This document shows positions 1-64,000 of a stretch of 64,000 nucleotides of DNA, piece by piece. The stretch comes from Pelagibacterales bacterium SAG-MED15. GTDB lineage: Bacteria > Pseudomonadota > Alphaproteobacteria > Pelagibacterales > Pelagibacteraceae. Position 1 is the stretch's first letter. Each line of letters opens with the position of its first letter. The DNA is taken from positions 31,080-95,079 of the forward strand of contig JACWDM010000004.1 in assembly GCA_014654065.1 (NCBI GenBank). The letters run 5' to 3'. The notes below the pieces were generated by a model that ran no database searches, was not told the DNA's origin, and saw only the letters and a program-made list of their open reading frames with translations. The position numbers and the translations under genes are program-made.

Positions 1-151
1 CTCCACGCAACACTGCTTTTGTAACAACCATTTCTGTATATAGCATTACATTCTTGCTTATAAGTCTTAAAAAATATCTATCATGACGATCGGTACAATC
101 CATCATGGGAGCAACTGAAATTTTTCTATTAATTTTATTTTTAGTATCCAA
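1..151 (-). CDS. dusA: tRNA-dihydrouridine synthase A, N-terminal fragment; the gene continues past the left edge
   Basis: The reverse-strand translation reads (start)[49 protein letters not shown]. This matches the conserved DusA N-terminus (APMxDxTDRHxRYF...LYTEM). TTG at 151-149 is the only start candidate between an upstream in-frame TAA and the APMMD block. It overlaps the dctM stop region by 11 nt. The ORF is too short to appear in the ORF track. Confidence 0.7.
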
Positions 152-1472
152 GAGGTTTACCCATTATTTTATCTGGTAGCCATGTCACTATCTCAGGAAA
201 AATACATAAAATTAGTATAGCCAACGCCATTATAATCATAAATGGTATAGAACCTTTTAATATTTCAGACAAGCTCACGTCTGGAGTAATTCCTTTTATT
301 ATATAAAGATTTAATCCTACGGGTGGTGTAATTAATCCTATTTCCATATTAATAGTAAATACAATTGCAAACCAATAAGGGTCGAAGCCTAAAGTTGTTA
401 TAACTGGTAATAATATCGCTGAAGTCATTACAATAACTGCAACTGGAGGTAAAAAGAAACCAGCTATTAACAGAAATATATTTATTAAAATAAATACGAC
501 CCATTTGTTAGAGCTTAATTCCACCATACTCTGTGCTAAAGACTGAGTTACGTAAAGTTGAGATAGGGTAAATGCGAAAAGATAAGAGGCTGCAATAATA
601 AACATTATCATTACACTTTCTTTCATCGATACTTTAACAATATTCCATATTTTTTTTGGCTGATAAATTTTGTAGACAACTGCAATTAATACAAATACTA
701 AGAATGCTCCAACACCTGAAGCCTCGGAAGGTGTAGCAACACCTCCATACAGAACATATAAAACTCCAGCTATAATAGCTAAAAAAGGTAAAATTCTTGG
801 TAGTACTTCAAGTTTTTCTTTTAAAGTCGGAGGTTTTCTGTTCTTTAAAGCTTTTGCAGAGTCCTTATCAATAAAATAGCTATGTATGAGTGCCCATATC
901 GCAAACATTCCCGCTAACATGAAGCCTGGTATTAAGCCACATAAAAACAATCTTCCAATAGATGTACCAGTTGCAATTCCATAAACTATTAAAACAATAC
1001 TTGGTGGTATTAAAACTCCTAAAGTTCCTCCGGCTGCAATAGTGCCGGTAGCTATTTGATCTGAATATCCCCTTTTTCTCATTTCAGGAATTCCCATAGT
1101 TCCAATTGCAGCACAAGTTGCAGGACTTGATCCACTTAAAGCAGCAAAAATTGAGCAAGCACCTATATTAGAAATTACTAAACCCCCCGGGACTCTCCAC
1201 AACCATCTATCTAAACCTGTATATAAATCTTTCCCTGCTGGAGAATTGGCTACAGCCATTCCCATTAAAATAAACATTGGTATTGAAAGTAAAACAAATG
1301 AATTAAGTCCTGCATAGAATGTTTCTGCGAAAACATCTAGCATTTGAAAACCTTCGAATGAAACAAGAAGGACTATAGAAACAAAGCATAGTCCAAAGGC
1401 AATTGGGATTCCAGAAAAAAGTACTATTAAAGTAAATACCGCAACTATAATGGCAATTATAAGTGGATCCAT
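141..1472 (-). CDS. dctM: TRAP transporter large permease subunit (DctM family)
   Basis: 443 aa polytopic membrane protein with DctM-like composition and length. Its ATG shares 1 nt with the dctQ stop (TAATG). It sits in dctP-dctQ-dctM order. Confidence 0.9.
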
Positions 1473-1966
1473 TAATTGTAATCCTTCGAGTCAGTTAATT
1501 TTATAATTTCAGCAATATATTGAAGTATCATTAATATAGCCCCGATCATCATCGAGGAATAAGGTATCCAAAGAGGTGGGTCCCAAACTGTACCTGTCGA
1601 ATAGTTTTTTGTAAAAGCTTCTTCAACCATTAAAAACCCAAAATAAAATAAAATTAAAAAAAATAATAAGCTTAACAATGAGGTGAAAATTTTTAATCTA
1701 ATTATATTTTTACTAGATAGAAAATCATATATCCATTCCATGCTAACATGGGCCTTTTCACTAAGGACATAGGCACTACCAATAAACGTAGAGGCAACTA
1801 AAAGCATTGTAACCAACTCTGTTTGCCAAGTAATAGCTCTTTGAAAGAAATATCTTTCAAAAACTAATTCAACTATAACTAAAATAGATAATAGCAATGC
1901 TAAGACAGCAAAAGCACCACATGCCTTCGCCAAAAAATCACAAATCTGTAAATATTTTTTTTTCAT
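1472..1966 (-). CDS. dctQ: TRAP transporter small permease subunit (DctQ family)
   Basis: 164 aa with four hydrophobic segments, lying between the DctP-like and DctM-like genes. Confidence 0.8.
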   Translation of the reverse strand: MKKKYLQICDFLAKACGAFAVLALLLSILVIVELVFERYFFQRAITWQTELVTMLLVASTFIGSAYVLSEKAHVSMEWIYDFLSSKNIIRLKIFTSLLSLLFFLILFYFGFLMVEEAFTKNYSTGTVWDPPLWIPYSSMMIGAILMILQYIAEIIKLTDSKDYN

Positions 1967-2000
1967 AAAAAAACCCCTATTTATAGAATAAATAGGGGTT
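1967..2000 (-). terminator. Intercistronic hairpin plus U-tract between dctP and dctQ; a partial terminator or attenuator
   Basis: The 10-bp inverted repeat cccctattta (1974-1983) / taaatagggg (1989-1998) has a 5-nt loop. On the transcribed (minus) strand it is followed by a run of 7 U (1973-1967) that directly abuts the dctQ ATG (1966). Confidence 0.5.
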
Positions 2001-2014
2001 CTTTATATATTCTT

Positions 2015-3025
2015 TTATTTAACTGATAAAGCCATTTCCATCAGCTTGTCGCCACCTGGCACTTTTTCAGCAAATGCTTTGTGTGAAGACTTCTTCGCAA
2101 TCTCTACCCATGCAGCATGGTCTTTTGCATCCATATATACTAACTTAACACCTGCAGCTTTGTAAGCATCTTCAAACTTTTTATCTAAGTTTTCCACTTG
2201 TGCTGTCATATATTTTTCAGCTTTTTTTCCAGCTTTCATTAAAGCCTTTTGTTGCTTAGAGTTCAATGCATCAAAAGATTTTTGTGACATAAGTATTGGT
2301 TCGTACATAAACCATAAACCAAATTTTCCTGGAGGAGTTGCGCATGAAACTTGTTCATAAATTTTGTAACTTACAAAACTTCCAGAACTAGTATTAGCAC
2401 CTGTCAATACACCAGTTTGTAAACCAGTATATATCTCTGATGAAGGCATACTTTGAATTCCTGCTCCTGCTTCCTCTAACATTTGGTTGAATGCTTTACC
2501 TGCAGCTCTCATAACTTGTCCTTTAGCGTCACTAGGATTTTTTATACATTTAGTTTTTGAAGCAAAACCACCTCCTAACCAAGCATCAGATAAAACAACT
2601 ACACCAGCATCATTTATAATTTTTTTAATTTCAGTCATCATTGGACCTTTATTAAATCTTAATGCGTGCTTATGATTTTTAACTGTTCCTGGCATTAAAG
2701 TTGCGTCAAATTCTGGATGGAATTTAGATGCATAAGCTAATGGAAAAGCAGAAATATCCAATTGACCAGTTGTCATTGGTTTCCACTGTTCTTTAGGTTT
2801 ATATAATGATTTAGCTGGATAAATTCTAATATCTATTCCAACGTTTGCTTTTTTAACCTCATCTGCAATGATCTGAACCATCTCATGACGTGGATCGTAT
2901 GATCCATCAGCTCTTTGAGTTCCTGGCCACTGATGACTTGCTTTTAACGTTACAGCATAAGCAGAACCAATAGTAGATAGAACAAAAACTAATGAAGTTA
3001 AATATAAAGATATTTTTTTTAACAT
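2015..3025 (-). CDS. dctP: TRAP transporter substrate-binding protein (DctP family); ligand unknown
   Basis: 336 aa with an N-terminal signal peptide (MLKKISLYLTSLVFVLSTIGSAYA) and DctP-like length, at the first position of the TRAP operon. Confidence 0.88.
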   Translation of the reverse strand: MLKKISLYLTSLVFVLSTIGSAYAVTLKASHQWPGTQRADGSYDPRHEMVQIIADEVKKANVGIDIRIYPAKSLYKPKEQWKPMTTGQLDISAFPLAYASKFHPEFDATLMPGTVKNHKHALRFNKGPMMTEIKKIINDAGVVVLSDAWLGGGFASKTKCIKNPSDAKGQVMRAAGKAFNQMLEEAGAGIQSMPSSEIYTGLQTGVLTGANTSSGSFVSYKIYEQVSCATPPGKFGLWFMYEPILMSQKSFDALNSKQQKALMKAGKKAEKYMTAQVENLDKKFEDAYKAAGVKLVYMDAKDHAAWVEIAKKSSHKAFAEKVPGGDKLMEMALSVK

Positions 3026-3108
3026 TGTTATCTCCCCTGTTGTTATTTAATTAATGCATTAAAATAAAGATATTGATAAGAGTCAATACTACAAAGTACA
3101 CTATAATT

Positions 3109-4251
3109 ATGGATGGACCTTTAAAAAACCTTTTAGTTGTTGATTTAACTAGAGTTCTAGTTGGACCTTACTGCACAATGATTTTATCTGACTTAGGAGC
3201 AAGAGTTATAAAAATCGAAGCTCCTGAAATTGGAGATGACTCTCGAAAATTTGGTCCTTTTATTGATGACTATTCTGCATACTTCATGTCTTTGAATAGA
3301 GGTAAAGAAAGTATTGCATTAAATTTAAAAAATGCAGACGACAAAAAAATTTTTGAAAAAATTTTATCGAAAGCAGATATTCTAGTTGAAAACTTTAAAC
3401 CTGGCACCTTAGAAAAATGGGGTTATGGATGGAAAGATGTGAATAAAAAATATCCAAAACTTATTTATGCGTCAGCGTCTGGTTTTGGTCAAACAGGTCC
3501 ACTAAAAGAACTTCCTGCTTATGATATGGTAGTGCAAGGCATGGGTGGTTTGATGAGTGTAACTGGTCAACCAAATTCTGAACCTACTAGAGTTGGAACG
3601 TCTATTGGAGATATTACAGCAGGATTATTTACAGCTATAGGAATTAACGCAGCACTTTATGATAGGCAAAAAACTGGTAAAGGAATGTTTATTGATGTTT
3701 CAATGTTAGATTGTCAAATTGCAATTTTAGAAAATGCAATTGCAAGATATCTTGCAAAGAATGAAATACCAAAACCTATGGGGTCACGTCATCCTTCTAT
3801 TGCACCATTTGAAGCTTTTAAAACTAAAGATAGCCATATTATAATCGCAGCTGGTAATGACAAATTATTTGAAAAACTTTGTAACCTTCTTGAGATGCCT
3901 GAAATAAGTAAAGATCAAAAATTTTCTGATAATTCATCAAGAGCAAAAAATATGGATGAACTTAAAAAAGTTCTTGAAAATAAATTATTAAGCAAACAAA
4001 CCAATGAATGGGTTAAAGAGATGGAGAAAGAAAAAATACCATGTGGGCCTATATTTAATATTAAAGAAGCTGTTGAAAATCCTCAGGTGGATGCAAGAAA
4101 CATGATAGTAAAAGCTTATCATAAGGTAATTGGTGATTTTAAATTAGCAGGGAATCCTATTAAAATGTCAACTTATAAAGATGAAAAAACACGTGGCGAT
4201 ATACCAGATCTTGACGAACATAGAGAGAAAATATTAAAAGAATTCAATTAA
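3109..4251 (+). CDS. Class III CoA-transferase (CaiB/BaiF family)
   Basis: N-terminal LKNLLVVDLTRVLVGPYCTMILSDLGARVIKIE, plus the blocks NRGKESIALNLK, VENFKPGTL and GTSIGDITAG, are typical of family III CoA-transferases. I prefer ATG at 3109 (MDGPLKN) over the track's TTG at 3073. Confidence 0.85.
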   Translation: MDGPLKNLLVVDLTRVLVGPYCTMILSDLGARVIKIEAPEIGDDSRKFGPFIDDYSAYFMSLNRGKESIALNLKNADDKKIFEKILSKADILVENFKPGTLEKWGYGWKDVNKKYPKLIYASASGFGQTGPLKELPAYDMVVQGMGGLMSVTGQPNSEPTRVGTSIGDITAGLFTAIGINAALYDRQKTGKGMFIDVSMLDCQIAILENAIARYLAKNEIPKPMGSRHPSIAPFEAFKTKDSHIIIAAGNDKLFEKLCNLLEMPEISKDQKFSDNSSRAKNMDELKKVLENKLLSKQTNEWVKEMEKEKIPCGPIFNIKEAVENPQVDARNMIVKAYHKVIGDFKLAGNPIKMSTYKDEKTRGDIPDLDEHREKILKEFN

Positions 4252-4276
4252 AAATATATAATGGATTTTAATATTT

Positions 4277-5707
4277 ATGATGGATAAAAAAAAGTTTTAT
4301 ATTAACGGTGAATGGGTCAATCCTGTAAAGGAAAATAATTTTGAAGTTATAAATCCTTCTACAGAGGAAATTAGTGCTATAATCTCATTGGGAAGTTCGG
4401 ACGATACCAATATAGCTGTTAAGGCTGCAAAAAAATCTTTTGAGACATGGAAAGAAACTTCTAAAGATGAAAGAATTAAATTATTAGAAAAATTATTGGA
4501 AATTTATAATTCAAGATGGGATGATATGACTAATGCTATCACTACTGAATTAGGTTGTCCTAAAGATTGGTGCTCAGCAAATCAAACAGCATCAGGTGCG
4601 GGGCATATAGAAGATTTTATCAAAAGACTAAAAGAATTTAATTTTGAACCAGGTTTTGATAAAGGTTCTGTTAATCATATTGTTTATGAACCAATAGGAG
4701 TTTGTGGTCTGATTACTCCTTGGAATTGGCCTATAAATCAAATTGCACTTAAAGTTATTCCTGCTTTAGCAACTGGCTGTACAATGATTTTGAAACCTTC
4801 AGAGATTGCTCCATTATCTGGCATGCTTTTTGCTGAAATGATACATGATGCCGGCTTTCCTGCTGGTGTATTTAACTTAGTAAATGGTGATGGTCCTGGT
4901 GTTGGCACAGATTTGTCGGGTCATCCTGATGTAGAAATGATTTCATTCACTGGATCAACAAGAGCTGGAAAGTTAATAACTAAAAATGCTGCTGATACAA
5001 TTAAAAGAGTTTGTTTAGAGCTTGGTGGTAAAGGAGGAAATATTGTCTTTGCAGACGCGTATCCTGATGCTGTCAGAGATGGTATTCGAAATGTAATGAG
5101 TAATTCAGGACAATCCTGTGATGCACCAACTAGGATGTTAGTAGAAAAATCTATTTACAGCCGTGCAGTCGAGGAAGCTGCAGATGAAGCAAATAAAATT
5201 AAAGTTGATTTAGCTAATAAGTCAGGTGACCATATAGGCCCAGTAGTATCAAAAACACAGTATGATAAAATACAAAGTTTAATTAAAAGTGGTATTGAGG
5301 AAGGAGCTAAATTAGTTGCAGGAGGTCCAGATAAACCGGAAGATTTAAAAAAAGGATATTTTATAAAACCTACTATATTTGCAGATGTTAAAAATAGTAT
5401 GAGAATAGCCAAAGAAGAAATTTTTGGTCCCGTCTTGTCAATAATGCCATTCGAAAACGAAGAGGAAGCGATTCAGATTACTAATGATACTGAATATGGA
5501 CTTGGAAATTATTTTCAAACCGAAGATAAAGAAAAAGCTAAAAGAGTAGCTAAAAAACTAAGATCTGGAATTGTTTATGTTAATCATAAACCCGCGGACT
5601 CTGGAACACCTTTTGGTGGGTATAGACAATCAGGTAACGGAAGAGAAGGTGGTAATTGGGGATTACACGAATATTTGGAAGTCAAAACAATTACAGAGTG
5701 GAAGTAG
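4277..5707 (+). CDS. NAD(P)-dependent aldehyde dehydrogenase
   Basis: 476 aa with ALDH motifs FTGSTRAGK, ELGGKG and the catalytic-Cys block NSGQSCDAPTR. Substrate is not assignable; betaine aldehyde, semialdehydes and others are possible. Confidence 0.9.
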   Translation: MMDKKKFYINGEWVNPVKENNFEVINPSTEEISAIISLGSSDDTNIAVKAAKKSFETWKETSKDERIKLLEKLLEIYNSRWDDMTNAITTELGCPKDWCSANQTASGAGHIEDFIKRLKEFNFEPGFDKGSVNHIVYEPIGVCGLITPWNWPINQIALKVIPALATGCTMILKPSEIAPLSGMLFAEMIHDAGFPAGVFNLVNGDGPGVGTDLSGHPDVEMISFTGSTRAGKLITKNAADTIKRVCLELGGKGGNIVFADAYPDAVRDGIRNVMSNSGQSCDAPTRMLVEKSIYSRAVEEAADEANKIKVDLANKSGDHIGPVVSKTQYDKIQSLIKSGIEEGAKLVAGGPDKPEDLKKGYFIKPTIFADVKNSMRIAKEEIFGPVLSIMPFENEEEAIQITNDTEYGLGNYFQTEDKEKAKRVAKKLRSGIVYVNHKPADSGTPFGGYRQSGNGREGGNWGLHEYLEVKTITEWK

Positions 5708-5725
5708 TCAACTAAGGGAGGAAAT

Positions 5726-6109
5726 GTGATTGGGTATGTTATGGTTGGTACAAGCAATCTTGAAAAAGCAATTAAGTTTTACGATGAAATTCTTAAAGTT
5801 TTAGATTTAAAGAGAATTGATACGGATGATGTTTGTGCAGGATATGGTGCAAAGGATGGACCTGGGTTAATAGAATTCTATGTTACTCTTCCTTTTAATA
5901 AAAAAGACGCTACTGGGGGTAACGGTACACAAGTTTCTTTCATAACAAATTCGAGATCAACTGTAGATAAATTTCACGAAATTGGTTTAAAAATAGGTGG
6001 AAAGAGTGAAGGTTCAGGCGGTGAAAGACCTGATGGATCTGGAGTTTATTATTCTTATATTCGAGACTTAGATGGCAATAAGATCTGTGCATTCACAAAT
6101 AACAAATAA
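5726..6109 (+). CDS. VOC / glyoxalase-bleomycin resistance family protein
   Basis: 127 aa with a VOC-like N-terminus (IGYVMVGTSNLEKAIKFYDEIL) and C-terminal YIRDLDGNKI. The GTG start is preceded by aagggagg. Confidence 0.7.
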   Translation: MIGYVMVGTSNLEKAIKFYDEILKVLDLKRIDTDDVCAGYGAKDGPGLIEFYVTLPFNKKDATGGNGTQVSFITNSRSTVDKFHEIGLKIGGKSEGSGGERPDGSGVYYSYIRDLDGNKICAFTNNK

Positions 6110-6117
6110 ACACTAAA

Positions 6118-7038
6118 ATGTCTTACTCTAATATAAAAAAAAAATTAGAGAGTGGCCAAGTAGTAATTTTAGATGGAGCTCTGGGTGCTGAATTAGAAAA
6201 AGTAGGAGCTCCAATGGATAAAAATCTATGGGTGGGTAAATGCTCTAATGATCGTCCTGATCTTGTTTTAAAAGTCCATGAAAAATATATTGAAGCTGGG
6301 GCAGATGTAATAACAACAAATACATATGCATTAGCACCAGTATCTATGAAACAGCATGGATATCAAGACAATATAACTAATTGGAATTTAAAAAGTGTTG
6401 AGATTGCAAAAGCCGCAGCTAAAAATAGTAAATCCGAAGTTATAGTTGCAGGTTCAATATCTACTTATGGTAGTTGGTATAGATTGGGGCAAGATACTCT
6501 TAAAAAAAATTTTGAAGAACATTTAAAAATTTTAGGTGATACAGGTATTGACTTAATTATTTTAGAAGCAATGACATCAGAAGTAGATACAGTAAAAACT
6601 CTTATTAATTGTTCAGAAAAAGTAAATTTACCTACTTGGCTTTCTGTTTCTTGTGCATTTGATGAAGAAACAAATAAAGTAATGCTCGGGTATCAAGAAA
6701 GTATTGGAAATACAAAAGCTGAAATATATGAAGATTTTGATAAAGCTATTAAACAATTTAGTTCATTGCATGATGGCCCAATACTAATAGCACATTCAGA
6801 TATCAAAATTATAAACGATGCTATTAAGATTATTAAAAATAATCATAAAGGCTTTATAGGAACTTATCCAAATAACGGATATTTTGAGAAACCACACTGG
6901 AAATCAGTTGAAAGCTTTACTCCTGAAAATTATTTAAATGAGGCAAAGTCTTGGGTCAAAAATGGATCTCAAATAATCGGGGGATGTTGTGGAGTAGGAC
7001 CAGACTTAATAAAACCTTTATCGACATTAAAACAATGA
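6118..7038 (+). CDS. Homocysteine S-methyltransferase family protein (MmuM/BHMT-like)
   Basis: 306 aa with VVILDGALGAELEK at the N-terminus, ITTNTY, and the C-terminal zinc-ligand block GGCCGVGP characteristic of the Hcy-binding domain. Confidence 0.85.
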   Translation: MSYSNIKKKLESGQVVILDGALGAELEKVGAPMDKNLWVGKCSNDRPDLVLKVHEKYIEAGADVITTNTYALAPVSMKQHGYQDNITNWNLKSVEIAKAAAKNSKSEVIVAGSISTYGSWYRLGQDTLKKNFEEHLKILGDTGIDLIILEAMTSEVDTVKTLINCSEKVNLPTWLSVSCAFDEETNKVMLGYQESIGNTKAEIYEDFDKAIKQFSSLHDGPILIAHSDIKIINDAIKIIKNNHKGFIGTYPNNGYFEKPHWKSVESFTPENYLNEAKSWVKNGSQIIGGCCGVGPDLIKPLSTLKQ

Positions 7039-7628
7039 GCAAAACTGAAGAAATTTTTGATAAAGCAAAAAATGAAATTCAAAATTTATGGAATAATAAC
7101 AATGAACTTTCTAATTTCGTTAAATTTCCAGATAATTTAATTTTAAAAAATATTAAATCTAAAAGAGCCCCCGTTACAAATAAACTTTTTAATTGGAGGG
7201 AAAAACTAAATACCAATCATACAGACTTACATCTAGCAATTAGTGACTTATCTCCTTATGTTAATTGGGAGCAAGGATATGAGGAAAAAGAAGTTGGTAA
7301 AGATTTTTTAAGTAAATATGGTTTTTTTGAATTAATAGGTCCTACAGGACATTATGAAACTTCGAAAATGGCTTTATATGTTAATTTTCTAGACCAAAAT
7401 GCTTATTATCCATGGCATAATCATGAGGCTGAGGAATTATATTTCATAGTATCAGGTAAAGCTAAATTTGAATGCAAAGATCAAAATATAGAAATATTAT
7501 CATCAACAAAAACAAGACTTCATAAAAGTTTTCAACCACACGCAATTACAACAATTGAAAATCAAGTATTAAGTTTTGTAATTTGGAAAAATAAATTTGA
7601 GAATGTATCAAAAATGATAAAAGGATAA
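7035..7628 (+). CDS. dddQ: Cupin-fold protein resembling the DMSP lyase DddQ
   Basis: Cupin motif 1 is WHNHEAEELYFIVSG (HxHx3Ex6G), with a second His block LHKSFQPHAI. The upstream block YGFFELIGPTGHY matches what I recall of DddQ (YGYFEL.GP.GH). The start is taken at ATG 7035, giving an ATGA overlap with the upstream stop, not at the track's 6951. Confidence 0.6.
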   Translation: MSKTEEIFDKAKNEIQNLWNNNNELSNFVKFPDNLILKNIKSKRAPVTNKLFNWREKLNTNHTDLHLAISDLSPYVNWEQGYEEKEVGKDFLSKYGFFELIGPTGHYETSKMALYVNFLDQNAYYPWHNHEAEELYFIVSGKAKFECKDQNIEILSSTKTRLHKSFQPHAITTIENQVLSFVIWKNKFENVSKMIKG

Positions 7629-7633
7629 GTTTT

Positions 7634-8533
7634 TTATTGCTTACTTACATTTTCTTTTGGAGATAAAACTACAGCAACTACTCCACCTATAATTATCAAA
7701 GAACATCCAACAATCTGTCGCCACCCAAATGGTTCGTCTGTAAGAATACTAGAGCTTACAGCACCGACTATAATTTCTGATAAAAAAAGAATTGAACATA
7801 TCCCTGCTCCTATTTGAGTTGGGGCCCATAGTATTACGATTCCAGTGGGGATAAAGTAAAAAACCGAAATAAGAACCAAGAAAGTAGTCATTGAAATAAA
7901 TGCATCAATAGATGGTACTGGCCCAAGATAATCAACAAGTAAAAGACCTGCTACAATGTTGAACAACGTTCCGTAGACGAAAAAACCAAAAATTATTGGA
8001 AATACACCATCAGTTTTAATAACTTCTAATCTGATCATTCCTCCAGCAAACATAATTCCACCTGTAAGAGCTAACCAGTCTCCTGCATTTTTTGGTAAAG
8101 GAATATTTCCTCCTTGGCCAAAAACTACCCATAATCCACCAAGAGCTAAACTTAAACTGACAACTCGTTGCCAACCATGTCTTTTTTTTAAAAAAATCAT
8201 TTCAAAAATAGTTGTCCAAACTGGAGTCATGTAAAACATTATTAAAGCTCTAACCACATCAGTTAAAAGAAAACTTAATGCGTAACATATAAACCCTCCT
8301 CCAATTAAAATTCCCATTGCTGGAAATTCAAATCCTGTATCTCTTTTTTTAATTAATCTCCAAATTGCAATGGGTAATAATATCAAGGTACCAATTATCA
8401 TCTGAGATATTGTGCCCCAACCTCCAGTCAAACCACCATCCTCTAGAATTCTTTGTGGCAACCAATATATTCCCCAAGCACCTGCTGAAACTGCTAGTGC
8501 AACTGAAATCTTATAATGGTGTGGGTGTCTCAT
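7634..8533 (-). CDS. DMT superfamily (EamA-like) transporter
   Basis: 299 aa with about 10 hydrophobic segments. ATGA overlap with the amidase stop. Confidence 0.75.
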   Translation of the reverse strand: MRHPHHYKISVALAVSAGAWGIYWLPQRILEDGGLTGGWGTISQMIIGTLILLPIAIWRLIKKRDTGFEFPAMGILIGGGFICYALSFLLTDVVRALIMFYMTPVWTTIFEMIFLKKRHGWQRVVSLSLALGGLWVVFGQGGNIPLPKNAGDWLALTGGIMFAGGMIRLEVIKTDGVFPIIFGFFVYGTLFNIVAGLLLVDYLGPVPSIDAFISMTTFLVLISVFYFIPTGIVILWAPTQIGAGICSILFLSEIIVGAVSSSILTDEPFGWRQIVGCSLIIIGGVVAVVLSPKENVSKQ

Positions 8534-9945
8534 GTTAATTTAGGTTTATTCTTACTAAAATTAAAAGCTTTTTCATACATATTTGCAAAATTAAATACCT
8601 TCAAATCATCTTTATTCCTTCCAATGATTTGCATTCCCATTGGCATCCCATCTTTATTGAAACCAACTGGTATTGTAATGGTTGGTAATTCTAAAAGACT
8701 AGATAATATAAAAACTTCTAACCAACGATGATAGGTATCTAATTCGATATTATTAATATTTTTTGGATATTGTAAATTTTTATCAAAAGGAAAAATTTGA
8801 GCTGATGGCAATGCTAAAAAATCAAAATTTTGAAAAATTAAATTTATTTGACTTAAATATTGTTGTTTTAGATCTAGGGCTAATCGTATTTCCTCAGATT
8901 TAATTTCTTTACCTTTGTTATATTCCCAGATTGCCTGATATGTCATTGTATTAATATCTGAAATATTCATAGCTAAAGTATCTTCATATATACTTTTAGC
9001 TCTTAATATGGTCCAGCTATTCCATAAAATATCAGTATTTATTTTTGGCTTAAGTAATTCTACTTTAATATTTATTTTTTCTAAATCTTTCAGTTTATTT
9101 TCACAAATTGTTAATATATCTTTTTCTATATTGTAGTTCCCATTCATATTTGACAACCATCCAATTTTAAATGCTGAAAATTCTTTATCACTTATATTTT
9201 GGTTTTTAAACGAACCGCTTAGGTCGAATGAAAATTTATCTAATGAATCACTTCCAGCAATTTCATCTAGTAAAATCGACATATTATTCGGATTTGTCGC
9301 AAAACATCCTGGTGTTGTAAGTATAGGTAAGTCTAAATTTTGGTTAGTACGATCTACTGGAATTAAACCTGGTGTGGGTCTAAAACCATAAATATTTGCG
9401 TATGCTGCAGGTCCTCGACACGATCCCATCTGATCTGTACCATCTGCAAATGGTAATAATCCAGCAGCAACAGCTGAGCTCGCTCCCCCACTCGATCCGG
9501 CAGCAGATTTTGATAAATCGTAAACATTTGAAGTTGGTCCAAAAAGTCTATTAATTGTATGGCCTCCAACGCCAAGCTCTGCTGTATTTGTTTTCCCAAT
9601 AATAATTGCTCCTTTGTTAATTAATCTATTTACAAATAATGAATTTTTTTTAGGTTGATTATTTTTTGATCCAGGAAAACCGTAAGTTGTTTTAAATCCT
9701 ACTACATCTGTTAGATCCTTAATTGCAATAGGTAATCCATTTAAAGATTTATCAATTTCTTTAGCTTTATCCTTTTCAATTGCCTCTTTTATTATTAATT
9801 CTCGATCTTTTTGAAGAACAATCGCATTTAAATCAGGATTTAATTTTTCAATTCTATCCAAATAATATTCAACAACTTCTTTAATTGAAATTTGACGACT
9901 TTTAATTATATTTTGTAATTCTTTTACTGATTGGCTTTCCAGCAT
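8530..9945 (-). CDS. Amidase-signature family amidase
   Basis: 471 aa with the GGSSGG-type signature (AAGSSGGASSAVAAG) and the KTNTAELG / IAIKD blocks. Confidence 0.85.
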   Translation of the reverse strand: MLESQSVKELQNIIKSRQISIKEVVEYYLDRIEKLNPDLNAIVLQKDRELIIKEAIEKDKAKEIDKSLNGLPIAIKDLTDVVGFKTTYGFPGSKNNQPKKNSLFVNRLINKGAIIIGKTNTAELGVGGHTINRLFGPTSNVYDLSKSAAGSSGGASSAVAAGLLPFADGTDQMGSCRGPAAYANIYGFRPTPGLIPVDRTNQNLDLPILTTPGCFATNPNNMSILLDEIAGSDSLDKFSFDLSGSFKNQNISDKEFSAFKIGWLSNMNGNYNIEKDILTICENKLKDLEKINIKVELLKPKINTDILWNSWTILRAKSIYEDTLAMNISDINTMTYQAIWEYNKGKEIKSEEIRLALDLKQQYLSQINLIFQNFDFLALPSAQIFPFDKNLQYPKNINNIELDTYHRWLEVFILSSLLELPTITIPVGFNKDGMPMGMQIIGRNKDDLKVFNFANMYEKAFNFSKNKPKLT

Positions 9946-9951
9946 AAAAAC

Positions 9952-11142
9952 TTATCTAGCTTTTTTGATGCTTTGCATGACCATCTCTTTCATATCCTCA
10001 TAAGAAGCTTTTTTTGGATTAGTTGCATAAGCTTGGTCCTTCATTGCCTTCTCTGCAATTCGATCTACGCAGTCTTCGGTTACTCCTATTTCACTTAAAC
10101 TTTTAGGTATTTGGAGTCTGTCTAACATTTTTTCAATATTGTTTATAAAAGAGCCAATTGAATGATCTTTAAATTGCATTGCTTCTGACATACGTTTAAC
10201 TTTTTCGTCCATGTCGTACAGATTATATTTTAGAACAACTGGTAATATGATTGCATTAGTTAATCCATGTTGTGTATTAAATTCTGCACCAACCATGTGA
10301 GATATAGAATGAACGTTGCCAAGTCCTTTTAAGAAAGCTACTCCACCTAAGTAAGAACCAATATGCATCCCTCCTCTCGCTATTAAATTCTTAGGTTCTT
10401 CAACCGCCAAGTAAAGAGATTTTGAAATTAAAGATAAGCTTTCTAAAGCAGAGCCATCACATAATGGGTGAAATCCAGGAACACAATAACCTTCTATTGC
10501 ATGGACCATTGCATCAACTCCTGTCCACGCTGTTAATGAAGATGGTAATCCTAAAGTTAACTCTGGATCAACTAAAGCTAGAACGGGTCTTACATCTGGA
10601 TGCCACATACAAAATTTCATTCCCTCTTTTAAATAAGTAACCATAGCTGTAATTTCTGTTTCTGCACCTGTACCTGCTGTAGTTGGTATAGTTATTATTT
10701 TAGGAAATGGGTTGTCTTTACTTATCTTTGGTGGCGTTAACTCAAATTCGAAATCTCTAAGTGGTATATCGTTATTTGCTGTGAGGCATATCAATTTACC
10801 TCCATCCATTGCACTACCACCACCAATAGCAATTATTGAGTCATGATTTCCATTTTTATATTTTTTACAACCAGCTGATATTTCATCCTCTCTAGGATTG
10901 GGGGATATTTCAGAAAATAGGTCAGATTTTATATTTGCTTTAAATAAAAGTTCTTTTAATTCGTTAATAAAAGGTAATTTGGTGCTTCCATTATCTGTGA
11001 CAATTAAAGGATTTCTTATTCCAAATTTATTACATTGATCACCGATTTCTTTGAATCTACCAGGCCCATAAGCGGTATTAGTTGGAAAAGTCCAATCTTG
11101 ATTTGATAAAATTTCAGTTTCGTTTAGTTTAAAATTTTGCAT
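9952..11142 (-). CDS. Iron-containing (group III) alcohol dehydrogenase
   Basis: 396 aa with the blocks IAIGGGSAMDGGK, PTTAGTGAE and VHAIEGY / HSISHMVG (metal ligands). Confidence 0.85.
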   Translation of the reverse strand: MQNFKLNETEILSNQDWTFPTNTAYGPGRFKEIGDQCNKFGIRNPLIVTDNGSTKLPFINELKELLFKANIKSDLFSEISPNPREDEISAGCKKYKNGNHDSIIAIGGGSAMDGGKLICLTANNDIPLRDFEFELTPPKISKDNPFPKIITIPTTAGTGAETEITAMVTYLKEGMKFCMWHPDVRPVLALVDPELTLGLPSSLTAWTGVDAMVHAIEGYCVPGFHPLCDGSALESLSLISKSLYLAVEEPKNLIARGGMHIGSYLGGVAFLKGLGNVHSISHMVGAEFNTQHGLTNAIILPVVLKYNLYDMDEKVKRMSEAMQFKDHSIGSFINNIEKMLDRLQIPKSLSEIGVTEDCVDRIAEKAMKDQAYATNPKKASYEDMKEMVMQSIKKAR

Positions 11143-11191
11143 TTTTGTATCAATAAGTTAATTATATACTACCAATTATATCAAAAAGTAA

Positions 11192-12124
11192 ATGAAGAAT
11201 TCATCAGTAAAATCTAATTCAAGGATTATTTATCTCTCAGTTGGTTCAATGTTTCTTGGAGTTCTTTTTATTGATATTTATGGAATAATTGTCAAATTTT
11301 TGGGTGATACATATTCAACTAATCAAATGGTTTTATTTAGAAATTTGTTCGCAATTATACCTCTGCTAGCATTAATTTTTTACACAAATGAAAACTTAAA
11401 AATTTTTAAAAATTTGACCAAGAAATTTATTATTCTTTGTTTTGTAAGGGGTTTTTGTTTTTTATTTATGAATGTGTTTTATTTTATCGCAATAAATAAT
11501 ATGGATTTTGCAACTGCGTCTACATTAACATTTTCTGCAACATTTTTTATTGTGATCTTATCTATATTTTTTTTAAATGATAAAGTTGGTATTTATAGAT
11601 GGTCAGCAGTGATAATAGGTTTTCTTGGTGTAGCCATGATAATGAAACCAACAAGTGATATTTTTTCTTATTACTCTATTTACCCTCTTATGGTTGGTTT
11701 TTTATATGCTGTTGCAATTATAATTCTTAAATTTATACCTAAATATAATTCAACGGCAAAAATTCAGTTCTATTCTTTGATAGCTTCTATTTTTGGTGCA
11801 GTTATTCTTTTGGCTATCACATTCGATAATAAATTTATCCAAAGTTATAAAGATTTATTAATGTTGGTATCAATTGGTATTTTGGGTGGAGCTGCTGGTA
11901 TTCTTTTCATTTATTCTTACAGATTGATTGAAGCTAGTAAGCTTGCTGTGTTTGAATATTTGGCAATACCCTCTTCATTCTTTCTCGGATGGTTTTTTTT
12001 TAATGAAGCTCCAATTGATCAACTATTTCCAGGTGTATTAGGAATTATTTTTGCAGGAATGATTATTATTTGGAGAGACAAAAAAAAGAAGAGAACTTTT
12101 AAAGTAAGTAAAAAAGTTTATTAA
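11192..12124 (+). CDS. DMT superfamily (EamA-like) transporter
   Basis: 310 aa with about 10 TM segments, divergent from the Fe-ADH/amidase/DMT operon. Confidence 0.75.
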   Translation: MKNSSVKSNSRIIYLSVGSMFLGVLFIDIYGIIVKFLGDTYSTNQMVLFRNLFAIIPLLALIFYTNENLKIFKNLTKKFIILCFVRGFCFLFMNVFYFIAINNMDFATASTLTFSATFFIVILSIFFLNDKVGIYRWSAVIIGFLGVAMIMKPTSDIFSYYSIYPLMVGFLYAVAIIILKFIPKYNSTAKIQFYSLIASIFGAVILLAITFDNKFIQSYKDLLMLVSIGILGGAAGILFIYSYRLIEASKLAVFEYLAIPSSFFLGWFFFNEAPIDQLFPGVLGIIFAGMIIIWRDKKKKRTFKVSKKVY

Positions 12125-13167
12125 ACTTTTGATTTCATTGACTGCATAACAATCGATCTATCAATTTCACCTAGTAACTTTCCAGATGAAGAGCAAACTA
12201 CTGGATAAGCTTGATCTCCTTCGCTTAATTGATCTATCAAAGTTTCGATTTTTAAATTATCTTCAATGCAGTTTACTTTATTTTCATATAACTTCTTTGC
12301 TTCAGTTGAGCATTCTTTTCTCATTACTTTTCCTGCACTAAGAACTTTATATTTTGGAACATCTTCACAAAAATCTTTTACATATTGGTCTTTTGGATTT
12401 GATACTATTTCTTCCGGTGTTCCTATTTGTGAAATTTCACCATCTTTCATTATAGCTATGTGATCGCCCATCTTGATTGCTTCTAAAAAATCATGCGTAA
12501 TAAAAACCATAGTTCTTTGAAGTTTTTCTTGAATTTTTAAAAGCTCATCTTGCATTTCCCTTCTAATAAGTGGATCTAATGCAGAAAATGGTTCATCAAA
12601 AATTAAAATTTCGGGATCTACTGCTAATGCTCTTGCTAACCCTACTCTTTGTTGCATACCACCTGAAAGCTCTCTTGGATAATTATTCTGCCATCCATCT
12701 AATCCAACCATTTTTAAAACTTCCATAGATTTTTCTAACCTAATATCTTTTTTTGTTCCTCTGACTTCTAATCCGTATCCAATATTTTCTATAACTGTTC
12801 TGTGTGGAAAAAGTCCAAAATGTTGAAACACCATACTCATTTTATTTCTTCTTAACTCTAACAAATCTTTGGCGCTCATTTTAGTTACATCAACATCATC
12901 CATTTTTACTGTGCCTGAAGTAGGCTCTATCAATCTAGAAATACATCTTACCAAAGTAGATTTTCCACTTCCTGATAAACCCATTACCACAAAAGTTTCA
13001 CCCTTTTGAATTGAAAAACTAACATCCTTAACTGCAACAACATGGCCAGTTTTTTCCTGAACTTCTTTAATAGAGAGGCTTGAGTCTAGATTTTTTATTA
13101 TTGTCTTTTCATCTGGGCCAAATAACTTCCAAATATTTGAACAGGTAATCTTTTGGTCTTTATTCAT
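12121..13167 (-). CDS. proV: Glycine betaine/proline-type ABC transporter ATP-binding protein
   Basis: Walker A GLSGSGKST, signature LSGGMQQRVGLARAL, Walker B ILIFDEPFSALD, and a C-terminal regulatory extension as in ProV/OpuAA. Confidence 0.9.
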   Translation of the reverse strand: MNKDQKITCSNIWKLFGPDEKTIIKNLDSSLSIKEVQEKTGHVVAVKDVSFSIQKGETFVVMGLSGSGKSTLVRCISRLIEPTSGTVKMDDVDVTKMSAKDLLELRRNKMSMVFQHFGLFPHRTVIENIGYGLEVRGTKKDIRLEKSMEVLKMVGLDGWQNNYPRELSGGMQQRVGLARALAVDPEILIFDEPFSALDPLIRREMQDELLKIQEKLQRTMVFITHDFLEAIKMGDHIAIMKDGEISQIGTPEEIVSNPKDQYVKDFCEDVPKYKVLSAGKVMRKECSTEAKKLYENKVNCIEDNLKIETLIDQLSEGDQAYPVVCSSSGKLLGEIDRSIVMQSMKSKV

Positions 13168-13246
13168 TCTTAAAACTTATAATTTATTGTTAACATACAC
13201 AATATTTTGCTTTAAAAGTAAATTTAATTATTCTAATTTTATAAAT

Positions 13247-15361
13247 ATGTCTAGTAGCACTGAAATCTTAGGAAAATCTAACCAGTCAAAAAACTTAATA
13301 ACTTATTCGATAATTGGTATAGTTTTTTTAATAGCTTTATGGCTTTCATCACAAAGTGAAGGCCCTTCAAAATTTCCAAAATTTGTTACAGACGAATTTA
13401 CATTTACTGCGTGGGTTAACGAAGGAGAAGATTTTTTAAAAAAAAATTATAGATGGATCACCAAAATTATAGCTAGCTACATTAAAGCAAGCTATTATTT
13501 TGTTGAAGATTTTTTGCTTGAGTCACCTTGGCTTTTGATAACAGCAATTATTGTTATTCCATGTATGATCGCTGGGGGTCTTAGATTGGGACTTTACTCA
13601 TTGTTTGTAGTTTATTTTTGGGGTGCAACTGGAATGTGGGAACCTTCTCTCCAGACAGTGGCCTTAATGGGACTTTCTGTTTTACTTTGTGTCTTTTTTG
13701 GATTCATTTTAGGAGTTTTTTGCTCACAAAGCGATAGGTTTGAAAATTTTATGAAACCAGTTTTAGACACTATGCAAGTGATGCCTGCTTTTGTTTATTT
13801 ATTTCCAGCTTTATTTTTTTTCGGCATAGGTGGAGCACCAGCAATTCTAGCTACAATGATTTATGCAATGCCACCGATCATAAGATTAACTAATACTGGT
13901 ATAAGGCAAGTTCCAGCGCAAACAATTGAAAGCGCAACATCTTTTGGTTCAAATAAATTACAACTTTTGTTCAAAATAAAAATTCCGTTATCTTTACCTA
14001 GTATAATGATGGGTATTAATCAGGTCATAATGATGGCGCTTGCGCTTGTAGTGCTTGCTTGTTTTATTGGAGCTGAAGGAATTGGTGGTCAAGTTTGGCA
14101 AGCCATCAGAAGATTAGATGTTGGTTGGGCTATGGAAGGAGGACTTTGTATTTTATTTATGGCAATAATGTTTGATAGATTTAGTATGGCCTTTAGCAAA
14201 GACAAAGAAAGACTTCCATCAGATGTTCAAAAATTCTATTTGCTCCCTCAAAGTTGGGCAAAGTACCAAATAGCTAGACTTATAGAAAAACCCTTAAGTA
14301 TAACTCATGATTTTATGAAATATATTTGTGTATTTATAACGAATTTAATTTCTTACTTTTGCAAATCTTTAATTTCAATATTTAACAAAATATTAGCAGA
14401 AGACATTGGGGAGTTCATAAGTAAGAGATATTACATTATTCCATCTTTTATAGTCTTTTTTATAATAATTTTAATCGATTCATATTTTATAAAAATTGGT
14501 TCTTTTCCTGAAGAATGGAGATTATCAATTAGACAACCAATTACAAACGCTGTGGAAAGCTTAACTGTTAATCCAGGTTTCATTTCTTTTACAAAGGGTT
14601 TAAGAGCATTTGTTTATCTGAACTTACTACGTCCATTAGATGTTTTCTTAACGCACATACCATGGTGGTATACTATGGCTGTCTTTGTTGCATTAGGATA
14701 TATTACTGTAGGAATAAGATTTGCCATTATAACAGCTCTTTTATTATCTTTTATAGGGGCTTGTGGAATTTGGTCTCACTCAATGATAACTTTATCATCA
14801 GTTTTAGTCTCTGTTGCATTATGTTTTGTAATTGGGGTACCTCTTGGAATAATAGCTTCTTACAATGAGAGGTTTAGGAATATTCAGAATGTTGTCTTAG
14901 ATGCAATGCAAACACTTCCTTATTTTTGTTATTTAATTCCTGTACTCATGTTTTTTGGTGGTGGTATTGTCTCTGCTGTTTTGGCAACTGTAATTTATGC
15001 TATACCGCCAATAATAAGACTTACATCACTAGGTTTAACACAAGTATCTGGAACATATTCAGAGGTATCAAGATCATTTGGGGGGACATTAATTCAAACC
15101 TTAAATAAAGTAAAATTTCCATTAGCAGTTCCAAGTTTGGTAATAGGTTTTAACCAGACTGTTATAATGGCATTTGCAATGCAAATTGTTACTCCGCTCA
15201 TAGGTGGAAAGGGACTTGGATTAGAAGTGTTTAATGGCCTGGCTCGATCTGACACTGGAAGAGGCCTAGCCGCAGGTATTGGAATTGTGCTTCTTGCAAT
15301 AATCATAGATAGAATAACTCTCGCGTGGACAAAAAAGCAAAGACAGGCATTAGGTTTATAA
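13247..15361 (+). CDS. proW: Glycine betaine-type ABC permease with two permease domains fused in one polypeptide
   Basis: Two ProW-like modules are present: ...MQVMPAFVYLFPALFFFGIGGAPAILATMIYAMPPIIRLTNTGIRQVP... and ...MQTLPYFCYLIPVLMFFGGGIVSAVLATVIYAIPPIIRLTSLGLTQVS.... ATG 13247 is preferred to the track's TTG at 13187, which lies 19 nt from the divergent proV start. Confidence 0.85.
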   Translation: MSSSTEILGKSNQSKNLITYSIIGIVFLIALWLSSQSEGPSKFPKFVTDEFTFTAWVNEGEDFLKKNYRWITKIIASYIKASYYFVEDFLLESPWLLITAIIVIPCMIAGGLRLGLYSLFVVYFWGATGMWEPSLQTVALMGLSVLLCVFFGFILGVFCSQSDRFENFMKPVLDTMQVMPAFVYLFPALFFFGIGGAPAILATMIYAMPPIIRLTNTGIRQVPAQTIESATSFGSNKLQLLFKIKIPLSLPSIMMGINQVIMMALALVVLACFIGAEGIGGQVWQAIRRLDVGWAMEGGLCILFMAIMFDRFSMAFSKDKERLPSDVQKFYLLPQSWAKYQIARLIEKPLSITHDFMKYICVFITNLISYFCKSLISIFNKILAEDIGEFISKRYYIIPSFIVFFIIILIDSYFIKIGSFPEEWRLSIRQPITNAVESLTVNPGFISFTKGLRAFVYLNLLRPLDVFLTHIPWWYTMAVFVALGYITVGIRFAIITALLLSFIGACGIWSHSMITLSSVLVSVALCFVIGVPLGIIASYNERFRNIQNVVLDAMQTLPYFCYLIPVLMFFGGGIVSAVLATVIYAIPPIIRLTSLGLTQVSGTYSEVSRSFGGTLIQTLNKVKFPLAVPSLVIGFNQTVIMAFAMQIVTPLIGGKGLGLEVFNGLARSDTGRGLAAGIGIVLLAIIIDRITLAWTKKQRQALGL

Positions 15362-15403
15362 AATAAACAAATTAATTAAGAAATTTAGCCATTTTTTGTC
15401 CGG

Positions 15404-15433
15404 TTTACATTTATATAAGTTTTGCACTACAAT
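15404..15433 (+). promoter_or_regulatory. Candidate sigma70-type promoter upstream of proX
   Basis: TTTACA (15404-15409), an 18-nt spacer, then TACAAT (15428-15433), about 30 nt upstream of the RBS gggagg and ATG 15464. AT-rich DNA yields many such matches by chance. Confidence 0.3.
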
Positions 15434-15463
15434 AGTTTTTTTAAATTTAAGGGAGGAAACTTA

Positions 15464-16474
15464 ATGAAACTAACAAAAACAATATCGGCACTATTTTTAT
15501 CTTTAGTGCTATTAGTGGGTAGTTTAGGGCAAGCAAATGCTGCTAAGAGACTACACGCAGCTATTGCTGACTGGACAGGTGGTATTATAACTTGTGAAGT
15601 CGCTGTAGCAATTCTTGAGAGAGAATATGGATACAAAGTTAAACAAACTGTATTTCCATCAGGAACAGGTTTGTGGGAAGCAATTGCAGCAGGAGAAATT
15701 GATTTTGCATGCGAAAGCTGGCCAAGTTACGCTGAGGCGGACTCTGTTATGCTGAATGAAGATCTTATTTACGAAGGTAAAGTGGTTGGATCTTACAGTG
15801 GAGATGGAAGTGTAGATTTACTAGGTACAGCAGGAATAATTGGTTTATCAGATTACTGGATTCCAAGATATGCTGCTGAAGAGTTTGGTATAAAAACTTG
15901 GAAAGATTTAAATAAACATAAGGATAAATTTGCTACTATCGAAACTGGAAACAGAGGTAGACTTATCGCATGTCCAGTAGCTGGTTGGAACTGTCATGAC
16001 CAAAAAAGACTTGATCTTTTAGGAATTGATTTCCAAGCAGATGAACTTGGAACTGAAGCTGCAGCAATTGCAGAAGCAAAAGCAGCTTACATGAGAAAAG
16101 AACCTTTCATGTTATACCTATGGTCACCACATTGGTTTTTTGGTCAGTATGACATGGTTGGAGTTCAGCTTCCAGATCATAAAGTTTGTAATCCTGATAC
16201 GTTTACAGAAGCAAACAACTGGAAAGATTGTGGAACAAAAGGTTGGCCAGCAACTGGTTGGGCAAAAGACTATACAATGAATTATGGTAACCCAGCTGTT
16301 TTTGCAAAATCTGAAAACGCAGAAGCTAAGAAATTCTTCGAAAACATGTCTTTACAAAATATCGACCAGGCTAAAATGTTGGTTGAAGTTGATATTAAAA
16401 AAAGACCTGTAAAAGAAGTTGTTGCAGAGTGGTTAGACAATAATCCAGATAAATGGAAGCCTTGGTTAAAATAA
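15464..16474 (+). CDS. proX: Glycine betaine-type ABC substrate-binding protein
   Basis: Signal peptide MKLTKTISALFLSLVLLVGSLGQANA and a Trp-rich mature protein (WTGG, SWPSY, LWSPHWFF) typical of quaternary-amine binding proteins. ATG 15464 is preceded by gggaggaaactta and preferred over TTG 15422. Confidence 0.85.
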   Translation: MKLTKTISALFLSLVLLVGSLGQANAAKRLHAAIADWTGGIITCEVAVAILEREYGYKVKQTVFPSGTGLWEAIAAGEIDFACESWPSYAEADSVMLNEDLIYEGKVVGSYSGDGSVDLLGTAGIIGLSDYWIPRYAAEEFGIKTWKDLNKHKDKFATIETGNRGRLIACPVAGWNCHDQKRLDLLGIDFQADELGTEAAAIAEAKAAYMRKEPFMLYLWSPHWFFGQYDMVGVQLPDHKVCNPDTFTEANNWKDCGTKGWPATGWAKDYTMNYGNPAVFAKSENAEAKKFFENMSLQNIDQAKMLVEVDIKKRPVKEVVAEWLDNNPDKWKPWLK

Positions 16475-16495
16475 CATTTTTAAAACTCTAAAATT

Positions 16496-16526
16496 AAAGG
16501 CCCTTTTTATAAGGGCCTTTTTTTTT
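16496..16526 (+). terminator. Rho-independent terminator after proX
   Basis: Stem aaaggccc (16496-16503) / gggccttt (16513-16520) with a 9-nt loop, followed by a T-run to 16526. Confidence 0.7.
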
Positions 16527-17165
16527 ATGCATTTAATTCATAGAGGAATATTAAATAAGAAATTCAAAGAGAATTGCTTAGATTCTTTTAAAGCTTCTTT
16601 TAAAAAAAAATATGGGATTGAGACAGATATACATGCAACAAAAGATAAAAAATTTATATGTTTCCATGATTTTACTTTAAAAAGAATATTTAAAATAAAC
16701 AAAAGTATAAAAGATATTAAATATCAAGAATTAAAAAAAATTAAGTATAAAAGTTTTAAAATTCCACTTTTAACTGAGGTCCTTAAACTTTCAAAAAACA
16801 AATATCCAATATTCGTTGAAATTAAACCATTTCTTGAGAAGAGATTACTAAGTAAATTAATCAATGAAACAAAAGGTTTTAACAAAGTCGTTTTTATTTC
16901 ATTTAAGAAAGATAATATTGATAACCTTTTAAAAATTAACTCTAGTATTAAAGTAGGGTTATCTTTTTCTAATCGTTCAAGTATTAAATCAATTTTAAAA
17001 AGTTCAGTAAATAAAAAATTAAAATGTTTAATATTAGATAAAAAATTTTTAAATAACAAAAAAATACAAAAAATAAAAAAAGAAAAATACTATTATACGA
17101 TTAAGAATAAAAATTATTTTTTAAAATACAGAAAAAATTATAATCTTATTTTTGAAAATTTATGA
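16527..17165 (+). CDS. Glycerophosphodiester phosphodiesterase family protein (short, very Lys-rich)
   Basis: N-terminal HRG...ENCLDSFKASF...GIETDIH resembles the GDPD catalytic motif (HRG, E-N-S/T, E-x-D-h). The 3' end overlaps the convergent gene by 6 nt. Confidence 0.6.
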   Translation: MHLIHRGILNKKFKENCLDSFKASFKKKYGIETDIHATKDKKFICFHDFTLKRIFKINKSIKDIKYQELKKIKYKSFKIPLLTEVLKLSKNKYPIFVEIKPFLEKRLLSKLINETKGFNKVVFISFKKDNIDNLLKINSSIKVGLSFSNRSSIKSILKSSVNKKLKCLILDKKFLNNKKIQKIKKEKYYYTIKNKNYFLKYRKNYNLIFENL

Positions 17166-18371
17166 TTTTTGTTTTTTTAAGTATTCTAATCTACCAATAA
17201 TTTCATCTCTATCTAAATAGTATCCTTGTAAATGGCGATGTCCTGAGTTTGGATCGAAAGCAGTTCTTCCATGTAAAACTCGTCTATTATTAAATGAAAA
17301 TATGTCACCAGGGCCTAATCTAAATTTTATTTGAAATTTATCATCGTGTAAAAGATTTCCAAATCTATGATGCGCTTTATAAACTTTATCCATTTGATCT
17401 GGGTGACAATCTAAAGCATCCATAGTTGCAACACTAAATCTTATATCATGAAAATCTTTATCCTTAGTTAAGCTGATTGCTGGCGCATGAAAACTTCTAT
17501 GAGATTCTTGTGTATAATCTTTATCTCTAAACTTTAACGGAACTGAAATTAATGTTTCAAAAATTTCTTTTTCATTTTTTTTTAAATATTCAGCTACAGC
17601 AAAACCATCTATGGCTGAAGAATCTCCACCTTGAGCATCGTTTATTAAACAATGCAAGAACTGATAACCAGGTGGAAGCTCAAACCAAGGTAAATCCATA
17701 TGATTTCTAAGAGCATGTGCGGTGTATGCAGAGTTATTAGGTTTTGGAATATTGATTACTTCAAATGGTGTTTTGAAAAACGTTTCTCTAACATGGCTAA
17801 TTCTATGAAGAACATCAAAAGCAGATTTTTTTTCAATTGGAGCATTTTTAACTATTGCTATACCTTTGTGATGAAGTAATTCCAACCATTTCACTAAACC
17901 TTTATCAGAATTAATGATCTCATCATGATCTATATAAATTGATTCAAAGTTTTTTGATAAATTATTATCCCATAGTTGATATGGGGAAATATATTTCTTT
18001 TTATTATTTATTGTGTAACAATTTTCTCTGAGCCACTTAGGATCATAGTAACTGGTATGATTACCTTCACTCCATTCTATTTTTAATTTTCCTTCATCAT
18101 TTAAAGAATAATTTTTTGGATTTATATCTTTTGAAACCTCTAAAATATTAAACATTCTATGGTTTGAGTCTTTATCATGAGCTGTGGGACAGTTATCTCT
18201 TAACCATAAATAGTTAAAATTACTTTGTTCGCCGTCACTCCACTTGATACTTAAATTTTTGTCTTTTTTTTCAACGTTATCAATTTTAACCATATTTAAA
18301 TTCTTAATATTTTTTAAAGGTTTTTCAATAAATTTTTCACAAAAATATTCTTGTTTTTTACCCTCATACAA
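17160..18371 (-). CDS. Gamma-butyrobetaine hydroxylase / trimethyllysine hydroxylase-like Fe(II)/2-oxoglutarate dioxygenase
   Basis: The N-terminal DUF971-like module (LSIKWSDGEQSNFNYLWLRDNCP, repeated as KIEWSEGNHTSYYDPKWLRENC) is followed by a TauD-fold domain with HMDLPW and NRRVLHGRTAF. Confidence 0.8.
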   Translation of the reverse strand: MYEGKKQEYFCEKFIEKPLKNIKNLNMVKIDNVEKKDKNLSIKWSDGEQSNFNYLWLRDNCPTAHDKDSNHRMFNILEVSKDINPKNYSLNDEGKLKIEWSEGNHTSYYDPKWLRENCYTINNKKKYISPYQLWDNNLSKNFESIYIDHDEIINSDKGLVKWLELLHHKGIAIVKNAPIEKKSAFDVLHRISHVRETFFKTPFEVINIPKPNNSAYTAHALRNHMDLPWFELPPGYQFLHCLINDAQGGDSSAIDGFAVAEYLKKNEKEIFETLISVPLKFRDKDYTQESHRSFHAPAISLTKDKDFHDIRFSVATMDALDCHPDQMDKVYKAHHRFGNLLHDDKFQIKFRLGPGDIFSFNNRRVLHGRTAFDPNSGHRHLQGYYLDRDEIIGRLEYLKKQKS

Positions 18372-18389
18372 TATTAAAGTAATAGGGCT

Positions 18390-19175
18390 ATGGATAAATC
18401 GCTTAGAAATAAAAAAATTTTAATATCAGCAGGTGCTTCAGGTATTGGTTGGGTAACAGCAAAAATCTGTTTATCAAAAGGAGCAACTGTTTATATATGT
18501 GACATAGAGTCAAAGTATTTAAATAAAGTAAAAAAACATCCTCTTAATAATAAAAAATTATTTATTTATAACTGTGATGCCTCAAATGAACTAGATGTAA
18601 ATGAATTATTTAAAAAAATTTTAAAAAAAACTAAAAAGTTAGATTGTTTAATTAATAATGTTGGGGTTGCAGGACCAACAGGAACTATTGAAAAATTATC
18701 CTCTAAACACTGGGAAAATACCTTAAAAATAAATGTAATCAGTCATTTCTATTTTACTAAACTGGCAATTCCAATGTTAAAAAATAATAAAGGAGGTTCA
18801 ATTATTAATATGGCATCTGGAGCGGGTATAATGGGTTTTCCTCTTAGATCTCCTTATGCTGCAAGCAAATGGGCTGTAGTTGGAATTACTAAAACTTTAG
18901 CAATGGAGCTAGGGAAATTTAAAGTTAGAGTAAATGCTATATGTCCAGGAACTATAAAAGGTGATCGTATGGTTAGGGTAATAAGAGATAAGGCCAAATT
19001 TTTAAAAATTTCAAAAAAGTCTATTGAAAAAGAGTTTATATCTATGGCATCAATTAATAGTTGGGTTTATGAAGAAGATATAGGATACATGTGTAGCTTC
19101 TTAATATCTGATGATGCTAAAAGAATTTCTGGACAAATTATAGGTGTTGATGGTAACGCTACTAGACTAGATTAA
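18390..19175 (+). CDS. Short-chain dehydrogenase/reductase (SDR)
   Basis: GASGIGW cofactor motif, NNVGVAG, and the catalytic YAASKWAV (YxxxK). Confidence 0.85.
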   Translation: MDKSLRNKKILISAGASGIGWVTAKICLSKGATVYICDIESKYLNKVKKHPLNNKKLFIYNCDASNELDVNELFKKILKKTKKLDCLINNVGVAGPTGTIEKLSSKHWENTLKINVISHFYFTKLAIPMLKNNKGGSIINMASGAGIMGFPLRSPYAASKWAVVGITKTLAMELGKFKVRVNAICPGTIKGDRMVRVIRDKAKFLKISKKSIEKEFISMASINSWVYEEDIGYMCSFLISDDAKRISGQIIGVDGNATRLD

Positions 19176-20116
19176 TTTCTAATTTTCTTCTCATACTTTT
19201 TCCTTAGCTTTAATAAATCAACTAAATACTCGTCTCTTATATTAGAAATTTTTGCTACAGACTTTCCTTTTGATTGTTTTTTTGTTCCATCTACCAGCCG
19301 ATTTATTAGTTTCTTTGATAAGATTGGAGATTTTAATTTTGTCCATGGAAGTTTTAAAGCTGGTCCAAATTGTTCTAGCATATGTTTCATTCCAGCTTTT
19401 CCACCAGCTAAATGAAATGTTAAAAAGGTTCCCATCAAAGACCATCTTAAACCAGGACCATCTTCAATAGCTCTATCCAAATCCTCTGTGGTTGCATGAC
19501 CTTCATTAATAATATGTAACCCCTCTCTCCATAAAGCCTCTTGTAATCTATCTGATAAATAACCAGGCAACTCCTGTTTAACCATTATTGGATTCATTGA
19601 GATTGATTTATAAAATCTTTTAGCTTTATTTAAAATTGCTTTAGATGTTTTTTTTCCTGGCACAATTTCCAAAGCTGGCAATAAATAAACAGGATTAAAT
19701 GGGTGCCCTATAATTCCTCTTTGAGGATTCTTACATTTTGAATAAATTCTTGTAGGAAGCAATCCTGATGAGCTAGATGAAATAATGGTATTTTGTTTTG
19801 AATATTTTCCGATTTTACTAAGTAAATTAGTTTTCAAAGAATAATTTTCGGTTGCACATTCTTGGATAAAATCAGCGTTTTTCAAAGTTTCTTTTAAAGA
19901 TGTAAAATATTTAAAATTTTTTAAATTTAATTTTTTTTTATTAAAAAGTTTTTTTGTATAAGGCCAAGCTCTTTTAATCTCCTCTATTATTTTTTTTTTT
20001 GACTTGATATCTTTATCAAATGCATAAACAATTTTATTGTGTGCTAAAAGACGAATAATCCAACCTGTTCCGATTACGCCAGTTCCAATGACTGCAACAT
20101 TTTTTATATTAGACAT
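19172..20116 (-). CDS. 3-hydroxyacyl-CoA dehydrogenase-fold enzyme, probable L-carnitine dehydrogenase
   Basis: Rossmann motif VAVIGTGVIGTGW and about 314 aa. It is translationally coupled (TAATG) to an upstream BKACE gene, the arrangement of known carnitine dehydrogenase / dehydrocarnitine cleavage pairs. Confidence 0.7.
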   Translation of the reverse strand: MSNIKNVAVIGTGVIGTGWIIRLLAHNKIVYAFDKDIKSKKKIIEEIKRAWPYTKKLFNKKKLNLKNFKYFTSLKETLKNADFIQECATENYSLKTNLLSKIGKYSKQNTIISSSSSGLLPTRIYSKCKNPQRGIIGHPFNPVYLLPALEIVPGKKTSKAILNKAKRFYKSISMNPIMVKQELPGYLSDRLQEALWREGLHIINEGHATTEDLDRAIEDGPGLRWSLMGTFLTFHLAGGKAGMKHMLEQFGPALKLPWTKLKSPILSKKLINRLVDGTKKQSKGKSVAKISNIRDEYLVDLLKLRKKYEKKIRN

Positions 20117-21003
20117 TACTTGTGTTTAACAAGTTTTAATTTTTCTCTTGTTTCTGAAGGGGTCATAGTAGAATAACCCAATTCGTTTACTATTCTTATA
20201 GCTTTTTCTACTAGCTGAGCATTGGTTGCTAGCTTACCTTTTGATAGATATAAATTGTCTTCAAGCCCTACTCTTGGATTACCTCCCATTAAAACTGTTT
20301 GAGCAACAAATGGCATTTCATTTTTTGAAATTGCAAATCCAGACCAAACACCCTCCTTTGGCATTATGTCTTTCATTGCTTGCATTGCTAAAGTGGTAGC
20401 AGGCGCACCCCATGGAATTCCAAGGCACATTTGAAACATTGGAGGATCACTTAACAATCCTTCTTTATATAATTGCGCACCAAACCACATATTGCCTAAA
20501 TCAAAAGCTTCAATTTCTGGTTTGACTTTAATTTCCATTAGTTTTTTTGCAGCTTTTCTCAAATCATTGGGAGTATTAACTGTAATGACTGAACTATCTC
20601 CAAAGTTTAAAGTTCCTGCATCTAAAGTACAAATCTCAGGAAGAAATTGTTCAACGCTTGATATTCTTTCCATCACATTTGCCATATCTGTCATTGGTCC
20701 AAATTCTAGAGGATTGTTACCTTGACCAATATCAAGATCTCCACCCATGCCAGTTGTTAAATTTAAAATTACATCAGTCCCACTAGATCTAATTCTATCG
20801 ACTACCTCTTTATATAATTCTGGTCTTCTACTTGGAGTTCCATCTTTCTCTCTTACATGAATGTGCGCAATTGCAGCGCCAGCTTTTGCAGCCTCGATAG
20901 AGGCTTTTGCTATTTGTTCTGGAGTTTTAGGTAAATCTGGATGTTTACTAGCTGTATCACCAGAACCAGTCACTGCACAAGTTACAAAAACTTTATTGTC
21001 CAT
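20116..21003 (-). CDS. Beta-keto acid cleavage enzyme (BKACE, DUF849), probable 3-dehydrocarnitine cleavage enzyme
   Basis: N-terminal VFVTCAVTGSGDT...PDLPKTPEQIAKASIEAAKAGAAIAHIHVR is the canonical BKACE start. 295 aa. Confidence 0.85.
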   Translation of the reverse strand: MDNKVFVTCAVTGSGDTASKHPDLPKTPEQIAKASIEAAKAGAAIAHIHVREKDGTPSRRPELYKEVVDRIRSSGTDVILNLTTGMGGDLDIGQGNNPLEFGPMTDMANVMERISSVEQFLPEICTLDAGTLNFGDSSVITVNTPNDLRKAAKKLMEIKVKPEIEAFDLGNMWFGAQLYKEGLLSDPPMFQMCLGIPWGAPATTLAMQAMKDIMPKEGVWSGFAISKNEMPFVAQTVLMGGNPRVGLEDNLYLSKGKLATNAQLVEKAIRIVNELGYSTMTPSETREKLKLVKHK

Positions 21004-21038
21004 ATTATTATAATCTAATATAATTCATTATTATTTAA

Positions 21039-21767
21039 ATGAAAATAACTGAATTACAAAAAGATTTAGCAGCTACATTCAGGTGGACTGCAAGATTAAA
21101 TATGAATGAAGGGGTTGCAAACCATTTTAGTGCGTGTGTGCCTGGTTCTTCTGGTGAATTTTACGTCAACAAGGCTGGTATTCATTTTAGTCAAATTAAA
21201 GCTAGCGATTTAATTTTAGTAACAAATGATAATATTGAAGATCTAAAAACTAAACCAGATGTTGTGGATGCTACAGCTATAAGTATTCATGGCACAATTC
21301 ATCAAAAAGTACCTCATGCAAAATGTATATTTCACGTACACTCAAAATATGCAACAGCCCTATCAACTCTAAAAGATCCTACCCTTCCTCCAATAGATCA
21401 AAATACAATGAGATTTTATAATAGGGTCTCTTTATACGATGAGTATGGTGGTATGGGTTTTGAAGAAGAGTCATTGAAGATGGCAGCAGCTTTAGGGAAT
21501 AAACAAAATTTATTAATGGCAAACCACGGAATTTTAACTACTGGTGAAACTATTTCAGATGGATTTGATGCCTTATATTATTTTGAAAGATCTGCTGAGA
21601 CTTATTTAACAGCTTTAGCAACTGGTAAGGAATTAAATATAGCGTCCCACGAGGTAGCAGAAAAAACTGCTCAAGAATGGTCTGATTATCCATCAGATAA
21701 TGGAAGAGCTCATTTAGATCAAATAAGATTGATTTTAGATAAAGAAGAACCCGATTATAAAAATTGA
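21039..21767 (+). CDS. Class II aldolase/adducin N-terminal domain protein
   Basis: 242 aa with His-rich metal-site blocks (IHGTIHQKVPHAKCIFHVHS, ANHGILTTG) typical of the class II aldolase/adducin fold. Confidence 0.75.
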   Translation: MKITELQKDLAATFRWTARLNMNEGVANHFSACVPGSSGEFYVNKAGIHFSQIKASDLILVTNDNIEDLKTKPDVVDATAISIHGTIHQKVPHAKCIFHVHSKYATALSTLKDPTLPPIDQNTMRFYNRVSLYDEYGGMGFEEESLKMAAALGNKQNLLMANHGILTTGETISDGFDALYYFERSAETYLTALATGKELNIASHEVAEKTAQEWSDYPSDNGRAHLDQIRLILDKEEPDYKN

Positions 21768-21768
21768 A

Positions 21769-22599
21769 ATGATTAAAACTAATTTACTATCAGGCGCATT
21801 AGGTGCAGAAATCACAGGTATAGACCTAAAAGATTCAACGACCGAAAATTGGAATAAAATTAATAATTTATTATTAGAACATAAAGCACTTTTTTTTAGA
21901 GACCAAGATATATCATCCGAAGAACAAATTAATTTAGCTAAACATTTTGGACCTCTAGAAAAACATATTTATGTAAAGGGAAGAGAAGAATATCCAGAAA
22001 TTTTGAGAATAATTAAAGAACCAGATGAAAAACATCAGTGGGGTGAAACTTGGCACACTGATGTTAGTTATAATCCAAAACCAACAAAGGTAATTATTTT
22101 AAGATCTTTAAAAATACCACCCGTAGGAGGCGATACAATGTTTTCTAATATGGAGATAGCTTATGAAACATTAGAAGACAAAATAAAAGATAAAATAAAA
22201 GATAAAAAAGCAGTTCATAGCTCTTTAGGTGCCGCTGCTTTTGTTGATGCCTACAATGCTATGGAGGGTAATGGTAACCTAAATGAATATTCAAATATAC
22301 ATCCTGTAGTTCGAACTCATCCTGAAACTGGAAAAAAAATATTATATGTAAATTCAATGTATACAAAAAGAATTTTAGATATGGAAGAGAATGAAAGTGA
22401 TGAAATTTTGGATAAAATTTTTAGACACCAAGAGAGATTGGATTTTACATGTAGATTTAAATGGACTGAAAATGCTGTAGCAATTTGGGACAACAGAAGT
22501 ACATTACATCAAGGACTAACGGACTTTTTTCCAGGTAGAGGCTTAGGACACGAAAGAGTGATGGACAGAATTGCTATAGAGGGTGATCACCCACAATAA
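21769..22599 (+). CDS. TauD/TfdA-family Fe(II)/2-oxoglutarate dioxygenase
   Basis: LGAEITGIDL start, the WHTDVSY (HxD) motif, VHS..., and C-terminal WDNRSTLH. Confidence 0.85.
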   Translation: MIKTNLLSGALGAEITGIDLKDSTTENWNKINNLLLEHKALFFRDQDISSEEQINLAKHFGPLEKHIYVKGREEYPEILRIIKEPDEKHQWGETWHTDVSYNPKPTKVIILRSLKIPPVGGDTMFSNMEIAYETLEDKIKDKIKDKKAVHSSLGAAAFVDAYNAMEGNGNLNEYSNIHPVVRTHPETGKKILYVNSMYTKRILDMEENESDEILDKIFRHQERLDFTCRFKWTENAVAIWDNRSTLHQGLTDFFPGRGLGHERVMDRIAIEGDHPQ

Positions 22600-24193
22600 G
22601 AGTATTACTTTGAAATTTGATTATTTAATTATTGGAGCAGGAACAGCTGGATGTGTTTTGGCTAACAGATTGTCAGAAAAAATTCAAAATAATGTTGCTA
22701 TTTTCGAAGCTGGCAAAAAAAGTGACATTTGGAAAGTAAACATGCCACTTGCTATTCTTTATGCAATGCATGATCCAAAATATAATTATAAGTATTATTC
22801 TGAACCTGAGCCATATTTAAATAATAGAAGATTATTTTGCCCAAGAGGTAAGATGATTGGAGGATGTTCTGCTCACAATGGTATGGTTTATGTAAGAGGT
22901 AATAAAAATGATTATGACAGGTGGGCATCATTTGGTCTTAAAGACTGGAGTTATGAAAAAGTTTTACCTTTTTTTAAAAAAATAGAAACATGGTCTGGTG
23001 GGGAAAATAAATATAGAGGTGGAGATGGCATACTTCCAATTAATCAATCAAAAAATAAAAATCCATTATTTAAAGCATTTCTGAATTCTGCAAAAGAAGC
23101 AGGATATAAAATTAATAACGATATGAATGGCGAAAACCAAGAGGGATTTGGTATGTATGATGTTACCATTCATGAGGGTGAAAGAGCAAGTGCATCAAAA
23201 TATTATTTAAATTCAGTAAAAAATAGAAAAAATTTAAATATATTTACTGAGTCTTTTGTTGAAAAAATAATTTTTGATGGAAGGAAAGCAATTGGAATTG
23301 AAGTTAAGATAAAAAACAAAGTTAAAAAAATTTATGCTAATAAAGAAGTTATTCTTAGTGGAGGATCGATAAATTCACCACAATTGTTAATGGTATCAGG
23401 TGTAGGTCCAGGTACACATTTAAAAGATAAAGGAATTGAAACTATTCATAATATAGATGGAGTTGGTAAAAATCTTCAAGATCATCTTGAAACATACATA
23501 CAACAAGAATGCAAAACTCCAGATACTCTATACACCTATGTAAATAAATTTAATATGATTAAAGCAGGTATACAATGGTTTGTGAATAAAAGTGGTCCCT
23601 GTTCTACTTCATTCTTAGAGGCTGGTGGTTTTTGTAAATCTTCTTCAGATAAAGAATATCCAAATATACAATTTCATTTTTTTCCTGCTTTTGTAATAGA
23701 TCATGGAAAAGTTGATCCAGATAGACATGGATATCAGCTGCATGCAAGTTTGAATCAACCAAAAAGTAGAGGTCATATAACTTTAAATAGCTCTAACCCA
23801 TATGATTATCCCAAAATACAATTTAATTATTTAGAGAACGAATACGATCTTAATGAGACAGTAAAATGTATTCACGTTGCTAGAAAAATATTAAGTCAAA
23901 ACTCAATGAAGCCTTATGCGGGAAAAGAAATCGGACCTGGAGAAAATGCTAATGATAATAAACAAATAGAGAGTTATATAAGATCAAAAGCAGAAACAGC
24001 TTACCATCCATCATGCACATTAAAAATGGGTACTGACAATACAGCTGTTGTTGACGAAAAATTAAAAGTTCACGGTTTACAAAATATTAGAGTCGCTGAT
24101 GCTTCTGTTATGCCAGAGATCACAAGTGGTAATTTAAATGCTCCAACTTTAATGATAGCTGAGCGTGCAGCAGATTTTATTATTAATTCTTGA
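22583..24193 (+). CDS. GMC-family FAD oxidoreductase, choline dehydrogenase-like
   Basis: FDYLIIGAGTAGCVLANRLSE FAD motif, GGSINSPQLLMVSGVGP, and C-terminal YHPSCTLKMG and ADASVMP. The track start GTG 22583 overlaps the upstream gene by 17 nt. TTG 22610 (MKFDYLIIGAG) is an equally plausible start. Confidence 0.85.
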   Translation: MITHNKSITLKFDYLIIGAGTAGCVLANRLSEKIQNNVAIFEAGKKSDIWKVNMPLAILYAMHDPKYNYKYYSEPEPYLNNRRLFCPRGKMIGGCSAHNGMVYVRGNKNDYDRWASFGLKDWSYEKVLPFFKKIETWSGGENKYRGGDGILPINQSKNKNPLFKAFLNSAKEAGYKINNDMNGENQEGFGMYDVTIHEGERASASKYYLNSVKNRKNLNIFTESFVEKIIFDGRKAIGIEVKIKNKVKKIYANKEVILSGGSINSPQLLMVSGVGPGTHLKDKGIETIHNIDGVGKNLQDHLETYIQQECKTPDTLYTYVNKFNMIKAGIQWFVNKSGPCSTSFLEAGGFCKSSSDKEYPNIQFHFFPAFVIDHGKVDPDRHGYQLHASLNQPKSRGHITLNSSNPYDYPKIQFNYLENEYDLNETVKCIHVARKILSQNSMKPYAGKEIGPGENANDNKQIESYIRSKAETAYHPSCTLKMGTDNTAVVDEKLKVHGLQNIRVADASVMPEITSGNLNAPTLMIAERAADFIINS

Positions 24194-24212
24194 TTGTTAA
24201 ATTTAGTTTAGA

Positions 24213-24746
24213 CTAAGAATTATTTTCAGTATCTTCAGCAACCTGATCTTTTGGTTGCTCTTCAGCCTCCGTTACTTGATCTAAAGATATATCTTCATTT
24301 TCTGTAGTTTCACTTTGCTCTGTCTCTACATTCACTTCTGGTTGAGCTCCACCAGATATTTCAGCCAAATCATCTTTTGAAACCTGAATTTTTTCTGGAA
24401 TTTTTCTTGCTCTTTTTGACGGAAGTATTGGAGCGCCACTTTTTGAAATTTCACCTTTATACAAATTTTCAAAATCATCACCTACATCCTCGTCTTCTAA
24501 AGAGGTATCATCGACTTGCTCTACATGCTTTCTCAGTTTATAGACTGCGCTATCTTTTAAATCTGAAACTTTAATATTTTCGTTAGCAATTTCTCTAAGC
24601 GAAATTACTGTATTTTTGTCATCATCTATACTTACTGATGGTTCTACGCCTGAATTTAGTTGTGTAGTTCTTTCTTTTGCAACTAGAACTAATTCGTAGG
24701 GGCTTTCAACTTTATCAATACAATCTTCAACTGTTACTCTTGCCAT
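24213..24746 (-). CDS. rpoZ: DNA-directed RNA polymerase subunit omega with a long acidic C-terminal extension
   Basis: N-terminal MARVTVEDCIDKVESPYELVLVAKERTTQL is the canonical omega motif. The total length is 177 aa. Confidence 0.9.
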   Translation of the reverse strand: MARVTVEDCIDKVESPYELVLVAKERTTQLNSGVEPSVSIDDDKNTVISLREIANENIKVSDLKDSAVYKLRKHVEQVDDTSLEDEDVGDDFENLYKGEISKSGAPILPSKRARKIPEKIQVSKDDLAEISGGAQPEVNVETEQSETTENEDISLDQVTEAEEQPKDQVAEDTENNS

Positions 24747-24787
24747 GCGAGGTATTTATACTCATGAATAAAATAAATCAAGGTATT

Positions 24788-25999
24788 TTATTTTCTTATT
24801 TTAACCGGATTTAACTTAGTTCTTACTAAAAATAGCATTATCAATGCTGTAAATATATAAACACCAGATATCATTGCAATTTGTTCTATGGAGAAACCTT
24901 TATCTATCAAAATACCAAACAATGCTGTTCCAAAAGCTGTTGCAAAAACCATAAGAGCTGTAGTTAATGCTTTAATAGACCCTATATGTTTTACCCCATA
25001 AATTTCTGCCCAAGTAGAGGAACCCAATACGTTAGCTAAACCGTTTGATACACCAATTAGACCTAAAAATAAAAAAGATGTTAGTGGATGATTAAAGTAA
25101 ATAATTACAAATACTGATAATAATAATGGAATATTCATATATATTAAAATTTTTCTACTAGTAAATTTATCAATTAAAAAACCTGCTATAAAAAGAGTTA
25201 ACACAGAGAGAACCGAGTAAACCATAAAAGATTGAGCTATCACATATGGCCCCCATCCTTTTGAGGTTAAAATAAATGATTGATAAACAAAAGTTCCTGT
25301 TGCAATCCAAGGCATTGCTAACATATTTGCACATAATATATAAAATCTATAATCTTTTAAAACTTCTATTCTTTTCCAGTTTTTAATAATTATTTTTTTC
25401 GAATTTCTATTATCTTGTTCTCTAGACTCAAAATTCAAATTTTTTAATAAAATAAATGATACAATAGGTAATAATAAAATAATTAGTATAGAGATATATA
25501 TCCAAATATTTCTCCAATCATAAACTGTTAAAAGATAAATTATTAAAACTGGTAATATAAATTCAGCGGTTGATAATCCAAACCAACTTGTACTTAAAGC
25601 TTTACCTCTTGACTTTGTAAAGTATCTTGAAATTGTAGTGGTTGCAGTATGTGACATCATTCCCTGACCCGAAAATCTCATCAGAAAAATAGCGATAAAT
25701 AAAATTGTAATGGATGATATTTTGGAAAAGAAAAAACAAGATAATGATAGCAAAATAATTACCAAAAAAGCAAATTTAAAAATATTTATATCATCTATTT
25801 TTTTTCCAACCCAAATTAAAACAAAACTACTAAGAAGTGTTGCTGATGCATAAATTGTGCCAAATTGTCCATGTGAGATAGAAAGTGCTTCACGTATACT
25901 TGAGTTAAATAACCCAAGAAAATAACTCTGTCCAAAACTAGAAAAAAATGTAAAAATAAATCCAAATAAAATTACTTTTAAACTTAAACTTTTAAACAT
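24788..25999 (-). CDS. MFS transporter
   Basis: 403 aa with about 12 TM segments and a central Lys/Arg-rich loop. Confidence 0.75.
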   Translation of the reverse strand: MFKSLSLKVILFGFIFTFFSSFGQSYFLGLFNSSIREALSISHGQFGTIYASATLLSSFVLIWVGKKIDDINIFKFAFLVIILLSLSCFFFSKISSITILFIAIFLMRFSGQGMMSHTATTTISRYFTKSRGKALSTSWFGLSTAEFILPVLIIYLLTVYDWRNIWIYISILIILLLPIVSFILLKNLNFESREQDNRNSKKIIIKNWKRIEVLKDYRFYILCANMLAMPWIATGTFVYQSFILTSKGWGPYVIAQSFMVYSVLSVLTLFIAGFLIDKFTSRKILIYMNIPLLLSVFVIIYFNHPLTSFLFLGLIGVSNGLANVLGSSTWAEIYGVKHIGSIKALTTALMVFATAFGTALFGILIDKGFSIEQIAMISGVYIFTALIMLFLVRTKLNPVKIRK

Positions 26000-26010
26000 A
26001 TAAAAAAATT

Positions 26011-26880
26011 ATGAGTTGTAATGTTGCTTTCATAGGTCTTGGTGTAATGGGTTATCCAATGGCAGGATATATATCAAAAGGTGGTCACAATGTAACTGTT
26101 TTTAATAGAACTAAATCAAAAGCAGAAAAGTGGGTAAATGAATATAAAGGTAAAATGGCAGAAACGCCTGCAGAAGCTGCTAAGGATGCTGAATATATTT
26201 TTACCTGCGTCGGTAATGATAATGATTTAAGAGAAGTAACCTTTGGCGAATCTGGGGCCTTTAAAACAATTAAAAAAGGATCTGTTTATATTGATAACAC
26301 GACAGCTTCAGCAACAATTGCAAGAGAGATATATGCACACGCTAAAAAGAATGGCTTTGGTGCATTGGATGCACCTGTCTCAGGTGGTCAAACTGGTGCA
26401 GAAAATGGTGCACTTACAGTTATGATTGGTGGTGATCAAGTAGATTTTGATAAAGCAAAAGATAAAATTGATTGTTACAGCAAAAAAATGAAATTACTTG
26501 GTGGTGCTGGAAATGGTCAGCTCGCAAAAATGGTTAATCAAATTTGTATTGCTGGTTTAGTCCAAGGTTTATCCGAAGCAATAAATTTTGGTATGAAAGC
26601 TGGTCTTAACATGGAAGATGTAATTGAGGTTATTTCTAAAGGTGCCGCACAATCTTGGCAAATGGAAAATAGATATAAAACAATGATTGATGATAAATTT
26701 GATTTTGGTTTTGCTGTTGATTGGATGAGAAAAGATCTTAAAATTGCAATGGATGAAGCGAAAAACAATGGCTCTTTATTACCTGTTACAGAACTAGTTG
26801 ATAGATATTATGGCGAAGTTCAGGAAATGGGTGGAAACCGATGGGACACATCCAGTTTAATTAAAAGGTTTAGAAAGTAA
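26011..26880 (+). CDS. 3-hydroxyisobutyrate dehydrogenase-family NAD(P) oxidoreductase
   Basis: VAFIGLGVMGYPMAGY dinucleotide motif, DAPVSGG, and GNGQLAKMVNQ blocks. Confidence 0.85.
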   Translation: MSCNVAFIGLGVMGYPMAGYISKGGHNVTVFNRTKSKAEKWVNEYKGKMAETPAEAAKDAEYIFTCVGNDNDLREVTFGESGAFKTIKKGSVYIDNTTASATIAREIYAHAKKNGFGALDAPVSGGQTGAENGALTVMIGGDQVDFDKAKDKIDCYSKKMKLLGGAGNGQLAKMVNQICIAGLVQGLSEAINFGMKAGLNMEDVIEVISKGAAQSWQMENRYKTMIDDKFDFGFAVDWMRKDLKIAMDEAKNNGSLLPVTELVDRYYGEVQEMGGNRWDTSSLIKRFRK

Positions 26881-26886
26881 TAGAGT

Positions 26887-27486
26887 ATGCAGCCAGCATA
26901 CTATGAAAATTTAGAAGAAATTCAAAATAAGTTTTGGTCTATGCTAGAGGACGCTGTGACTAATAGAGGTTCTCCTTTCAGAATTCCTGTTTTTATTTGT
27001 GCTCATCAAGATGAGGTTGATGGCAGAATTGTTGTTTTGCGTAAGTCAGACAGATCAAGTAATCTATTACAATTTCACACTGATTTAAGGTCTCCAAAAG
27101 TAGATATTCTTAAAAAAAATAAAAATGCCTCTTTAGTTTTTTACGATAAAGAAGAAAAGATACAATTAAGAGTGAAAGTAAAATGTGAAGTTAACAATCA
27201 AAATTCTATAACGGAGGAGTCTTGGAAGAAAACACAACATATAAGTAGACGTTGTTACTTAACTGACAGCCCTCCTGGAACTACCTCAGAAAATCCAACT
27301 TCTGGAATGATATCTAAATTAGAAGATTTTGATTACACAATGGAACAAAGTGAAGAAGGTTATAGAAATTTTACTGTAATTAAATGTAAAATTAAAACTA
27401 TTGAATGGCTATATCTTGCAGCTAAAGGACATCGAAGGGCAAAGTTTGATCTAGAAACCAATAAAAATTCTTGGTTAGTTCCCTAA
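26887..27486 (+). CDS. Pyridoxamine 5'-phosphate oxidase-like FMN-binding protein
   Basis: 199 aa with a split-barrel-like pattern (RIVVLRK...LQFHTDLRSPK...SLVFYD...IQLRV). The assignment is by general resemblance only. Confidence 0.5.
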   Translation: MQPAYYENLEEIQNKFWSMLEDAVTNRGSPFRIPVFICAHQDEVDGRIVVLRKSDRSSNLLQFHTDLRSPKVDILKKNKNASLVFYDKEEKIQLRVKVKCEVNNQNSITEESWKKTQHISRRCYLTDSPPGTTSENPTSGMISKLEDFDYTMEQSEEGYRNFTVIKCKIKTIEWLYLAAKGHRRAKFDLETNKNSWLVP

Positions 27487-27489
27487 TTT

Positions 27490-28299
27490 TTAGAATCGCA
27501 ATAAAACAATTTTTTTTATTAAATTAACTAAGAATAAAAATAAGGTATAAGTTTTAAATAAAATTTTATATTTCAAAAAGTATCTTAAATTATTTCCTGA
27601 TCTGTTTGTTTTTTCTTTAAATTTCATATCCTCATATGAATGATTGATAACCTCTTTGCTTACTCTATCATTGACACCTTTTTTCAAAAAAACAATGTTA
27701 TGATGAAACGAAATATTTAATATTTGTGAGTCGTATTTTTTTTTAATATAAAATGGGTTTGCTATTTCTTGATAATTTATACTATCCGTTAAATGCTTAA
27801 AAAAATTCATATGTGAATTTGAATATTTCAGGTCAAAGGGATTTCCTCCAAAAAAATGGTTATAACTAGTTTGAATATCCTCAACAATATATAAACCTTT
27901 ATTTTTTAGTGCGGGGAATAGTAGTTGAAAACTTTTTTTAACATCTTTTGATAAATGGCTTCCATCATCAATAATTATATCAAATTCCTTATATTTACTG
28001 ATTATCTCACTAATAAATTTTTCATCACTTTGTGATCCTTGATGAATGTCAATGTTACTTCTATTTAAGTTTTTTTCATCTAAATTTATCTTGTGTATAT
28101 CAATTCCAACTATTTTTGAATTTTTGAAATAATCTGACCAAGTTAATAATGATTTGCCATCAGCAATACCTAATTCAAGAATTATTAAATTATCCTCTTT
28201 TAATTTATGAAAATAACTTTCGTAAATTTCAATGTAACCATGTTCTATTTTGTCGGATTTGTAAGTCTCAGCAATTTTTTTTAAATTATGATTTTCCAT
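27490..28299 (-). CDS. Class I SAM-dependent methyltransferase
   Basis: ILELGIADGKSL (motif I), VGIDI, and IIIDDGSH blocks. Confidence 0.7.
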   Translation of the reverse strand: MENHNLKKIAETYKSDKIEHGYIEIYESYFHKLKEDNLIILELGIADGKSLLTWSDYFKNSKIVGIDIHKINLDEKNLNRSNIDIHQGSQSDEKFISEIISKYKEFDIIIDDGSHLSKDVKKSFQLLFPALKNKGLYIVEDIQTSYNHFFGGNPFDLKYSNSHMNFFKHLTDSINYQEIANPFYIKKKYDSQILNISFHHNIVFLKKGVNDRVSKEVINHSYEDMKFKEKTNRSGNNLRYFLKYKILFKTYTLFLFLVNLIKKIVLLRF

Positions 28300-28309
28300 G
28301 ATTAATTCT

Positions 28310-28750
28310 TTATTTCTCTAATGCAGAAAGTTTTTTTCTAAGTTTTGGTGATAAATTAGAAAACCATTCTTTTTCTTTGCCAGACTCAGGCAAAACTGCG
28401 CCATATTCTATCATCTGAGATGGTGGCAGATCATTGATGTAAACCCAAACCTGCGTTTCATCTAGATTTGAATTTTTAACTAATACATCTTTTAAATCAG
28501 AAATTAGCTTATCTTTTATTTCTTTGGCTCTACCAGACCTAATTTGACCTAGTAAAAATAAAGAAGGTTCTTTCACTATTTTTCCACCCATAAAATGATT
28601 ATTCTTTTTTGTTTTATTAAATATCACTTGAGCAAAGTAAGTATTTGCACCAGTTACAATATTATGAACTTTAGTGATTCCCTCAGCTATTTTTTTTTGT
28701 TGTTTGTATGAAATATAAAAATTTGAATTGGTTACTGTGTAAGTTGGCAT
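28310..28750 (-). CDS. Tautomerase-superfamily-like protein
   Basis: Begins Met-Pro (MPTYTV...), consistent with a catalytic Pro1. The size and beta-alpha-beta start resemble long tautomerase family members. Support is weak. Confidence 0.4.
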   Translation of the reverse strand: MPTYTVTNSNFYISYKQQKKIAEGITKVHNIVTGANTYFAQVIFNKTKKNNHFMGGKIVKEPSLFLLGQIRSGRAKEIKDKLISDLKDVLVKNSNLDETQVWVYINDLPPSQMIEYGAVLPESGKEKEWFSNLSPKLRKKLSALEK

Positions 28751-28824
28751 AAATTTAAAATTAATTTAGAATATATGTTTTTAAGTCGCAGTGAAATTAA
28801 AATTTTATAAATTATATATAGCTC

Positions 28825-28947
28825 ATGGAGACATCAATTCTCATTATTTTAGTGGTTGTAGTTGCTGTTATACTTTTTAGACCTTTATCAAAAAAAGAAC
28901 TAGACAAGTATAACGATAAAGATAACTGGTCAAATATGGGATTTTAA
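28825..28947 (+). CDS. Possible 40-aa single-TM peptide (METSILIILVVVVAVILFRPLSKKELDKYNDKDNWSNMGF)
   Basis: An unlisted small ORF in an otherwise empty 210-nt gap, with a hydrophobic N-terminal helix then a charged tail. It ends 13 nt before the next small ORF. There is no clear RBS. Confidence 0.3.
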   Translation: METSILIILVVVVAVILFRPLSKKELDKYNDKDNWSNMGF

Positions 28948-28960
28948 CAAAGGAAACATT

Positions 28961-29167
28961 ATGAAAAAATTTATAATAACAACCATAATAATTCTATTTT
29001 CTGGATCAGCATTCGCAGGATCTTGTCCAATGATGGCAAAAAACATAGATGCTAAAATTGCAGAGGCTCAAGAACTTAGAGATATAGCTATGAATGCTCA
29101 CAAGAATGGTGACCATGCCAAATCAGAAGAATTGCTTAATAAAGCATTAGAATTGTTTAAAGGATAA
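28961..29167 (+). CDS. Small secreted protein (68 aa)
   Basis: Signal peptide MKKFIITTIIILFSGSAFAG, followed by SCPMM and a helical His/Met-containing segment. RBS aaggaaa lies upstream. Confidence 0.5.
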   Translation: MKKFIITTIIILFSGSAFAGSCPMMAKNIDAKIAEAQELRDIAMNAHKNGDHAKSEELLNKALELFKG

Positions 29168-29181
29168 ATTATTTGGAGCTT

Positions 29182-29208
29182 AGGGGTATCTGACAAAAGA
29201 ATACCCCT
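29182..29208. terminator. Hairpin between convergent genes (putative bidirectional terminator)
   Basis: aggggtat (29182-29189) / atacccct (29201-29208) with an 11-nt loop and T/A-rich flanks. Confidence 0.45.
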
Positions 29209-29223
29209 CTCCTTTTATAAATA

Positions 29224-29736
29224 TTAAAAAATAGATTTAGCGTATTTTTTCCAGTTGTGTTGGTAATGTTTTGTATTTTCAGAAACTGCCTTTTTTTCTT
29301 CTTCCGTAATCTCTCTTACAACTTTGCCAGGTGAACCAATCACTAAGGAATTATCTGGAATAATTTTGTTTTCAGTTATCAAAGCTTTAGCCCCTATAAT
29401 GCAATTTTTTCCAATTTTTGCGTTATTAAGTATTACTGCCCCTATTCCAATAAGACTGTTATCTCCAATTGTACATCCATGTAACATAACCATATGTCCA
29501 ATTGTTACATCTTTACCAACTTTCAAGGGATAGCCAGGATCAGTGTGCAAAACACTCCCATCTTGAACATTCGATCCTTCTCCTATATGAATATTTTCAA
29601 TATCTCCTCTAAGAACTGCATTAAACCAAATACTTGAATTTTTTTCCAAAGTAACGTCTCCAATGATAGTTGCATTTGGAGCTACCCAATTTTCGCCAGA
29701 GTTTTTTGGTTTTTTATCTTTCAAATCATAAAACAT
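29224..29736 (-). CDS. Gamma-carbonic-anhydrase-like hexapeptide-repeat protein (YrdA/PaaY/CaiE family)
   Basis: 170 aa with left-handed beta-helix repeats, including [35 protein letters not shown] and IGAKALI. Confidence 0.85.
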
Positions 29737-29756
29737 AAATTATATATTAACCTATC

Positions 29757-30311
29757 ATGGCTCTTACAAAAACACCAATATGTGATTTCGGAAAAAAAGC
29801 TGAAGAATTCAAACTGAAATCTACAGAAAATAAAATACTTTCATTAAACGATATCAAGGGAGAAAAAGGAACTTTAATAATGTTTATTTGTAATCATTGT
29901 CCTTATGTTAAAGCTATAATTGAAGATCTTGTTAATGATTGCAAAGAAATAAAAAATTTTGGAATTAATTCAGTAGCTATATGTTCAAACGATGTAAAAA
30001 ATTATCCAGAAGATTCATTTGAAAATATGATTAAATTTGCAAAAAATAATAACTTTAATTTTCCTTACCTTCATGACATATCTCAAGAAGTTGCTAAAAA
30101 ATATGAAGCTGTATGTACACCTGATTTTTTTGCTTATAATCATAATCTAGAACTTCAATACAGAGGAAGAATAAGAGAATTAAAAGACTTAAAACCTATA
30201 AGATCTGGGGAAAGTGATTTGTTAATAGCTTTAAAAAAGATTTCTAAAACAAGTCAAGGACCTGAGGATCAAATAGCAAGTATGGGATGTAATATAAAGT
30301 GGATCAAATAA
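29757..30311 (+). CDS. Thioredoxin-fold thiol-disulfide oxidoreductase (AhpC/TSA-like)
   Basis: CNHCPYV redox motif in a Trx-fold context. 184 aa. Confidence 0.8.
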   Translation: MALTKTPICDFGKKAEEFKLKSTENKILSLNDIKGEKGTLIMFICNHCPYVKAIIEDLVNDCKEIKNFGINSVAICSNDVKNYPEDSFENMIKFAKNNNFNFPYLHDISQEVAKKYEAVCTPDFFAYNHNLELQYRGRIRELKDLKPIRSGESDLLIALKKISKTSQGPEDQIASMGCNIKWIK

Positions 30312-30315
30312 TTTA

Positions 30316-31398
30316 ATGTACTTAATAATAACCAGAAATTTTCCTCCTGAGGTTGGGGGAATGCAAAACCTAATGTGGGGTTTAACAAATTCTTTATCCA
30401 AACTAAATATGGTAAAAGTATTTGCTGATTATCATGAAAATCATGAAGAATTTGATGGAAAAGTATCCTTTTCAATTGAGAGAGTTAAGGGTCCAAAAAT
30501 TTTGAGAAAATATAGAAAATCTTTTTTAATTAACGATTTTATAAAGCAAAATACTAAAATTAATTGCTTAATAGCAGACCACTGGAAAAGTTTAGAAAAT
30601 ATAAATACTAATAAAAAAAAAATTTGTTTAATACATTCTAAAGAGATAAATCATAAAAAAGGTTCCTGGTTAAACAAAAGAGTTTTAAATGTTTTAAACA
30701 ATATTGAGTATGTGGTTGCAAATTCAAATTTTACAAAAAATTTAGCAATAGATTTAGGTGTATTTTCTGAAAAAATCATTGTGATTAACCCAGGAATTGA
30801 TCCAGTTTACAAAGTACCTCAAGATTTAATGAAAAAAGCAGAAGATATATTTGGTGCTAAAAAAAATAGATTAATCACAGTTTCACGTTTTGATAAAAGG
30901 AAAAATCATGAAAAAGTAATTATGGCCTTAAGAAATTTAAAAGAAATCTATCCAGATATAATTTATCTTTGTATTGGGTACGGTGATGAAGAAGATAATA
31001 TTAAAAAATTAGTAGAGCAATTAAACCTTAGTAATCAGGTAATTTTTTTAAAAAATATATCGAATGATTTAAAGAATGCTTTAGTTGCATCATCAAATAT
31101 TTTTATAATGCCTTCGATTATTGATAAAAAATCTGTTGAAGGTTTTGGTATTGCTTTTGTAGAAGCTGCACAATTTGGTGTTCCATCGATTGGAGGAAAA
31201 GACGGTGGGGCATCTGATGCAATAGTTCATGAAAAAACAGGTTTAATTTGTGATGGAAACAGTTTGGAAGACATAAGTGCGTCAGTTGATACACTTTTAA
31301 AAGACCGAAAATATAAACAGTACGGCAAGCTTGCAAAAGAAAATTCCAAAAACTTTTATTGGGATAAAATTATTGAAAACTATAAAAGAATCTTATAA
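30316..31398 (+). CDS. Glycosyltransferase family 4 (GT-B)
   Basis: C-terminal E(x7)E region: EGFGIAFVEAAQFGVPSIGGKDGGASDAIVHEKTGLICD. Confidence 0.85.
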   Translation: MYLIITRNFPPEVGGMQNLMWGLTNSLSKLNMVKVFADYHENHEEFDGKVSFSIERVKGPKILRKYRKSFLINDFIKQNTKINCLIADHWKSLENINTNKKKICLIHSKEINHKKGSWLNKRVLNVLNNIEYVVANSNFTKNLAIDLGVFSEKIIVINPGIDPVYKVPQDLMKKAEDIFGAKKNRLITVSRFDKRKNHEKVIMALRNLKEIYPDIIYLCIGYGDEEDNIKKLVEQLNLSNQVIFLKNISNDLKNALVASSNIFIMPSIIDKKSVEGFGIAFVEAAQFGVPSIGGKDGGASDAIVHEKTGLICDGNSLEDISASVDTLLKDRKYKQYGKLAKENSKNFYWDKIIENYKRIL

Positions 31399-31407
31399 AT
31401 TTTATCA

Positions 31408-31824
31408 ATGATTGATAAATTTAATAATATTTTTTATTTACTAATATTTATAGTGCATTTCCTGGGTGTTGGAATATATGCTTTTCAAACAATTGTTGGA
31501 ACTAAAAGTTTCATGAAAAAATTTGATATTGCACCAACTGGTGCAATAATGACCAGACTGGCTGGTGGCTTTATGTTAGCAGTTTTTTTAATGTCGATCT
31601 ATGTAGGTTTCATCAGGCCTAATGGCCTTGAGGGTTCTTGGGCTTTTTTTAATTTAGTTTTTGTAAATAATTTATGTATTTTTCTTTGCAATTTTTATTC
31701 AGTAAAAATAGATAAGACCGGTGTTACAAAAAAAACTGGTAATGAACCTGTAATTGCTCCACTTATGTTTACAATAATGAGTGCATTGCTTTGCTATGGT
31801 TTGGCAGATAAAATTTATTATTAA
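31408..31824 (+). CDS. Hypothetical integral membrane protein (4 TM)
   Basis: 138 aa with four hydrophobic segments and no recognisable motif. Confidence 0.45.
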   Translation: MIDKFNNIFYLLIFIVHFLGVGIYAFQTIVGTKSFMKKFDIAPTGAIMTRLAGGFMLAVFLMSIYVGFIRPNGLEGSWAFFNLVFVNNLCIFLCNFYSVKIDKTGVTKKTGNEPVIAPLMFTIMSALLCYGLADKIYY

Positions 31825-31825
31825 T

Positions 31826-32623
31826 TTATACTGGTAAAATAAGATAGTTATCTCTATCAATTTTTTCTTCAATTTTATAATTGATCAGTTTTATAAAATC
31901 CTCAAAATCCTTGAATTCATATTTAAAATCTAATTTAAACTCTTTATCAAATTCAAAAATAATTGGCATTTTATGATTTAATATTGTGTTTTCAGCACCA
32001 TATAAAACTTTTAAATCATAACCTTGAGTATCAATTTTCATAAATGAAATTTTTTTATCAAATTTAATATCATCAATTTTTACAGATTTGACTGCATTTG
32101 TTTTTTTTTTTGAAAAATTTTTTTTATCTATAATATTTATTTTTTGAGATCCGTAAGTAAAATAATTTTTACTATTGAGATTTATTTTATCGATAAAATT
32201 TTCAGTATTTTGATTTTCGATTAAGTAGTTAAAAGCTTTAATATTTGAACCATTTATGAGTACATTTTTTTTTAAAATCTTGAAAATATAAGGATCTGCT
32301 TCAAAACTATATACACTTACATTAGTATTTGAAAATGAATATAATATACTTAGCTGACCATAATTAGAGCCAATATCTAAAACTATTGTGTCTGCCTCTA
32401 TAAATTTTTTTCCAACTTCATAAACTTTTTTATCAAATATCTCATTTTTGATTATTGAATTTTTTATCATATCGTACTTAGCAAAATAGGGTAAATAATA
32501 TTTTCCTGTGATAGTTTTGTAAAGTTTTAAGTATCTCAGATTCATCAATCGATTCTCTATTGCATCCCATATTCGAGTAGTAAAATCTGTTAATCTAAAT
32601 ATTCTTTTTAATATTACTTTCAT
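31826..32623 (-). CDS. FkbM-family methyltransferase
   Basis: VLDIGSNYGQLS (SAM motif), FEADP, and MKIDTQGYDLKVL blocks. Confidence 0.75.
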   Translation of the reverse strand: MKVILKRIFRLTDFTTRIWDAIENRLMNLRYLKLYKTITGKYYLPYFAKYDMIKNSIIKNEIFDKKVYEVGKKFIEADTIVLDIGSNYGQLSILYSFSNTNVSVYSFEADPYIFKILKKNVLINGSNIKAFNYLIENQNTENFIDKINLNSKNYFTYGSQKINIIDKKNFSKKKTNAVKSVKIDDIKFDKKISFMKIDTQGYDLKVLYGAENTILNHKMPIIFEFDKEFKLDFKYEFKDFEDFIKLINYKIEEKIDRDNYLILPV

Positions 32624-33558
32624 AAATATTTTAAAATTTTTCCATAAACATTTTGAGCGCTTAATTTAGTAAGATCATTTACTTGAATAGCTTTAAAATT
32701 TTGCCTCTCAATGCTGACCTTATATGCTGTTGTATGTGATCCAAATAAAGTTAATCCTTTAGCATTTAAATGTGCAGTCATATGTGCTGGCCCAGTATCA
32801 TTTGCAATTACAAAAGAACTTTGCTTAATCAGTGATGACAACTGAGAAATACTAATTGGTTTTTCTCTATCTAATATACAATTTGCTTTAATTTGCTTTG
32901 CTTGATCAATTTCCTTAGGACCTGGTGCAATTATAATTTTGTATTTATCTTTAAAATTACTTTTTATTATATCAATTAATTCATTGTAGTGGGGCCACTT
33001 TTTTTGCTTTAAATGTGGTGAACAAAATGGAAATAGTAAAATATAATTTTCAAGATTAAATTCTAATTTTAAATTAGATATATCCTCACAACTCCATGAA
33101 AAATCTGGTTTAATTGTATGATTAATTTTAAGTCCAGATGTTTTTAATTGATGAGCAAATCTTTCAAGAACAGGATTTTTATCAAACTCCTCTTTATTTT
33201 TATCTTTCGGTAGGGTCGTTTCTGATGAAGACCATATATTTAAATTAGACTTAGGAAATAGAATTTTTTTATAAAAATTTGTTCTAGATGAATTTTGAAG
33301 ATCATAAACTTTTGAAAAATTAAATTTTTTTATATTTTTCATCAAAAGATAAAGGTATACAAGATTAAATCTAGATAATCTTTTGTCTAATATTACGTTG
33401 TTTAAATAGGGATTTTTTTTAAAAAGCTCTAAATATGGTTTTGTTGTTAATAAATATAATTTATCACCTTTATGGTTCTCAAATATATCTTGAATTACAC
33501 CACTAGCTTGGGCTATATCACCTAGAGATCCATGTTTAATTATTAAAACGTTAGACAT
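32620..33558 (-). CDS. Glycosyltransferase family 9 (heptosyltransferase-like)
   Basis: N-terminal VLIIKHGSLGDIAQASGV and C-terminal ANDTGPAHMTA are GT9 hallmarks. Confidence 0.8.
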   Translation of the reverse strand: MSNVLIIKHGSLGDIAQASGVIQDIFENHKGDKLYLLTTKPYLELFKKNPYLNNVILDKRLSRFNLVYLYLLMKNIKKFNFSKVYDLQNSSRTNFYKKILFPKSNLNIWSSSETTLPKDKNKEEFDKNPVLERFAHQLKTSGLKINHTIKPDFSWSCEDISNLKLEFNLENYILLFPFCSPHLKQKKWPHYNELIDIIKSNFKDKYKIIIAPGPKEIDQAKQIKANCILDREKPISISQLSSLIKQSSFVIANDTGPAHMTAHLNAKGLTLFGSHTTAYKVSIERQNFKAIQVNDLTKLSAQNVYGKILKYL

Positions 33559-33590
33559 ATTTAAAACAATTTAACATAGTATTGTGTTTT

Positions 33591-33980
33591 ATGAATAAAA
33601 TTCTAGTTGAAGTTTCTGTGGGTGAACTTTTGGATAAAATATCTATTCTTGAAATAAAAAAGGAAAAAATAAAGGATAAAGATAACCTTTCATATATCAA
33701 TGATGAATATTCTTTATTAAAAAAACAGCTAGAAAACAACATTAAAATAGATGAAAAGTTACAAAACTTATTTGCTTCTCTTAAAGAGGTAAATAACAAT
33801 CTTTGGAACATTGAAAATGAAAAAAGGTTGTACGAAAAAAATAAAGATTTCAGTGAAAAATTTATAAAAACTTCAAGAGAGATACATTTCTTAAATGATA
33901 AAAGATCAAAAATAAAGCTTGAAATAAATTTAATTACGAAATCAAAAATAAAAGAAATTAAAGAATATACTAGTTATTAA
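33591..33980 (+). CDS. Hypothetical helical protein
   Basis: About 129 aa, Lys/Glu/Asn-rich and predicted all-helical, divergent from the GT9 gene. The ATG at 33591 is preferred to the track's TTG at 33582. Confidence 0.45.
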   Translation: MNKILVEVSVGELLDKISILEIKKEKIKDKDNLSYINDEYSLLKKQLENNIKIDEKLQNLFASLKEVNNNLWNIENEKRLYEKNKDFSEKFIKTSREIHFLNDKRSKIKLEINLITKSKIKEIKEYTSY

Positions 33981-33999
33981 TTAAAATTTTTTTCATTAA

Positions 34000-34671
34000 T
34001 TAATAACTATATTTTTTTTCTAGATATTTAATTACATTATGAATTATAAAAGTTATAAATAGGTATATTCCCCCTGCAACAATGAATACTTCAACTGGTT
34101 TAAACGTGGTTGATATTATGTATTTTGCTACTCCAGTTAAATCCATAAGCGTTACAGTGCTTGCTAAGGAAGTGCCCTTTAGCATTAAAATAATTTCATT
34201 ACCATAAGCTGGAAGAGATTGTCTAATAGCAATAGGGACTTGAATTTTATAAAAAATTATTTTTGATTGTATTCCAAGACTTTTACCTGCCTCTATAAAA
34301 CCAGGTTTGATTGTTTGAAAAGCTGATCTTAAAATTTCAGAAGTATAAGCGCCTGTATTAAGTGCAAATGCTATAATCGCACACCAGTATGGTTCTTTTA
34401 GTGCTACCCATAAAAAAGATGATCTTAAAGACTCAATCTGACCAAGTCCAAAATAAATTATAAATATTTGAACCAATAATGGCGTTCCTCTAAATATATA
34501 TGAATACCCATAAGCAAATTTATTAATAAAGGAATTTTTATTTAATCTCAATATAGCAAAAAACAGTCCTAAAAATAGTCCAAGCACTAAAGATACAGAA
34601 AGTAATTTTAATGTAATCAAAGTGGCATTGAGTAACTTTGGAAAGCTAGTTATCATTAAATCTAAATCCAT
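34000..34671 (-). CDS. Polar amino acid ABC transporter permease (HisM type)
   Basis: 223 aa with the EAA-loop region (EAGKSLGIQSKIIFYKIQVPIAIRQSLPAYGNE). Confidence 0.85.
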   Translation of the reverse strand: MDLDLMITSFPKLLNATLITLKLLSVSLVLGLFLGLFFAILRLNKNSFINKFAYGYSYIFRGTPLLVQIFIIYFGLGQIESLRSSFLWVALKEPYWCAIIAFALNTGAYTSEILRSAFQTIKPGFIEAGKSLGIQSKIIFYKIQVPIAIRQSLPAYGNEIILMLKGTSLASTVTLMDLTGVAKYIISTTFKPVEVFIVAGGIYLFITFIIHNVIKYLEKKYSY

Positions 34672-35363
34672 TAGTATCCCTTGCTATATTTAATTTCTAA
34701 CTGATTAATTAATTTCATACTTAAAAAAGTTAATAACAAGTATAATATTGCTGCAAAGGAATAGAAGAAAAGTGGATCTCTTGTTGAACCAGCGGCGATG
34801 TATGATTGTCTCATGATTTCTACTAAACCCGTCACCGATATTAATGAAGTATCTTTTAATGTAATTTGCCAAACATTACTTAAGTTTGGAATTGCAAGTC
34901 TTAACATTTGGGGCATAATAACTTTAACAAAATGAATTGATTTTTTTAAACCCAAAACTTTTGAAGCTTCAAACTGTCCTTTATCAATTGACTGAATAGC
35001 ACCCCTAAAAACTTCAGTTGAATATGCTCCTGAAATAATTCCAATAGCAAAAGATCCAGTTATAAAAGCATTAATTTCAATATAATCATTATATCCAAAT
35101 ATAGAGGCTACGAACATTACTGCCCCACTACCACCAAAGAAAAATAAATAAATTACCAATAATTCTGGAACACCTCTTATTACTGTTGTGTAACAATTTG
35201 CAATTAGATTTAAAAATTTATTTTTAGATAATTTTAATGGTGTAAAAATTAAAGCAAAAATGAAACCTATCAACAAAGCTGTTATTGAAACAGCAATTGT
35301 CATTAATGTGGCAATGAATAGCTCATCACCCCATCCTGTTTTTCCAAATGCTAGAAGTTCCAT
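34671..35363 (-). CDS. Polar amino acid ABC transporter permease (HisQ type)
   Basis: 230 aa with the EAA-loop region (FEASKVLGLKKSIHFVKVIMPQMLRLAIPNLSN). It shares 1 nt with the downstream gene. Confidence 0.85.
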   Translation of the reverse strand: MELLAFGKTGWGDELFIATLMTIAVSITALLIGFIFALIFTPLKLSKNKFLNLIANCYTTVIRGVPELLVIYLFFFGGSGAVMFVASIFGYNDYIEINAFITGSFAIGIISGAYSTEVFRGAIQSIDKGQFEASKVLGLKKSIHFVKVIMPQMLRLAIPNLSNVWQITLKDTSLISVTGLVEIMRQSYIAAGSTRDPLFFYSFAAILYLLLTFLSMKLINQLEIKYSKGY

Positions 35364-35369
35364 ATAGAC

Positions 35370-35394
35370 TGGCGACTATATATCATAGTCGCCA
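35370..35394 (-). promoter_or_regulatory. Intercistronic stem-loop after the binding-protein gene
   Basis: 10-bp inverted repeat tggcgactat (35370-35379) / atagtcgcca (35385-35394) with a 5-nt loop. There is no U-tract on the transcribed strand. Confidence 0.4.
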
Positions 35395-35407
35395 AATCTA
35401 AAATCAT

Positions 35408-36235
35408 TTACATAGAAGCGTCAAAGCCAAACCATTTAGTAGCAATTCTACTAATGTCACCATTTTTTCTTGCTTTATCAATGGCTCTATTAAAGGCATT
35501 TAAAAGTTCTGTATCATCTTTTCTAATACCAACTCCAACACCATTACCAAATGCACCACCAGAAAATGTTGGTCCAACTAAAACTACTGGTTTTCCTGAT
35601 TTCTCTGCGTAGTCAGTAAATGCAACAGCTGCTGCTAACGCAACATCACATCTACCTGAAGTTAAATCTAAATTAACTTCATCTTGAGTTTTGTAAGTTC
35701 TAACATTTATTTTTCCTACATCACCAGACTCTAAAAAATTTTGGTGAATTGTAGCTGTTTGTGTACATACAGTCTTACCAGCTAAAGCAGATGTTAAAGT
35801 TTTAAGGTCTTTCTTAACTGCACCTGTCTTTTTTGTAAGATTAATTCCTTCAGAAGTATCAATACCCTCTAGGTCTGAACCTTTCATAACAGCTAATGAT
35901 GCAACTTCGTCAGCATAACCTTGTGAAAAACTAATTGCTTTTTGTCTTTCTGCGGTAATAGACATACCTGCCATTATAGCATCAAATTTTCTCATGATTA
36001 GTGCTGGAATCATACCATCCCAATCTTGTTCAACAATTTCACACTGCTGTCCTATATATCTACAAAGTGTCCAAGCCAGCTCAACTTCAAATCCAATTAA
36101 TTTACCAGAAGCATCTTTGGAATTCCATGGTGGATATGCACCCTCTGTGCCTATTCTTATTTTATCAGCGTTAGCAGATATTGTTAAAAATAAACTTATC
36201 AACAATCCTAAGCTGAACTTTTTAATTATATTCAT
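35408..36235 (-). CDS. Lysine/arginine/ornithine/histidine/octopine-type periplasmic binding protein
   Basis: A signal peptide, then IRIGTEGAYPPWNSKDASGKLIGFEVELAWTLC...DAIMAGMSITAERQKAISFS, colinear with HisJ/ArgT/OccT-type proteins. Confidence 0.85.
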   Translation of the reverse strand: MNIIKKFSLGLLISLFLTISANADKIRIGTEGAYPPWNSKDASGKLIGFEVELAWTLCRYIGQQCEIVEQDWDGMIPALIMRKFDAIMAGMSITAERQKAISFSQGYADEVASLAVMKGSDLEGIDTSEGINLTKKTGAVKKDLKTLTSALAGKTVCTQTATIHQNFLESGDVGKINVRTYKTQDEVNLDLTSGRCDVALAAAVAFTDYAEKSGKPVVLVGPTFSGGAFGNGVGVGIRKDDTELLNAFNRAIDKARKNGDISRIATKWFGFDASM

Positions 36236-36292
36236 TTCTCCTCCAAATTTATTTGAGGAATTATTTCACAAAAATTAATATTAAAAAAGAGA

Positions 36293-37333
36293 TTATTTAT
36301 TTAAGGACGATGCAAAGTTCCAAGAACAATCAAAGCTTGGAATATAAATTCTATCTAAGGATGTATTGCCAAAGCTTTTTTCAAATAAATTTAGCCATTT
36401 ATCAACTTGTTTTGGTTTTTTGTCTTGGCTTCCAACTTGCGCAGTGATTGTTCCATTTGATTTTAAAATTCTTTTTAAAGAATTTATATTTTTTGCTGCA
36501 AGATCTATGCAATATTGATCATCATTCAAATCAACAAATATTTTGTCATATTTATTTTCTTCTACTTTTTTAATACTTTCAAAGGCATCACCCCAAACAC
36601 ACTTTACAGAATTTTTTGTAGTAGCTTTTTCACCTATTTTGGATAAATGTTTGTCACAAACATGAACAACTTCGGGATCTAGCTCGTACCAATCAATTAA
36701 ATTGAATCCTTTCGAAATGAGTTCTCTTGCTACTCCACCATCTCCACCACCAATTATCGCTGACTTATCTTTGCTAGGATTTAGTTTTAAACCTGAATTT
36801 ACAAATGTTGAACTATATAGGTGTTCGTCACTTTCAGCTACTTGAAGTTCATTATCTATGAATAAAGACTTACCAAATTGTTCCAAATCTAAAATTTCAA
36901 TATGTTGTCCAACTTTTGAAGTAAAATCTTCCAATATATTTCTAACCATGTAATATTTTTTTAGTCCAGGTGAACTATAAATATCATCGTAATAGCTAAT
37001 TGTATCTCTATTAAATTCTTTTTTAACTATACGTTTATGTTTGATTTCTTTTTTTAAAATTTCTAAAGCGACAACTGGATTTATTTTGCCACAAGTAAAA
37101 AAATCAAAACTTATAATTTCTTTTTCAGGAAATGTATGAAAGCTTATATGACTCTCAGCAAGCAAAGCTACTAATGTAAATCCTTGTGGTTCAAATTTAT
37201 ATTTTGAAATTTCTAGAACAGTAACTTTTGCTCTTTTTGCAATTTTGTAGACAAGTTTTTCAAAAAACTTGGGTTCATATTCTTTCTCTGTTCCGATGAT
37301 ATCAAGAGTAATATGCTCACCTACTTTACCCAT
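36293..37333 (-). CDS. Fusion protein: pyruvoyl-dependent S-adenosylmethionine decarboxylase (SpeH/SpeD-like) plus aminopropyltransferase (SpeE-like)
   Basis: The N-terminal ~115 aa carries LLAESHISFHTFPE (autoprocessing Glu-Ser site) and FDFFTCG. The C-terminal ~230 aa carries IIGGGDGGVARE, YELDPEVV and IFVDLND aminopropyltransferase blocks. It is a single uninterrupted ORF. Confidence 0.8.
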   Translation of the reverse strand: MGKVGEHITLDIIGTEKEYEPKFFEKLVYKIAKRAKVTVLEISKYKFEPQGFTLVALLAESHISFHTFPEKEIISFDFFTCGKINPVVALEILKKEIKHKRIVKKEFNRDTISYYDDIYSSPGLKKYYMVRNILEDFTSKVGQHIEILDLEQFGKSLFIDNELQVAESDEHLYSSTFVNSGLKLNPSKDKSAIIGGGDGGVARELISKGFNLIDWYELDPEVVHVCDKHLSKIGEKATTKNSVKCVWGDAFESIKKVEENKYDKIFVDLNDDQYCIDLAAKNINSLKRILKSNGTITAQVGSQDKKPKQVDKWLNLFEKSFGNTSLDRIYIPSFDCSWNFASSLNK

Positions 37334-37345
37334 AAAAAGTTACCC

Positions 37346-38005
37346 CTAGTTTTTTTTATAACTTTTAGTTTTTTCTAAAATTTTATTCATTTCTTCAAAT
37401 GAAAGAATCTTAGGTTTCCCTATTTTTAATGTATTTATATATTGATGACAAATATTTTCTACTTCTTGTGCAAGCTCAAATGCTTCTTCTAAATTTTTAC
37501 CAAATGCAACCTGACCGTGGTTTGACATCAAGCATGCTTTTCTTTTTTCGAGAGCTGTGAGCATATTTTCAGATAATTCTTTAGTACCAAAAGTTGCATA
37601 TTCTGAACATTTAATATCATCACCTCCTGCTAAGGCTATCATGTAGTGAAAGGCTGGTATATTTTTTCCATGGGCAGAAACAGCTGTGGCATGTGGAGAA
37701 TGTGCGTGCACAATTGCATATGCATCCTTTTTTTTAATATAAATATCCTGATGAAATCTCCATTCTGATGATGGATTTAAATCATTTTTTGATATTTTAT
37801 CATTATTTAAACTTTCATCCAACTCTAAGAAAACAATATTTTCTTCATTAAGTTGATCATATTTAATTCCTGAAGGAGTAATTAAAAATCCTTTTTTTCC
37901 ATTTTGATCTGCTCTTATTGATATATTTCCAGATCTTAAAGGTGACAAATTTGAACTATTAAGTTTTTTTGCATACTCAATAACTTCTTTTTTTAAATTA
38001 TTCAT
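37346..38005 (-). CDS. Class II aldolase-fold enzyme: methylthioribulose-1-phosphate dehydratase (MtnB) or MTRu-1-P aldolase
   Basis: 219 aa with a His metal triad context (IVHAHSPHATAVS, SNHGQVAFG). It lies in an operon with mtnA and mtnP. Confidence 0.75.
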   Translation of the reverse strand: MNNLKKEVIEYAKKLNSSNLSPLRSGNISIRADQNGKKGFLITPSGIKYDQLNEENIVFLELDESLNNDKISKNDLNPSSEWRFHQDIYIKKKDAYAIVHAHSPHATAVSAHGKNIPAFHYMIALAGGDDIKCSEYATFGTKELSENMLTALEKRKACLMSNHGQVAFGKNLEEAFELAQEVENICHQYINTLKIGKPKILSFEEMNKILEKTKSYKKN

Positions 38006-38208
38006 TACTTACTTAAATTTTTTTCTATTTCAGTCTTACAAAAAATTTTAATATCTTCAATATTTCTATCCTTATAAATTTTTTTCTGGGCAATTACGCA
38101 TGCCTTCATAGATTTGCTTAAACTAAATGATCCATACTCTATTCTTGAAACATAAAGCATAATAAATGCTATTATTAAAAATAATATATAATACAAATTT
38201 TTTCTCAT
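38005..38208 (-). CDS. Small single-TM protein (67 aa)
   Basis: An N-terminal hydrophobic helix (YYILFLIIAFIMLYV) then a charged domain with 2 Cys. It overlaps both neighbours (4 nt and 1 nt), so it is probably translated. Confidence 0.45.
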   Translation of the reverse strand: MRKNLYYILFLIIAFIMLYVSRIEYGSFSLSKSMKACVIAQKKIYKDRNIEDIKIFCKTEIEKNLSK

Positions 38209-39275
38209 TTAAATAATTCCTTTAACCCATTTTCAGATGCTTCACAAATTCCTTTTTCGGTAATTAATCCTGTAACATACTTCGCTGGTGTAACATCAAA
38301 AGCTAAATTCATGGATTTGCTTTTTTGAGGATAAATTCTTACCTTAATAATTTTTCCATTTTGATCTACACCTTCTATTTCTGATAATTCATCTGAACTT
38401 CTTTCTTCAATTGGTATTTCTTTTGAATTTTTTGTTTCCCAATCAATTGTTGAACTTGGTAAAGCAACATAGAATGGAACATTGTTATCTTTGGCAGCTA
38501 AGGCCTTTAAATAAGTTCCAATTTTATTACAAACATCACCATTAGCTAGTGTTCTGTCTGTACCAACTATACATAGATCAACTTCGCCTCTATTCATTAG
38601 TATACCACCAGTATTATCTGCAATAATAGTATTTTTAATTCCCTCTTCATTAAGTTCGTACGAAGTTAAATTTGCCCCTTGGTTTCTAGGTCTTGTTTCG
38701 TCAACCCATACATGGATAGGAATTCCATTTTTATGAGCATGATATATAGGCGAAGTAGCAGTGCCCCAATCTATTGTTGCTAACCAACCAGCATTACAAT
38801 GAGTTAAAATATTTACTGGTTTTTTTTTTTTATTATAAATTTCTTCAATAATTTTTAATCCATTTAATCCAATATTTTTACAGAAGTTAATATCTTCTTC
38901 ACAAATTTCTTTTGCTTCATTAATTGCAATTTCTAAAATTTTATCACTATTAACACCTGCGATTTTTTTCATCATTCTATGCACGGCCCATTTTAGATTA
39001 ATTGCTGTAGGTCTTGAATTTATTAATTCTTCAGAAATTTTTTTTAAAAAAGATTGATCATTATTTTCTAATATTGATAAAACTAATCCGTACGCTGCTG
39101 TAGCGCCAATTAATGGAGCACCTCTAACTTCCATGGTTTTAATTGAATTAATTGCATCTTTAACTGTTTTAAGATCTTTAATAACAAATTTATGCGGTAG
39201 TTTAGTTTGATCAATTATTTTTACACAATTGTCCTTCAGCCAAATTGTTTTATAATCTTTGCCTTCTATTTTCAT
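38205..39275 (-). CDS. mtnA: S-methyl-5-thioribose-1-phosphate isomerase
   Basis: 356 aa of the eIF-2B alpha/beta/delta-like family, with the blocks VRGAPLIGATAAYG, THCNAG, ETRP.NQGA and GTDR...NGD..NKIGTY. Confidence 0.9.
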   Translation of the reverse strand: MKIEGKDYKTIWLKDNCVKIIDQTKLPHKFVIKDLKTVKDAINSIKTMEVRGAPLIGATAAYGLVLSILENNDQSFLKKISEELINSRPTAINLKWAVHRMMKKIAGVNSDKILEIAINEAKEICEEDINFCKNIGLNGLKIIEEIYNKKKKPVNILTHCNAGWLATIDWGTATSPIYHAHKNGIPIHVWVDETRPRNQGANLTSYELNEEGIKNTIIADNTGGILMNRGEVDLCIVGTDRTLANGDVCNKIGTYLKALAAKDNNVPFYVALPSSTIDWETKNSKEIPIEERSSDELSEIEGVDQNGKIIKVRIYPQKSKSMNLAFDVTPAKYVTGLITEKGICEASENGLKELFK

Positions 39276-39715
39276 TATTTAATTCTATCTAAACTTTCAG
39301 TCGGCCAAATTTTTTCTCTATCATACATTTTATCATAGCAAATTGATTTATCAGTGATTTCAATCCAGGGGTCTTTATCTTTGACAAAAATATGAGCTTG
39401 GGGTTTTAAAGAATTTTCTAATGTTTGTGATCTTATAGCAACTCTTCCTACAGATATATTGTATCTACAAAAAACATATACTCCACAAATTATGCAAAAA
39501 TAAGCGTTAACACCTTTTCCACTTCCAGTTGGAAGCTCAATAGATGCAACGTCCCCTTTAACTTCTAAATCTTTCTCAAGAACCATTGTATGTATTACAA
39601 AAGATGAACCTGTAGATTTTTTACAATCTTTGCAATGGCAAGCTTGAGTGAATAATGGTTTATCTTTTATTGTATACTTAACATTCTCACATCCACAACT
39701 TCCTTTTAAACTCAT
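39275..39715 (-). CDS. GFA (glutathione-dependent formaldehyde-activating)/CENP-V family zinc protein
   Basis: Cys pattern CGCENVKY...CHCKDCKKSTGSSF...YFCIICG, typical of the GFA fold. 146 aa. Confidence 0.8.
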   Translation of the reverse strand: MSLKGSCGCENVKYTIKDKPLFTQACHCKDCKKSTGSSFVIHTMVLEKDLEVKGDVASIELPTGSGKGVNAYFCIICGVYVFCRYNISVGRVAIRSQTLENSLKPQAHIFVKDKDPWIEITDKSICYDKMYDREKIWPTESLDRIK

Positions 39716-40581
39716 TTATTCAAAACTCTTCCTGCTACTGTTTTAAGTTTATCTATAGTTTTTTTTGTTCTTTTCTCCGGTGATGTAATGATAGCAACAT
39801 CTAAACAATTATTTGTTGGATCCTTTGAATCTATATATTTTTCAAAATTCTCAATTAAATTTTTAATCATACTTTTAGCTTTTGAGGCATTTCCTAAAAG
39901 AACCTTAATAACTTGTTGGACGTCAACATTTTCATGATCTGGATGCCAACAATCATAATCCGTAACCATTGAGACAGAAGCATATCTTATTTCTGCCTCC
40001 CTTGCCAATTTAGCTTCTGGCATATTAGTCATACCTATAACATCTGCTTTCCATGATCTATATAAGTTAGATTCAGCTAATGTTGAGAATTGTGGTCCTT
40101 CCATAACAACATAAGTACCTCCTCTTTGATATTCTATTTCCTCTTTTTTAATTGCTTCTTCACAAGCATTCATTAAACCATTTGAAGTTGGGTGTGCCAT
40201 TGAAACATGAGCTACTATTTCGTCATCAAAAAAAGTTTTATTTCTTGCAAAAGTTCTATCTATAAACTGGTCGATAATTACAAATTTGCCTGGTTGGAGG
40301 TCTTCTTTTAAGGAACCAACTGCAGATATTGAGACAATATCAGTTACCCCAAGTTGCTTCAGAGAATCGATATTTGCTCTAAAATTAATCTTGGAAGGTG
40401 AAATATAATGTCCCTTTCCATGTCTTGGTAAAAAATAAACTTCTTTCTCCCTATAATTAGTTTTCAAGATTTTATCTGAGGGATTGCCCCATGGTGTTTT
40501 TATATTTAAAAACTCTCGATCTTTAAATTCTTCGATATCATAAAGACCACTACCACCAATAATAGCTAATTTGTTTGTCAT
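39712..40581 (-). CDS. mtnP: S-methyl-5'-thioadenosine phosphorylase
   Basis: IIGGSGLY start, YFLPRHG.GH, SAVGSL, and MTNMPEAKLAREAE blocks of MTAP-type PNP family members. Confidence 0.9.
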   Translation of the reverse strand: MTNKLAIIGGSGLYDIEEFKDREFLNIKTPWGNPSDKILKTNYREKEVYFLPRHGKGHYISPSKINFRANIDSLKQLGVTDIVSISAVGSLKEDLQPGKFVIIDQFIDRTFARNKTFFDDEIVAHVSMAHPTSNGLMNACEEAIKKEEIEYQRGGTYVVMEGPQFSTLAESNLYRSWKADVIGMTNMPEAKLAREAEIRYASVSMVTDYDCWHPDHENVDVQQVIKVLLGNASKAKSMIKNLIENFEKYIDSKDPTNNCLDVAIITSPEKRTKKTIDKLKTVAGRVLNK

Positions 40582-40621
40582 ATTATTTAAAATGATTTAA
40601 TTATTTATAACTTATAAATTT

Positions 40622-41149
40622 ATGGATTTAAAAGATTATATTAGGTCAATTCCAAACTATCCTAAAAAGGGAATTTTATTTAGAGATATTACTACATTAA
40701 TTAAAGATGAAAAAGCATTTAGAGAAACAATTAATCAAATAATTGAAAAATCAAAAAAATTTAAAATAGATAAAATAGCTGCAATAGAGTCTAGAGGTTT
40801 TGTTTTTGCATCTGCAGTTGCGTATTTATTAAAAAAACCTTTTATAATGTTAAGAAAAAAGAACAAATTACCGGCAGAGACATACTCCACAGATTTTGAA
40901 TTAGAATATGGAACAGCAACTATCGAAGTCCACAAAGACTCAATTGAAAAAAACGATACGGTATTGATAATTGATGATTTAATCGCTACAGGAGGGACAG
41001 CAGAAGCTGCAGCAAAATTAATAGAAATGTCTGGTGGAGCAATTTCTGGATTTATATTTGTGATAAATCTTTACGATCTTGGTGGATCAGATAAATTAGT
41101 AAAATCTGGTTTTAAAGTAGAAAATTTAATAGATTTCCCAGGACACTAA
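40622..41149 (+). CDS. apt: Adenine phosphoribosyltransferase
   Basis: IRSIPNYPKKGILFRDITTL start and the PRPP motif VLIIDDLIATGGTA. Confidence 0.92.
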   Translation: MDLKDYIRSIPNYPKKGILFRDITTLIKDEKAFRETINQIIEKSKKFKIDKIAAIESRGFVFASAVAYLLKKPFIMLRKKNKLPAETYSTDFELEYGTATIEVHKDSIEKNDTVLIIDDLIATGGTAEAAAKLIEMSGGAISGFIFVINLYDLGGSDKLVKSGFKVENLIDFPGH

Positions 41150-41151
41150 AA

Positions 41152-42036
41152 ATGGATATACTTAAGTTTATTTTGAAAATCTTTAATAAAAAAAAGTATC
41201 AAAATGAAAAAAATTTAAGTTTATATAATAAGTCATATAAAGATATTATTGAGACAATTAATCAAAAAATTCAAAATAATACAAAACTTAATTTTCTTCA
41301 TTCGGGTCACTTAGGGGATATAATAACTTCGCTTGCTGCAATTAAAAAAATCTCGTTATCTCACGAATGTAATTTATTTATCAATCTTAATAAAAAAATT
41401 GGCTATGATTATCACAATCATCCTGGAAAAGGTTTTTTTATGAATGAGGAGTTTTTTAATAAACTATATCCATTACTAAAGTGTCAAAATTATTTAAAGA
41501 GTATTCAAATTCACAAAAACGAATATATAGATATAAATCTAGATCACTTCAGAATTTTACCTGTTAAATTAATAAATCCTCCAAGATATTATTTTCATTT
41601 ATTGGGCCAAAAGGTAAACTTAAGTGAACCTTTTATTGATGTGGGTGAACATGATAAAATAAAAGATAAGATTGTAATAATACGATCTTTTAGATTCAGG
41701 AATGGCTTTATTAATTATAAATTTCTTCAAAACTACAATGATCTATTATTTATTGGTTTAAAAAATGAGTATGAAGATTTTATAAAAGACGTTCCAAATA
41801 CAGAATTTTATAATTGTAAAAACTTTCTTGAAATGGCCCAAATAATAAAATCTTCAAAATTTTTTATAGGAAATCAATCACTTGGGTATGCTATAGCGGA
41901 TGGTTTGAACGTTCCAAGGCTCCTTGAAAATTGTCCTGATTACTCAGCTGTTCAGCCTGAAGGAAAGCATGCTTATGATTTTTTTTACCAACCACACTTT
42001 GAAAAATGGTTCAAAGTTTTATTAGATAAAAAATAA
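41152..42036 (+). CDS. Hypothetical protein, first gene of the glycan island
   Basis: 294 aa. Only a short N-terminal block (LHSGHLGDIITSLAAIKK) recalls the GT9 N-terminal motif. There is otherwise no recognisable motif. Confidence 0.4.
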   Translation: MDILKFILKIFNKKKYQNEKNLSLYNKSYKDIIETINQKIQNNTKLNFLHSGHLGDIITSLAAIKKISLSHECNLFINLNKKIGYDYHNHPGKGFFMNEEFFNKLYPLLKCQNYLKSIQIHKNEYIDINLDHFRILPVKLINPPRYYFHLLGQKVNLSEPFIDVGEHDKIKDKIVIIRSFRFRNGFINYKFLQNYNDLLFIGLKNEYEDFIKDVPNTEFYNCKNFLEMAQIIKSSKFFIGNQSLGYAIADGLNVPRLLENCPDYSAVQPEGKHAYDFFYQPHFEKWFKVLLDKK

Positions 42037-42039
42037 ATT

Positions 42040-42915
42040 TTATTTTAACTTGAACATTTCTTGAGCAGCTAAAAAGATATTTTTTTTTGGTCTCCAATTC
42101 AATAATTTCATTGCTTTTAAATTTTCTCCTTTTAAACAAGTAATTTTTTTAAATGAATTAAATTTATAAACCATTTTTAATTTGTTATTGTTTATTAGAT
42201 AGACTATTAGTTTATTTAAACTTGTGCATTTATTGGAACTTAAAACTAAATTATTAATTTTTTTATTACTAATAGATACTTTGTAAATAGCATTACAAAT
42301 ATCTTCTGCATGAGAAAAATCACCGTGAATATTTTTATTAATAATTCCTTGAATAAATTTTTTATTATTGTTTTTTAATGCAAATATAATTCTTGGAATT
42401 AAAAATTTTTTTTTTCTGTAAATAGAGTCATGGTTAAATAAAATTAGATTTGTATAATTTATTTTTAATTCATCTAAAAGCTTTATCGTTTCAATTCTAA
42501 ATCTTGTATAATGAGAGGTTATTTTATAATTAGAATTTTCATTTACCGTGCCATTCTTGACTTTAAATATTTGTGAGGAGTTTGCAAAAATAACTTTCAC
42601 TTTTGAATTAAAAAACTTCGCTTTAGTAACAATATTTTTTGTAAATCTTAAATTTTTTAAGTAAAATTTTTTAAAACTTTTTTCACCAAAAGATGGGTTG
42701 TTTGCAGCAAGGTGAATTATTACATCTGGTGGTTTTTTTGAAAAAAAATCATAGAAAACTTTTTCATTATTGATAAGTATTTTTTTTTGATTCTTGTTTA
42801 TTTTTTTATTTTTTTTATCATATAAAAAAAGTCTAAATTTTTTTTTTTTATAAAATTTTTTTGTTAAAATAATCCCGTCCTGTCCAAGACCACCCGTAAT
42901 ATAAATATTCTTCAT
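42040..42915 (-). CDS. NAD-dependent sugar epimerase/dehydratase family protein (extended SDR)
   Basis: N-terminal IYITGGLGQDGIIL is a GxxGxxG of the GDP-mannose-dehydratase type. 291 aa and very Lys/Asn-rich. Confidence 0.65.
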   Translation of the reverse strand: MKNIYITGGLGQDGIILTKKFYKKKKFRLFLYDKKNKKINKNQKKILINNEKVFYDFFSKKPPDVIIHLAANNPSFGEKSFKKFYLKNLRFTKNIVTKAKFFNSKVKVIFANSSQIFKVKNGTVNENSNYKITSHYTRFRIETIKLLDELKINYTNLILFNHDSIYRKKKFLIPRIIFALKNNNKKFIQGIINKNIHGDFSHAEDICNAIYKVSISNKKINNLVLSSNKCTSLNKLIVYLINNNKLKMVYKFNSFKKITCLKGENLKAMKLLNWRPKKNIFLAAQEMFKLK

Positions 42916-44147
42916 CAGATAATTTTTAAGGTTGGCAAGGGAAATATAAACTTAGTTCCCTTTTTCCTCACTTCTTTTTCTCTTAATAAAATTTCTTTTT
43001 TAAAATGCCATGCTAATACAAGATAATAGCTTGGCTTTAAATTTCTTGATAATTTTTCAGAAATTATTTTAATTTTTGTTCCAGGTGTATATAAATTTTG
43101 CTTTAAAGGATTTCTGTCAGATATATAATCAATTTTTTTATTGTTTAAATTAAAATATTGTAAGAGTACATTACCTTTAGTAGATGCTGCATAACCGTGA
43201 ATAATTTTTTTTTCTTTTTTAATTTTAACAATTAAATTATTTAAACTTTTTTTACATTGGTCAATTTTATTTTTAAATTTTATATATGTTGATCTGCTAT
43301 GAATATTAGCTTTACTCTCATTTTGAAGGATTTTATTTATTTTAATTTTATTAGTTTTATATACTGAGTCCTTATGGCATATAAAATATGATGAACTGCC
43401 TCCATTAATCTCATTATATTTATGATCGAAGAGTCTTAGGTTATGTTTCCTCAATATATTATTAATAAATGTTACTGAATAATATTCAAGATGTTCATGG
43501 CAAATAGTATCAAACATATTATTTTTAATAATTTTAAGTAGATCCTGAAATTCTAAATAAAATATTCCATTTTTATCAAGTAATTTATTTATTGCGTTTA
43601 GAAATATATTTGGATCTTCTAAATCATAAAAAACTGCCAATGCTGTAATAATTTTAAATTTTACTTTTTTATTTATTCTATTAATGCTTTTTAAATTAAA
43701 GAAATCATTCACACCGTAATCGATTTTATTATAATTTTTTTTATATTTATTTAGTATTGGGTCAATTCCCCAGCTAATTGTTTTTTTGTTATAGAAACTT
43801 AATAAAGTACCATCATTACTTGCAATGTCTAAAACATTATCATTTTTTTTAATTTTAACTTTTTTTTGTAAATTTTTCACAACATCATGAACATGTTTAG
43901 TCATTGTTCTATTAACGCCAGTTCTATAACCGTAATCTTTATTATATAAATATTTCAGACTAAAATTTTTATTTAATTGAACTAATTTACATTTATTGCA
44001 CATCACTAAAGTAATTTCTCCAAAAGGAACATTTTGTTTTTTTGATGGAAATTTTCCAGTAAATCTTAGTTTGCCAAGACTAAACAAATTAATTAAATTT
44101 TTACTTTTACAGTTTCTACATTTTTCAATTTTTTTTGACATTCTCAC
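42915..44147 (-). CDS. NDP-sugar C-methyltransferase-like SAM-dependent methyltransferase
   Basis: An N-terminal 4-Cys zinc ribbon (CRNCKSKNL...CNKCKLVQL), a central class I SAM motif (VLDIASNDG), and a C-terminal domain as in sugar 3-C-methyltransferases. Confidence 0.7.
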   Translation of the reverse strand: MRMSKKIEKCRNCKSKNLINLFSLGKLRFTGKFPSKKQNVPFGEITLVMCNKCKLVQLNKNFSLKYLYNKDYGYRTGVNRTMTKHVHDVVKNLQKKVKIKKNDNVLDIASNDGTLLSFYNKKTISWGIDPILNKYKKNYNKIDYGVNDFFNLKSINRINKKVKFKIITALAVFYDLEDPNIFLNAINKLLDKNGIFYLEFQDLLKIIKNNMFDTICHEHLEYYSVTFINNILRKHNLRLFDHKYNEINGGSSSYFICHKDSVYKTNKIKINKILQNESKANIHSRSTYIKFKNKIDQCKKSLNNLIVKIKKEKKIIHGYAASTKGNVLLQYFNLNNKKIDYISDRNPLKQNLYTPGTKIKIISEKLSRNLKPSYYLVLAWHFKKEILLREKEVRKKGTKFIFPLPTLKII

Positions 44148-44988
44148 CTTCTAATCGCATATATGAACTCTTTCCAAGAATAGAATTTAAAGTTCCTAAA
44201 AATCTCATCTTATACACTTTTTTTTTAAAGTTATTAAATAATATTGAGTAGTAAATAAACTTAATTAGTGATGAAAAAAAATTAGGAGTTACCTTTAATA
44301 ATGCGAAAACAAAACCGTTGTGTTTTTTATTAAAATAAAATTTAGACCACATCCAGTGCCAATTCCTTAAATATTCTAATTGTTGATTCTTTGAAATGCT
44401 TCCTTTATGATTGATTAAAGCGTTCTTAATTATATAAATATTTTGCATTTTTTTTTTCACTCTAAGGCACAGATCATCATTTTCAAGATATAAAAAAAAA
44501 TTTTCATCAAAAAAATCTTTTGTTTCAAATTTTGACAAATTAAATAACATTGAAAATCCATCTATTCTATCAACTGATAAAATGTTTTTGCTCTCAAAAT
44601 TAGTGTCTATTATCTTATAATTTGGTATTCTAATATTATCATTTAATGGAGAGGCTAAAGTGAAATCACCTACATTAGATAATTCATCTAGCAAATTTTT
44701 AAGAGTATCTTTTTTTAGTTTTGTATCAGGATTTAAGACGTATGCACATTGTGAGTGGCAAGATTTTAAACCAATATTGTTTCCAGCTCCCATTCCAGTA
44801 TTTTTAGACATAATCACCTCAATATTGTCATATTTACTGATTAAATCTTTTTTCAGATTAATGTTATTTGAATTTTCTACTATAATTTTTTTGGTTTCAT
44901 TGGGGAGTGTGTCTAGACAATCATAAAGTGTTGACTCGCTTTTGTAAGAAACTATGACAAATGTTATATCTGTAATTTTCAGGTTCAT
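44125..44988 (-). CDS. Glycosyltransferase family 2
   Basis: ITFVIVSYKS start and DxD-like LENDDL. 287 aa. Confidence 0.75.
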   Translation of the reverse strand: MNLKITDITFVIVSYKSESTLYDCLDTLPNETKKIIVENSNNINLKKDLISKYDNIEVIMSKNTGMGAGNNIGLKSCHSQCAYVLNPDTKLKKDTLKNLLDELSNVGDFTLASPLNDNIRIPNYKIIDTNFESKNILSVDRIDGFSMLFNLSKFETKDFFDENFFLYLENDDLCLRVKKKMQNIYIIKNALINHKGSISKNQQLEYLRNWHWMWSKFYFNKKHNGFVFALLKVTPNFFSSLIKFIYYSILFNNFKKKVYKMRFLGTLNSILGKSSYMRLEGENVKKN

Positions 44989-45035
44989 TAAATATTTAAA
45001 GTATACTTAAATAGACTAATATTGTAAAAAAAATT

Positions 45036-46061
45036 ATGAAAAAAGTTTTAGTTACTGGAGGTTTGGGCTTCATAGGAAGCAACCTAATAAAAGTTCTTTT
45101 ATCAAAAAATTATTTTGTCATTAATTTAGATAACTTGAGCTATTCTGCAAATTTTTATAATTCTAAGGATTTCTATCATTCTAAAAAATATAAGTTTATA
45201 AAATGTGATCTTAATAACAAAAGCAAAATTTTCACTATATTAAACAGATTTAAACCTAAAACTATTTTTAATCTTGCTGCAGAAACTCACGTAGATAGAT
45301 CTATTGATGGACCTGAAAGCTTTATTAAAAGTAATATTTTTGGAGTATTTAATTTACTACAATCTTTTAGAAAATATATTTTAAAAAACAAAAATTCAAA
45401 ATTAGTTCATATATCTACTGACGAGGTTTATGGTGATGTCTTATTTGGAAGGTCAAAAGAAAATGACGCATACTCACCAAGCTCCCCGTATGCTGCCTCA
45501 AAAGCATCCTCTGATCATTTAGTATCATCATATGTAAGAACTTATAATATTCCAGCAATTATAACTAATTGCTCAAATAATTATGGACCAAGACAACATC
45601 CAGAAAAACTAATTCCAAAATTGATTTATAATATTTTAAATAATAAGAGTTTACCTATTTATGGAAAAGGACTCAATTCAAGAGAGTGGATATATGTTGA
45701 CGATCATTGTGAAGCTTTAATCAAAGTTTCAGAGAAAGGCAAAGTTGGAAATTTTTATAATATTGGTTCAAATTTAAATTTGAATAATTTATCTATAACT
45801 AAAAATTTATTAAAAATTGCAAAAAGCAAAATTAATATTGGTAAAAATGTAAAAATTAAATTTGTAAAAGATAGACCTGGTCATGATTTAAGATATGCCT
45901 TGAATAGTAATAAAATCATAAAAATGTTAAAATGGGAACCTAAAATTAGTATATCAACGGGACTAAAAAAGACTTTTGATTGGTATTTAAAAAACCCTGG
46001 TTATTATTCAAAATTAAAAAAAAGAGATATAACTAAAAGAATGGGGAATAAACTCAAATGA
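45036..46061 (+). CDS. rfbB: dTDP-glucose 4,6-dehydratase
   Basis: VLVTGGLGFIGSN, HISTDEVYG, YAASKASSDH (YxxxK), and NNYGPRQHPEKLIP. Confidence 0.9.
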   Translation: MKKVLVTGGLGFIGSNLIKVLLSKNYFVINLDNLSYSANFYNSKDFYHSKKYKFIKCDLNNKSKIFTILNRFKPKTIFNLAAETHVDRSIDGPESFIKSNIFGVFNLLQSFRKYILKNKNSKLVHISTDEVYGDVLFGRSKENDAYSPSSPYAASKASSDHLVSSYVRTYNIPAIITNCSNNYGPRQHPEKLIPKLIYNILNNKSLPIYGKGLNSREWIYVDDHCEALIKVSEKGKVGNFYNIGSNLNLNNLSITKNLLKIAKSKINIGKNVKIKFVKDRPGHDLRYALNSNKIIKMLKWEPKISISTGLKKTFDWYLKNPGYYSKLKKRDITKRMGNKLK

Positions 46062-46924
46062 TAAAAAAAGGTATAATACTTGCTGGTGGAAAAGGCACAA
46101 GAATGAGCCCTTTAACAAAAGCTGTGAACAAGCAATTGTTACCAATTTATGACAAACCACTAATATTTTATCCACTCTCAGTTTTAATGTTAGCAAAAAT
46201 AAGAGATATTCTAATAATAGTAAATAAAGGCCAATTAAATCAATACAAAAAAATTATTCCCAACGGAAATAATCTTGGTATTAAAATAACTTATCTGGAG
46301 CAATCTTACCCGAAAGGCTTACCTGATGCTTTTATTTTGGGAGAAAAATTTATTGGTAAAGAAAATGTATCATTAATTCTCGGTGATAATTTTTTTTATG
46401 GACAAAATTTTACAAAACAACTTGAAAAAAATACAAAATTAAAAAAAGGTGCAAGAATTATTTTACATAAAGTAAATAAACCTGAGCTTTATGGAGTAGC
46501 AAAAATAAATAAAAATAAAGTTTTAAAAATTCAGGAAAAACCAAAAAAATTTTTGTCTGATTTAGCAATAACAGGTTTATATTTTTTTGACAATAAAGTT
46601 GTAAGATATGCAAAAGAGCTTAAACCATCCAAAAGAGGTGAAATCGAAATAGTTGATTTGATAAATAAATATAAAAAAAATAATAATTTATCTGCTGATA
46701 TAATAGGTCGTGGAGGAGCGTGGCTTGATACGGGTTCTATTGAAGACTTTTATAAAACGAGTGCATTTGTCTCCGCAATTGAAAATAGACAAGGTTTTAA
46801 GATAGCTTGCTTAGAGGAAATAGCTCTGAATAATGGATGGATTAAAAAACTCGAAATTCAAAATGCAATAAATTTTTATGGTAATTGTGATTATTCTAAT
46901 TACTTAAAAAGAATATCTCGATGA
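46058..46924 (+). CDS. rfbA: Glucose-1-phosphate thymidylyltransferase
   Basis: KGIILAGGKGTRMSPLT...NKQLLPIYDKPLIFYPLS is the canonical RmlA N-terminus. ATGA-type overlap with rfbB. Confidence 0.9.
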   Translation: MIKKGIILAGGKGTRMSPLTKAVNKQLLPIYDKPLIFYPLSVLMLAKIRDILIIVNKGQLNQYKKIIPNGNNLGIKITYLEQSYPKGLPDAFILGEKFIGKENVSLILGDNFFYGQNFTKQLEKNTKLKKGARIILHKVNKPELYGVAKINKNKVLKIQEKPKKFLSDLAITGLYFFDNKVVRYAKELKPSKRGEIEIVDLINKYKKNNNLSADIIGRGGAWLDTGSIEDFYKTSAFVSAIENRQGFKIACLEEIALNNGWIKKLEIQNAINFYGNCDYSNYLKRISR

Positions 46925-46979
46925 ATCGAAAAAATTATAGAATTAAACAGCTTATCTTTAATTAAATTAAAAAATCTTA

Positions 46980-47681
46980 TTAAAATATCCTTTTATAAAA
47001 CTTAATTAATATTAATTTAATTAAAAAATATATTATTTTATTACTCATTTTACTAAAACCCTCTCCTCTTGAATTAAAATTAATTTGTACGTCGCAGATT
47101 TTTACTTTTTTTGTGGTTGAATAAATTAAATCTAGTAAAATTTTATATCCTTTCTTTGATAATTTTTTTTTATTAAGGATATATATTTTTTTTTTGAAAG
47201 CAAAAAAACCACTCATTGGGTCATTAGTTTTAAAGCCCAAAAAAGTATTTACTATAAAAATTAATATTATTGAGGATAATAACCTATATAATTTTAGTCC
47301 CTTATTTTTTTTTTTTAAAAGAGCCCTGTCTCCTATTACAAAATCATAATTTTTTTTAATTTTATTATAAAGTTTGTTTATTTCCTCTGGTCTATGCTGG
47401 AGATCGCCATCCATAACTAAAATATTTTCAAATTTTGATAAATCAAATCCCATACAACATGATTTAGATAAATCCCTAGGTTTTTTTTTTCTAATAAAAA
47501 ATCTAAGTATTTTAAACTTTGATTTTAATTTCTTAAGAATTTCTATTGATCCATCCTTTGAGTTATCGTCAATTACGATAATCTCAAAATTTTTTTCTTT
47601 AACAGATTTACATATTCGAGTTATTAGGTCTTTAAGATTTTTTTTCTCTTTATAAACCGGTATTACTATTGATAGTCCCAT
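46980..47681 (-). CDS. Glycosyltransferase family 2 (polyprenol-phosphate glycosyltransferase-like)
   Basis: MGLSIVIPVYKEKKNL start, IIVIDDNSKDGS, a VMDGDLQH (DxD) block, and a C-terminal TM region. Confidence 0.8.
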   Translation of the reverse strand: MGLSIVIPVYKEKKNLKDLITRICKSVKEKNFEIIVIDDNSKDGSIEILKKLKSKFKILRFFIRKKKPRDLSKSCCMGFDLSKFENILVMDGDLQHRPEEINKLYNKIKKNYDFVIGDRALLKKKNKGLKLYRLLSSIILIFIVNTFLGFKTNDPMSGFFAFKKKIYILNKKKLSKKGYKILLDLIYSTTKKVKICDVQINFNSRGEGFSKMSNKIIYFLIKLILIKFYKRIF

Positions 47682-47686
47682 AATTT

Positions 47687-47763
47687 TGGTAGCGGGAAGT
47701 GGGATCGAACCACTGACCTCGGGCTTATGAGTCCCGCGCTCTAACCAACTGAGCTACCCCGCC
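47687..47763 (-). tRNA. tRNA with CAT anticodon (elongator Met-like; lysidine-modified Ile2 not excluded)
   Basis: The reverse complement GGCGGGGTAGCTCAGTTGGTTAGAGCGCGGGACTCATAAGCCCGAGGTCAGTGGTTCGATCCCACTTCCCGCTACCA folds as a 77-nt cloverleaf. It has D-arm GCTC/GAGC, anticodon loop CTCATAA, T-arm AGTGG/CCACT with a TTCGATC loop, and an encoded CCA. Confidence 0.88.
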
Positions 47764-47798
47764 ATTAAATTTGTATTGATATATACTACTTTTTATTT

Positions 47799-48596
47799 TT
47801 ACTCAATCCAACTTGAAAAAGTTGAAATATTATTTTTGATATAACTAGGAAATGTATCGTCTATTTCAACCTTTTTTAATTTAATGTCGGGATTAATAAA
47901 AAATTCTTTTAATTTAATACTGTTTTCAATTTTTTTAATATCGGTTTTACCTGATAGTTCGCCATGACCATAAGACTCCATTTTTTTTATTATTTCTTTT
48001 GGTGTCTTTAAAAAGGAAAAATGCCATCCACCATTATCAATTGTTTGAGTTTGAAATAATAATCTTCTTAGAAAGCCTCTTCTCATAAATCGTTTGTTTC
48101 TAAGCCACTGAGGTGATTTTAAATATTTTTTATAGCAGGCGCCAGTGCCTAACCATATATTTTCACTTTGCAAATTAAGCTTATAATAGAAATTTCTTTG
48201 TTTAAGTAATGCATATTTTTTAATTTTATTTTTATTAATTGCATCAAAATTTGGTATCTCATCTACATCAGAAATAAGTATAAGATCATCTGGATCACAC
48301 TTATCTAGAGTTTTGGAAATAGAATCTCTATGGAAGTTTTCTCTATAAAAATTTGGACTCCACCCTTTTTTATAATTTTTAACCTCTTTTGGAATGTCTT
48401 CTACTACATGATAAATTATTTTATCTTTAAATTTTTTAAAGTTATTGATATCAAAATTGAGTTTTTTTTGATTTCCTGAATGATCTCTTGTTGCTTCTAC
48501 TATAACAAACTTGTCAACATGATCATTTAATATATTAAGTCTAATATCTAACATTAAATTCTCATCAAAAAAAATACAACAATCATAAACTTTCAT
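47799..48596 (-). CDS. Glycosyltransferase family 17-like protein, paralog 1
   Basis: N-terminal MKVYDCCIFFDENLMLDIRLNIL and the later blocks ISDVDEIP and GGWHFS resemble GT17 (GnT-III-like) bacterial members. Confidence 0.65.
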   Translation of the reverse strand: MKVYDCCIFFDENLMLDIRLNILNDHVDKFVIVEATRDHSGNQKKLNFDINNFKKFKDKIIYHVVEDIPKEVKNYKKGWSPNFYRENFHRDSISKTLDKCDPDDLILISDVDEIPNFDAINKNKIKKYALLKQRNFYYKLNLQSENIWLGTGACYKKYLKSPQWLRNKRFMRRGFLRRLLFQTQTIDNGGWHFSFLKTPKEIIKKMESYGHGELSGKTDIKKIENSIKLKEFFINPDIKLKKVEIDDTFPSYIKNNISTFSSWIE

Positions 48597-48598
48597 AT

Positions 48599-49474
48599 TT
48601 ATCTAAACCAATTCTTAAATTTATCTTTATTTCTAATTAAATATTCTGGCAGAAAATCGTCATTAATTTTTTTTAATTTGTAATTAAAATTCCATTTATT
48701 AAGATCTTTCTGATCGGCAAAATGATTATAGAAAACGATACCTTCATCTATATAACTTTTTAATTTTTCAATGGTGATCTTGCTTTCCTTAAACTCATCG
48801 TGGTGTCCAAAATTTTCAAATTTTTCTAGTAGCTCTTTAGGGCTTTTAAGATTCGTGAAATGCCATCCACCATCTTTAATTATTTCAATATCTATCATTT
48901 TATTCTTTGAAAAATAGGTGTCTATTCTCCAGAACGGATATTTTTTTGTTTTAAGATTATTTAACCACGAAAAGGATTTTAAAGACTTTTTTTTACAAGC
49001 TTTCGATCCATACCATGGTAAGAGATCATAAAACAAATTGAATTTATAATAAAAAAATAATTGCCTAAATAAAATAACCTTTTTTTTGCTTTTTAAAAAA
49101 GATTTTGAATCTAAATTTGGTATCTCATCATTATCACTGAGAATTATTAAATCATCCTCCGCCACATCTTTTACAGCTTGTTTCATATAATTATAAGATA
49201 ATTCAATTCTTTTAATGCTATTTAATCTCTTGCTTATATTGTCATTTTCAGTTTCTATTAAATCATTTGGTTCCTTATCTATTACGAGGTAAATTATTTT
49301 ATTTTTATATTTTGGATAGTTTTTTATATCAAAATTTAGTTTTTTCTTTTTTCCACTATGTGAATATATAGACTCGGTTACTATAAATTTTTCGACATAT
49401 TTATCTAGAATGCTAAATCTAACATCCATCATCATATGTTCAGAGTAAAATGTTGTACAATCGTAAATTTTCAT
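48599..49474 (-). CDS. Glycosyltransferase family 17-like protein, paralog 2
   Basis: MKIYDCTTFYSEHMMMDVRFSIL, SDNDEIP and GGWHFT are colinear with the adjacent paralog. The two genes are 2 nt apart. Confidence 0.65.
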   Translation of the reverse strand: MKIYDCTTFYSEHMMMDVRFSILDKYVEKFIVTESIYSHSGKKKKLNFDIKNYPKYKNKIIYLVIDKEPNDLIETENDNISKRLNSIKRIELSYNYMKQAVKDVAEDDLIILSDNDEIPNLDSKSFLKSKKKVILFRQLFFYYKFNLFYDLLPWYGSKACKKKSLKSFSWLNNLKTKKYPFWRIDTYFSKNKMIDIEIIKDGGWHFTNLKSPKELLEKFENFGHHDEFKESKITIEKLKSYIDEGIVFYNHFADQKDLNKWNFNYKLKKINDDFLPEYLIRNKDKFKNWFR

Positions 49475-49530
49475 TTAGTTTTTAAAATAATGAATTAATA
49501 TCAATTTTAGTTTAACAAATATATTAATAA

Positions 49531-50322
49531 ATGACTGAACTCAAAATTTATTGCATTACCAATATACAATCTGAAAAGTTAGAGAAATTAGGTGTCAATT
49601 TAGTGGGTGTAGGAGAAAATAGTTTTAATTCCAAATATATGAAGTGTGAAGGTGGTGATAATATTAATTCAAAAGAAAAAAATTATTCTGAACTTACATT
49701 TCATTATTGGTTTTGGAAAAATAAAATAAAAGAGTTTTCTGATGATGATTGGATTGGATTTTGCCAAAAAAGAAGATTTTGGCTTAACTCTAGAAATGAG
49801 AATTTAAATAATGAACTAGAAAATATAATCCTTAAAGATTTCCCGAGTGAGTGGAAAAACTATAATGCAGTAATTTGTGAGCCTATTAAACTTGGAACAA
49901 AATTAATGAAGCTATTCAAAAGAGGCTGGAGAAACTTATTAAGTAATCCTAAAATTTTGTTAAACTTAAAAAATTCAAGTATCAAACTTCATTTTGACAT
50001 GCATCACGGATATGGTGTTCTAGATAAAGCAATTAATGTTTTAAGAGAAGAAGATAGAGAGGAATTTAGAAATTATGTCAGTAATAGATCTATTTATAAT
50101 CCTCATATTATGTTCGTCTCAAAAAAAAAAATTATGGAAAAATATTTTAATGATGTTTTTCCATGGTTATTGGAATGTGAAAAGATTTTTGGTTTTGATG
50201 ATCTCAAAGGATACGACCAAACAAGACTTTATGCTTATCTATCTGAAAGATATTTGTCATTTTGGTTTAAAAAATATTCTAAATACATTGAGTGGCCTTG
50301 GGTTTTTAAAGATATAAATTAA
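49531..50322 (+). CDS. DUF4422-like putative glycosyltransferase
   Basis: SELTFHYWFWKN...WIGFCQKRRFW resembles the DUF4422 signature (E.t..YW.WKN...G..HYRR). This is from recall only. Confidence 0.5.
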   Translation: MTELKIYCITNIQSEKLEKLGVNLVGVGENSFNSKYMKCEGGDNINSKEKNYSELTFHYWFWKNKIKEFSDDDWIGFCQKRRFWLNSRNENLNNELENIILKDFPSEWKNYNAVICEPIKLGTKLMKLFKRGWRNLLSNPKILLNLKNSSIKLHFDMHHGYGVLDKAINVLREEDREEFRNYVSNRSIYNPHIMFVSKKKIMEKYFNDVFPWLLECEKIFGFDDLKGYDQTRLYAYLSERYLSFWFKKYSKYIEWPWVFKDIN

Positions 50323-51161
50323 TTTTTAATTTTAATATTACCTATGTAAAACATTAGTGCACAATATTGTAATAATGAATAAATTGCTATTGGTATCAAA
50401 TATACCACCTCGCTATAAATTAAAGATCCAACAACAAAACCCATTGCACCATTTTGGAGAAGTCCTTCAATTAAAATTGCTCTTCTTGAACCTAAATCAT
50501 TTATAAAAATTTTTGTTATAATGAAGACTATTATAAATATCGAACTGATAAGTATAATAACAACTACACCTATATCATCAAAGTAGTTAAGTAAATTGTT
50601 CCTCTCTATTAAAATTGCAATAAAGACAATCAATAAAAATATACCAAAAGCAAATTTATCTAAAATAAATATACGTTTTTCAAAAAATTTTGGAAATTTT
50701 TGTCTAAAAAAAATTCCTAAAAAAACAGGTATGGTTATAAATAAAAAGGTTTTTATAGAAAAAATAAATAGATTTAATTCAAATATATTTGTGTAAACAA
50801 ACTTGCTAAATAAATTTAAATAAAGTGGTACTGTTATAAAAGATAAAAGTGCACAAGTTGATGTTAAAGTAATTGATAATGTAACATTAGCATCAACTAA
50901 TTTAGTTGCATAATTTGACATTGCAGCAGATGGCATTATCACAAGCAGGAATATTCCAAATTGAAACTCGGGTGTTAATTCAATTAAACTAATTACTATT
51001 AAACCTACAATTGGTAGAATTATTATCTGGCAAATAAGACCTGTTAATAGGGTTTTATAATTTTTTAATACTTTAAGAAATTTTTTGATACTTAAGTTTA
51101 AACCTAAGGCAAACATTATAAAAAAAACACCAGCAGGACCAACAAGTTTAACAAATTCCAT
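50319..51161 (-). CDS. Bile acid:sodium symporter (BASS) family transporter
   Basis: 280 aa polytopic protein with an N-terminal FIMFALGLNLSIKKFLKVLKNYK block typical of BASS proteins. Confidence 0.65.
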   Translation of the reverse strand: MEFVKLVGPAGVFFIMFALGLNLSIKKFLKVLKNYKTLLTGLICQIIILPIVGLIVISLIELTPEFQFGIFLLVIMPSAAMSNYATKLVDANVTLSITLTSTCALLSFITVPLYLNLFSKFVYTNIFELNLFIFSIKTFLFITIPVFLGIFFRQKFPKFFEKRIFILDKFAFGIFLLIVFIAILIERNNLLNYFDDIGVVVIILISSIFIIVFIITKIFINDLGSRRAILIEGLLQNGAMGFVVGSLIYSEVVYLIPIAIYSLLQYCALMFYIGNIKIKN

Positions 51162-51255
51162 ATAATCTCAATAAACACCCTTTTTATATAAAATATTTTC
51201 TTGATGAATTAGCAAATTTATTATTACTTCACAATTGAAATTTTATTAAATATTT

Positions 51256-52269
51256 ATGGATGAAACACTAAGGATATTTTCAACAGAGATTAAAGAAAAT
51301 CATGTGTCAGCAATTTATTCTAAAAATTATCATTCTTTACATACTGAATATCTAGAAATGCAAAGAGAATGGCTTTTTAGAGCTTATAGCCAATTTAAAG
51401 ATCTTGATAAATATTTTATTCTTATAAGTTTAATTAAAAAAACTATGGCAGCTTATAATGATTATCTTCTTAAATATTCTTGGGATGATTTTTTTTCTGC
51501 AAAAGAAGTGGAATTACAAAAATTTAGTATCGTGGATATTTCAAAAGAACTTTGTATGTCAAAGGAAACAGCTAGAAGAAAAATTTTAGAATTAGAAAAA
51601 GAAGGTGTTCTAGCAAAAGATAAAAAGAGCGTAAGAATTAAACGTGATGGATATGAATTTCAAAAGCCGATTAATACAGTCAAAACTATGGGCAAATTAT
51701 TGTCACAATTTTCAAAAAAACTATATGAAAATAAAATAATTAACCAACACATAACATCAAATGAATTTTCTGATTTGATTAAAAAAAATTATACACAGTG
51801 TTGGACGTATTTTCTTGATTTTCAAATTGAGTTTATGACAGAATTTAAAAGATATTTTTTCACAGATTATGAAACTTTTTCTATATGGACTGTAATTGTT
51901 TATAATCAAAATTTACATTTTAATAATAAAATCAAAGGAGACAAAAATTATATAAAATTTTTAGACAGCATGAGTGATGAAAGTCAAAGATTTTCAAAAG
52001 AACTTCTTGGTCTCACTGGAAGTTTTGGTTTAAATGCGATGACCATATCTGATCTAACTGGTATACCAAGGCCAACTGTTATAAGAAAATTAAGAAGCCT
52101 TGTTAAAGATAAGTTTATCACCAAAAACGAATCGAACCTTTATAGTATAATGGTTAATACCAAAACTACTGTTGATGTTGAAAAGTTAAGAATTAAAAAT
52201 ATGTATCGTATTAGTTCTATGCTTTGTAAATTATTAAATACCGTTAGACTAAATTTAAAAAAAAATTAA
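51256..52269 (+). CDS. Hypothetical protein with two winged-helix-like DNA-binding segments
   Basis: Two HTH-like stretches are present: ISKELCMSKETARRKILELEKEGVLAKD, and ISDLTGIPRPTVIRKLRSLVKDKFITKNE. Confidence 0.45.
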   Translation: MDETLRIFSTEIKENHVSAIYSKNYHSLHTEYLEMQREWLFRAYSQFKDLDKYFILISLIKKTMAAYNDYLLKYSWDDFFSAKEVELQKFSIVDISKELCMSKETARRKILELEKEGVLAKDKKSVRIKRDGYEFQKPINTVKTMGKLLSQFSKKLYENKIINQHITSNEFSDLIKKNYTQCWTYFLDFQIEFMTEFKRYFFTDYETFSIWTVIVYNQNLHFNNKIKGDKNYIKFLDSMSDESQRFSKELLGLTGSFGLNAMTISDLTGIPRPTVIRKLRSLVKDKFITKNESNLYSIMVNTKTTVDVEKLRIKNMYRISSMLCKLLNTVRLNLKKN

Positions 52270-52547
52270 AAAGAAGCAATAAATATTGTTATTAAAATAA
52301 CAGAAGAAATAAAACTAAAGAAAATTAAATTTTCTTTCTTTTCCTTTTTTTTTTCAGTCCTTACTTTTTCCATTAAGATATTGATATCTACTTTATTTGG
52401 TGCAACATGCGTTTGGGTTTCTTCATTTTCATGTGCTGGTTCTCTTAGAATTTGTTCTGTAGACATGACATAGTTAATCACGAGAAACGAATCAACACAA
52501 CTCAGAGGTTGTTCAATTTGGGTTATAAGATAATTCCGATTGTCCAA
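52266..52547 (-). CDS. Small C-terminally anchored membrane protein
   Basis: Charged N-terminal part, a KKKEKKE stretch, then the TM helix LIFFSFISSVILITIFIASF at the extreme C-terminus. The track start is TTG. An internal ATG (MSTEQILREP...) is an alternative start. It lies 15 nt downstream of the dehydrogenase stop. Confidence 0.4.
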   Translation of the reverse strand: MDNRNYLITQIEQPLSCVDSFLVINYVMSTEQILREPAHENEETQTHVAPNKVDINILMEKVRTEKKKEKKENLIFFSFISSVILITIFIASF

Positions 52548-52562
52548 GATGAGTATTCATCT

Positions 52563-55007
52563 TCAGATTGTTTTATAGTTATTCTGATTTAAAGCTTTTA
52601 GCAAATACTCCGCTTCATACTTAACCTTTCCAACCTCAACATAAATCTTATGTTTGCCTTTATCTAGATTGTTTAAATCTCTATCTACATACCCAAATGT
52701 TAAATTTTTATTAAAATTGAACGAATAGTTTCCAGAGGTAGTTCTTCCTATAATTCTATCGTCTAAATATATTGGCTCATCATGTAATAATAAAGGCTCT
52801 CCGGGTTTATTATCCTTTAATGTTAACATAATCATTTTTTTTTGTATTTTCTTATCTTTAATTTTTAACAAAGCTTCTTTGCCTAAAAAATCCACATTTT
52901 TTTTGTAACTGATGGCAAAATCTAATCCTGCCTGATATTGGTTTTCTTCAGGCGATATATCATGACCCCAATGTAAAAATCCGTTCTCCATACGCATTGT
53001 ATCCATTGCATGCATGCCACAGTGCGTAAGATTATAATTATTACCCTCTTTAACTATAGCTTTATAAAGCTGTTTAGCATGCGTAGTTTTTATATATAGT
53101 TCAAAACCTACTTCCCCTACATAGGATAATCTTTGAGCCCATAAATTCATGTCATTAATTTTTACAAATTTTCCTGTCCCAAATTTAAAATTTTCGTTTG
53201 AAAAATTATCTTGGCTTATTTTAGATAATAAATCACGAGATTTCGGTCCAAATACTCCTAAACAACAATATTTATCAGTAACATCCTCAAAAATAATATC
53301 CTTTGATATATTGTTTAAAATAAAAAACTTATCTCTTTCTCTTGTTGCTGCAGAGCTTATTAATCTAAAATAATTTTTTTCTAAACAAACTACAGTACAA
53401 TCAATTTCTATTCCCCCATCTTTATTGAGTATTTGAGTATAAGTAGTTCTTCCATTTATAGATTTTATATTAGCTGTACATATTCTTTGTAATTCATCAA
53501 AACTTCCTTCTCCTTTCAAATCAAATTTTGAAAATGGTGTTAAATCAAATAAACCTACATTTTTTTTTGTATTTTTTGTTTCTTTCTCTACTGATGGATA
53601 CCAATTTTGATATCCGTAGCTATATTTATATTCTGGGGGAGAACTATTTAAATTAAACCACATTGGTCTTTCGAAACCACCTGAGACACCAAAGCAAGCG
53701 CCTGCTGCTTTCAACTCTTCATGATATGGAGTTATTTTTTGGTTTCTAGATGTTTTATGTTGTTTGTAAGGCCAATGCATTCCATAAAGATCACCTAGCG
53801 TTTCTGTAATACGCTCTTTAATAAAATTTATATTTGAATGGAAATTTTGAAATCTTTTAATATCATATATAAATAAATCTTCGTTTGTATGACCATTCAT
53901 CATCCATTCAGCGGTAACCTTTCCAACACCACCACCACTTCCAATTCCAATACTGTTTAGACCACAACATGCAAAAAGGTTTTTAAAACCAGGCACCTCT
54001 CCTAATAAACTGTTTGTATCTGGCGTAAACGACTCTGGTCCTGAAAAAAATTTTCTTATTCCAGCAGTTTCTAGAATAGGAAATCTTTTTATTGCAGTTT
54101 TTAAATATGGTTCGAAATGATCAAAATTTTCAGGTAACTCACCAAAAGAAAAATCTTCAGGAACTAAGTTAGTTTTTTCAAATGCAGGTATTGATTTTCC
54201 CTCAAAAATACCAACCAATATTTTTCCTGCATCTTCCTTTATATATGTACGATTATCAAAATCTCTTATTACTGGTAAAGTTTTTGAAAGATTTTCTATC
54301 GCCTCTGTAATTATATAAAAATGTTCAGCTGGATATAAAGGGATGCTCGCTCCTATTTTTTTCCCTATTTGTCTTGACCACATTCCAGATGCTAATACAA
54401 CATATTCACAATCTATATCTGTTCCATTAACTCTTACTCCTGCAATTCTTTTATTTTTAATTAAAATCTTTTCAACAGGTGATTTTTCAAATATTTTGGC
54501 ACCTTCCAACTTAGCAGCTTTAGCTAACATATGTGTAACACCCGAAGGGTCTGCTGCACCATCTCCTGGCATAAGAATTCCACCAATAACATTCTCTGTA
54601 TTTACAATTGGAAAATTTTTTTTAACGTTTTCTTTATCCAAAATTTTTACATCAACATCATAAAGCTGTGCCGTAGTTGCTTGTCTTTTCAGCTCTTCCC
54701 ATCGACCTTGATTTTCAGCTATCGAAAGTGCACCATTCAATCTAAGCCCTGCAGAATGATCAACTTTTTTTTCTAATTCTTTATACAAATCTAAGGTATA
54801 TTTTCTTATTTTTGTTATTCCTGCAGATGGACCTAGCTGACTTACAAGACCTGCTGCGTGCCAAGTTGTGCCTGATGTGAGCTGATCTCTCTCAAGTAAA
54901 ATAGTATCTTTCCAGCCAAATTTTGCTAAATGATAAGCAACAGAACAACCTATTACCCCTCCTCCAATTACAACTACCTTGCAACTTTTGGGTAATTTCT
55001 TGTTCAT
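52563..55007 (-). CDS. Dimethylglycine/sarcosine dehydrogenase family protein (FAD oxidoreductase fused to a GcvT-like folate-binding domain)
   Basis: 814 aa with the N-terminal VVVIGGGVIGCSVAYHLAK FAD motif, a DAO domain, and a C-terminal aminomethyltransferase-type domain (LFDLTPFSKFDLKG, RLSYVGEVGFELY). Confidence 0.9.
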   Translation of the reverse strand: MNKKLPKSCKVVVIGGGVIGCSVAYHLAKFGWKDTILLERDQLTSGTTWHAAGLVSQLGPSAGITKIRKYTLDLYKELEKKVDHSAGLRLNGALSIAENQGRWEELKRQATTAQLYDVDVKILDKENVKKNFPIVNTENVIGGILMPGDGAADPSGVTHMLAKAAKLEGAKIFEKSPVEKILIKNKRIAGVRVNGTDIDCEYVVLASGMWSRQIGKKIGASIPLYPAEHFYIITEAIENLSKTLPVIRDFDNRTYIKEDAGKILVGIFEGKSIPAFEKTNLVPEDFSFGELPENFDHFEPYLKTAIKRFPILETAGIRKFFSGPESFTPDTNSLLGEVPGFKNLFACCGLNSIGIGSGGGVGKVTAEWMMNGHTNEDLFIYDIKRFQNFHSNINFIKERITETLGDLYGMHWPYKQHKTSRNQKITPYHEELKAAGACFGVSGGFERPMWFNLNSSPPEYKYSYGYQNWYPSVEKETKNTKKNVGLFDLTPFSKFDLKGEGSFDELQRICTANIKSINGRTTYTQILNKDGGIEIDCTVVCLEKNYFRLISSAATRERDKFFILNNISKDIIFEDVTDKYCCLGVFGPKSRDLLSKISQDNFSNENFKFGTGKFVKINDMNLWAQRLSYVGEVGFELYIKTTHAKQLYKAIVKEGNNYNLTHCGMHAMDTMRMENGFLHWGHDISPEENQYQAGLDFAISYKKNVDFLGKEALLKIKDKKIQKKMIMLTLKDNKPGEPLLLHDEPIYLDDRIIGRTTSGNYSFNFNKNLTFGYVDRDLNNLDKGKHKIYVEVGKVKYEAEYLLKALNQNNYKTI

Positions 55008-55438
55008 TAAATCATTTGAATTCCTACGCCTGTCTTTGGATAGGTATATAAGTTATAATTTGCCGCTAGTTCTTCACCAGATTTAATATCTCTTATTGTA
55101 ACCATATACATGAATCTTGCATAAGTAGTTGGGTACATATCCTCTTTTGATCCCTCAATGTTTACGACTTCACTTTTATCATCTGGCATTGGCGCAGGAT
55201 CTCCAAACTTTAAGTTTGGAAGTTTATTTGTAATCATTCTTCTAACATTAGGTATATCTGAATGATTGTAAAATCCGCCTAAAGGTGTTCTCAAATAGTT
55301 ATTTTCAAATCTTTCGTCTAATATATGGGTAAGACCAATAAAAGTATTAGCAGGAATATCCTGTGTTGCGTAAAGTCCTAATCCTTCAATTGGTGATCTT
55401 TTAATTGTTACCCCGTCAGGTAAAGGTCTGTAACTCAT
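55007..55438 (-). CDS. SET-domain protein (putative protein-lysine methyltransferase)
   Basis: SPIEGLGLYATQDIPANTFIG (GxG SAM pocket), FYNHSDIPN (NHS motif) and GEELAANY (post-SET Tyr block). 143 aa. TAATG overlap with the downstream dehydrogenase. Confidence 0.8.
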   Translation of the reverse strand: MSYRPLPDGVTIKRSPIEGLGLYATQDIPANTFIGLTHILDERFENNYLRTPLGGFYNHSDIPNVRRMITNKLPNLKFGDPAPMPDDKSEVVNIEGSKEDMYPTTYARFMYMVTIRDIKSGEELAANYNLYTYPKTGVGIQMI

Positions 55439-55456
55439 AAATAAAACTACCCCGTT

Positions 55457-56572
55457 TTAATTAATTATTTCTTCAGGAGAAACATAACTGTGCCCAAAAA
55501 CATTTGCAACTGCTTTATATGTGACATTTCCCTTATGAACATTTAATCCAGCGAGGAAGTTTGGATCTTCACTTAATGCTTTTATATAGCCGTCTTTTGC
55601 AAGTTTTGAAAGAAAAGGAAGAGTAGCTTTATTTAGCGCAAGAGTTGATGTTCTTGGAACTCCCCCAGGCATATTTGCTACACAGTAGTGCACAATATCA
55701 TCAACAATATATGTTGGGTCTGCATGTGTAGTGGGTTTACTTGTTTCAACACATCCACCTTGATCTATTGCAACATCAACAATTACAGATCCTCTTTTCA
55801 TTTTTTTTAACATGTCTTTAGTTACTAATTTTGGAGCCTCTGAACCTGGAATTAAAACTCCTCCAACTAATAAATCACATTCTGAAATTAATTTTTCTAA
55901 ATCTATTTTATCACTATGTTGAGGAATTATTTTATCACCAAACATATCAACTAACTGTTTTAGTCTAGCTTCAGATTTATCTACGATGTGAACTTTTGCT
56001 TTCATGCCCGTTGCTATTATCGCAGCATTTTCTCCAACAACACCTCCTCCTAAAATTACAACATTTCCTGGATCAACACCTGGAGCACCACCTAATAATA
56101 GACCTCTGCCTTTTTGATTTTTTTCTAAACAATGGGCACCTGCTTGAACAGACATTCTCCCTGCTACTGCACTCATTGGTGCTAATAATGGAAGGCGGCC
56201 ATTATTATCTGTAACAGTTTCATAAGCTATACAGACACTTTTAGAATTTATTAATCCTTGAGTTAACTCTTTTGCAGCAGCTAAGTGCAAATAAGTAAAA
56301 ACTATTTGATTTTCTCTAATCATGTTTACCTCATTTGAAAGAGGTTCTTTTACTTTTACAATTAATTCTGCTTCATTAAAAATATCTTCAGCTTTATTTA
56401 CAATTTTAGCCCCTGCTTTTTTATATTGTTCGTTATCAAAGCCAGCTTCAAAGCCCCCGTTATTTTCCACTAAAACTTCATTACCATTAGAAGTTAAAAC
56501 TTTTACACTATCTGGAGTTAATCCAATTCTATTTTCTTGAGGTTTGATTTCTTTTGGTACACCGATTTTCAC
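55457..56572 (-). CDS. ald: Alanine dehydrogenase
   Basis: MKIGVPKEIKPQENRIGLTP start, the VVILGGGVVGENAA NAD motif, and 371 aa. Confidence 0.92.
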   Translation of the reverse strand: MKIGVPKEIKPQENRIGLTPDSVKVLTSNGNEVLVENNGGFEAGFDNEQYKKAGAKIVNKAEDIFNEAELIVKVKEPLSNEVNMIRENQIVFTYLHLAAAKELTQGLINSKSVCIAYETVTDNNGRLPLLAPMSAVAGRMSVQAGAHCLEKNQKGRGLLLGGAPGVDPGNVVILGGGVVGENAAIIATGMKAKVHIVDKSEARLKQLVDMFGDKIIPQHSDKIDLEKLISECDLLVGGVLIPGSEAPKLVTKDMLKKMKRGSVIVDVAIDQGGCVETSKPTTHADPTYIVDDIVHYCVANMPGGVPRTSTLALNKATLPFLSKLAKDGYIKALSEDPNFLAGLNVHKGNVTYKAVANVFGHSYVSPEEIIN

Positions 56573-56604
56573 AGCTTCTCCCTTTGATCTAGTAAAATAA
56601 AAAA

Positions 56605-57951
56605 CTAATTTTTTTTACTTTTCGAATAGTTAGTTATGCCGGTTCTTAGTTTTTCTATTATCTCGTCTATATGTTTTTTTTCTGAAATAAACATCGGAGC
56701 TATAATTAGACAGTCTCCAGTTGCTTTGAAATTAATACCTGCTTCGTAGCAATGTTTAAAACAAGTAAATCCTGCCACTCCAGGTTTTTTATCCATCCTA
56801 AGATCTATTCCACCCATCATTCCATATCCTCTTATATTGTCTACAATATCGATATCTTTAAGTGAGAATAAACCTTTTTGGAAATATGGCGCCATATCTC
56901 TAGCCCTATTAAATATATCATCTTTCTCAAAAATATCTTGAACTGCTAATGCTGCTGCAACTGAAATTGGAATTCCTGAATAAGTATAACCATGAAATAG
57001 TTCTATTGTGCCTTTTGGTGCACTGTCCATTATTGTATCATAAATTTCATCTTTACATGCAACAACTCCCATTGGACTTATTCCATTAGTTGTCGCTTTA
57101 GCCATCGTCATCATGTCAGGTGTAACACCAAATTCTTGGGCACCAAAAGCTGAACCCATTCTTCCCCATCCTGTAATTACTTCATCAAAAATTAAAAGAA
57201 TTCCATGCTTATCACAAATTTCTCGTAATCTTTGCAAATATCCTTTTGGTGGAACTAATGTTCCTGTCGAACCAGCTACTGGCTCAACAATACATGCAGC
57301 AATATTTTCTGCACCAAAGTTTGTACAAATTCTTTCAAGATCATCTGCTAATTCAGCACCAGTTTCGGGTTGACCACTTATAAATTTATGCTCTGGTAGA
57401 TGTGTGTGTCTCATGTGAAGAACACCTGGCATTAATACACTTGCAAAAGTTTTGACATTGTTAATCATACCTCCAACAGAAGTAGCACCAATATTCATCC
57501 CATGATAAGCTCTTTCTCTTCCAACAAATCTATATCTATGTCCATGACCTCTAGCTTTATGATAAGCAACTGCAATTTTGATTGCAGTTTCAACAGCTGT
57601 TGATCCACAAATTGTATAAAACATTTTGTTTATATTACCTGGCGTATGTTTTGAAATTTTTGTTGCAAGATCAAATGATCCACCAAAACCTTGTTGGAAC
57701 GGCTGACAATAATCTAAAGTATTTAATTGATTAGTTATTGCTTCAATAATTTCTTTTCTACCATGACCAAGTGGATTACAAAAAAGTCCTGAACTTGCAT
57801 CAATCATAGTTTGTCCTTCATGATTTTTTAAGTAACAACCTTTTGCTTCAGTTATAAGTCTTGGTTTTGCTTTAAAATCCTTGTTGGATGTAAATGGCAT
57901 CCAATGTTCATTTAAAGAATTAGGAATTTTATTTTTATTTTCTGAGCTCAT
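56605..57951 (-). CDS. Class III (omega) aminotransferase, pyruvate-dependent type (taurine- or beta-alanine-pyruvate aminotransferase-like)
   Basis: 448 aa with GSTAVETAIK, LIFDEVITGWGRMG and a MTMAKATTNG (PLP Lys) block. It lies immediately upstream of ald and divergent from a taurine-type ABC system. Confidence 0.85.
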   Translation of the reverse strand: MSSENKNKIPNSLNEHWMPFTSNKDFKAKPRLITEAKGCYLKNHEGQTMIDASSGLFCNPLGHGRKEIIEAITNQLNTLDYCQPFQQGFGGSFDLATKISKHTPGNINKMFYTICGSTAVETAIKIAVAYHKARGHGHRYRFVGRERAYHGMNIGATSVGGMINNVKTFASVLMPGVLHMRHTHLPEHKFISGQPETGAELADDLERICTNFGAENIAACIVEPVAGSTGTLVPPKGYLQRLREICDKHGILLIFDEVITGWGRMGSAFGAQEFGVTPDMMTMAKATTNGISPMGVVACKDEIYDTIMDSAPKGTIELFHGYTYSGIPISVAAALAVQDIFEKDDIFNRARDMAPYFQKGLFSLKDIDIVDNIRGYGMMGGIDLRMDKKPGVAGFTCFKHCYEAGINFKATGDCLIIAPMFISEKKHIDEIIEKLRTGITNYSKSKKN

Positions 57952-58163
57952 AATTTTCTATATTTAGACTAATACAATATCTTAAACTAGAAGAATATAG
58001 GATATTAGCGCGTCAAAATCCATATACAACTTAAGATTGATTTAAAAACTATAGTCCCATTTTGAACAAGGCAGTTTAGCCTAAATAGAACTAAATGATC
58101 ATTTACAACAGCTAGAATATGAACTTTAATATAGCTTATTAATAATTATCAAAGGGGATAAAT

Positions 58164-59105
58164 ATGAGAAAAATAATAAGTTATCTTCTAGGAGTAATCG
58201 TTGCTCTTAACTTAAGTATTTCAGTTGCAAATTCAGCTGCAAATGAAGTTAGAGTTGCTTACTTTTTAGAATGGCCTAGTCCGAATCTTGAGGATATGCA
58301 AAAGAAAAACTTTGCTAAAGCTCTTGGGGTGCCAGTTAAATGGACAAACTTCACAAACGGTGGAGCAATGACTGATGCTATGTTAGCAGGAGACATTGAT
58401 ATTTCTTATTCACAAGGTTTAGTACCTTTCATTAACGCAGTAAAATCTAAAGCACCGATTAAGCTAGTAGATATTGCTATGGAATATGGAATGGGAGGAA
58501 CAACTTGTGTTACTTCTAACGCTTCTGGAATTACAAAAGCAAATGCTACTGAACTTGAAGGTAAAAAAGTTGCTGTACCACTTGGAACAATGGCTGAATA
58601 TGTTTTTGATGAAAGTATGAAAGTTGTTGGAGCTGACAGAAAGAAAATGGATATAATCCAAATGGATCCAGAAGAAGGAGCTGCTGCATTAGTTAGTGGT
58701 GATGTTGTAATGGCATGTTTATTTGGTGGTAACTCTATCAAAGCTGCAACTGCAGTTGGATCTAGATTACTAACAGTTCAAGAAGCTAGAGATGCTGGTA
58801 TCTTAGGTATAGATATTACTTCTGTAACTACAAAGTTTATGAAGGAAAATCCTGGTATGCTAAGGACTTTCATCGAAGTTACTCATGAAGCAAACGCTAG
58901 ATATAAAGCTGGCAAAAGTAACATGGGTGTTATGGCTAAAGCTTCAGAAATGAAAGTTGGTGATATGAAAGAAACTTTAAGTGGTTTTAAATTTCTAACA
59001 CCAGAGGAAACTAAACAATCTATGACTAAAGGAAATCTGGATGCATTCTTAAAAGGAATGGGAACACCAGGTGGAAACGTAGATACAAGTTTCTTACCTT
59101 TATAA
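58164..59105 (+). CDS. Taurine/aliphatic sulfonate-type (NMT1/TauA-like) ABC substrate-binding protein
   Basis: A signal peptide, then VRVAYFLEWPSPN...VKWTNFTNGGAMTDAMLAGDIDISYS, colinear with TauA-type proteins. RBS aaagggga. Confidence 0.75.
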   Translation: MRKIISYLLGVIVALNLSISVANSAANEVRVAYFLEWPSPNLEDMQKKNFAKALGVPVKWTNFTNGGAMTDAMLAGDIDISYSQGLVPFINAVKSKAPIKLVDIAMEYGMGGTTCVTSNASGITKANATELEGKKVAVPLGTMAEYVFDESMKVVGADRKKMDIIQMDPEEGAAALVSGDVVMACLFGGNSIKAATAVGSRLLTVQEARDAGILGIDITSVTTKFMKENPGMLRTFIEVTHEANARYKAGKSNMGVMAKASEMKVGDMKETLSGFKFLTPEETKQSMTKGNLDAFLKGMGTPGGNVDTSFLPL

Positions 59106-59122
59106 TTTAAGGTTAAAAAATT

Positions 59123-59162
59123 AAATAGGCGCCAATTTATTAAATTGGTGCCTATTTTTTTT
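59123..59162 (+). terminator. Strong rho-independent terminator/attenuator after the binding-protein gene
   Basis: A 16-bp stem aaataggcgccaattt (59123-59138) / aaattggtgcctattt (59142-59157) with one G-U position and a 3-nt loop, then a T-run extending to 59162. Confidence 0.75.
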
Positions 59163-59189
59163 ATTAAAATTTTAATATAAAGTCTTCAT

Positions 59190-59987
59190 ATGAGTGATCT
59201 AGTTTCACAAAATCTAAACATGATTTTTAAGACTCCAAAAGGAGAAACTGTTCATGCATTAAAAGATTTAAATTTTACTCTTAAACAGGGAGAACTTTTA
59301 ACAGTTCTTGGACCATCAGGTTGTGGAAAAACAACTTTATTAAATATTACCGCTGGATTTATAAGACCAACCTCTGGAACAATAACTTTAAATAACAAAG
59401 AAATTGATGGCCCAGGTGTAGAGAGAGGAATGGTTTTTCAACAAGGAGCTTTATTTGAATGGCTTACTGTATCTGAAAATGTCAACTTTGGATTAAGAAT
59501 GAAAAAAGAAGATCCAATTAAAACACAAAAGAAAGTTGATGAATGGTTAGAGATAGTTGGGCTTAAAGGTTTTGGTAATACCCCAACCTACCAATTATCT
59601 GGTGGTATGCAGCAAAGAGTTGCTTTGGCTAGATGTTTAATTAATGATCCAGATTTAATTTTAATGGATGAACCATTAGGTGCTCTTGATGCATTAACAA
59701 GAGAAAAAATGCAGTCATTAGTTTTAAAAATCTGGAAGGAGACTGGAAAAACTATCATTTTAATCACACACTCGGTTGAGGAAGCTTTATTACTTGGAGA
59801 GAGGTTATATGTGATGGCCCCGAGACCAGGTCGTATACATAAAGAATATAAGTTACCATTTGCTTCAATGGGGCTTAATAAAGATTTAAGGGAAATTAAA
59901 AAAAACAAGGATTTTTCCTCTACGCGAGAGGAAATTTTAGAAATGATTTGGGATATGGAAGAAGAAATTATGGGGAAAGAAATTTAA
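59190..59987 (+). CDS. Taurine/sulfonate/nitrate-type ABC ATP-binding protein
   Basis: Walker A GPSGCGKTT, signature LSGGMQQRVALARCL, Walker B LILMDEPLGALD, and H-loop THS. Confidence 0.88.
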   Translation: MSDLVSQNLNMIFKTPKGETVHALKDLNFTLKQGELLTVLGPSGCGKTTLLNITAGFIRPTSGTITLNNKEIDGPGVERGMVFQQGALFEWLTVSENVNFGLRMKKEDPIKTQKKVDEWLEIVGLKGFGNTPTYQLSGGMQQRVALARCLINDPDLILMDEPLGALDALTREKMQSLVLKIWKETGKTIILITHSVEEALLLGERLYVMAPRPGRIHKEYKLPFASMGLNKDLREIKKNKDFSSTREEILEMIWDMEEEIMGKEI

Positions 59988-61913
59988 ATGCTTACCCAAT
60001 TAATAACTTTTTTAATTTTTTTTGCTGTTATTGGCTGTATTCTCTATGGAAGACGTTTAATCAAAACTGAAAAAATAGACGCAGTTTTTGGTAACCCTGA
60101 AAGAGCTTTGGGTGGCACCCACTGGGTTATTGTTGGAAGTAGTTTTCTTCTTTTAATTTGGCTTTACTATTCATGGGATATTGCAAAAGGTTTTTATCCA
60201 AAATCAGCAAATGAACTTTGTCAGGTAGCAAAAGTAAATGACTCCTTATTAGGATTAAAATACCAATTTCCTATTGAACAAAGAGAGTTAAAAAGTACTT
60301 CACAAATTAGGCAAGAAAATAAGAACCTTAAAAAAATTACTATAGAAATTCAAAATTCAAATGATCTTAATAATGAACAAAAAACAATTCTTATTGGGTT
60401 TATTACCAAGACTAAACAATTAATTCCTTTATTAACTAATGAAAATTTACTTGAAGGTGAAACTAAACAAAAAATTAATGACATAACTGGTAAGATTAAT
60501 CTTTTAACAGAAAATTTTAAAAAACCTGATTATCCTTTTGAAAATGAACAAGAACGAAATGAAAGACTTAAAGCTGTAAGTGAGGAAGGTGGTTGGGGAA
60601 TAACAAAAGTTGATGCTGGATCGGGAACTATTGAAAATACTATTGAAGTTCCTCTGGTACCTGCAACTAATAGAGGTCTAAAATTTGATGCTGCGGCGCA
60701 AGAATTAAATCTTATAAGTGATGAATTTTTCAAATTAAGAAATCATAATCCAAGGTTTCAAAATACAATTAAAGAACTTAAAAATGATGTTAAAGTTTAC
60801 AGAAATGATTTAAACGACAGCGAAGAGGTAGCTTCTTCTTATGCAAAAAATATTGTTAAAATTGCAAGAAGAATAGAATTTGCAAGTATATACCCACCAA
60901 ATGCATTAGATAAGATGCAAAATGCAATTGTTAATTTTGATAAAGCACAAATAGAAGCTCAGGGTGGATTGAGATTTGTTGATATCTTTTTATTTCCTGC
61001 TGGAACAATTGTTGCTAGTGGTCCAAGTTGTTCTGAGCAAGGATCTGGTAGATGGTTGCCAAAACCATCGGATACATTAAATAAATTTGTTTTAATGTCA
61101 AAACCTAGCGTAGGTTATAAAGAGATACCTCTTCTTTGGATAAATATGGTTGATGTCAGTAAAATGATTGGATTTATTTTACCTGACTGGATTGCTGATA
61201 TATTACCTGGAGATTATCCTGTTCACACAAAAGATGGAATAGTTAAACAAAACTTTAAAGGTAAAGTTTTAAAATTTGTAACAGGTGATTTTAAATTATT
61301 TAAAATACCTGTTCCCTATGGTCATATATGGGATTCTTTTTTAAGAGTTTTCTTAGGATTAGTATTTGGAATAATTATAGGAGTACCTCTAGGATTGTTT
61401 ATGGGTTTAAACAGATTTGCTAAAGGTTTTTTTGATCCATTAATTGAACTTTATAGACCTGTTCCACCTTTAGCATGGGCACCATTAATTATTTCAGTAT
61501 TAGGTATAGATAATACGGGTAAAGTATTTTTACTTTTTATGGTTTCTTTATCTATAATGATCATTTCTGCAAGAGCTGGGGCATCTGGAACTCAATTATC
61601 TAAAATACATGCAGCACATTCTCTTGGTGCATCAAAAAGGCAAATATTAAGATACGTAATATTCCCAAACTCACTTCCAGAAATTCTAACTGGAATTAGA
61701 GTGGCGGTTGGTATGTGTTGGGGTACATTAGTTGCTGCTGAGTTTTTAGCTGGAACTACTGGTATAGGTTTTGTTGAAAATGTTGCAAAAAAATACTTTC
61801 AATATGAGGTTATTTGGATAACGATCTTTATCATGGGTATGCTGGGACTTTTATTCGACGTTACTTTGAGAAAAATAATTGATAAAACTATTCCATGGCG
61901 TGGAAAAGGATAA
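59988..61913 (+). CDS. TauC/SsuC-type ABC permease with a ~400 aa N-terminal extension
   Basis: The C-terminal ~230 aa form a standard BPD-type permease (EAA region AAHSLGASKRQILRYVIFPNSLPEILTG). The N-terminus has 2 TM helices, then a long hydrophilic domain with no motif I recognise. It starts 1 nt after the ATPase stop. Confidence 0.8.
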   Translation: MLTQLITFLIFFAVIGCILYGRRLIKTEKIDAVFGNPERALGGTHWVIVGSSFLLLIWLYYSWDIAKGFYPKSANELCQVAKVNDSLLGLKYQFPIEQRELKSTSQIRQENKNLKKITIEIQNSNDLNNEQKTILIGFITKTKQLIPLLTNENLLEGETKQKINDITGKINLLTENFKKPDYPFENEQERNERLKAVSEEGGWGITKVDAGSGTIENTIEVPLVPATNRGLKFDAAAQELNLISDEFFKLRNHNPRFQNTIKELKNDVKVYRNDLNDSEEVASSYAKNIVKIARRIEFASIYPPNALDKMQNAIVNFDKAQIEAQGGLRFVDIFLFPAGTIVASGPSCSEQGSGRWLPKPSDTLNKFVLMSKPSVGYKEIPLLWINMVDVSKMIGFILPDWIADILPGDYPVHTKDGIVKQNFKGKVLKFVTGDFKLFKIPVPYGHIWDSFLRVFLGLVFGIIIGVPLGLFMGLNRFAKGFFDPLIELYRPVPPLAWAPLIISVLGIDNTGKVFLLFMVSLSIMIISARAGASGTQLSKIHAAHSLGASKRQILRYVIFPNSLPEILTGIRVAVGMCWGTLVAAEFLAGTTGIGFVENVAKKYFQYEVIWITIFIMGMLGLLFDVTLRKIIDKTIPWRGKG

Positions 61914-62956
61914 TAATTGCTTTATTTTTAATTTCATCTGTTGTCGAGGCTGATGAAATTAAACTTAGTAAAATTGTATCTTTAAATCAACCATGGGGCT
62001 CATCATTTATCAATGATGAAGAAATAATTCTCACAGAAAAAGAAGGAAAAATTAAAATAGTAAACATTAATACTAAGAATATTATAGATATTGAACACAA
62101 TTTAAATTTCTTAGTCTATGGACAAGGAGGTTTATTAGATATTTTGCACAAAGATCAAGATTTATGGATATCATACTCTGAAGACAGGGGAGATTGGAAA
62201 ACTAGTACCTCCATTGGTAAAGCAAAACTGAATAGAAAAAAATTGTCTTTTTCAAATATATTTCAAGCAAATCCACCAATTGACTCTGGTTATCATTTTG
62301 GATCAAGGCTAGTTATCAAAGATAATTATTTATTTGCTTCTGCTGGAGAAAGAGGTCAAGGCATGATTGCTCAAGATCCAACCTCTCATCCTGGAAGTAT
62401 AATTAGAATTCATTTAGATGGTAGTATCCCCAAAGATAATCCAAGATTTATGGGTAAAGATAATTGGTTACCTGAAATTTTTCAGATAGGTATTAGGAAT
62501 CCTCAGGGACTTTTCTTGTCCCCTTTTGATCAAAAAGTTTATATGTCAAACCATGGAGCAAAAGGTGGAGATTGGTTTGGTGAAGTCAAAAAAGGAGAAA
62601 ACTATGGATGGAAAATTTTAGGATGGGGTGGAAAAAATTATAGCGGAACAAAAATTGGGCCTAAATGGAAACCTGGTTTCACTAAAGCAATTCAGTACTG
62701 GGTTCCATCAATTGCAGTTAGCGCAATAACAATTTACAAAGGAAATGAATTTAAGGAATGGAATGGTTTAGCTTTAATTACTTCTTTGAAGGATATGTCG
62801 TTAAGATCTCTTGATTTTTCTAACCTTCAAGATGTTAAAGAAAAAGTGATTTTTAAAAATCAAATTGGACGAATAAGAGATATACAAGTGCATCCAACCA
62901 CTGGTAAGATATACTTTTTAAGTAAAGATGCACTATGGTTGATGGAAAAGAATTAA
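61895..62956 (+). CDS. PQQ-dependent soluble sugar dehydrogenase-like beta-propeller (YliI/GSDH family)
   Basis: A signal peptide plus the blocks GQGGLLDI, HFGSRLV, GIRNPQGL and NHGAKGGDW...ENYGW typical of the glucose/sorbosone dehydrogenase fold. It overlaps the permease gene by 19 nt. Confidence 0.78.
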   Translation: MAWKRIIIALFLISSVVEADEIKLSKIVSLNQPWGSSFINDEEIILTEKEGKIKIVNINTKNIIDIEHNLNFLVYGQGGLLDILHKDQDLWISYSEDRGDWKTSTSIGKAKLNRKKLSFSNIFQANPPIDSGYHFGSRLVIKDNYLFASAGERGQGMIAQDPTSHPGSIIRIHLDGSIPKDNPRFMGKDNWLPEIFQIGIRNPQGLFLSPFDQKVYMSNHGAKGGDWFGEVKKGENYGWKILGWGGKNYSGTKIGPKWKPGFTKAIQYWVPSIAVSAITIYKGNEFKEWNGLALITSLKDMSLRSLDFSNLQDVKEKVIFKNQIGRIRDIQVHPTTGKIYFLSKDALWLMEKN

Positions 62957-63945
62957 AAAAAAAATTAATAATAATTTTTAAAAAACATGGTTTAAGTCAT
63001 GGAGATGCTAATATTTCATCAAATGCAATAATAAATGCAGAGTTGGTTGGTGCACATACACATGGTCTTGCAAGATTAAGAATGTATTGTGAAAGAATTA
63101 ATAAAAAAGTAATTAATCCCAAACCAAAAATCAGAATAAAAAAAATTTCCCAATCAATTTCTCACATTGATGCAAATAATAGCATAGGATTTGTAGCTGC
63201 TGATGTTGGTATTAAACAAGCAATAATAAATGCAAAAAAAACTGGTATTGGATTAGTTGGTATTAAAAATAGTGGTCACTATGGTTTGTCTGGCTACTAT
63301 GCTGAACAAGCTGTAAAAAAAAATTTAATAGTTTTATGTTTTACAAATGCACCTCCTGCAATAGCACCTCACGGTTCTAGAAAAAAGTTGTTTGGAACTA
63401 ATCCAATATGTTTTGGATCACCAAGCTCATCCAAAGTGCCTTTTATTTTAGATACCTCAGTTTCAGAAATTAATAGAGGAAAAATAAGAGTTGCTGCCAA
63501 AACTGGAAAAAAAATTCCTGCTGGTGTTGCTTTAGATAAGTTTGGCAAGCCAACAACAGATGCAAAAAAAGCATTATTAGGTGTTCAGTTACCGTTGGGT
63601 GGATTTAGAGGATCAGGTTTAGCTTGGATGGTAGATATATTAAGTGGAGTTATGACTGGTGCTAACCATGGTGGAAAAGTTAAAGATCCTTTTGATGACT
63701 TTTCAGGACCACAAAATGTTGGGCATATGTTTTTAACAATTAAACCAAACCTATTTGTTGGAAATTTTAATGAAAAAATAAAACAGAATATTAAAAGGGT
63801 TAAGGGCTCACCTAAAATCAAGGGTGTAAAAGAAATTTTGTACCCAGGACAAAACAAACAGAAAAAATTTAATAAAAATGTAAATAAAAAAATATATATT
63901 TCAGATAATATTAAAAATGATTTAGAGAGTTTAATTGCTTCTTGA
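62935..63945 (+). CDS. Ldh_2-family (malate/L-lactate/sulfolactate-type) NAD(P) oxidoreductase
   Basis: GAHTHGLARL, NSGHYGLSGYY, and FGTNPICFGSP blocks characteristic of the type 2 malate/lactate dehydrogenase family. 336 aa. Confidence 0.8.
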   Translation: MVDGKELKKKLIIIFKKHGLSHGDANISSNAIINAELVGAHTHGLARLRMYCERINKKVINPKPKIRIKKISQSISHIDANNSIGFVAADVGIKQAIINAKKTGIGLVGIKNSGHYGLSGYYAEQAVKKNLIVLCFTNAPPAIAPHGSRKKLFGTNPICFGSPSSSKVPFILDTSVSEINRGKIRVAAKTGKKIPAGVALDKFGKPTTDAKKALLGVQLPLGGFRGSGLAWMVDILSGVMTGANHGGKVKDPFDDFSGPQNVGHMFLTIKPNLFVGNFNEKIKQNIKRVKGSPKIKGVKEILYPGQNKQKKFNKNVNKKIYISDNIKNDLESLIAS

Positions 63946-64000
63946 CAATTAATTATCTCTAATTATAGTTTTTTTCATAAGCTTAAAATTATGGAATCAA

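Follow-up and report, generated by a model that had tools for sequence, protein, structure and literature searches.

The ddd-acu clusters of Halomonas HTNK1 and Alcaligenes combine DddD or DddY with AcuN, AcuK, DddB and DddC; our description of the Halomonas genes is in part from bioRxiv 10.1101/161257. The Roseobacter DddQ enzymes, represented by structures from Ruegeria lacuscaerulensis (4LA2, 5JSO), R. pomeroyi (5CU1) and Roseovarius nubinhibens (4B29), are encoded as tandem pairs with DMGDH-like, mandelate-racemase-like, Rieske and aminotransferase genes as neighbors. Every cloned dddQ tested so far confers cleavage of DMSP and DMSOP (PMC10686828). The characterized enzymes are poor, unselective DMSP lyases, with a Km of 21-29 mM and a kcat/Km of 32-46 per M per s (PMC11497337), and their native substrate has been called into question (bioRxiv 10.1101/161257, 10.1101/168930). 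Methyl donors of the PF02574 family are S-methylmethionine, betaine and, for Bmt, DMSP; in work of 2025, one member was shown to use DMSP or betaine directly for methionine formation (PMC12366255). The annotated malonate locus on a plasmid of S. meliloti (matPQM-matA-matB, pSymA) contains a GntR gene, dctPQM, malonyl-CoA decarboxylase (MCD) and malonyl-CoA synthase.

The stretch of DNA analyzed here, referred to as the window, is 64 kb from Candidatus Pelagibacter (SAR11). An ORF check confirmed eight genes at 141-7628, in which a three-gene TRAP set on the minus strand is divergent from a five-gene run on the plus strand. The plus-strand gaps are exactly 25, 18 and 8 nt, followed by a 4-nt overlap between the homocysteine methyltransferase (HMT) and DddQ genes; this gene list, the spacing and the 197-aa cupin are all as given in an earlier note on this DNA. 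Conservation of the cluster, which that note had proposed as a check, was found in a synteny comparison, the arrangement recurring in 15 Pelagibacteraceae genomes. The features are as follows.

141-1472, minus strand: TRAP large permease, DctM/MatM-like, 443 aa (PF06808, 313 bits; TIGR00786, 350 bits, above cut-off)
1472-1966, minus strand: TRAP small permease, DctQ/MatQ-like, 164 aa (PF04290, 92 bits)
1972-2000, no strand: palindromic hairpin in the dctP-dctQ intergenic space, stem of 13 bp (terminator-like scan)
2015-3025, minus strand: MatP-like TRAP solute-binding protein of 336 aa whose Sec signal peptide ends in AYA (PF03480)
3026-3108, no strand: divergent spacer between dctP and the CoA-transferase gene, with conserved TTGATAAGAGTCAA at 3073-3086 (alignment of 9 subclade-Ia loci)
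3109-4251, plus strand: class III CoA-transferase, CoA_transf_3, 380 aa (PF02515, 417 bits)
4252-24212, no strand: insertion of ~20 kb relative to L025-type SAR11 genomes (gene-order comparison)
4277-5707, plus strand: NAD(P)-dependent aldehyde dehydrogenase (ALDH), 476 aa, first gene of the island (PF00171, 502 bits)
5726-6109, plus strand: small VOC/glyoxalase-fold protein, 127 aa (PF00903, 30 bits)
6118-7038, plus strand: homocysteine S-methyltransferase family protein, 306 aa (PF02574, 169 bits)
7035-7628, plus strand: DddQ-family cupin, 197 aa (PF16867 DMSP_lyase, 69.5 bits, cut-off 27)
7634-8533, 8530-9945 and 9952-11142, minus strand: conserved convergent neighbors, an EamA permease, an amidase and an Fe-dependent alcohol dehydrogenase (Pfam, NCBIfam)

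On balance, we regard this stretch as probably the junction of a malonate uptake and activation unit and the start of a variable osmolyte island, a reading in which we infer all of the substrates. The first unit (141-4251, continuing leftward outside the window) would import malonate through a MatPQM-type TRAP transporter and convert it to malonyl-CoA by means of the class III CoA-transferase, with succinyl-CoA or acetyl-CoA as the donor, in place of the ATP-consuming ligase MatB; MCD, encoded two genes downstream of dctM, would then yield acetyl-CoA and CO2. The second unit (4277-7628) would consist of the four genes that open a variable 20-kb onium-osmolyte island of SAR11. Here, the HMT may methylate homocysteine to methionine, with S-methylmethionine or DMSP as the likeliest donors, while DddQ, at the high intracellular DMSP levels reached by SAR11, would catalyze metal-dependent beta-elimination of DMSP to DMS and acrylate and of DMSOP to DMSO and acrylate. 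The ALDH and VOC proteins might oxidize or detoxify some aldehyde arising from osmolyte breakdown.

Judged by its sequence, the TRAP system is orthologous to MatPQM, the malonate transporter of Sinorhizobium, and malonate is the predicted ligand of DctP. DctP gave a single match on pSymA, the source record of matPQM, with 57% identity, a level that does not guarantee the same ligand; its closest solved structure is 4MCO (E 9e-58), in which malonate is bound (PMC4086125). Outside this SAR11 group, five orthologous DctP contexts were examined and MCD was present in every one, as DctPQM-MCD either with GntR and an AMP-binding ligase or with a divergent CoA_transf_3 gene. The order in SAR11 loci is DctPQM-Dus-TauE-MCD, with MCD lying two genes past the left edge of the window. 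This locus shares with the S. meliloti cluster a three-component DctP-type TRAP transporter, a linked MCD and an enzyme of predicted malonate-activating function encoded beside the transporter, but it lacks MatB and GntR, having the divergent CoA-transferase instead, and its decarboxylase is parted from dctM by the Dus and TauE genes. The ligands suggested in the earlier note, acrylate, 3-hydroxypropionate or DMSP, were not favored, as MatPQM orthology and the constant MCD neighbors point to malonate; the binding protein is thus predicted to have an unrelated compound as its specific ligand. In strain HTCC1062, the only TRAP binding protein has isethionate and DHPS as ligands and an hpsNOP context (PMC13335735, PMC12358799) and, therefore, belongs to a different TRAP system.

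The CoA-transferase, whose ATG start was chosen by reference to the 380-aa orthologue in genome L025, is predicted to be a succinyl- or acetyl-CoA:malonate CoA-transferase replacing MatB. The catalytic Asp motif SIGDITAG was read directly in the sequence, and among solved structures YfdE (4HL6, E 4e-111) is the closest relative. In the SAR11-like genomes L025-L028, an 80%-identical CoA-transferase is divergent from DctPQM-MCD and adjoins rpoZ, and ALDH, VOC, HMT and DddQ are absent. The class III assignment made previously was retained but the proposed AcuN-like role with acrylate was not, since the orthologue faces TRAP-MCD without DddQ. The nearest models, none of which reached its cut-off, were those for oxalate, glutarate and mesaconate CoA-transferases; that the oxalate model scored best among them, though under cut-off, runs against our reading of the locus.

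The insertion begins directly after the CoA-transferase gene. In L025, L026 and L028, this gene directly adjoins rpoZ-MFS and HIBADH-PNPox, which in the window are located 20 kb away at 24213-27486. The intervening DNA contains the ALDH cassette, ProV/ProW/OpuAC, GDPD, genes resembling gamma-butyrobetaine dioxygenase and TauD, carnitine dehydrogenase, BKACE and a GMC oxidoreductase. The ALDH cassette occurs without the TRAP and CoA-transferase genes in six loci (L012, L036, L080, L084, L111 and L112). Across SAR11 loci, the slot 3' of the HMT gene is occupied by DddQ, by MsrA or by nothing, and DddQ is an optional member of the ALDH-VOC-HMT cassette. The convergent EamA, amidase and alcohol dehydrogenase genes are syntenic in all loci, with or without DddQ. 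The insertion, orthology, synteny and family memberships, as well as the optional presence of DddQ, were all established in this analysis.

Compared with DddQ, DddK, DddY and non-Ddd cupins for sequence, residues of the active site and predicted fold, the cupin grouped with DddQ, in agreement with the earlier description of it as DddQ-like. On these grounds it is a true DddQ-family protein, sharing with the Roseobacter enzymes the Pfam family, the full-length fold and the metal-binding and catalytic residues. It matched 4LA2 and 5JSO at E 1e-30 and retained all six cupin-DLL active-site residues; Y125, H128, H130, E134, Y136, H169 and W184 are all conserved, and its AF2 model (pLDDT 88) gave TM scores of 0.89-0.93 and an rmsd of 1.4-1.7 A against DddQ structures. 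The protein belongs to a SAR11-specific clade and is only 28-35% identical to the Roseobacter enzymes; its identity to those that have been assayed is about 34%, a distance that tells against our reading. Unlike the Roseobacter genes, its gene is a single copy, and its neighbors are HMT, VOC and ALDH; no assay of any SAR11 DddQ was found in the literature. DddK of HTCC1062 (about 130 aa), a cupin DMSP/DMSOP lyase from the same superfamily and organism group, is a minimal cupin with a fold similarity of only TM 0.46-0.50 and no sequence match in a search at E up to 10. The SAR11 protein is predicted to be a metal-dependent DMSP/DMSOP lyase encoded by an accessory cassette gene. A high-Km lyase can be physiologically relevant in SAR11, as DMSP accumulates there to millimolar levels (PMC10030565).

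The HMT matches PF02574 over its full length and keeps the GGCCG zinc motif, as do Phaeobacter inhibens Bmt and E. coli MmuM, but it reached the equivalog cut-off of neither MmuM nor BHMT. Its zinc site is atypical in that the first, canonical 'NC' cysteine is replaced, with a conserved 'ILIAHSD' His close by, and this loss is a further point against our reading. The protein is predicted to be a methionine-forming enzyme with a sulfonium or betaine donor. The sulfonium module of the earlier note was thus supported for this gene, which overlaps that of DddQ and belongs to a family with such donors, but not for the TRAP and CoA-transferase genes, which are assigned to the malonate unit.

The ALDH reached no NCBIfam equivalog. 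It is not DddC-like, the MMSDH model giving 252 bits against a cut-off of 448, so that of the earlier comparison with DddC only the enzyme class holds. The betaine-aldehyde aromatic box is lost (W167 to L, W285 to S, W456 to F), and the best solved relative is an uncharacterized Bartonella ALDH (3I44, E 2e-187). The VOC gene, whose best solved relative is also uncharacterized (4QB5, E 3e-15), lies directly 3' of the ALDH gene in 39 loci.

The two units could be linked through malonate, although we consider this unlikely: acrylate from DddQ, 3-hydroxypropionate or beta-alanine would yield malonate semialdehyde, the ALDH, as a non-acylating enzyme, would oxidize this to malonate, and the CoA-transferase and MCD would convert this via malonyl-CoA to acetyl-CoA, with the TRAP system also scavenging external malonate. 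Such chemistry is one step away from known acrylate pathways, and in most related metagenome loci the ALDH gene is preceded not by the CoA-transferase gene but by that of a 313-aa beta-hydroxyacid dehydrogenase, a member of the 3-hydroxyisobutyrate/3-hydroxypropionate dehydrogenase family. The ALDH cassette adjoined a malonate gene (CoA-transferase or MCD) in all 18 DddQ-positive loci, but 15 of these were chosen for DddQ presence and the loci are phylogenetically related. Adjacency of MCD and ALDH is explicable by one simple deletion, from TauE through the CoA-transferase, and is, therefore, not independent evidence. Most ALDH-VOC pairs lie among betaine, ectoine and glycerophosphodiester genes without malonate genes, and no acrylate-hydrating enzyme was found among the scanned ORFs of the window.

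A comparably low probability is given to the native substrate of DddQ being another onium compound that the island handles, such as a bulkier beta-sulfonio or beta-ammonio carboxylate, with DMSP cleavage as a side activity and the HMT acting on this or a related compound. The unselective R. pomeroyi DddQ is ~20 times faster on 3-methyl-DMSP than on DMSP (bioRxiv 10.1101/168930), DddQ enzymes prefer DMSOP (PMC10686828), and dddQ lies in a betaine/carnitine/choline island without acrylate genes here and among betaine-type genes in Roseobacter (bioRxiv 10.1101/161257). However, the sequence names no candidate compound, the active site has the same residues as in DMSP-cleaving DddQ, the millimolar DMSP of SAR11 could suit a high-Km lyase, and no orthologous neighbor is common to the two dddQ contexts, the MR_MLE proteins being only 20% identical and found in one SAR11 locus.

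A scan of the 64-kb window, covering most ORFs of about 130 aa or more, detected no enoyl-CoA hydratase, as noted earlier, and no AcuI-type reductase or acyl-CoA ligase (PrpE). The locus resembles the Halomonas HTNK1 and Alcaligenes clusters in that a DMSP-lyase-family gene has genes for a class III CoA-transferase, an ALDH and an Fe-dependent alcohol dehydrogenase no more than 8 kb away, but no AcuK hydratase was among the scanned ORFs, the CoA-transferase has its orthologue in a malonate cluster, the ALDH does not belong to the methylmalonate-semialdehyde type and the lyase is optional. The single DMSP/acrylate module proposed originally, in which DMSP, acrylate or 3-hydroxypropionate enters through the TRAP system and acrylate released by DddQ passes through an AcuN-like CoA-transferase and a DddC-like ALDH via 3-hydroxypropionate and malonate semialdehyde, is, therefore, very improbable, for although a true DddQ homologue, a DddB-type family alcohol dehydrogenase, short gaps on a shared strand and a gene order kept in 15 genomes speak for it, the TRAP and CoA-transferase genes are orthologous to malonate genes found without DddQ, MsrA can replace DddQ, the hydratase, AcuI, PrpE and DddC-like functions are missing from the scanned ORFs and such gaps are usual in this genome.

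The window is 95% coding, with a median same-strand gap of 6 nt, gaps of ≤25 nt in 27 of 40 cases and convergent genes spaced by -6 to +19 nt; as tight packing is the norm, spacing hardly argues for a shared pathway. RNA contigs cross every junction from the CoA-transferase to the DddQ gene and the CoA-transferase/ALDH gap is only 25 nt; hence, the five plus-strand genes may form one transcript and might cooperate, which counts against our reading of two units. An Rfam scan found tRNA only and no SAM-V riboswitch, while TTGATAAGAGTCAA in the divergent spacer is a candidate regulatory element. DctM is 97-100% conserved across 13 Pelagibacteraceae loci, and DctP is represented very strongly in metatranscriptomes. 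The depth of RNA contigs falls 10- to 100-fold from dctP to dctQM, coinciding with the hairpin at 1972-2000, which may act as an attenuator or mRNA stabilizer.

The locus at positions 141 to 7628, in Candidatus Pelagibacter (SAR11) DNA of about 31% G+C that is 95% coding, was delimited by open reading frame and Pfam analysis. It contains the following genes:

141-1472, minus strand: dctM
1472-1966, minus strand: dctQ
2015-3025, minus strand: dctP
3109-4251, plus strand: class III CoA-transferase
4277-5707, plus strand: aldehyde dehydrogenase (ALDH)
5726-6109, plus strand: VOC protein of 127 aa
6118-7038, plus strand: PF02574 homocysteine S-methyltransferase (HMT)
7035-7628, plus strand: DddQ-type cupin of 197 aa

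The window proteins were 99 to 100% identical to those of MAG LRMED-231 (L001). In the earlier note, these genes had been interpreted as a candidate sulfonium/acrylate catabolic module; its reading frames and spacing were exact, and every family that it named was upheld by Pfam. The plus-strand genes are separated by gaps of 25, 18 and 8 nt, followed by a 4-nt overlap between the HMT and the cupin. The tight packing does not exceed the background of the window, in which the median same-strand gap is 6 nt (≤25 nt in 27 of 40) and convergent genes lie −6 to +19 nt apart. In a streamlined genome, a pathway is not defined by shared strand and tight spacing. The locus is real and conserved, yet composite.

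Positions 141 to 4251, together with a malonyl-CoA decarboxylase (MCD) gene outside the window, are read as a malonate module of the type of the Sinorhizobium meliloti mat cluster, with the CoA-transferase predicted to stand in place of the ligase MatB. This reading draws on the likeness of DctP to 4MCO and to the matPQM system and on the linkage of its orthologues to MCD. The three TRAP Pfam families are all represented, one each by DctP, DctQ and DctM. The closest solved relative of DctP was 4MCO/4MEV (E of 9e-58; next match, 9e-18), and malonate sits in the 4MCO binding site (PMC4086125). DctP was 57% identical over 96% of its length to a single match on pSymA of S. meliloti 1021, the record from which matPQM was taken to engineer malonate uptake (PMC13134296); the annotated equivalent in S. 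meliloti LMB1 consists of a GntR gene, dctP-dctQ-dctM, malonyl-CoA decarboxylase and malonyl-CoA synthase. Five DctP orthologues from other marine bacteria (63 to 68% identical) were looked up, and all were encoded in a DctPQM set followed by MCD.

MCD (PF05292) was directly beside the TRAP genes in S. meliloti and in related loci L024 to L030. The activating enzyme beside these orthologous genes was of two types, with GntR and an AMP-binding ligase in L024, L029 and L030 and a divergent class III CoA-transferase in L025 to L027 and L028. The DNA of L025 to L028 has 32 to 34% G+C, and their CoA-transferase was 80% identical to that of the window. SAR11 loci matching the window had the gene order dctP-dctQ-dctM-Dus-TauE-MCD, with MCD two genes downstream of dctM (L001 to L004, L008 to L010 and L013). 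This order places MCD just past the left end of the window, in which Dus is represented by its last part (bases 2 to 136). No MatB-type AMP-binding gene or GntR gene was present in the locus, which differs in this respect from the S. meliloti cluster; the divergent position is held by the class III CoA-transferase. If succinyl-CoA or acetyl-CoA were the donor, the two ATP equivalents consumed by MatB would be saved, which would suit an oligotroph. By Pfam family the CoA-transferase could be an AcuN; its orthologue, however, was found in malonate clusters. On present evidence, the proposed link of the transporter and the CoA-transferase with DddQ was wrong, since both match genes of MCD-linked malonate clusters.

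The possibility that DctP corresponds to SAR11_0864 was rejected. SAR11_0864 is the sole TRAP binding protein of HTCC1062, binds isethionate and DHPS and is associated with hpsNOP-type clusters (PMC11485210, PMC12358799, PMC13335735). The comparison, made through context and solved structures, set this hpsNOP-linked cluster (PMC13335735) and an E of 9e-8 for the solved isethionate binder 8T9T against 9e-58 for 4MCO. As the sole TRAP binder of HTCC1062 belongs to a different system, the published survey of SAR11 binding proteins, exhaustive for that strain, did not cover the window DctP.

DctP is an abundant protein, with 1,684 members in its 90%-identity cluster. Word depths in contigs of three seawater metatranscriptomes, a poor measure of expression and indicative only, reached 3100 to 5800 for dctP, about 10 to 190 for dctQM and mostly 1 to 10 for the plus-strand genes; an OpuAC betaine-type binding protein in the window had a depth of 1200 to 2100, lower than that of dctP. 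In a 2025 population study, a malonyl-CoA decarboxylase was one of the genes that showed both enrichment in offshore SAR11 genera and strong purifying selection (PMC12636525), and a literature search found no paper tying SAR11 to malonate uptake. Offshore SAR11 thus probably take up malonate by a system that is highly expressed and belongs to a variant mat pathway with a CoA-transferase. If malonate is the ligand, this C3 dicarboxylate would be a major source of carbon for these bacteria that has so far gone unlisted, taken up through an ATP-saving mat variant that uses a CoA-transferase.

The remaining plus-strand genes, the cassette of ALDH, VOC, HMT and DddQ (4277 to 7628), begin an insertion. 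In the SAR11-like contigs L025, L026 and L028, rpoZ comes immediately after the CoA-transferase, and then an MFS gene, a HIBADH-type dehydrogenase gene and a PNPox-like gene. The same four genes are located at 24213 to 27486 in the window, indicating that positions 4252 to 24212 are an insertion of about 20 kb relative to these contigs. Other genes of this region encode an EamA permease, an amidase and an Fe-dependent alcohol dehydrogenase; a second EamA permease; ProV, ProW and OpuAC; a glycerophosphodiesterase (GDPD); a gamma-butyrobetaine-dioxygenase-like protein with an SDR; L-carnitine dehydrogenase with a BKACE enzyme; a class II aldolase with a TauD-like protein; and a GMC oxidoreductase (22583 to 24193). 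With its betaine, carnitine, gamma-butyrobetaine and choline-type genes, the insertion is an island for onium osmolytes. Protein identities across the subclade-Ia loci were 97% for TRAP, 90% for the CoA-transferase, 88% for ALDH, 75% for VOC, 57% for HMT and 74% for DddQ, a pattern that would fit a conserved module next to a faster-changing island.

The cupin was examined for membership of the DddQ family. It scored 69.5 bits against PF16867 (DMSP_lyase; curated cut-off, 27), and DddQ entries were its only strong matches among all PDB sequences (5JSO and 4LA2, E of 1e-30; 4B29, 3e-29; 5CU1, 3e-22). In the same search, DddY gave an E of 0.14 and DddK gave no match. The comparison covered DddQ, DddY and DddK. 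Identity to Ruegeria lacuscaerulensis DddQ was 34%, and H128, H130, E134, Y136, H169 and W184 aligned with H123, H125, E129, Y131, H163 and W178 of that enzyme and were invariant in 14 SAR11 homologues. These correspond to the six residues of the cupin-DLL active site, namely, the HxHxxxxExY motif, the His of the second motif and a Trp (bioRxiv 10.1101/161257). An AlphaFold model (pLDDT, 88; pTM, 0.86) exhibited the full-length DddQ fold of N-terminal helices and cupin barrel and superimposed over its full length on DddQ crystals 4LA2, 5JSP, 4B29 and 5CU1 (TM, 0.89 to 0.93; rmsd, 1.4 to 1.7 Å), with TM scores of 0.54 to 0.58 for DddY and 0.46 to 0.50 for DddK. The description of this protein as a DddQ-like cupin was therefore sustained by Pfam score, active-site residues, PDB matches and predicted fold.

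Assignment of a substrate is less straightforward. One review places dddQ mainly in Roseobacters, with dddK as the SAR11 lyase, and lists characterised DddQ enzymes as weak (Km, 21 to 29 mM; kcat/Km, 32 to 46 per M per s) (PMC11497337). The characterised enzymes are also unselective, with a rate of cleavage about 20 times higher for 3-methyl-DMSP than for DMSP (bioRxiv 10.1101/168930), and their preference is for DMSOP (PMC10686828). SAR11 accumulates a millimolar DMSP pool (PMC10030565). A literature search found no reported assay of any SAR11 DddQ. We assign the window DddQ as a predicted DMSP/DMSOP lyase acting on this millimolar pool, with its physiological substrate uncertain. Ocean gene surveys include the SAR11 DddQ homologues among the DMSP lyases, and whether DMSP is the real substrate of DddQ is debated. 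The context of the SAR11 clade bears on this debate over what DddQ enzymes are for; the locus offers a second, independent DddQ context, comprising the HMT, an MsrA alternative in the same slot and the onium-compound island, as a basis for testing substrates.

The context differs from that of Roseobacter-type dddQ, which lies with mandelate-racemase-like and dimethylglycine-dehydrogenase-like genes, whereas the window gene is flanked by HMT and an EamA permease. A conserved link between DddQ and mandelate racemase across SAR11 and Roseobacter was considered and rejected, as an MR_MLE gene was present in one SAR11 locus only and its product was 20% identical to the Roseobacter proteins. A Paracoccaceae MAG (L022) carries two tandem, overlapping DddQ genes (9968 to 11166) that share 29% identity. 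Around this pair lie DMGDH-like, Zn-ADH, two MR_MLE, class III aminotransferase and Rieske oxygenase genes, in agreement with the published Roseobacter context. The SAR11 DddQ-like proteins form two clades, the cassette clade and a second clade (L016 to L021), 42 to 50% identical. Members of the second clade (L016 to L019 and L021, e.g., 10004 to 10588 in L021) have all the catalytic residues and stand alone among housekeeping genes; in HIMB1412, the gene lies between 2-oxoglutarate dehydrogenase/lpd genes and ATP synthase genes.

The HMT matched PF02574 with 169 bits over model positions 1 to 280 of 283. Members of this family transfer methyl groups to homocysteine from S-methylmethionine, betaine and, for Phaeobacter Bmt, DMSP directly (PMC12366255). 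The sulfonium flavour attributed to the partner of the cupin was thus right, as the family uses sulfonium or betaine donors. The protein keeps the GGCCG motif and departs from the canonical three-Cys zinc site (NC ... GGCC), the 'NC' Cys being missing in every SAR11 cassette HMT. A conserved His in 'ILIAHSD' lies near the missing Cys and may substitute for it. We assign the HMT as a predicted methionine-forming enzyme with a sulfonium or betaine donor, its physiological substrate being uncertain. The 'NC' Cys is missing from both the cassette HMTs (6118 to 7038 in the window; L012, 4760 to 5689) and a second, 330-aa paralogue (L080, 9819 to 10811), which have in common a conserved His that follows a hydrophobic strand (ILIAHSD/GIMHTW). 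A SAR11 BHMT-like paralogue (L096, 933 to 1997) retains the zinc Cys in 'GMNCH'. A search for HMT homologues and the member names of the DctP cluster yielded close SAR11 relatives only and no HMT context outside SAR11.

Variation of the cassette was analyzed in 80 loci from an ALDH-based scan of metagenome contigs, pooled with 15 genome loci. In 51 of these loci, ALDH was preceded by the gene for a 313-aa beta-hydroxyacid dehydrogenase, and in 20 by that for the CoA-transferase; it was often near DoeA/EutA-like, GDPD, gamma-butyrobetaine-dioxygenase-like, DMGDH-like and BHMT-like genes. The slot after HMT was occupied by DddQ, MsrA (PF01625), a beta-lactamase-family gene or a convergent EamA gene. 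Among loci not chosen for DddQ, DddQ was present in three and absent from at least six; for relating its presence to the malonate genes, independent loci were few. MsrA, the alternative in the DddQ slot, also yields methionine, which suggests that supplying methionine is among the themes of the cassette. MsrA occupied this slot in L036 (7950 to 8408), L111 (9936 to 10337) and L112 (6930 to 7388) and was followed by a 387-aa beta-lactamase-family gene. In L005 (11780 to 12643), L013 (11757 to 12617) and L080 (8835 to 9695), a gene for an HpcH/CitE-like acyl-CoA lyase separated the beta-lactamase-family gene from EamA; in L012, this position was held by an MR_MLE enolase-superfamily gene.

A DoeA-like gene (E of 7.5e-100 to 6TWK) and an EutA-like gene were divergent from a beta-hydroxyacid dehydrogenase-ALDH-VOC set in many SAR11 contigs (e.g., L099, 1818 to 3735; L036, 1340 to 3253; L112, 320 to 2233). 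The M24 protein beside these related ALDH genes was considered as a DddP and rejected, being the ectoine hydrolase DoeA-like protein (E of 7.5e-100) with its EutA-like partner. Both scored under the equivalog cut-offs, suggesting a related cyclic osmolyte as substrate.

The enzymes of an acrylate pathway were sought in the window. No ECH-family protein that could represent the enoyl-CoA hydratase AcuK was detected among the scanned reading frames, which comprised most frames of at least about 130 aa. The ALDH, which had been likened to DddC, scored 252 bits against the methylmalonate-semialdehyde dehydrogenase model TIGR01722 (cut-off, 448), ranking this model 22nd among ALDH models, and so is not of that type. 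It reached no equivalog model, and its best relative was an uncharacterised Bartonella enzyme, 3I44. The aromatic box of betaine aldehyde dehydrogenase (BADH), which binds the onium group and consists of Y160, W167, W285 and W456 in the spinach enzyme, aligned with W, L, S and F in the ALDH; a role as a betaine- or DMSP-aldehyde dehydrogenase was unsupported, as the box is not kept. The VOC protein had uncharacterised relatives only.

A functional link of the two units through malonate semialdehyde and malonate is, in our judgment, unlikely. In L012, L080 and L084, the cassette is directly divergent from MCD, without TRAP or CoA-transferase, an arrangement that a single deletion would produce. 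A joint reading, in which DMSP or a related sulfonium meets a folate-independent branch point at the overlapping HMT-DddQ pair and acrylate carbon passes via malonate, is less probable still and would be speculative. The HMT would move a DMSP methyl group to homocysteine, giving methionine and methylmercaptopropionate and meeting the SAR11 need for reduced sulfur; surplus DMSP would be cleaved by DddQ; and ALDH would take acrylate carbon through malonate semialdehyde to malonate for the CoA-transferase and MCD. Such a malonate route for acrylate, if true, would be previously undescribed, in the ocean's most abundant bacterium. The preferred reading remains that of a malonate module beside an onium-osmolyte island.

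Transcript contigs and regulatory elements were also analyzed. A perfect palindrome with a 13-bp stem forms a hairpin at 1972 to 2000, with the dctP stop on one side and the dctQ start on the other; across the hairpin, the depth of RNA contigs falls by a factor of 10 to 100 (dctP, 300 to 5800; dctQM, about 10 to 190). Contigs spanned all four plus-strand junctions and, at similar depth, the convergent DddQ/EamA junction, so that spanning contigs do not discriminate co-transcription; co-transcription of the five plus-strand genes is possible. A depth peak inside ALDH (4880 to 5166; 60 to 100, versus about 1 to 10 on either side) is probably due to cross-mapping from the many 75 to 79%-identical ALDH paralogues or orthologues of other SAR11 strains. 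The TTGA...TCAA inverted repeat TTGATAAGAGTCAA (3073 to 3086), in the dctP/CoA-transferase spacer, is conserved in subclade-Ia loci and could be an operator. No regulator gene was present in the locus. A promoter/terminator scan of this 31% G+C DNA was uninformative (50 promoter-like sites versus 62 expected), and an Rfam scan detected no riboswitch, its sole match being a tRNA at 47690 to 47763.

Metatranscriptome contigs from two runs joined 13252 to 19606 with 18 extra bases, suggesting a population variant without the ProW-to-carnitine-dehydrogenase segment. Elsewhere in the window, a methionine-salvage and polyamine block (36293 to 40581) encodes a SAM decarboxylase/spermidine synthase fusion, an MtnB-like aldolase, MtnA (IF-2B family) and a methylthioadenosine phosphorylase-type protein. 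Positions 30316 to 50322 form a long stretch of glycosyltransferase, sugar-nucleotide and methyltransferase genes that includes the tRNA and resembles the SAR11 hypervariable cell-surface region.

What the first reader, a model, noticed from the sequence alone, without database searches (positions are those of the whole stretch)
37346..40581. MTA-recycling operon with two unassigned inserted genes and an ambiguous third step (MtnB dehydratase or DHAP-shunt aldolase)
The minus strand carries mtnP, a GFA-family zinc protein, mtnA, a 67-aa membrane protein and a class II aldolase-fold gene. Successive junctions overlap by 4, 1, 4 and 1 nt, and the fused AdoMetDC/aminopropyltransferase follows 12 nt further on. 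The canonical salvage route needs enolase-phosphatase (MtnC or MtnW/X) and acireductone dioxygenase (MtnD), and neither is in this window. A phosphorylase-isomerase-class II aldolase trio is also the architecture of the DHAP shunt, in which MTRu-1-P is cleaved to DHAP plus 2-methylthioacetaldehyde. The GFA-family protein and the small membrane protein are translationally coupled inside the operon and have no role in either textbook pathway. GFA-type proteins handle thiol-aldehyde adducts, which would fit processing of a methylthio-aldehyde. That link is speculation. For an organism thought to depend on reduced sulfur, the fate of the methylthio group matters.
Basis: partly seen in the sequence, partly recalled or inferred. 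Interest (0 to 1): 0.7.

Follow-up and report, generated by a model that had tools for sequence, protein, structure and literature searches.

The report
SAR11 MTA-disposal (DHAP shunt) operon
This marine SAR11 bacterium makes spermidine and breaks down the by-product methylthioadenosine through the known three-enzyme "DHAP shunt" (phosphorylase, isomerase, aldolase) rather than classical methionine salvage; one of the two extra genes in the operon is variable cargo and the other is a conserved small partner of the aldolase.

Summary
All six minus-strand ORFs, the 4/1/4/1-nt overlaps and the 12-nt gap are exactly as described. The "ambiguous third step" resolves to an aldolase. The 219-aa protein aligns end-to-end with E. 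coli FucA (46%) and with the characterised E. coli MTRu-1-P aldolase Ald2 (37%). It keeps every FucA catalytic and metal residue. On the MtnB model it scores 64.5 bits, the same as real Ald2 and below the 137 cutoff. Across 38 SAR11 loci a class II aldolase always lies between mtnA and speDE: FucA-like in 32 and an aldolase-SDR fusion in 6, never both or neither. So this is an MtnP-type DHAP shunt coupled to a SpeD/SpeE fusion and a divergent apt, which makes it a new member of a known kind. The GFA gene is accessory. It is present in about 15% of species representatives, and its orthologs at 66-72% identity sit in unrelated islands. However, two GFA lineages only 28% identical recur inside this operon, so a functional link is not excluded. 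The 67-aa ORF is a real gene (dN/dS 0.06-0.16; 396 clusters; fixed C-x19-C). It sits directly upstream of the FucA-like aldolase in every locus examined, and its function is unknown. No mtnB, mtnC or mtnD lies in the window; the rest of the genome could not be searched.

The parts
40622..41149 (+). apt, adenine phosphoribosyltransferase. It is transcribed divergently from the operon and salvages the adenine released by MtnP.
   Evidence: NF002634 scores 222 bits (cutoff 170). It is conserved at this position in all loci that reach it.
40582..40621 (.). 40-nt AT-rich divergent intergenic region between mtnP and apt; presumed shared promoter region.
   Evidence: Sequence shown. The promoter scan was not above chance, and there was no Rfam hit. 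The promoter role is inferred only.
39712..40581 (-). mtnP, 5'-methylthioadenosine phosphorylase (first step: MTA or 5'-dAdo to adenine plus (methylthio/deoxy)ribose-1-P).
   Evidence: NF006492 scores 447.3 bits (cutoff 437); TIGR01694 scores 308 (cutoff 275).
39275..39715 (-). GFA/CENP-V-family zinc protein (146 aa, lineage 'GFA-a'). It is accessory cargo in the mtnP|mtnA junction, and its function is unknown.
   Evidence: PF04828 scores 91.6 bits. The true Gfa model TIGR02820 scores only 25 bits against a cutoff of 235. It carries CxC, CHCxxC and CxxC motifs. dN/dS is 0.07. It is present in 5 of 33 representative loci. Orthologs occur elsewhere.
38205..39275 (-). mtnA, 5-methylthioribose-1-phosphate isomerase (second step).
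   Evidence: TIGR00512 scores 423 bits (cutoff 279). The R15P-isomerase model scores 165 (cutoff 314). It is 56% identical to the E. coli ATCC 25922 DHAP-shunt MtnA.
38005..38208 (-). 67-aa single-pass small protein with an invariant C-x19-C pair. It is a conserved upstream partner of the aldolase gene, and its function is unknown.
   Evidence: dN/dS is 0.06-0.16. The family has 396 clusters. 119 of 120 members have 2 Cys, and 117 of those have fixed spacing. It lies directly upstream of ald in every locus, including L050 and 11 of 11 divergent members. The AF2 model has pLDDT 86 and is a helical hairpin. There is no Pfam, NCBIfam or fold match.
37346..38005 (-). FucA/Ald2/DrdA-type class II aldolase, the predicted 5-(methylthio)ribulose-1-P / 5-deoxyribulose-1-P aldolase (third step: to DHAP plus 2-methylthioacetaldehyde or acetaldehyde).
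   Evidence: FucA 1fua gives E=3.8e-50 over the full length and DrdA 6btd gives 2.4e-40. Identity is 46% to EcFucA and 37% to EcAld2. Residues G28, N29, S71, E73, H92, H94, Y113, H155 and Y209 are invariant. The MtnB model scores 64.5 bits (cutoff 137), identical to the score of characterised EcAld2.
36293..37333 (-). Fused S-adenosylmethionine decarboxylase / aminopropyltransferase (SpeD-SpeE), the source of MTA.
   Evidence: AdoMet_dc covers residues 7-109 and Spermine_synth covers 170-338. TIGR03330 scores 96.6 bits (cutoff 75.7). It is syntenic in 32 loci.

Best explanation
The locus is one transcription unit that joins polyamine synthesis to disposal of its by-product through the MtnP-initiated DHAP shunt. 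SpeD/SpeE makes spermidine and releases MTA. MtnP splits MTA (and probably 5'-deoxyadenosine from radical-SAM enzymes) into adenine, which the divergent Apt recaptures as AMP, and 5-methylthioribose-1-P. MtnA isomerises that to 5-methylthioribulose-1-P. The 219-aa FucA-type class II aldolase then cleaves it to DHAP, which enters central metabolism, and 2-methylthioacetaldehyde (or acetaldehyde). It is not an MtnB dehydratase, so the classical oxygen-dependent methionine salvage route does not start here. The GFA gene and the 67-aa gene are not core steps. They sit in two junctions (mtnP|mtnA and mtnA|ald) that hold different cargo in different SAR11 genomes. That cargo is probably exchanged by recombination between the conserved flanking genes and then trimmed until start and stop codons overlap. 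GFA is flexible-genome cargo. The 67-aa protein is a real, constrained, membrane-anchored partner that travels with the FucA-like aldolase. Shown here: gene identities, the synteny statistics, the catalytic residues and the selection on the ORFs. Inferred: enzyme substrates, the single transcript, the fate of the aldehyde and the insertion mechanism.
For: Gene calls and junction overlaps. Equivalog-level MtnP, MtnA and Apt.

Aldolase evidence:
- It gives full-length hits to FucA and DrdA structures but only a weak, distant hit to an MtnB-like structure (2irp, 4.9e-8) and none to APIP.
- Its NCBIfam score pattern matches that of the experimentally characterised E. coli Ald2, including the identical 64.5 bits on TIGR03328 MtnB.
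- Its catalytic residues are invariant.

Synteny: 27 of 37 Pelagibacteraceae species representatives have ald next to or near mtnA. In the 38 loci where the whole mtnA-to-speDE interval is visible, 32 have the FucA-like aldolase and 6 have an aldolase/SDR fusion, with none having both or neither.

No MtnB, MtnC or MtnD in the window. No internal terminator.

Pathway definition and biochemistry of homologous clusters come from PMC13474568, PMC10986504 and PMC6079011. These include the 3R,4R stereochemistry shared by FucA products and 5-deoxyribulose-1-P.

Cargo variability. GFA-a orthologs in unrelated islands. Small-ORF selection and linkage to ald.
Against: No enzyme was assayed. Sequence alone cannot separate an MTRu-1-P aldolase from a true fuculose-1-P aldolase: EcAld2 is itself 58% identical to EcFucA. 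The SAR11 protein falls below the curated cutoffs of every FucA model (203 against 264).

The rest of the genome could not be searched for mtnB, mtnC or mtnD. A 2026 preprint scores 'methionine salvage' as complete in 135 Pelagibacter genomes by KEGG modules, without giving details.

One SAR11 clade (the sulfatase type, about 10 loci) has mtnP-mtnA with no aldolase within 5 kb.

The view that GFA is merely cargo is challenged. Two GFA lineages occur inside this operon in three positions, and 52 of 80 GFA-b loci are next to mtnA.
Confidence: 0.8

Rival explanations
1. The GFA-family protein is a working part of the pathway. It would catalyse thiol addition to, or C-S chemistry on, the aldehyde product (2-methylthioacetaldehyde or acetaldehyde), either to detoxify it or to route the methylthio group. 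It concerns only the role of GFA and is compatible with the DHAP-shunt reading.
For: Two GFA lineages only 28% identical (GFA-a and GFA-b) occupy the same mtnP|mtnA junction, both with overlapping start and stop codons. GFA-b relatives at 72-98% identity are in that junction in 29 of 29 informative metagenome loci. Relatives at 59-64% sit directly after mtnA, or after mtnA plus an SMR gene. In all, 52 of 80 GFA-b loci are next to mtnA. GFA co-occurs with both aldolase types. GFA genes are rare in SAR11 isolate genomes (gfa in 1 of 3; PMC3160333), and none occurs elsewhere in the roughly 540 kb of SAR11 sequence I held. The enzyme that acts on 2-methylthioacetaldehyde is still unknown in the field (PMC13474568). 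GFA is under purifying selection (dN/dS 0.07).
Against: It is absent from 28 of 33 species-representative loci that have the same operon. GFA-a at 66-72% identity lies in at least three unrelated contexts, and about 27 GFA-b loci lack mtnA nearby. The same junctions also accept unrelated cargo: PhyH, sulfatase, sulfotransferases, DegT, ECH. The counts are inflated by shared ancestry and by the GFA-b query used to fetch the loci. The protein is not a Gfa ortholog (25 against 235 bits). No GSH-dependent dehydrogenase or hydrolase partner lies in the window. The characterised E. coli DHAP-shunt cluster has no GFA gene.
Confidence: 0.28
2. The 219-aa protein is MtnB (MTRu-1-P dehydratase) and the operon starts the canonical methionine salvage pathway, with mtnC and mtnD elsewhere in the genome.
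For: It has the class II aldolase fold that MtnB shares, it is adjacent to mtnA, and it gives a weak N-terminal hit to MtnB models (64.5 bits, residues 9-115). A preprint states that methionine salvage is complete in Pelagibacter.
Against: All three MtnB models score far below their cutoffs (64.5/137, 55/226, 44/281), and only the N-terminal half aligns. The characterised aldolase EcAld2 gives the same MtnB score. Full-length alignment to FucA shows every aldolase catalytic residue retained. There is no MtnC or MtnD in the window. In some lineages it is replaced by an aldolase/SDR fusion rather than by a dehydratase.
Confidence: 0.04
3. The aldolase is a genuine sugar-phosphate aldolase for another substrate (L-fuculose-1-P, or D-ribulose-1-P from general nucleoside breakdown), and the trio degrades ordinary nucleosides or deoxy-sugars rather than MTA specifically.
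For: The best sequence match is true FucA (46%). There is a 169-bit hit to the haloarchaeal ribulose-1-P aldolase model. FucA-type enzymes are promiscuous towards aldehydes (PMC6079011). MTAP can act on other nucleosides.
Against: MtnP and MtnA pass the MTA-specific equivalog cutoffs, while the R15P-isomerase and PNP models fail. No fucI, fucK or fucP lies nearby. The gene is locked between mtnA and the MTA-producing SpeD/SpeE in 32 loci. The FucA equivalog cutoffs are not reached (183/400).
Confidence: 0.08
4. The 67-aa ORF is a spurious or untranslated reading frame left in a spacer between mtnA and ald.
For: It is short and AT-rich, has no family hit and no fold match, and is absent from most SAR11 loci.
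Against: dN/dS is 0.06-0.16 at near-saturated dS, as low as for ald. A 58-aa homolog at about 30% identity keeps the TM helix and both Cys. The family has 396 clusters with a fixed C-x19-C. All other frames are full of stops. The start and stop codons overlap the neighbouring genes.
Confidence: 0.03

Closest known systems
MtnP-type DHAP shunt of Rhodospirillum rubrum / Rhodopseudomonas palustris (MtnP-MtnA-Ald2)
   Same: It has the same three enzyme families in the same order of action. It uses the phosphorylase rather than the nucleosidase+kinase entry, and the host is an alphaproteobacterium. The predicted products are DHAP plus 2-methylthioacetaldehyde (PMC13474568).
   Different: Here the genes are translationally coupled in one operon with a SpeD/SpeE fusion and a divergent apt. 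No methylthio-alkane reductase or dedicated alcohol dehydrogenase was seen in the window.
E. coli ExPEC DHAP shunt cluster mtnK-mtnA-ald2 (ATCC 25922, L060:13781-16837)
   Same: MtnA is 56% identical and the aldolase 37% identical. The NCBIfam score pattern is the same and all catalytic residues are shared.
   Different: E. coli uses Pfs+MtnK instead of MtnP. Its cluster carries a GRP sugar transporter and lies on the leuX island. It has no GFA gene, no small ORF and no polyamine genes. EcAld2 is much closer to EcFucA (58%) than to the SAR11 enzyme.
Bacillus thuringiensis 5-deoxyribose salvage DrdK-DrdI-DrdA (PDB 6BTD)
   Same: It has a kinase/phosphorylase-isomerase-FucA-like aldolase architecture. 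DrdA matches the SAR11 protein at E=2.4e-40. It also converts methylthioribose to DHAP (PMC6079011).
   Different: DrdA prefers Mn2+ and acetaldehyde. It enters through a kinase and its role is detoxification. The metal preference of the SAR11 enzyme is unknown.
Canonical methionine salvage pathway (MtnA-MtnB-MtnC/MtnW,X-MtnD)
   Same: It shares the first steps (MtnP, MtnA) and a class II aldolase-fold protein at step three.
   Different: The step-three protein is an aldolase-clade enzyme, not MtnB, and no MtnC or MtnD lies in the window.
Paracoccus denitrificans Gfa (S-(hydroxymethyl)glutathione synthase) and the CENP-V/GFA domain (PDB 8AJQ)
   Same: It has the Pfam GFA domain, the seven-cysteine pattern expected for two zinc sites, and a weak match to 8ajq (E=3.8e-6).
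   Different: It scores 25 bits against the 235 cutoff for the Gfa equivalog. It is shorter (146 aa). No GSH-dependent formaldehyde dehydrogenase or hydrolase lies nearby. Its function is untested.
Bifunctional class II aldolase/short-chain dehydrogenase family (NF006192; relatives of B. subtilis RhaEW/YuxG)
   Same: In six related SAR11 loci a 679-aa member occupies the mtnA-speDE interval in place of the FucA-like aldolase.
   Different: It is not present in this window. It is on the opposite strand, and it carries its own dehydrogenase domain that could act on the aldehyde product.

Membership tests
DHAP shunt (MtnP variant) | MTA phosphorylase present | tested here: met
   NF006492 scores 447.3 bits against a cutoff of 437.
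DHAP shunt (MtnP variant) | MTR-1-P isomerase (MtnA) present and clustered | tested here: met
   TIGR00512 scores 423 bits against a cutoff of 279. It is in the same operon.
DHAP shunt (MtnP variant) | FucA-like class II aldolase (Ald2/DrdA type) clustered with mtnA, with catalytic Glu, three His and Tyr | tested here: met
   Synteny is conserved in 32 loci.
DHAP shunt (MtnP variant) | Cleavage of MTRu-1-P / 5-deoxyribulose-1-P to DHAP plus aldehyde | not testable with these tools
   This needs an enzyme assay.
DHAP shunt (MtnP variant) | No MtnB/MtnC/MtnD route competing in the same genome | tested here: inconclusive
   They are absent from the 64-kb window.
MtnB (MTRu-1-P dehydratase) | Score at or above the curated cutoff on MtnB equivalog models, over the full length | tested here: not met
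   TIGR03328 scores 64.5/137 (residues 9-115 only), NF006672 55/226, NF005244 44/281. The characterised aldolase EcAld2 also scores 64.5 on TIGR03328.
L-fuculose-1-phosphate aldolase (FucA, equivalog) | Score at or above the curated cutoffs | tested here: not met
   TIGR01086 scores 183/400 and NF005984 scores 203.5/264.
L-fuculose-1-phosphate aldolase (FucA, equivalog) | Fucose operon context (fucI, fucK, fucP, fucO) | tested here: not met
   None lies adjacent; compare K-12 fucO-fucA-fucP-fucI.
L-fuculose-1-phosphate aldolase (FucA, equivalog) | Catalytic and zinc residues E73, H92, H94, H155, Y113 | tested here: met
   They are invariant in alignment A2.
Gfa, S-(hydroxymethyl)glutathione synthase | Equivalog score | tested here: not met
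   TIGR02820 scores 25.2/234.55.
Gfa, S-(hydroxymethyl)glutathione synthase | GFA domain with the cysteine pattern for two Zn sites | tested here: met
   PF04828 scores 91.6 bits. C7, C9, C26, C28, C31, C74 and C77 are visible in the translation. Assigning them to the two Zn sites rests on my own knowledge of the Gfa structure.
Gfa, S-(hydroxymethyl)glutathione synthase | Clustered GSH-dependent formaldehyde dehydrogenase and S-formylglutathione hydrolase | tested here: not met
   Neither was seen in the window sweep.
SMR small multidrug-resistance exporters (considered for the ~111-aa membrane protein in related loci) | Detectable homology to PF00893 members | tested here: not met
   There was no Pfam or NCBIfam hit. 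hhalign probability is 1.6%.

The most novel reading that the evidence does not exclude
SAR11 has recruited GFA-family zinc proteins, and in other lineages an aldolase-dehydrogenase fusion, to handle the aldehyde end of the DHAP shunt. A GFA enzyme would perform thiol/C-S chemistry on 2-methylthioacetaldehyde. That would fill the step the field still lists as unknown, and it might let a sulfur-auxotrophic cell recover, or safely export, the methylthio group. The C-x19-C membrane peptide would act as an aldolase-associated accessory.
Probability: 0.15. Interest if true: 0.8.

Novelty: new member of a known kind. Interest (0 to 1): 0.45.

Why it matters
SAR11 cannot reduce sulfate and lives on scavenged reduced sulfur. 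This operon nevertheless indicates that each spermidine it makes sends the methylthio group of SAM into 2-methylthioacetaldehyde rather than back to methionine. Only adenine and a triose are recovered. If that is right, the most abundant ocean bacterium is a steady source of a small volatile organosulfur product (methylthioethanol or a derivative), and it pays a sulfur cost for genome streamlining.

It is also an annotation trap. NCBI's pipeline labels even the characterised E. coli Ald2 as 'L-fuculose-phosphate aldolase', and module-based pipelines may score 'methionine salvage' as present.

Three follow-up handles for the unassigned aldehyde step came out of the comparison: the strict aldolase-or-fusion alternation, the recurrent GFA genes, and the aldolase-linked small protein.

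Tried and rejected
1. Roseivirga L038 as an MtnB reference. Its 195-aa class II aldolase-like protein scores only 23 bits on MtnB models, so I did not use it.
2. Papers by North et al. 2017 and 2020, which would give the DHAP-shunt distribution, are not held. No held paper links the DHAP shunt to SAR11.
3. Fold search with the small-protein model gave nothing below E=1.
4. A PDB sequence search of the 336-aa slot-1 cargo gave nothing.
5. The 111-aa membrane protein as a divergent SMR was rejected.
6. A phage origin for GFA or ald was not supported: there were no viral-contig relatives.
7. Shared cargo between the GFA-a island and the mtn slots: only GFA itself is shared.
8. Riboswitch, terminator and promoter signals: there was no Rfam hit except one tRNA, no internal terminator, and promoter-like sites at or below the chance level.
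9. The second class II aldolase ORF in the window as a hidden MtnB was rejected.
10. PDB entry 8AJQ (a CENP-V/GFA protein) has no paper in the library.
11. I did not run the search of protein representatives, because unlabelled and context-free hits would not have separated Ald2 from FucA.

Full report
OBSERVATION. The finding is accurate. One search lists six consecutive minus-strand ORFs: 39712-40581 (289 aa), 39275-39715 (146 aa), 38205-39275 (356 aa), 38005-38208 (67 aa), 37346-38005 (219 aa) and 36293-37333 (346 aa). The coordinates give overlaps of 4, 1, 4 and 1 nt and a 12-nt gap, and the junctions are ATGA and TAATG types. Family scans identify MtnP (NF006492, 447 bits, cutoff 437), a GFA-domain protein (PF04828, 91.6 bits), MtnA (TIGR00512, 423 bits, cutoff 279), a 67-aa protein with no family, a class II aldolase-fold protein (PF00596, 175 bits) and a SpeD/SpeE fusion. 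A divergent apt lies 40 nt upstream (40622-41149). No terminator-like hairpin lies within the operon and there is no riboswitch. The window has about 30% GC, and its closest relatives are Pelagibacteraceae single-cell and metagenome-assembled genomes (MtnA 77-93% identical).

THE THIRD STEP IS AN ALDOLASE, NOT MtnB.
- The 219-aa protein aligns over its whole length with E. coli FucA structures (E=3.8e-50) and with B. thuringiensis DrdA, PDB 6BTD (E=2.4e-40). DrdA is the characterised 5-deoxyribulose-1-P aldolase (PMC6079011).
- MtnB models match only residues 9-115 and score far below their cutoffs: 64.5/137, 55/226 and 44/281.
- To calibrate, I fetched the experimentally characterised E. coli ATCC 25922 mtnK-mtnA-ald2 cluster at the end of the leuX island and K-12 fucA.
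- The SAR11 protein is 46% identical to EcFucA and 37% to EcAld2. EcAld2 is 58% identical to EcFucA.
- EcAld2 scores exactly 64.5 bits on the MtnB model, the same as the SAR11 protein, and hits FucA models over its full length. This score pattern is therefore what a genuine MTRu-1-P aldolase looks like.
- All FucA phosphate-binding, metal-binding and catalytic positions (G28, N29, S71, E73, H92, H94, Y113, H155, Y209) are invariant in EcFucA, EcAld2 and seven SAR11 copies.
- FucA-type enzymes make and cleave 3R,4R ketose-1-phosphates, which is the configuration of 5-deoxy- and 5-methylthio-ribulose-1-P (PMC6079011).

Sequence alone cannot separate Ald2 from FucA, because Ald2 function arises within the FucA clade. 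Context has to decide.

CONTEXT. A scan of one genome per species with MtnA gave 37 Pelagibacteraceae loci and one Roseivirga locus. The backbone apt <- -> mtnP ... mtnA ... ald - speDE is widespread. I pooled these with the metagenome loci and took the 38 loci where the whole mtnA-to-speDE interval is visible. Of these, 32 carry the FucA-like aldolase and 6 carry a convergent 679-aa bifunctional class II aldolase/short-chain dehydrogenase (NF006192, 867 bits, cutoff 639). None carry both and none carry neither. This non-orthologous alternation argues that an aldol cleavage is the function selected between MtnA and the MTA-producing SpeD/SpeE.

There are no fucose genes nearby. The window contains no MtnC, MtnD, RLP or MtnB. 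A second class II aldolase-fold ORF at 21039-21767 belongs to another subfamily (NF005689, 315 bits; MtnB 36 bits). The architecture therefore matches the MtnP-initiated DHAP shunt as defined in PMC13474568.

Two caveats remain. I could not search the rest of the genome. A 2026 preprint scores 'methionine salvage' as complete in Pelagibacter by KEGG modules without saying which genes were counted.

THE TWO EXTRA GENES SIT IN VARIABLE SLOTS.
- The mtnP|mtnA junction is empty in most genomes. Elsewhere it holds GFA-a (L001, L018, L023, L037), a 28%-identical GFA-b (L010), a PhyH dioxygenase, or unknown proteins of 336, 309+312 or 73 aa.
- The mtnA|ald junction is empty in some genomes. Elsewhere it holds the 67-aa ORF, a 58-aa homolog, a protein of about 111 aa with three hydrophobic segments, sulfotransferases, a TrpB-like PLP enzyme plus DUF1015, or DegT plus an epimerase.
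- Cargo is inserted seamlessly, with start and stop codons overlapping at both ends.
- On an MtnA tree the cargo is only partly clade-specific. That fits exchange by recombination between conserved flanking genes.
- The operon abuts a 21-25% GC island of glycosyltransferase and NDP-sugar genes.

GFA. GFA-a is a large orthogroup (309 clusters). Members at 73% identity or more lie in the mtn slot. Members at 66-72% lie in unrelated places. One is a flexible island between fumarase/SspB and DHFR/ThyA, and another is next to an SBP gene.

A metagenome scan with GFA-b changed the weight of this. All 29 informative loci with GFA-b at 72-98% identity have it between mtnP and mtnA. Many relatives at 59-64% lie directly after mtnA, or after mtnA plus an SMR exporter, in the lineages that carry the aldolase/SDR fusion. 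Overall 52 of 80 GFA-b loci are next to mtnA. Other GFA-b contexts include an overlapping agmatinase-like gene and a tandem GFA pair with an outer-membrane efflux protein.

GFA genes are otherwise rare in SAR11: 1 of 3 isolate genomes (PMC3160333), and none elsewhere in the sequence I held. At least three independent placements of two GFA lineages in one operon is more than I would expect by chance. However, the slots accept many unrelated genes, the counts share ancestry, and the loci were fetched with a GFA-b query. The protein is not a Gfa ortholog (25/235 bits). Its only structural relative is an uncharacterised CENP-V/GFA protein. I put a functional link at roughly 0.28.

THE SMALL ORF.
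- It is a real gene. dN/dS is 0.06-0.16 at dS of about 0.9-1.8, as constrained as ald (0.11-0.17). All other frames are closed.
- A 58-aa homolog at about 30% identity keeps the N-terminal hydrophobic helix and both cysteines.
- A profile search finds 396 clusters of 51-77 aa. Of the 120 best, 119 have exactly two Cys and 117 of those share the same offset, C-x19-C.
- It always lies directly upstream of the FucA-like aldolase. This holds in L050, where DegT and an epimerase were inserted between mtnA and it, and in 11 of 11 places for family members at 33-60% identity.
- AlphaFold predicts a long helix (residues 2-44) and a second helix (50-65) at pLDDT 86. No fold match was found.
- Most FucA-like aldolase genes in SAR11 lack it, so it is an accessory partner of unknown role.

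MECHANISM (shown versus inferred). Shown: the gene identities, the coupling geometry, the catalytic residues, the synteny statistics and the purifying selection. Inferred: SpeD/SpeE releases MTA. MtnP yields adenine (converted to AMP by Apt) and MTR-1-P. MtnA yields MTRu-1-P. The aldolase yields DHAP plus 2-methylthioacetaldehyde. 5'-Deoxyadenosine is likely a second substrate, as in characterised shunts. The fate of the aldehyde is unknown. A lactaldehyde-reductase-like Fe-ADH (9952-11142) and an ALDH (4277-5707) exist in the window, but they lie about 27-33 kb away and nothing links them to the operon.

COMPARISON AND NOVELTY. This is a new member of a known kind, the DHAP shunt (R. rubrum and R. 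palustris MtnP type; E. coli and B. thuringiensis kinase types). No held paper links it to SAR11. Three things appear to be new at the observational level: its fusion into one operon with polyamine synthesis, the strict alternation between aldolase and aldolase/SDR fusion, and the recurrent GFA genes together with the aldolase-linked C-x19-C peptide. None of their functions is established.

VERDICT. The DHAP-shunt reading is supported at about 0.8 and MtnB is rejected. The GFA-aldehyde link is weakened but still alive at about 0.28. The small ORF is real but unexplained. Interest is moderate at 0.45.

Noticed in passing
L135:3198-5237(-); also L015:7330-9369(-), L109, L125, L126, L128: In SAR11 lineages that lack the FucA-like aldolase, a 679-aa bifunctional class II aldolase/short-chain dehydrogenase (NF006192, 867 bits) lies between the mtn genes and speDE. 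Across 38 loci it is strictly mutually exclusive with the FucA-like gene. It could combine the cleavage step with the unassigned aldehyde step.
   Followed up: partly
L019, L021, L024-L030, L034 (e.g. L019:6074-7995): In one SAR11 clade, mtnA is followed by a 527-aa sulfatase and a 114-aa membrane protein. No aldolase or speDE lies within 5 kb, so the fate of MTRu-1-P in that clade is unexplained.
   Followed up: partly
L002:6068-6391, L008:6068-6403, L018/L023/L037:6068-6403, L052:5017-5352: A membrane protein of about 107-114 aa with three hydrophobic segments recurs immediately after mtnA, and after the sulfatase in the sulfatase clade. It has no Pfam or NCBIfam hit and is not SMR-like by hhalign.
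   Followed up: partly
L128:3149-3487 and about 15 other GFA-b loci: An SMR-family small exporter (PF00893; weak similarity to the spermidine exporter subunit MdtI among others) sits between mtnA and GFA-b in the aldolase/SDR-fusion lineages.
   Followed up: partly
L091:123-1840, L095:1272-2656; L094:1085-4104 and six similar loci: GFA-b relatives outside the mtn operon either overlap an agmatinase-like (polyamine) gene, or form a tandem pair with a second GFA paralog, followed by a kinase-like gene and an outer-membrane efflux protein, next to a LexA-like S24 peptidase.
   Followed up: partly
window 21039-21767 (+), within 17160-24193: A second class II aldolase-fold ORF (NF005689, 315 bits; not MtnB) lies in a cluster with BKACE, 3-hydroxyacyl-CoA dehydrogenase, an SDR, TauD-family dioxygenases and a GMC oxidoreductase. 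It looks like a carnitine/betaine-type catabolic cluster.
   Followed up: partly
window 41152-~52300: A low-GC (21-25%) island of glycosyltransferases, FkbM and other methyltransferases and NDP-sugar enzymes, with tRNA-Met at 47690-47763, directly abuts apt. It resembles the SAR11 hypervariable surface-polysaccharide region, and its proximity may explain why sugar- and sulfate-modifying cargo appears inside the mtn operon in related genomes.
   Followed up: partly
window 39712-39715, 39275, 38205-38208, 38005; the same junctions in L001-L037: Cargo genes are inserted with start and stop codon overlaps at both ends and no spacer DNA, in several independent insertions. This is a strikingly seamless form of operon remodelling.
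   Followed up: no
L060:16196-16837: NCBI's PGAP names the experimentally characterised E. coli MTRu-1-P/5-deoxyribulose-1-P aldolase Ald2 (WP_000439686.1) 'L-fuculose-phosphate aldolase'. Automated annotation therefore hides DHAP-shunt aldolases.
   Followed up: yes
L038:4327-7270 (Roseivirga MAG): The locus has a HAD hydrolase, mtnA and a 195-aa class II aldolase-like protein that matches neither MtnB (23 bits) nor FucA models, followed by a 169-aa protein with no family. It may be another variant of MTRu-1-P processing in Bacteroidota.
   Followed up: no
window 6118-7038 (+), 9952-11142 (-), 4277-5707 (+): A homocysteine S-methyltransferase-family gene, a lactaldehyde-reductase-like Fe-alcohol dehydrogenase and an aldehyde dehydrogenase lie in the same window. 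The last two are the only candidates seen for acting on the shunt's aldehyde product, but nothing links them to the operon.
   Followed up: no
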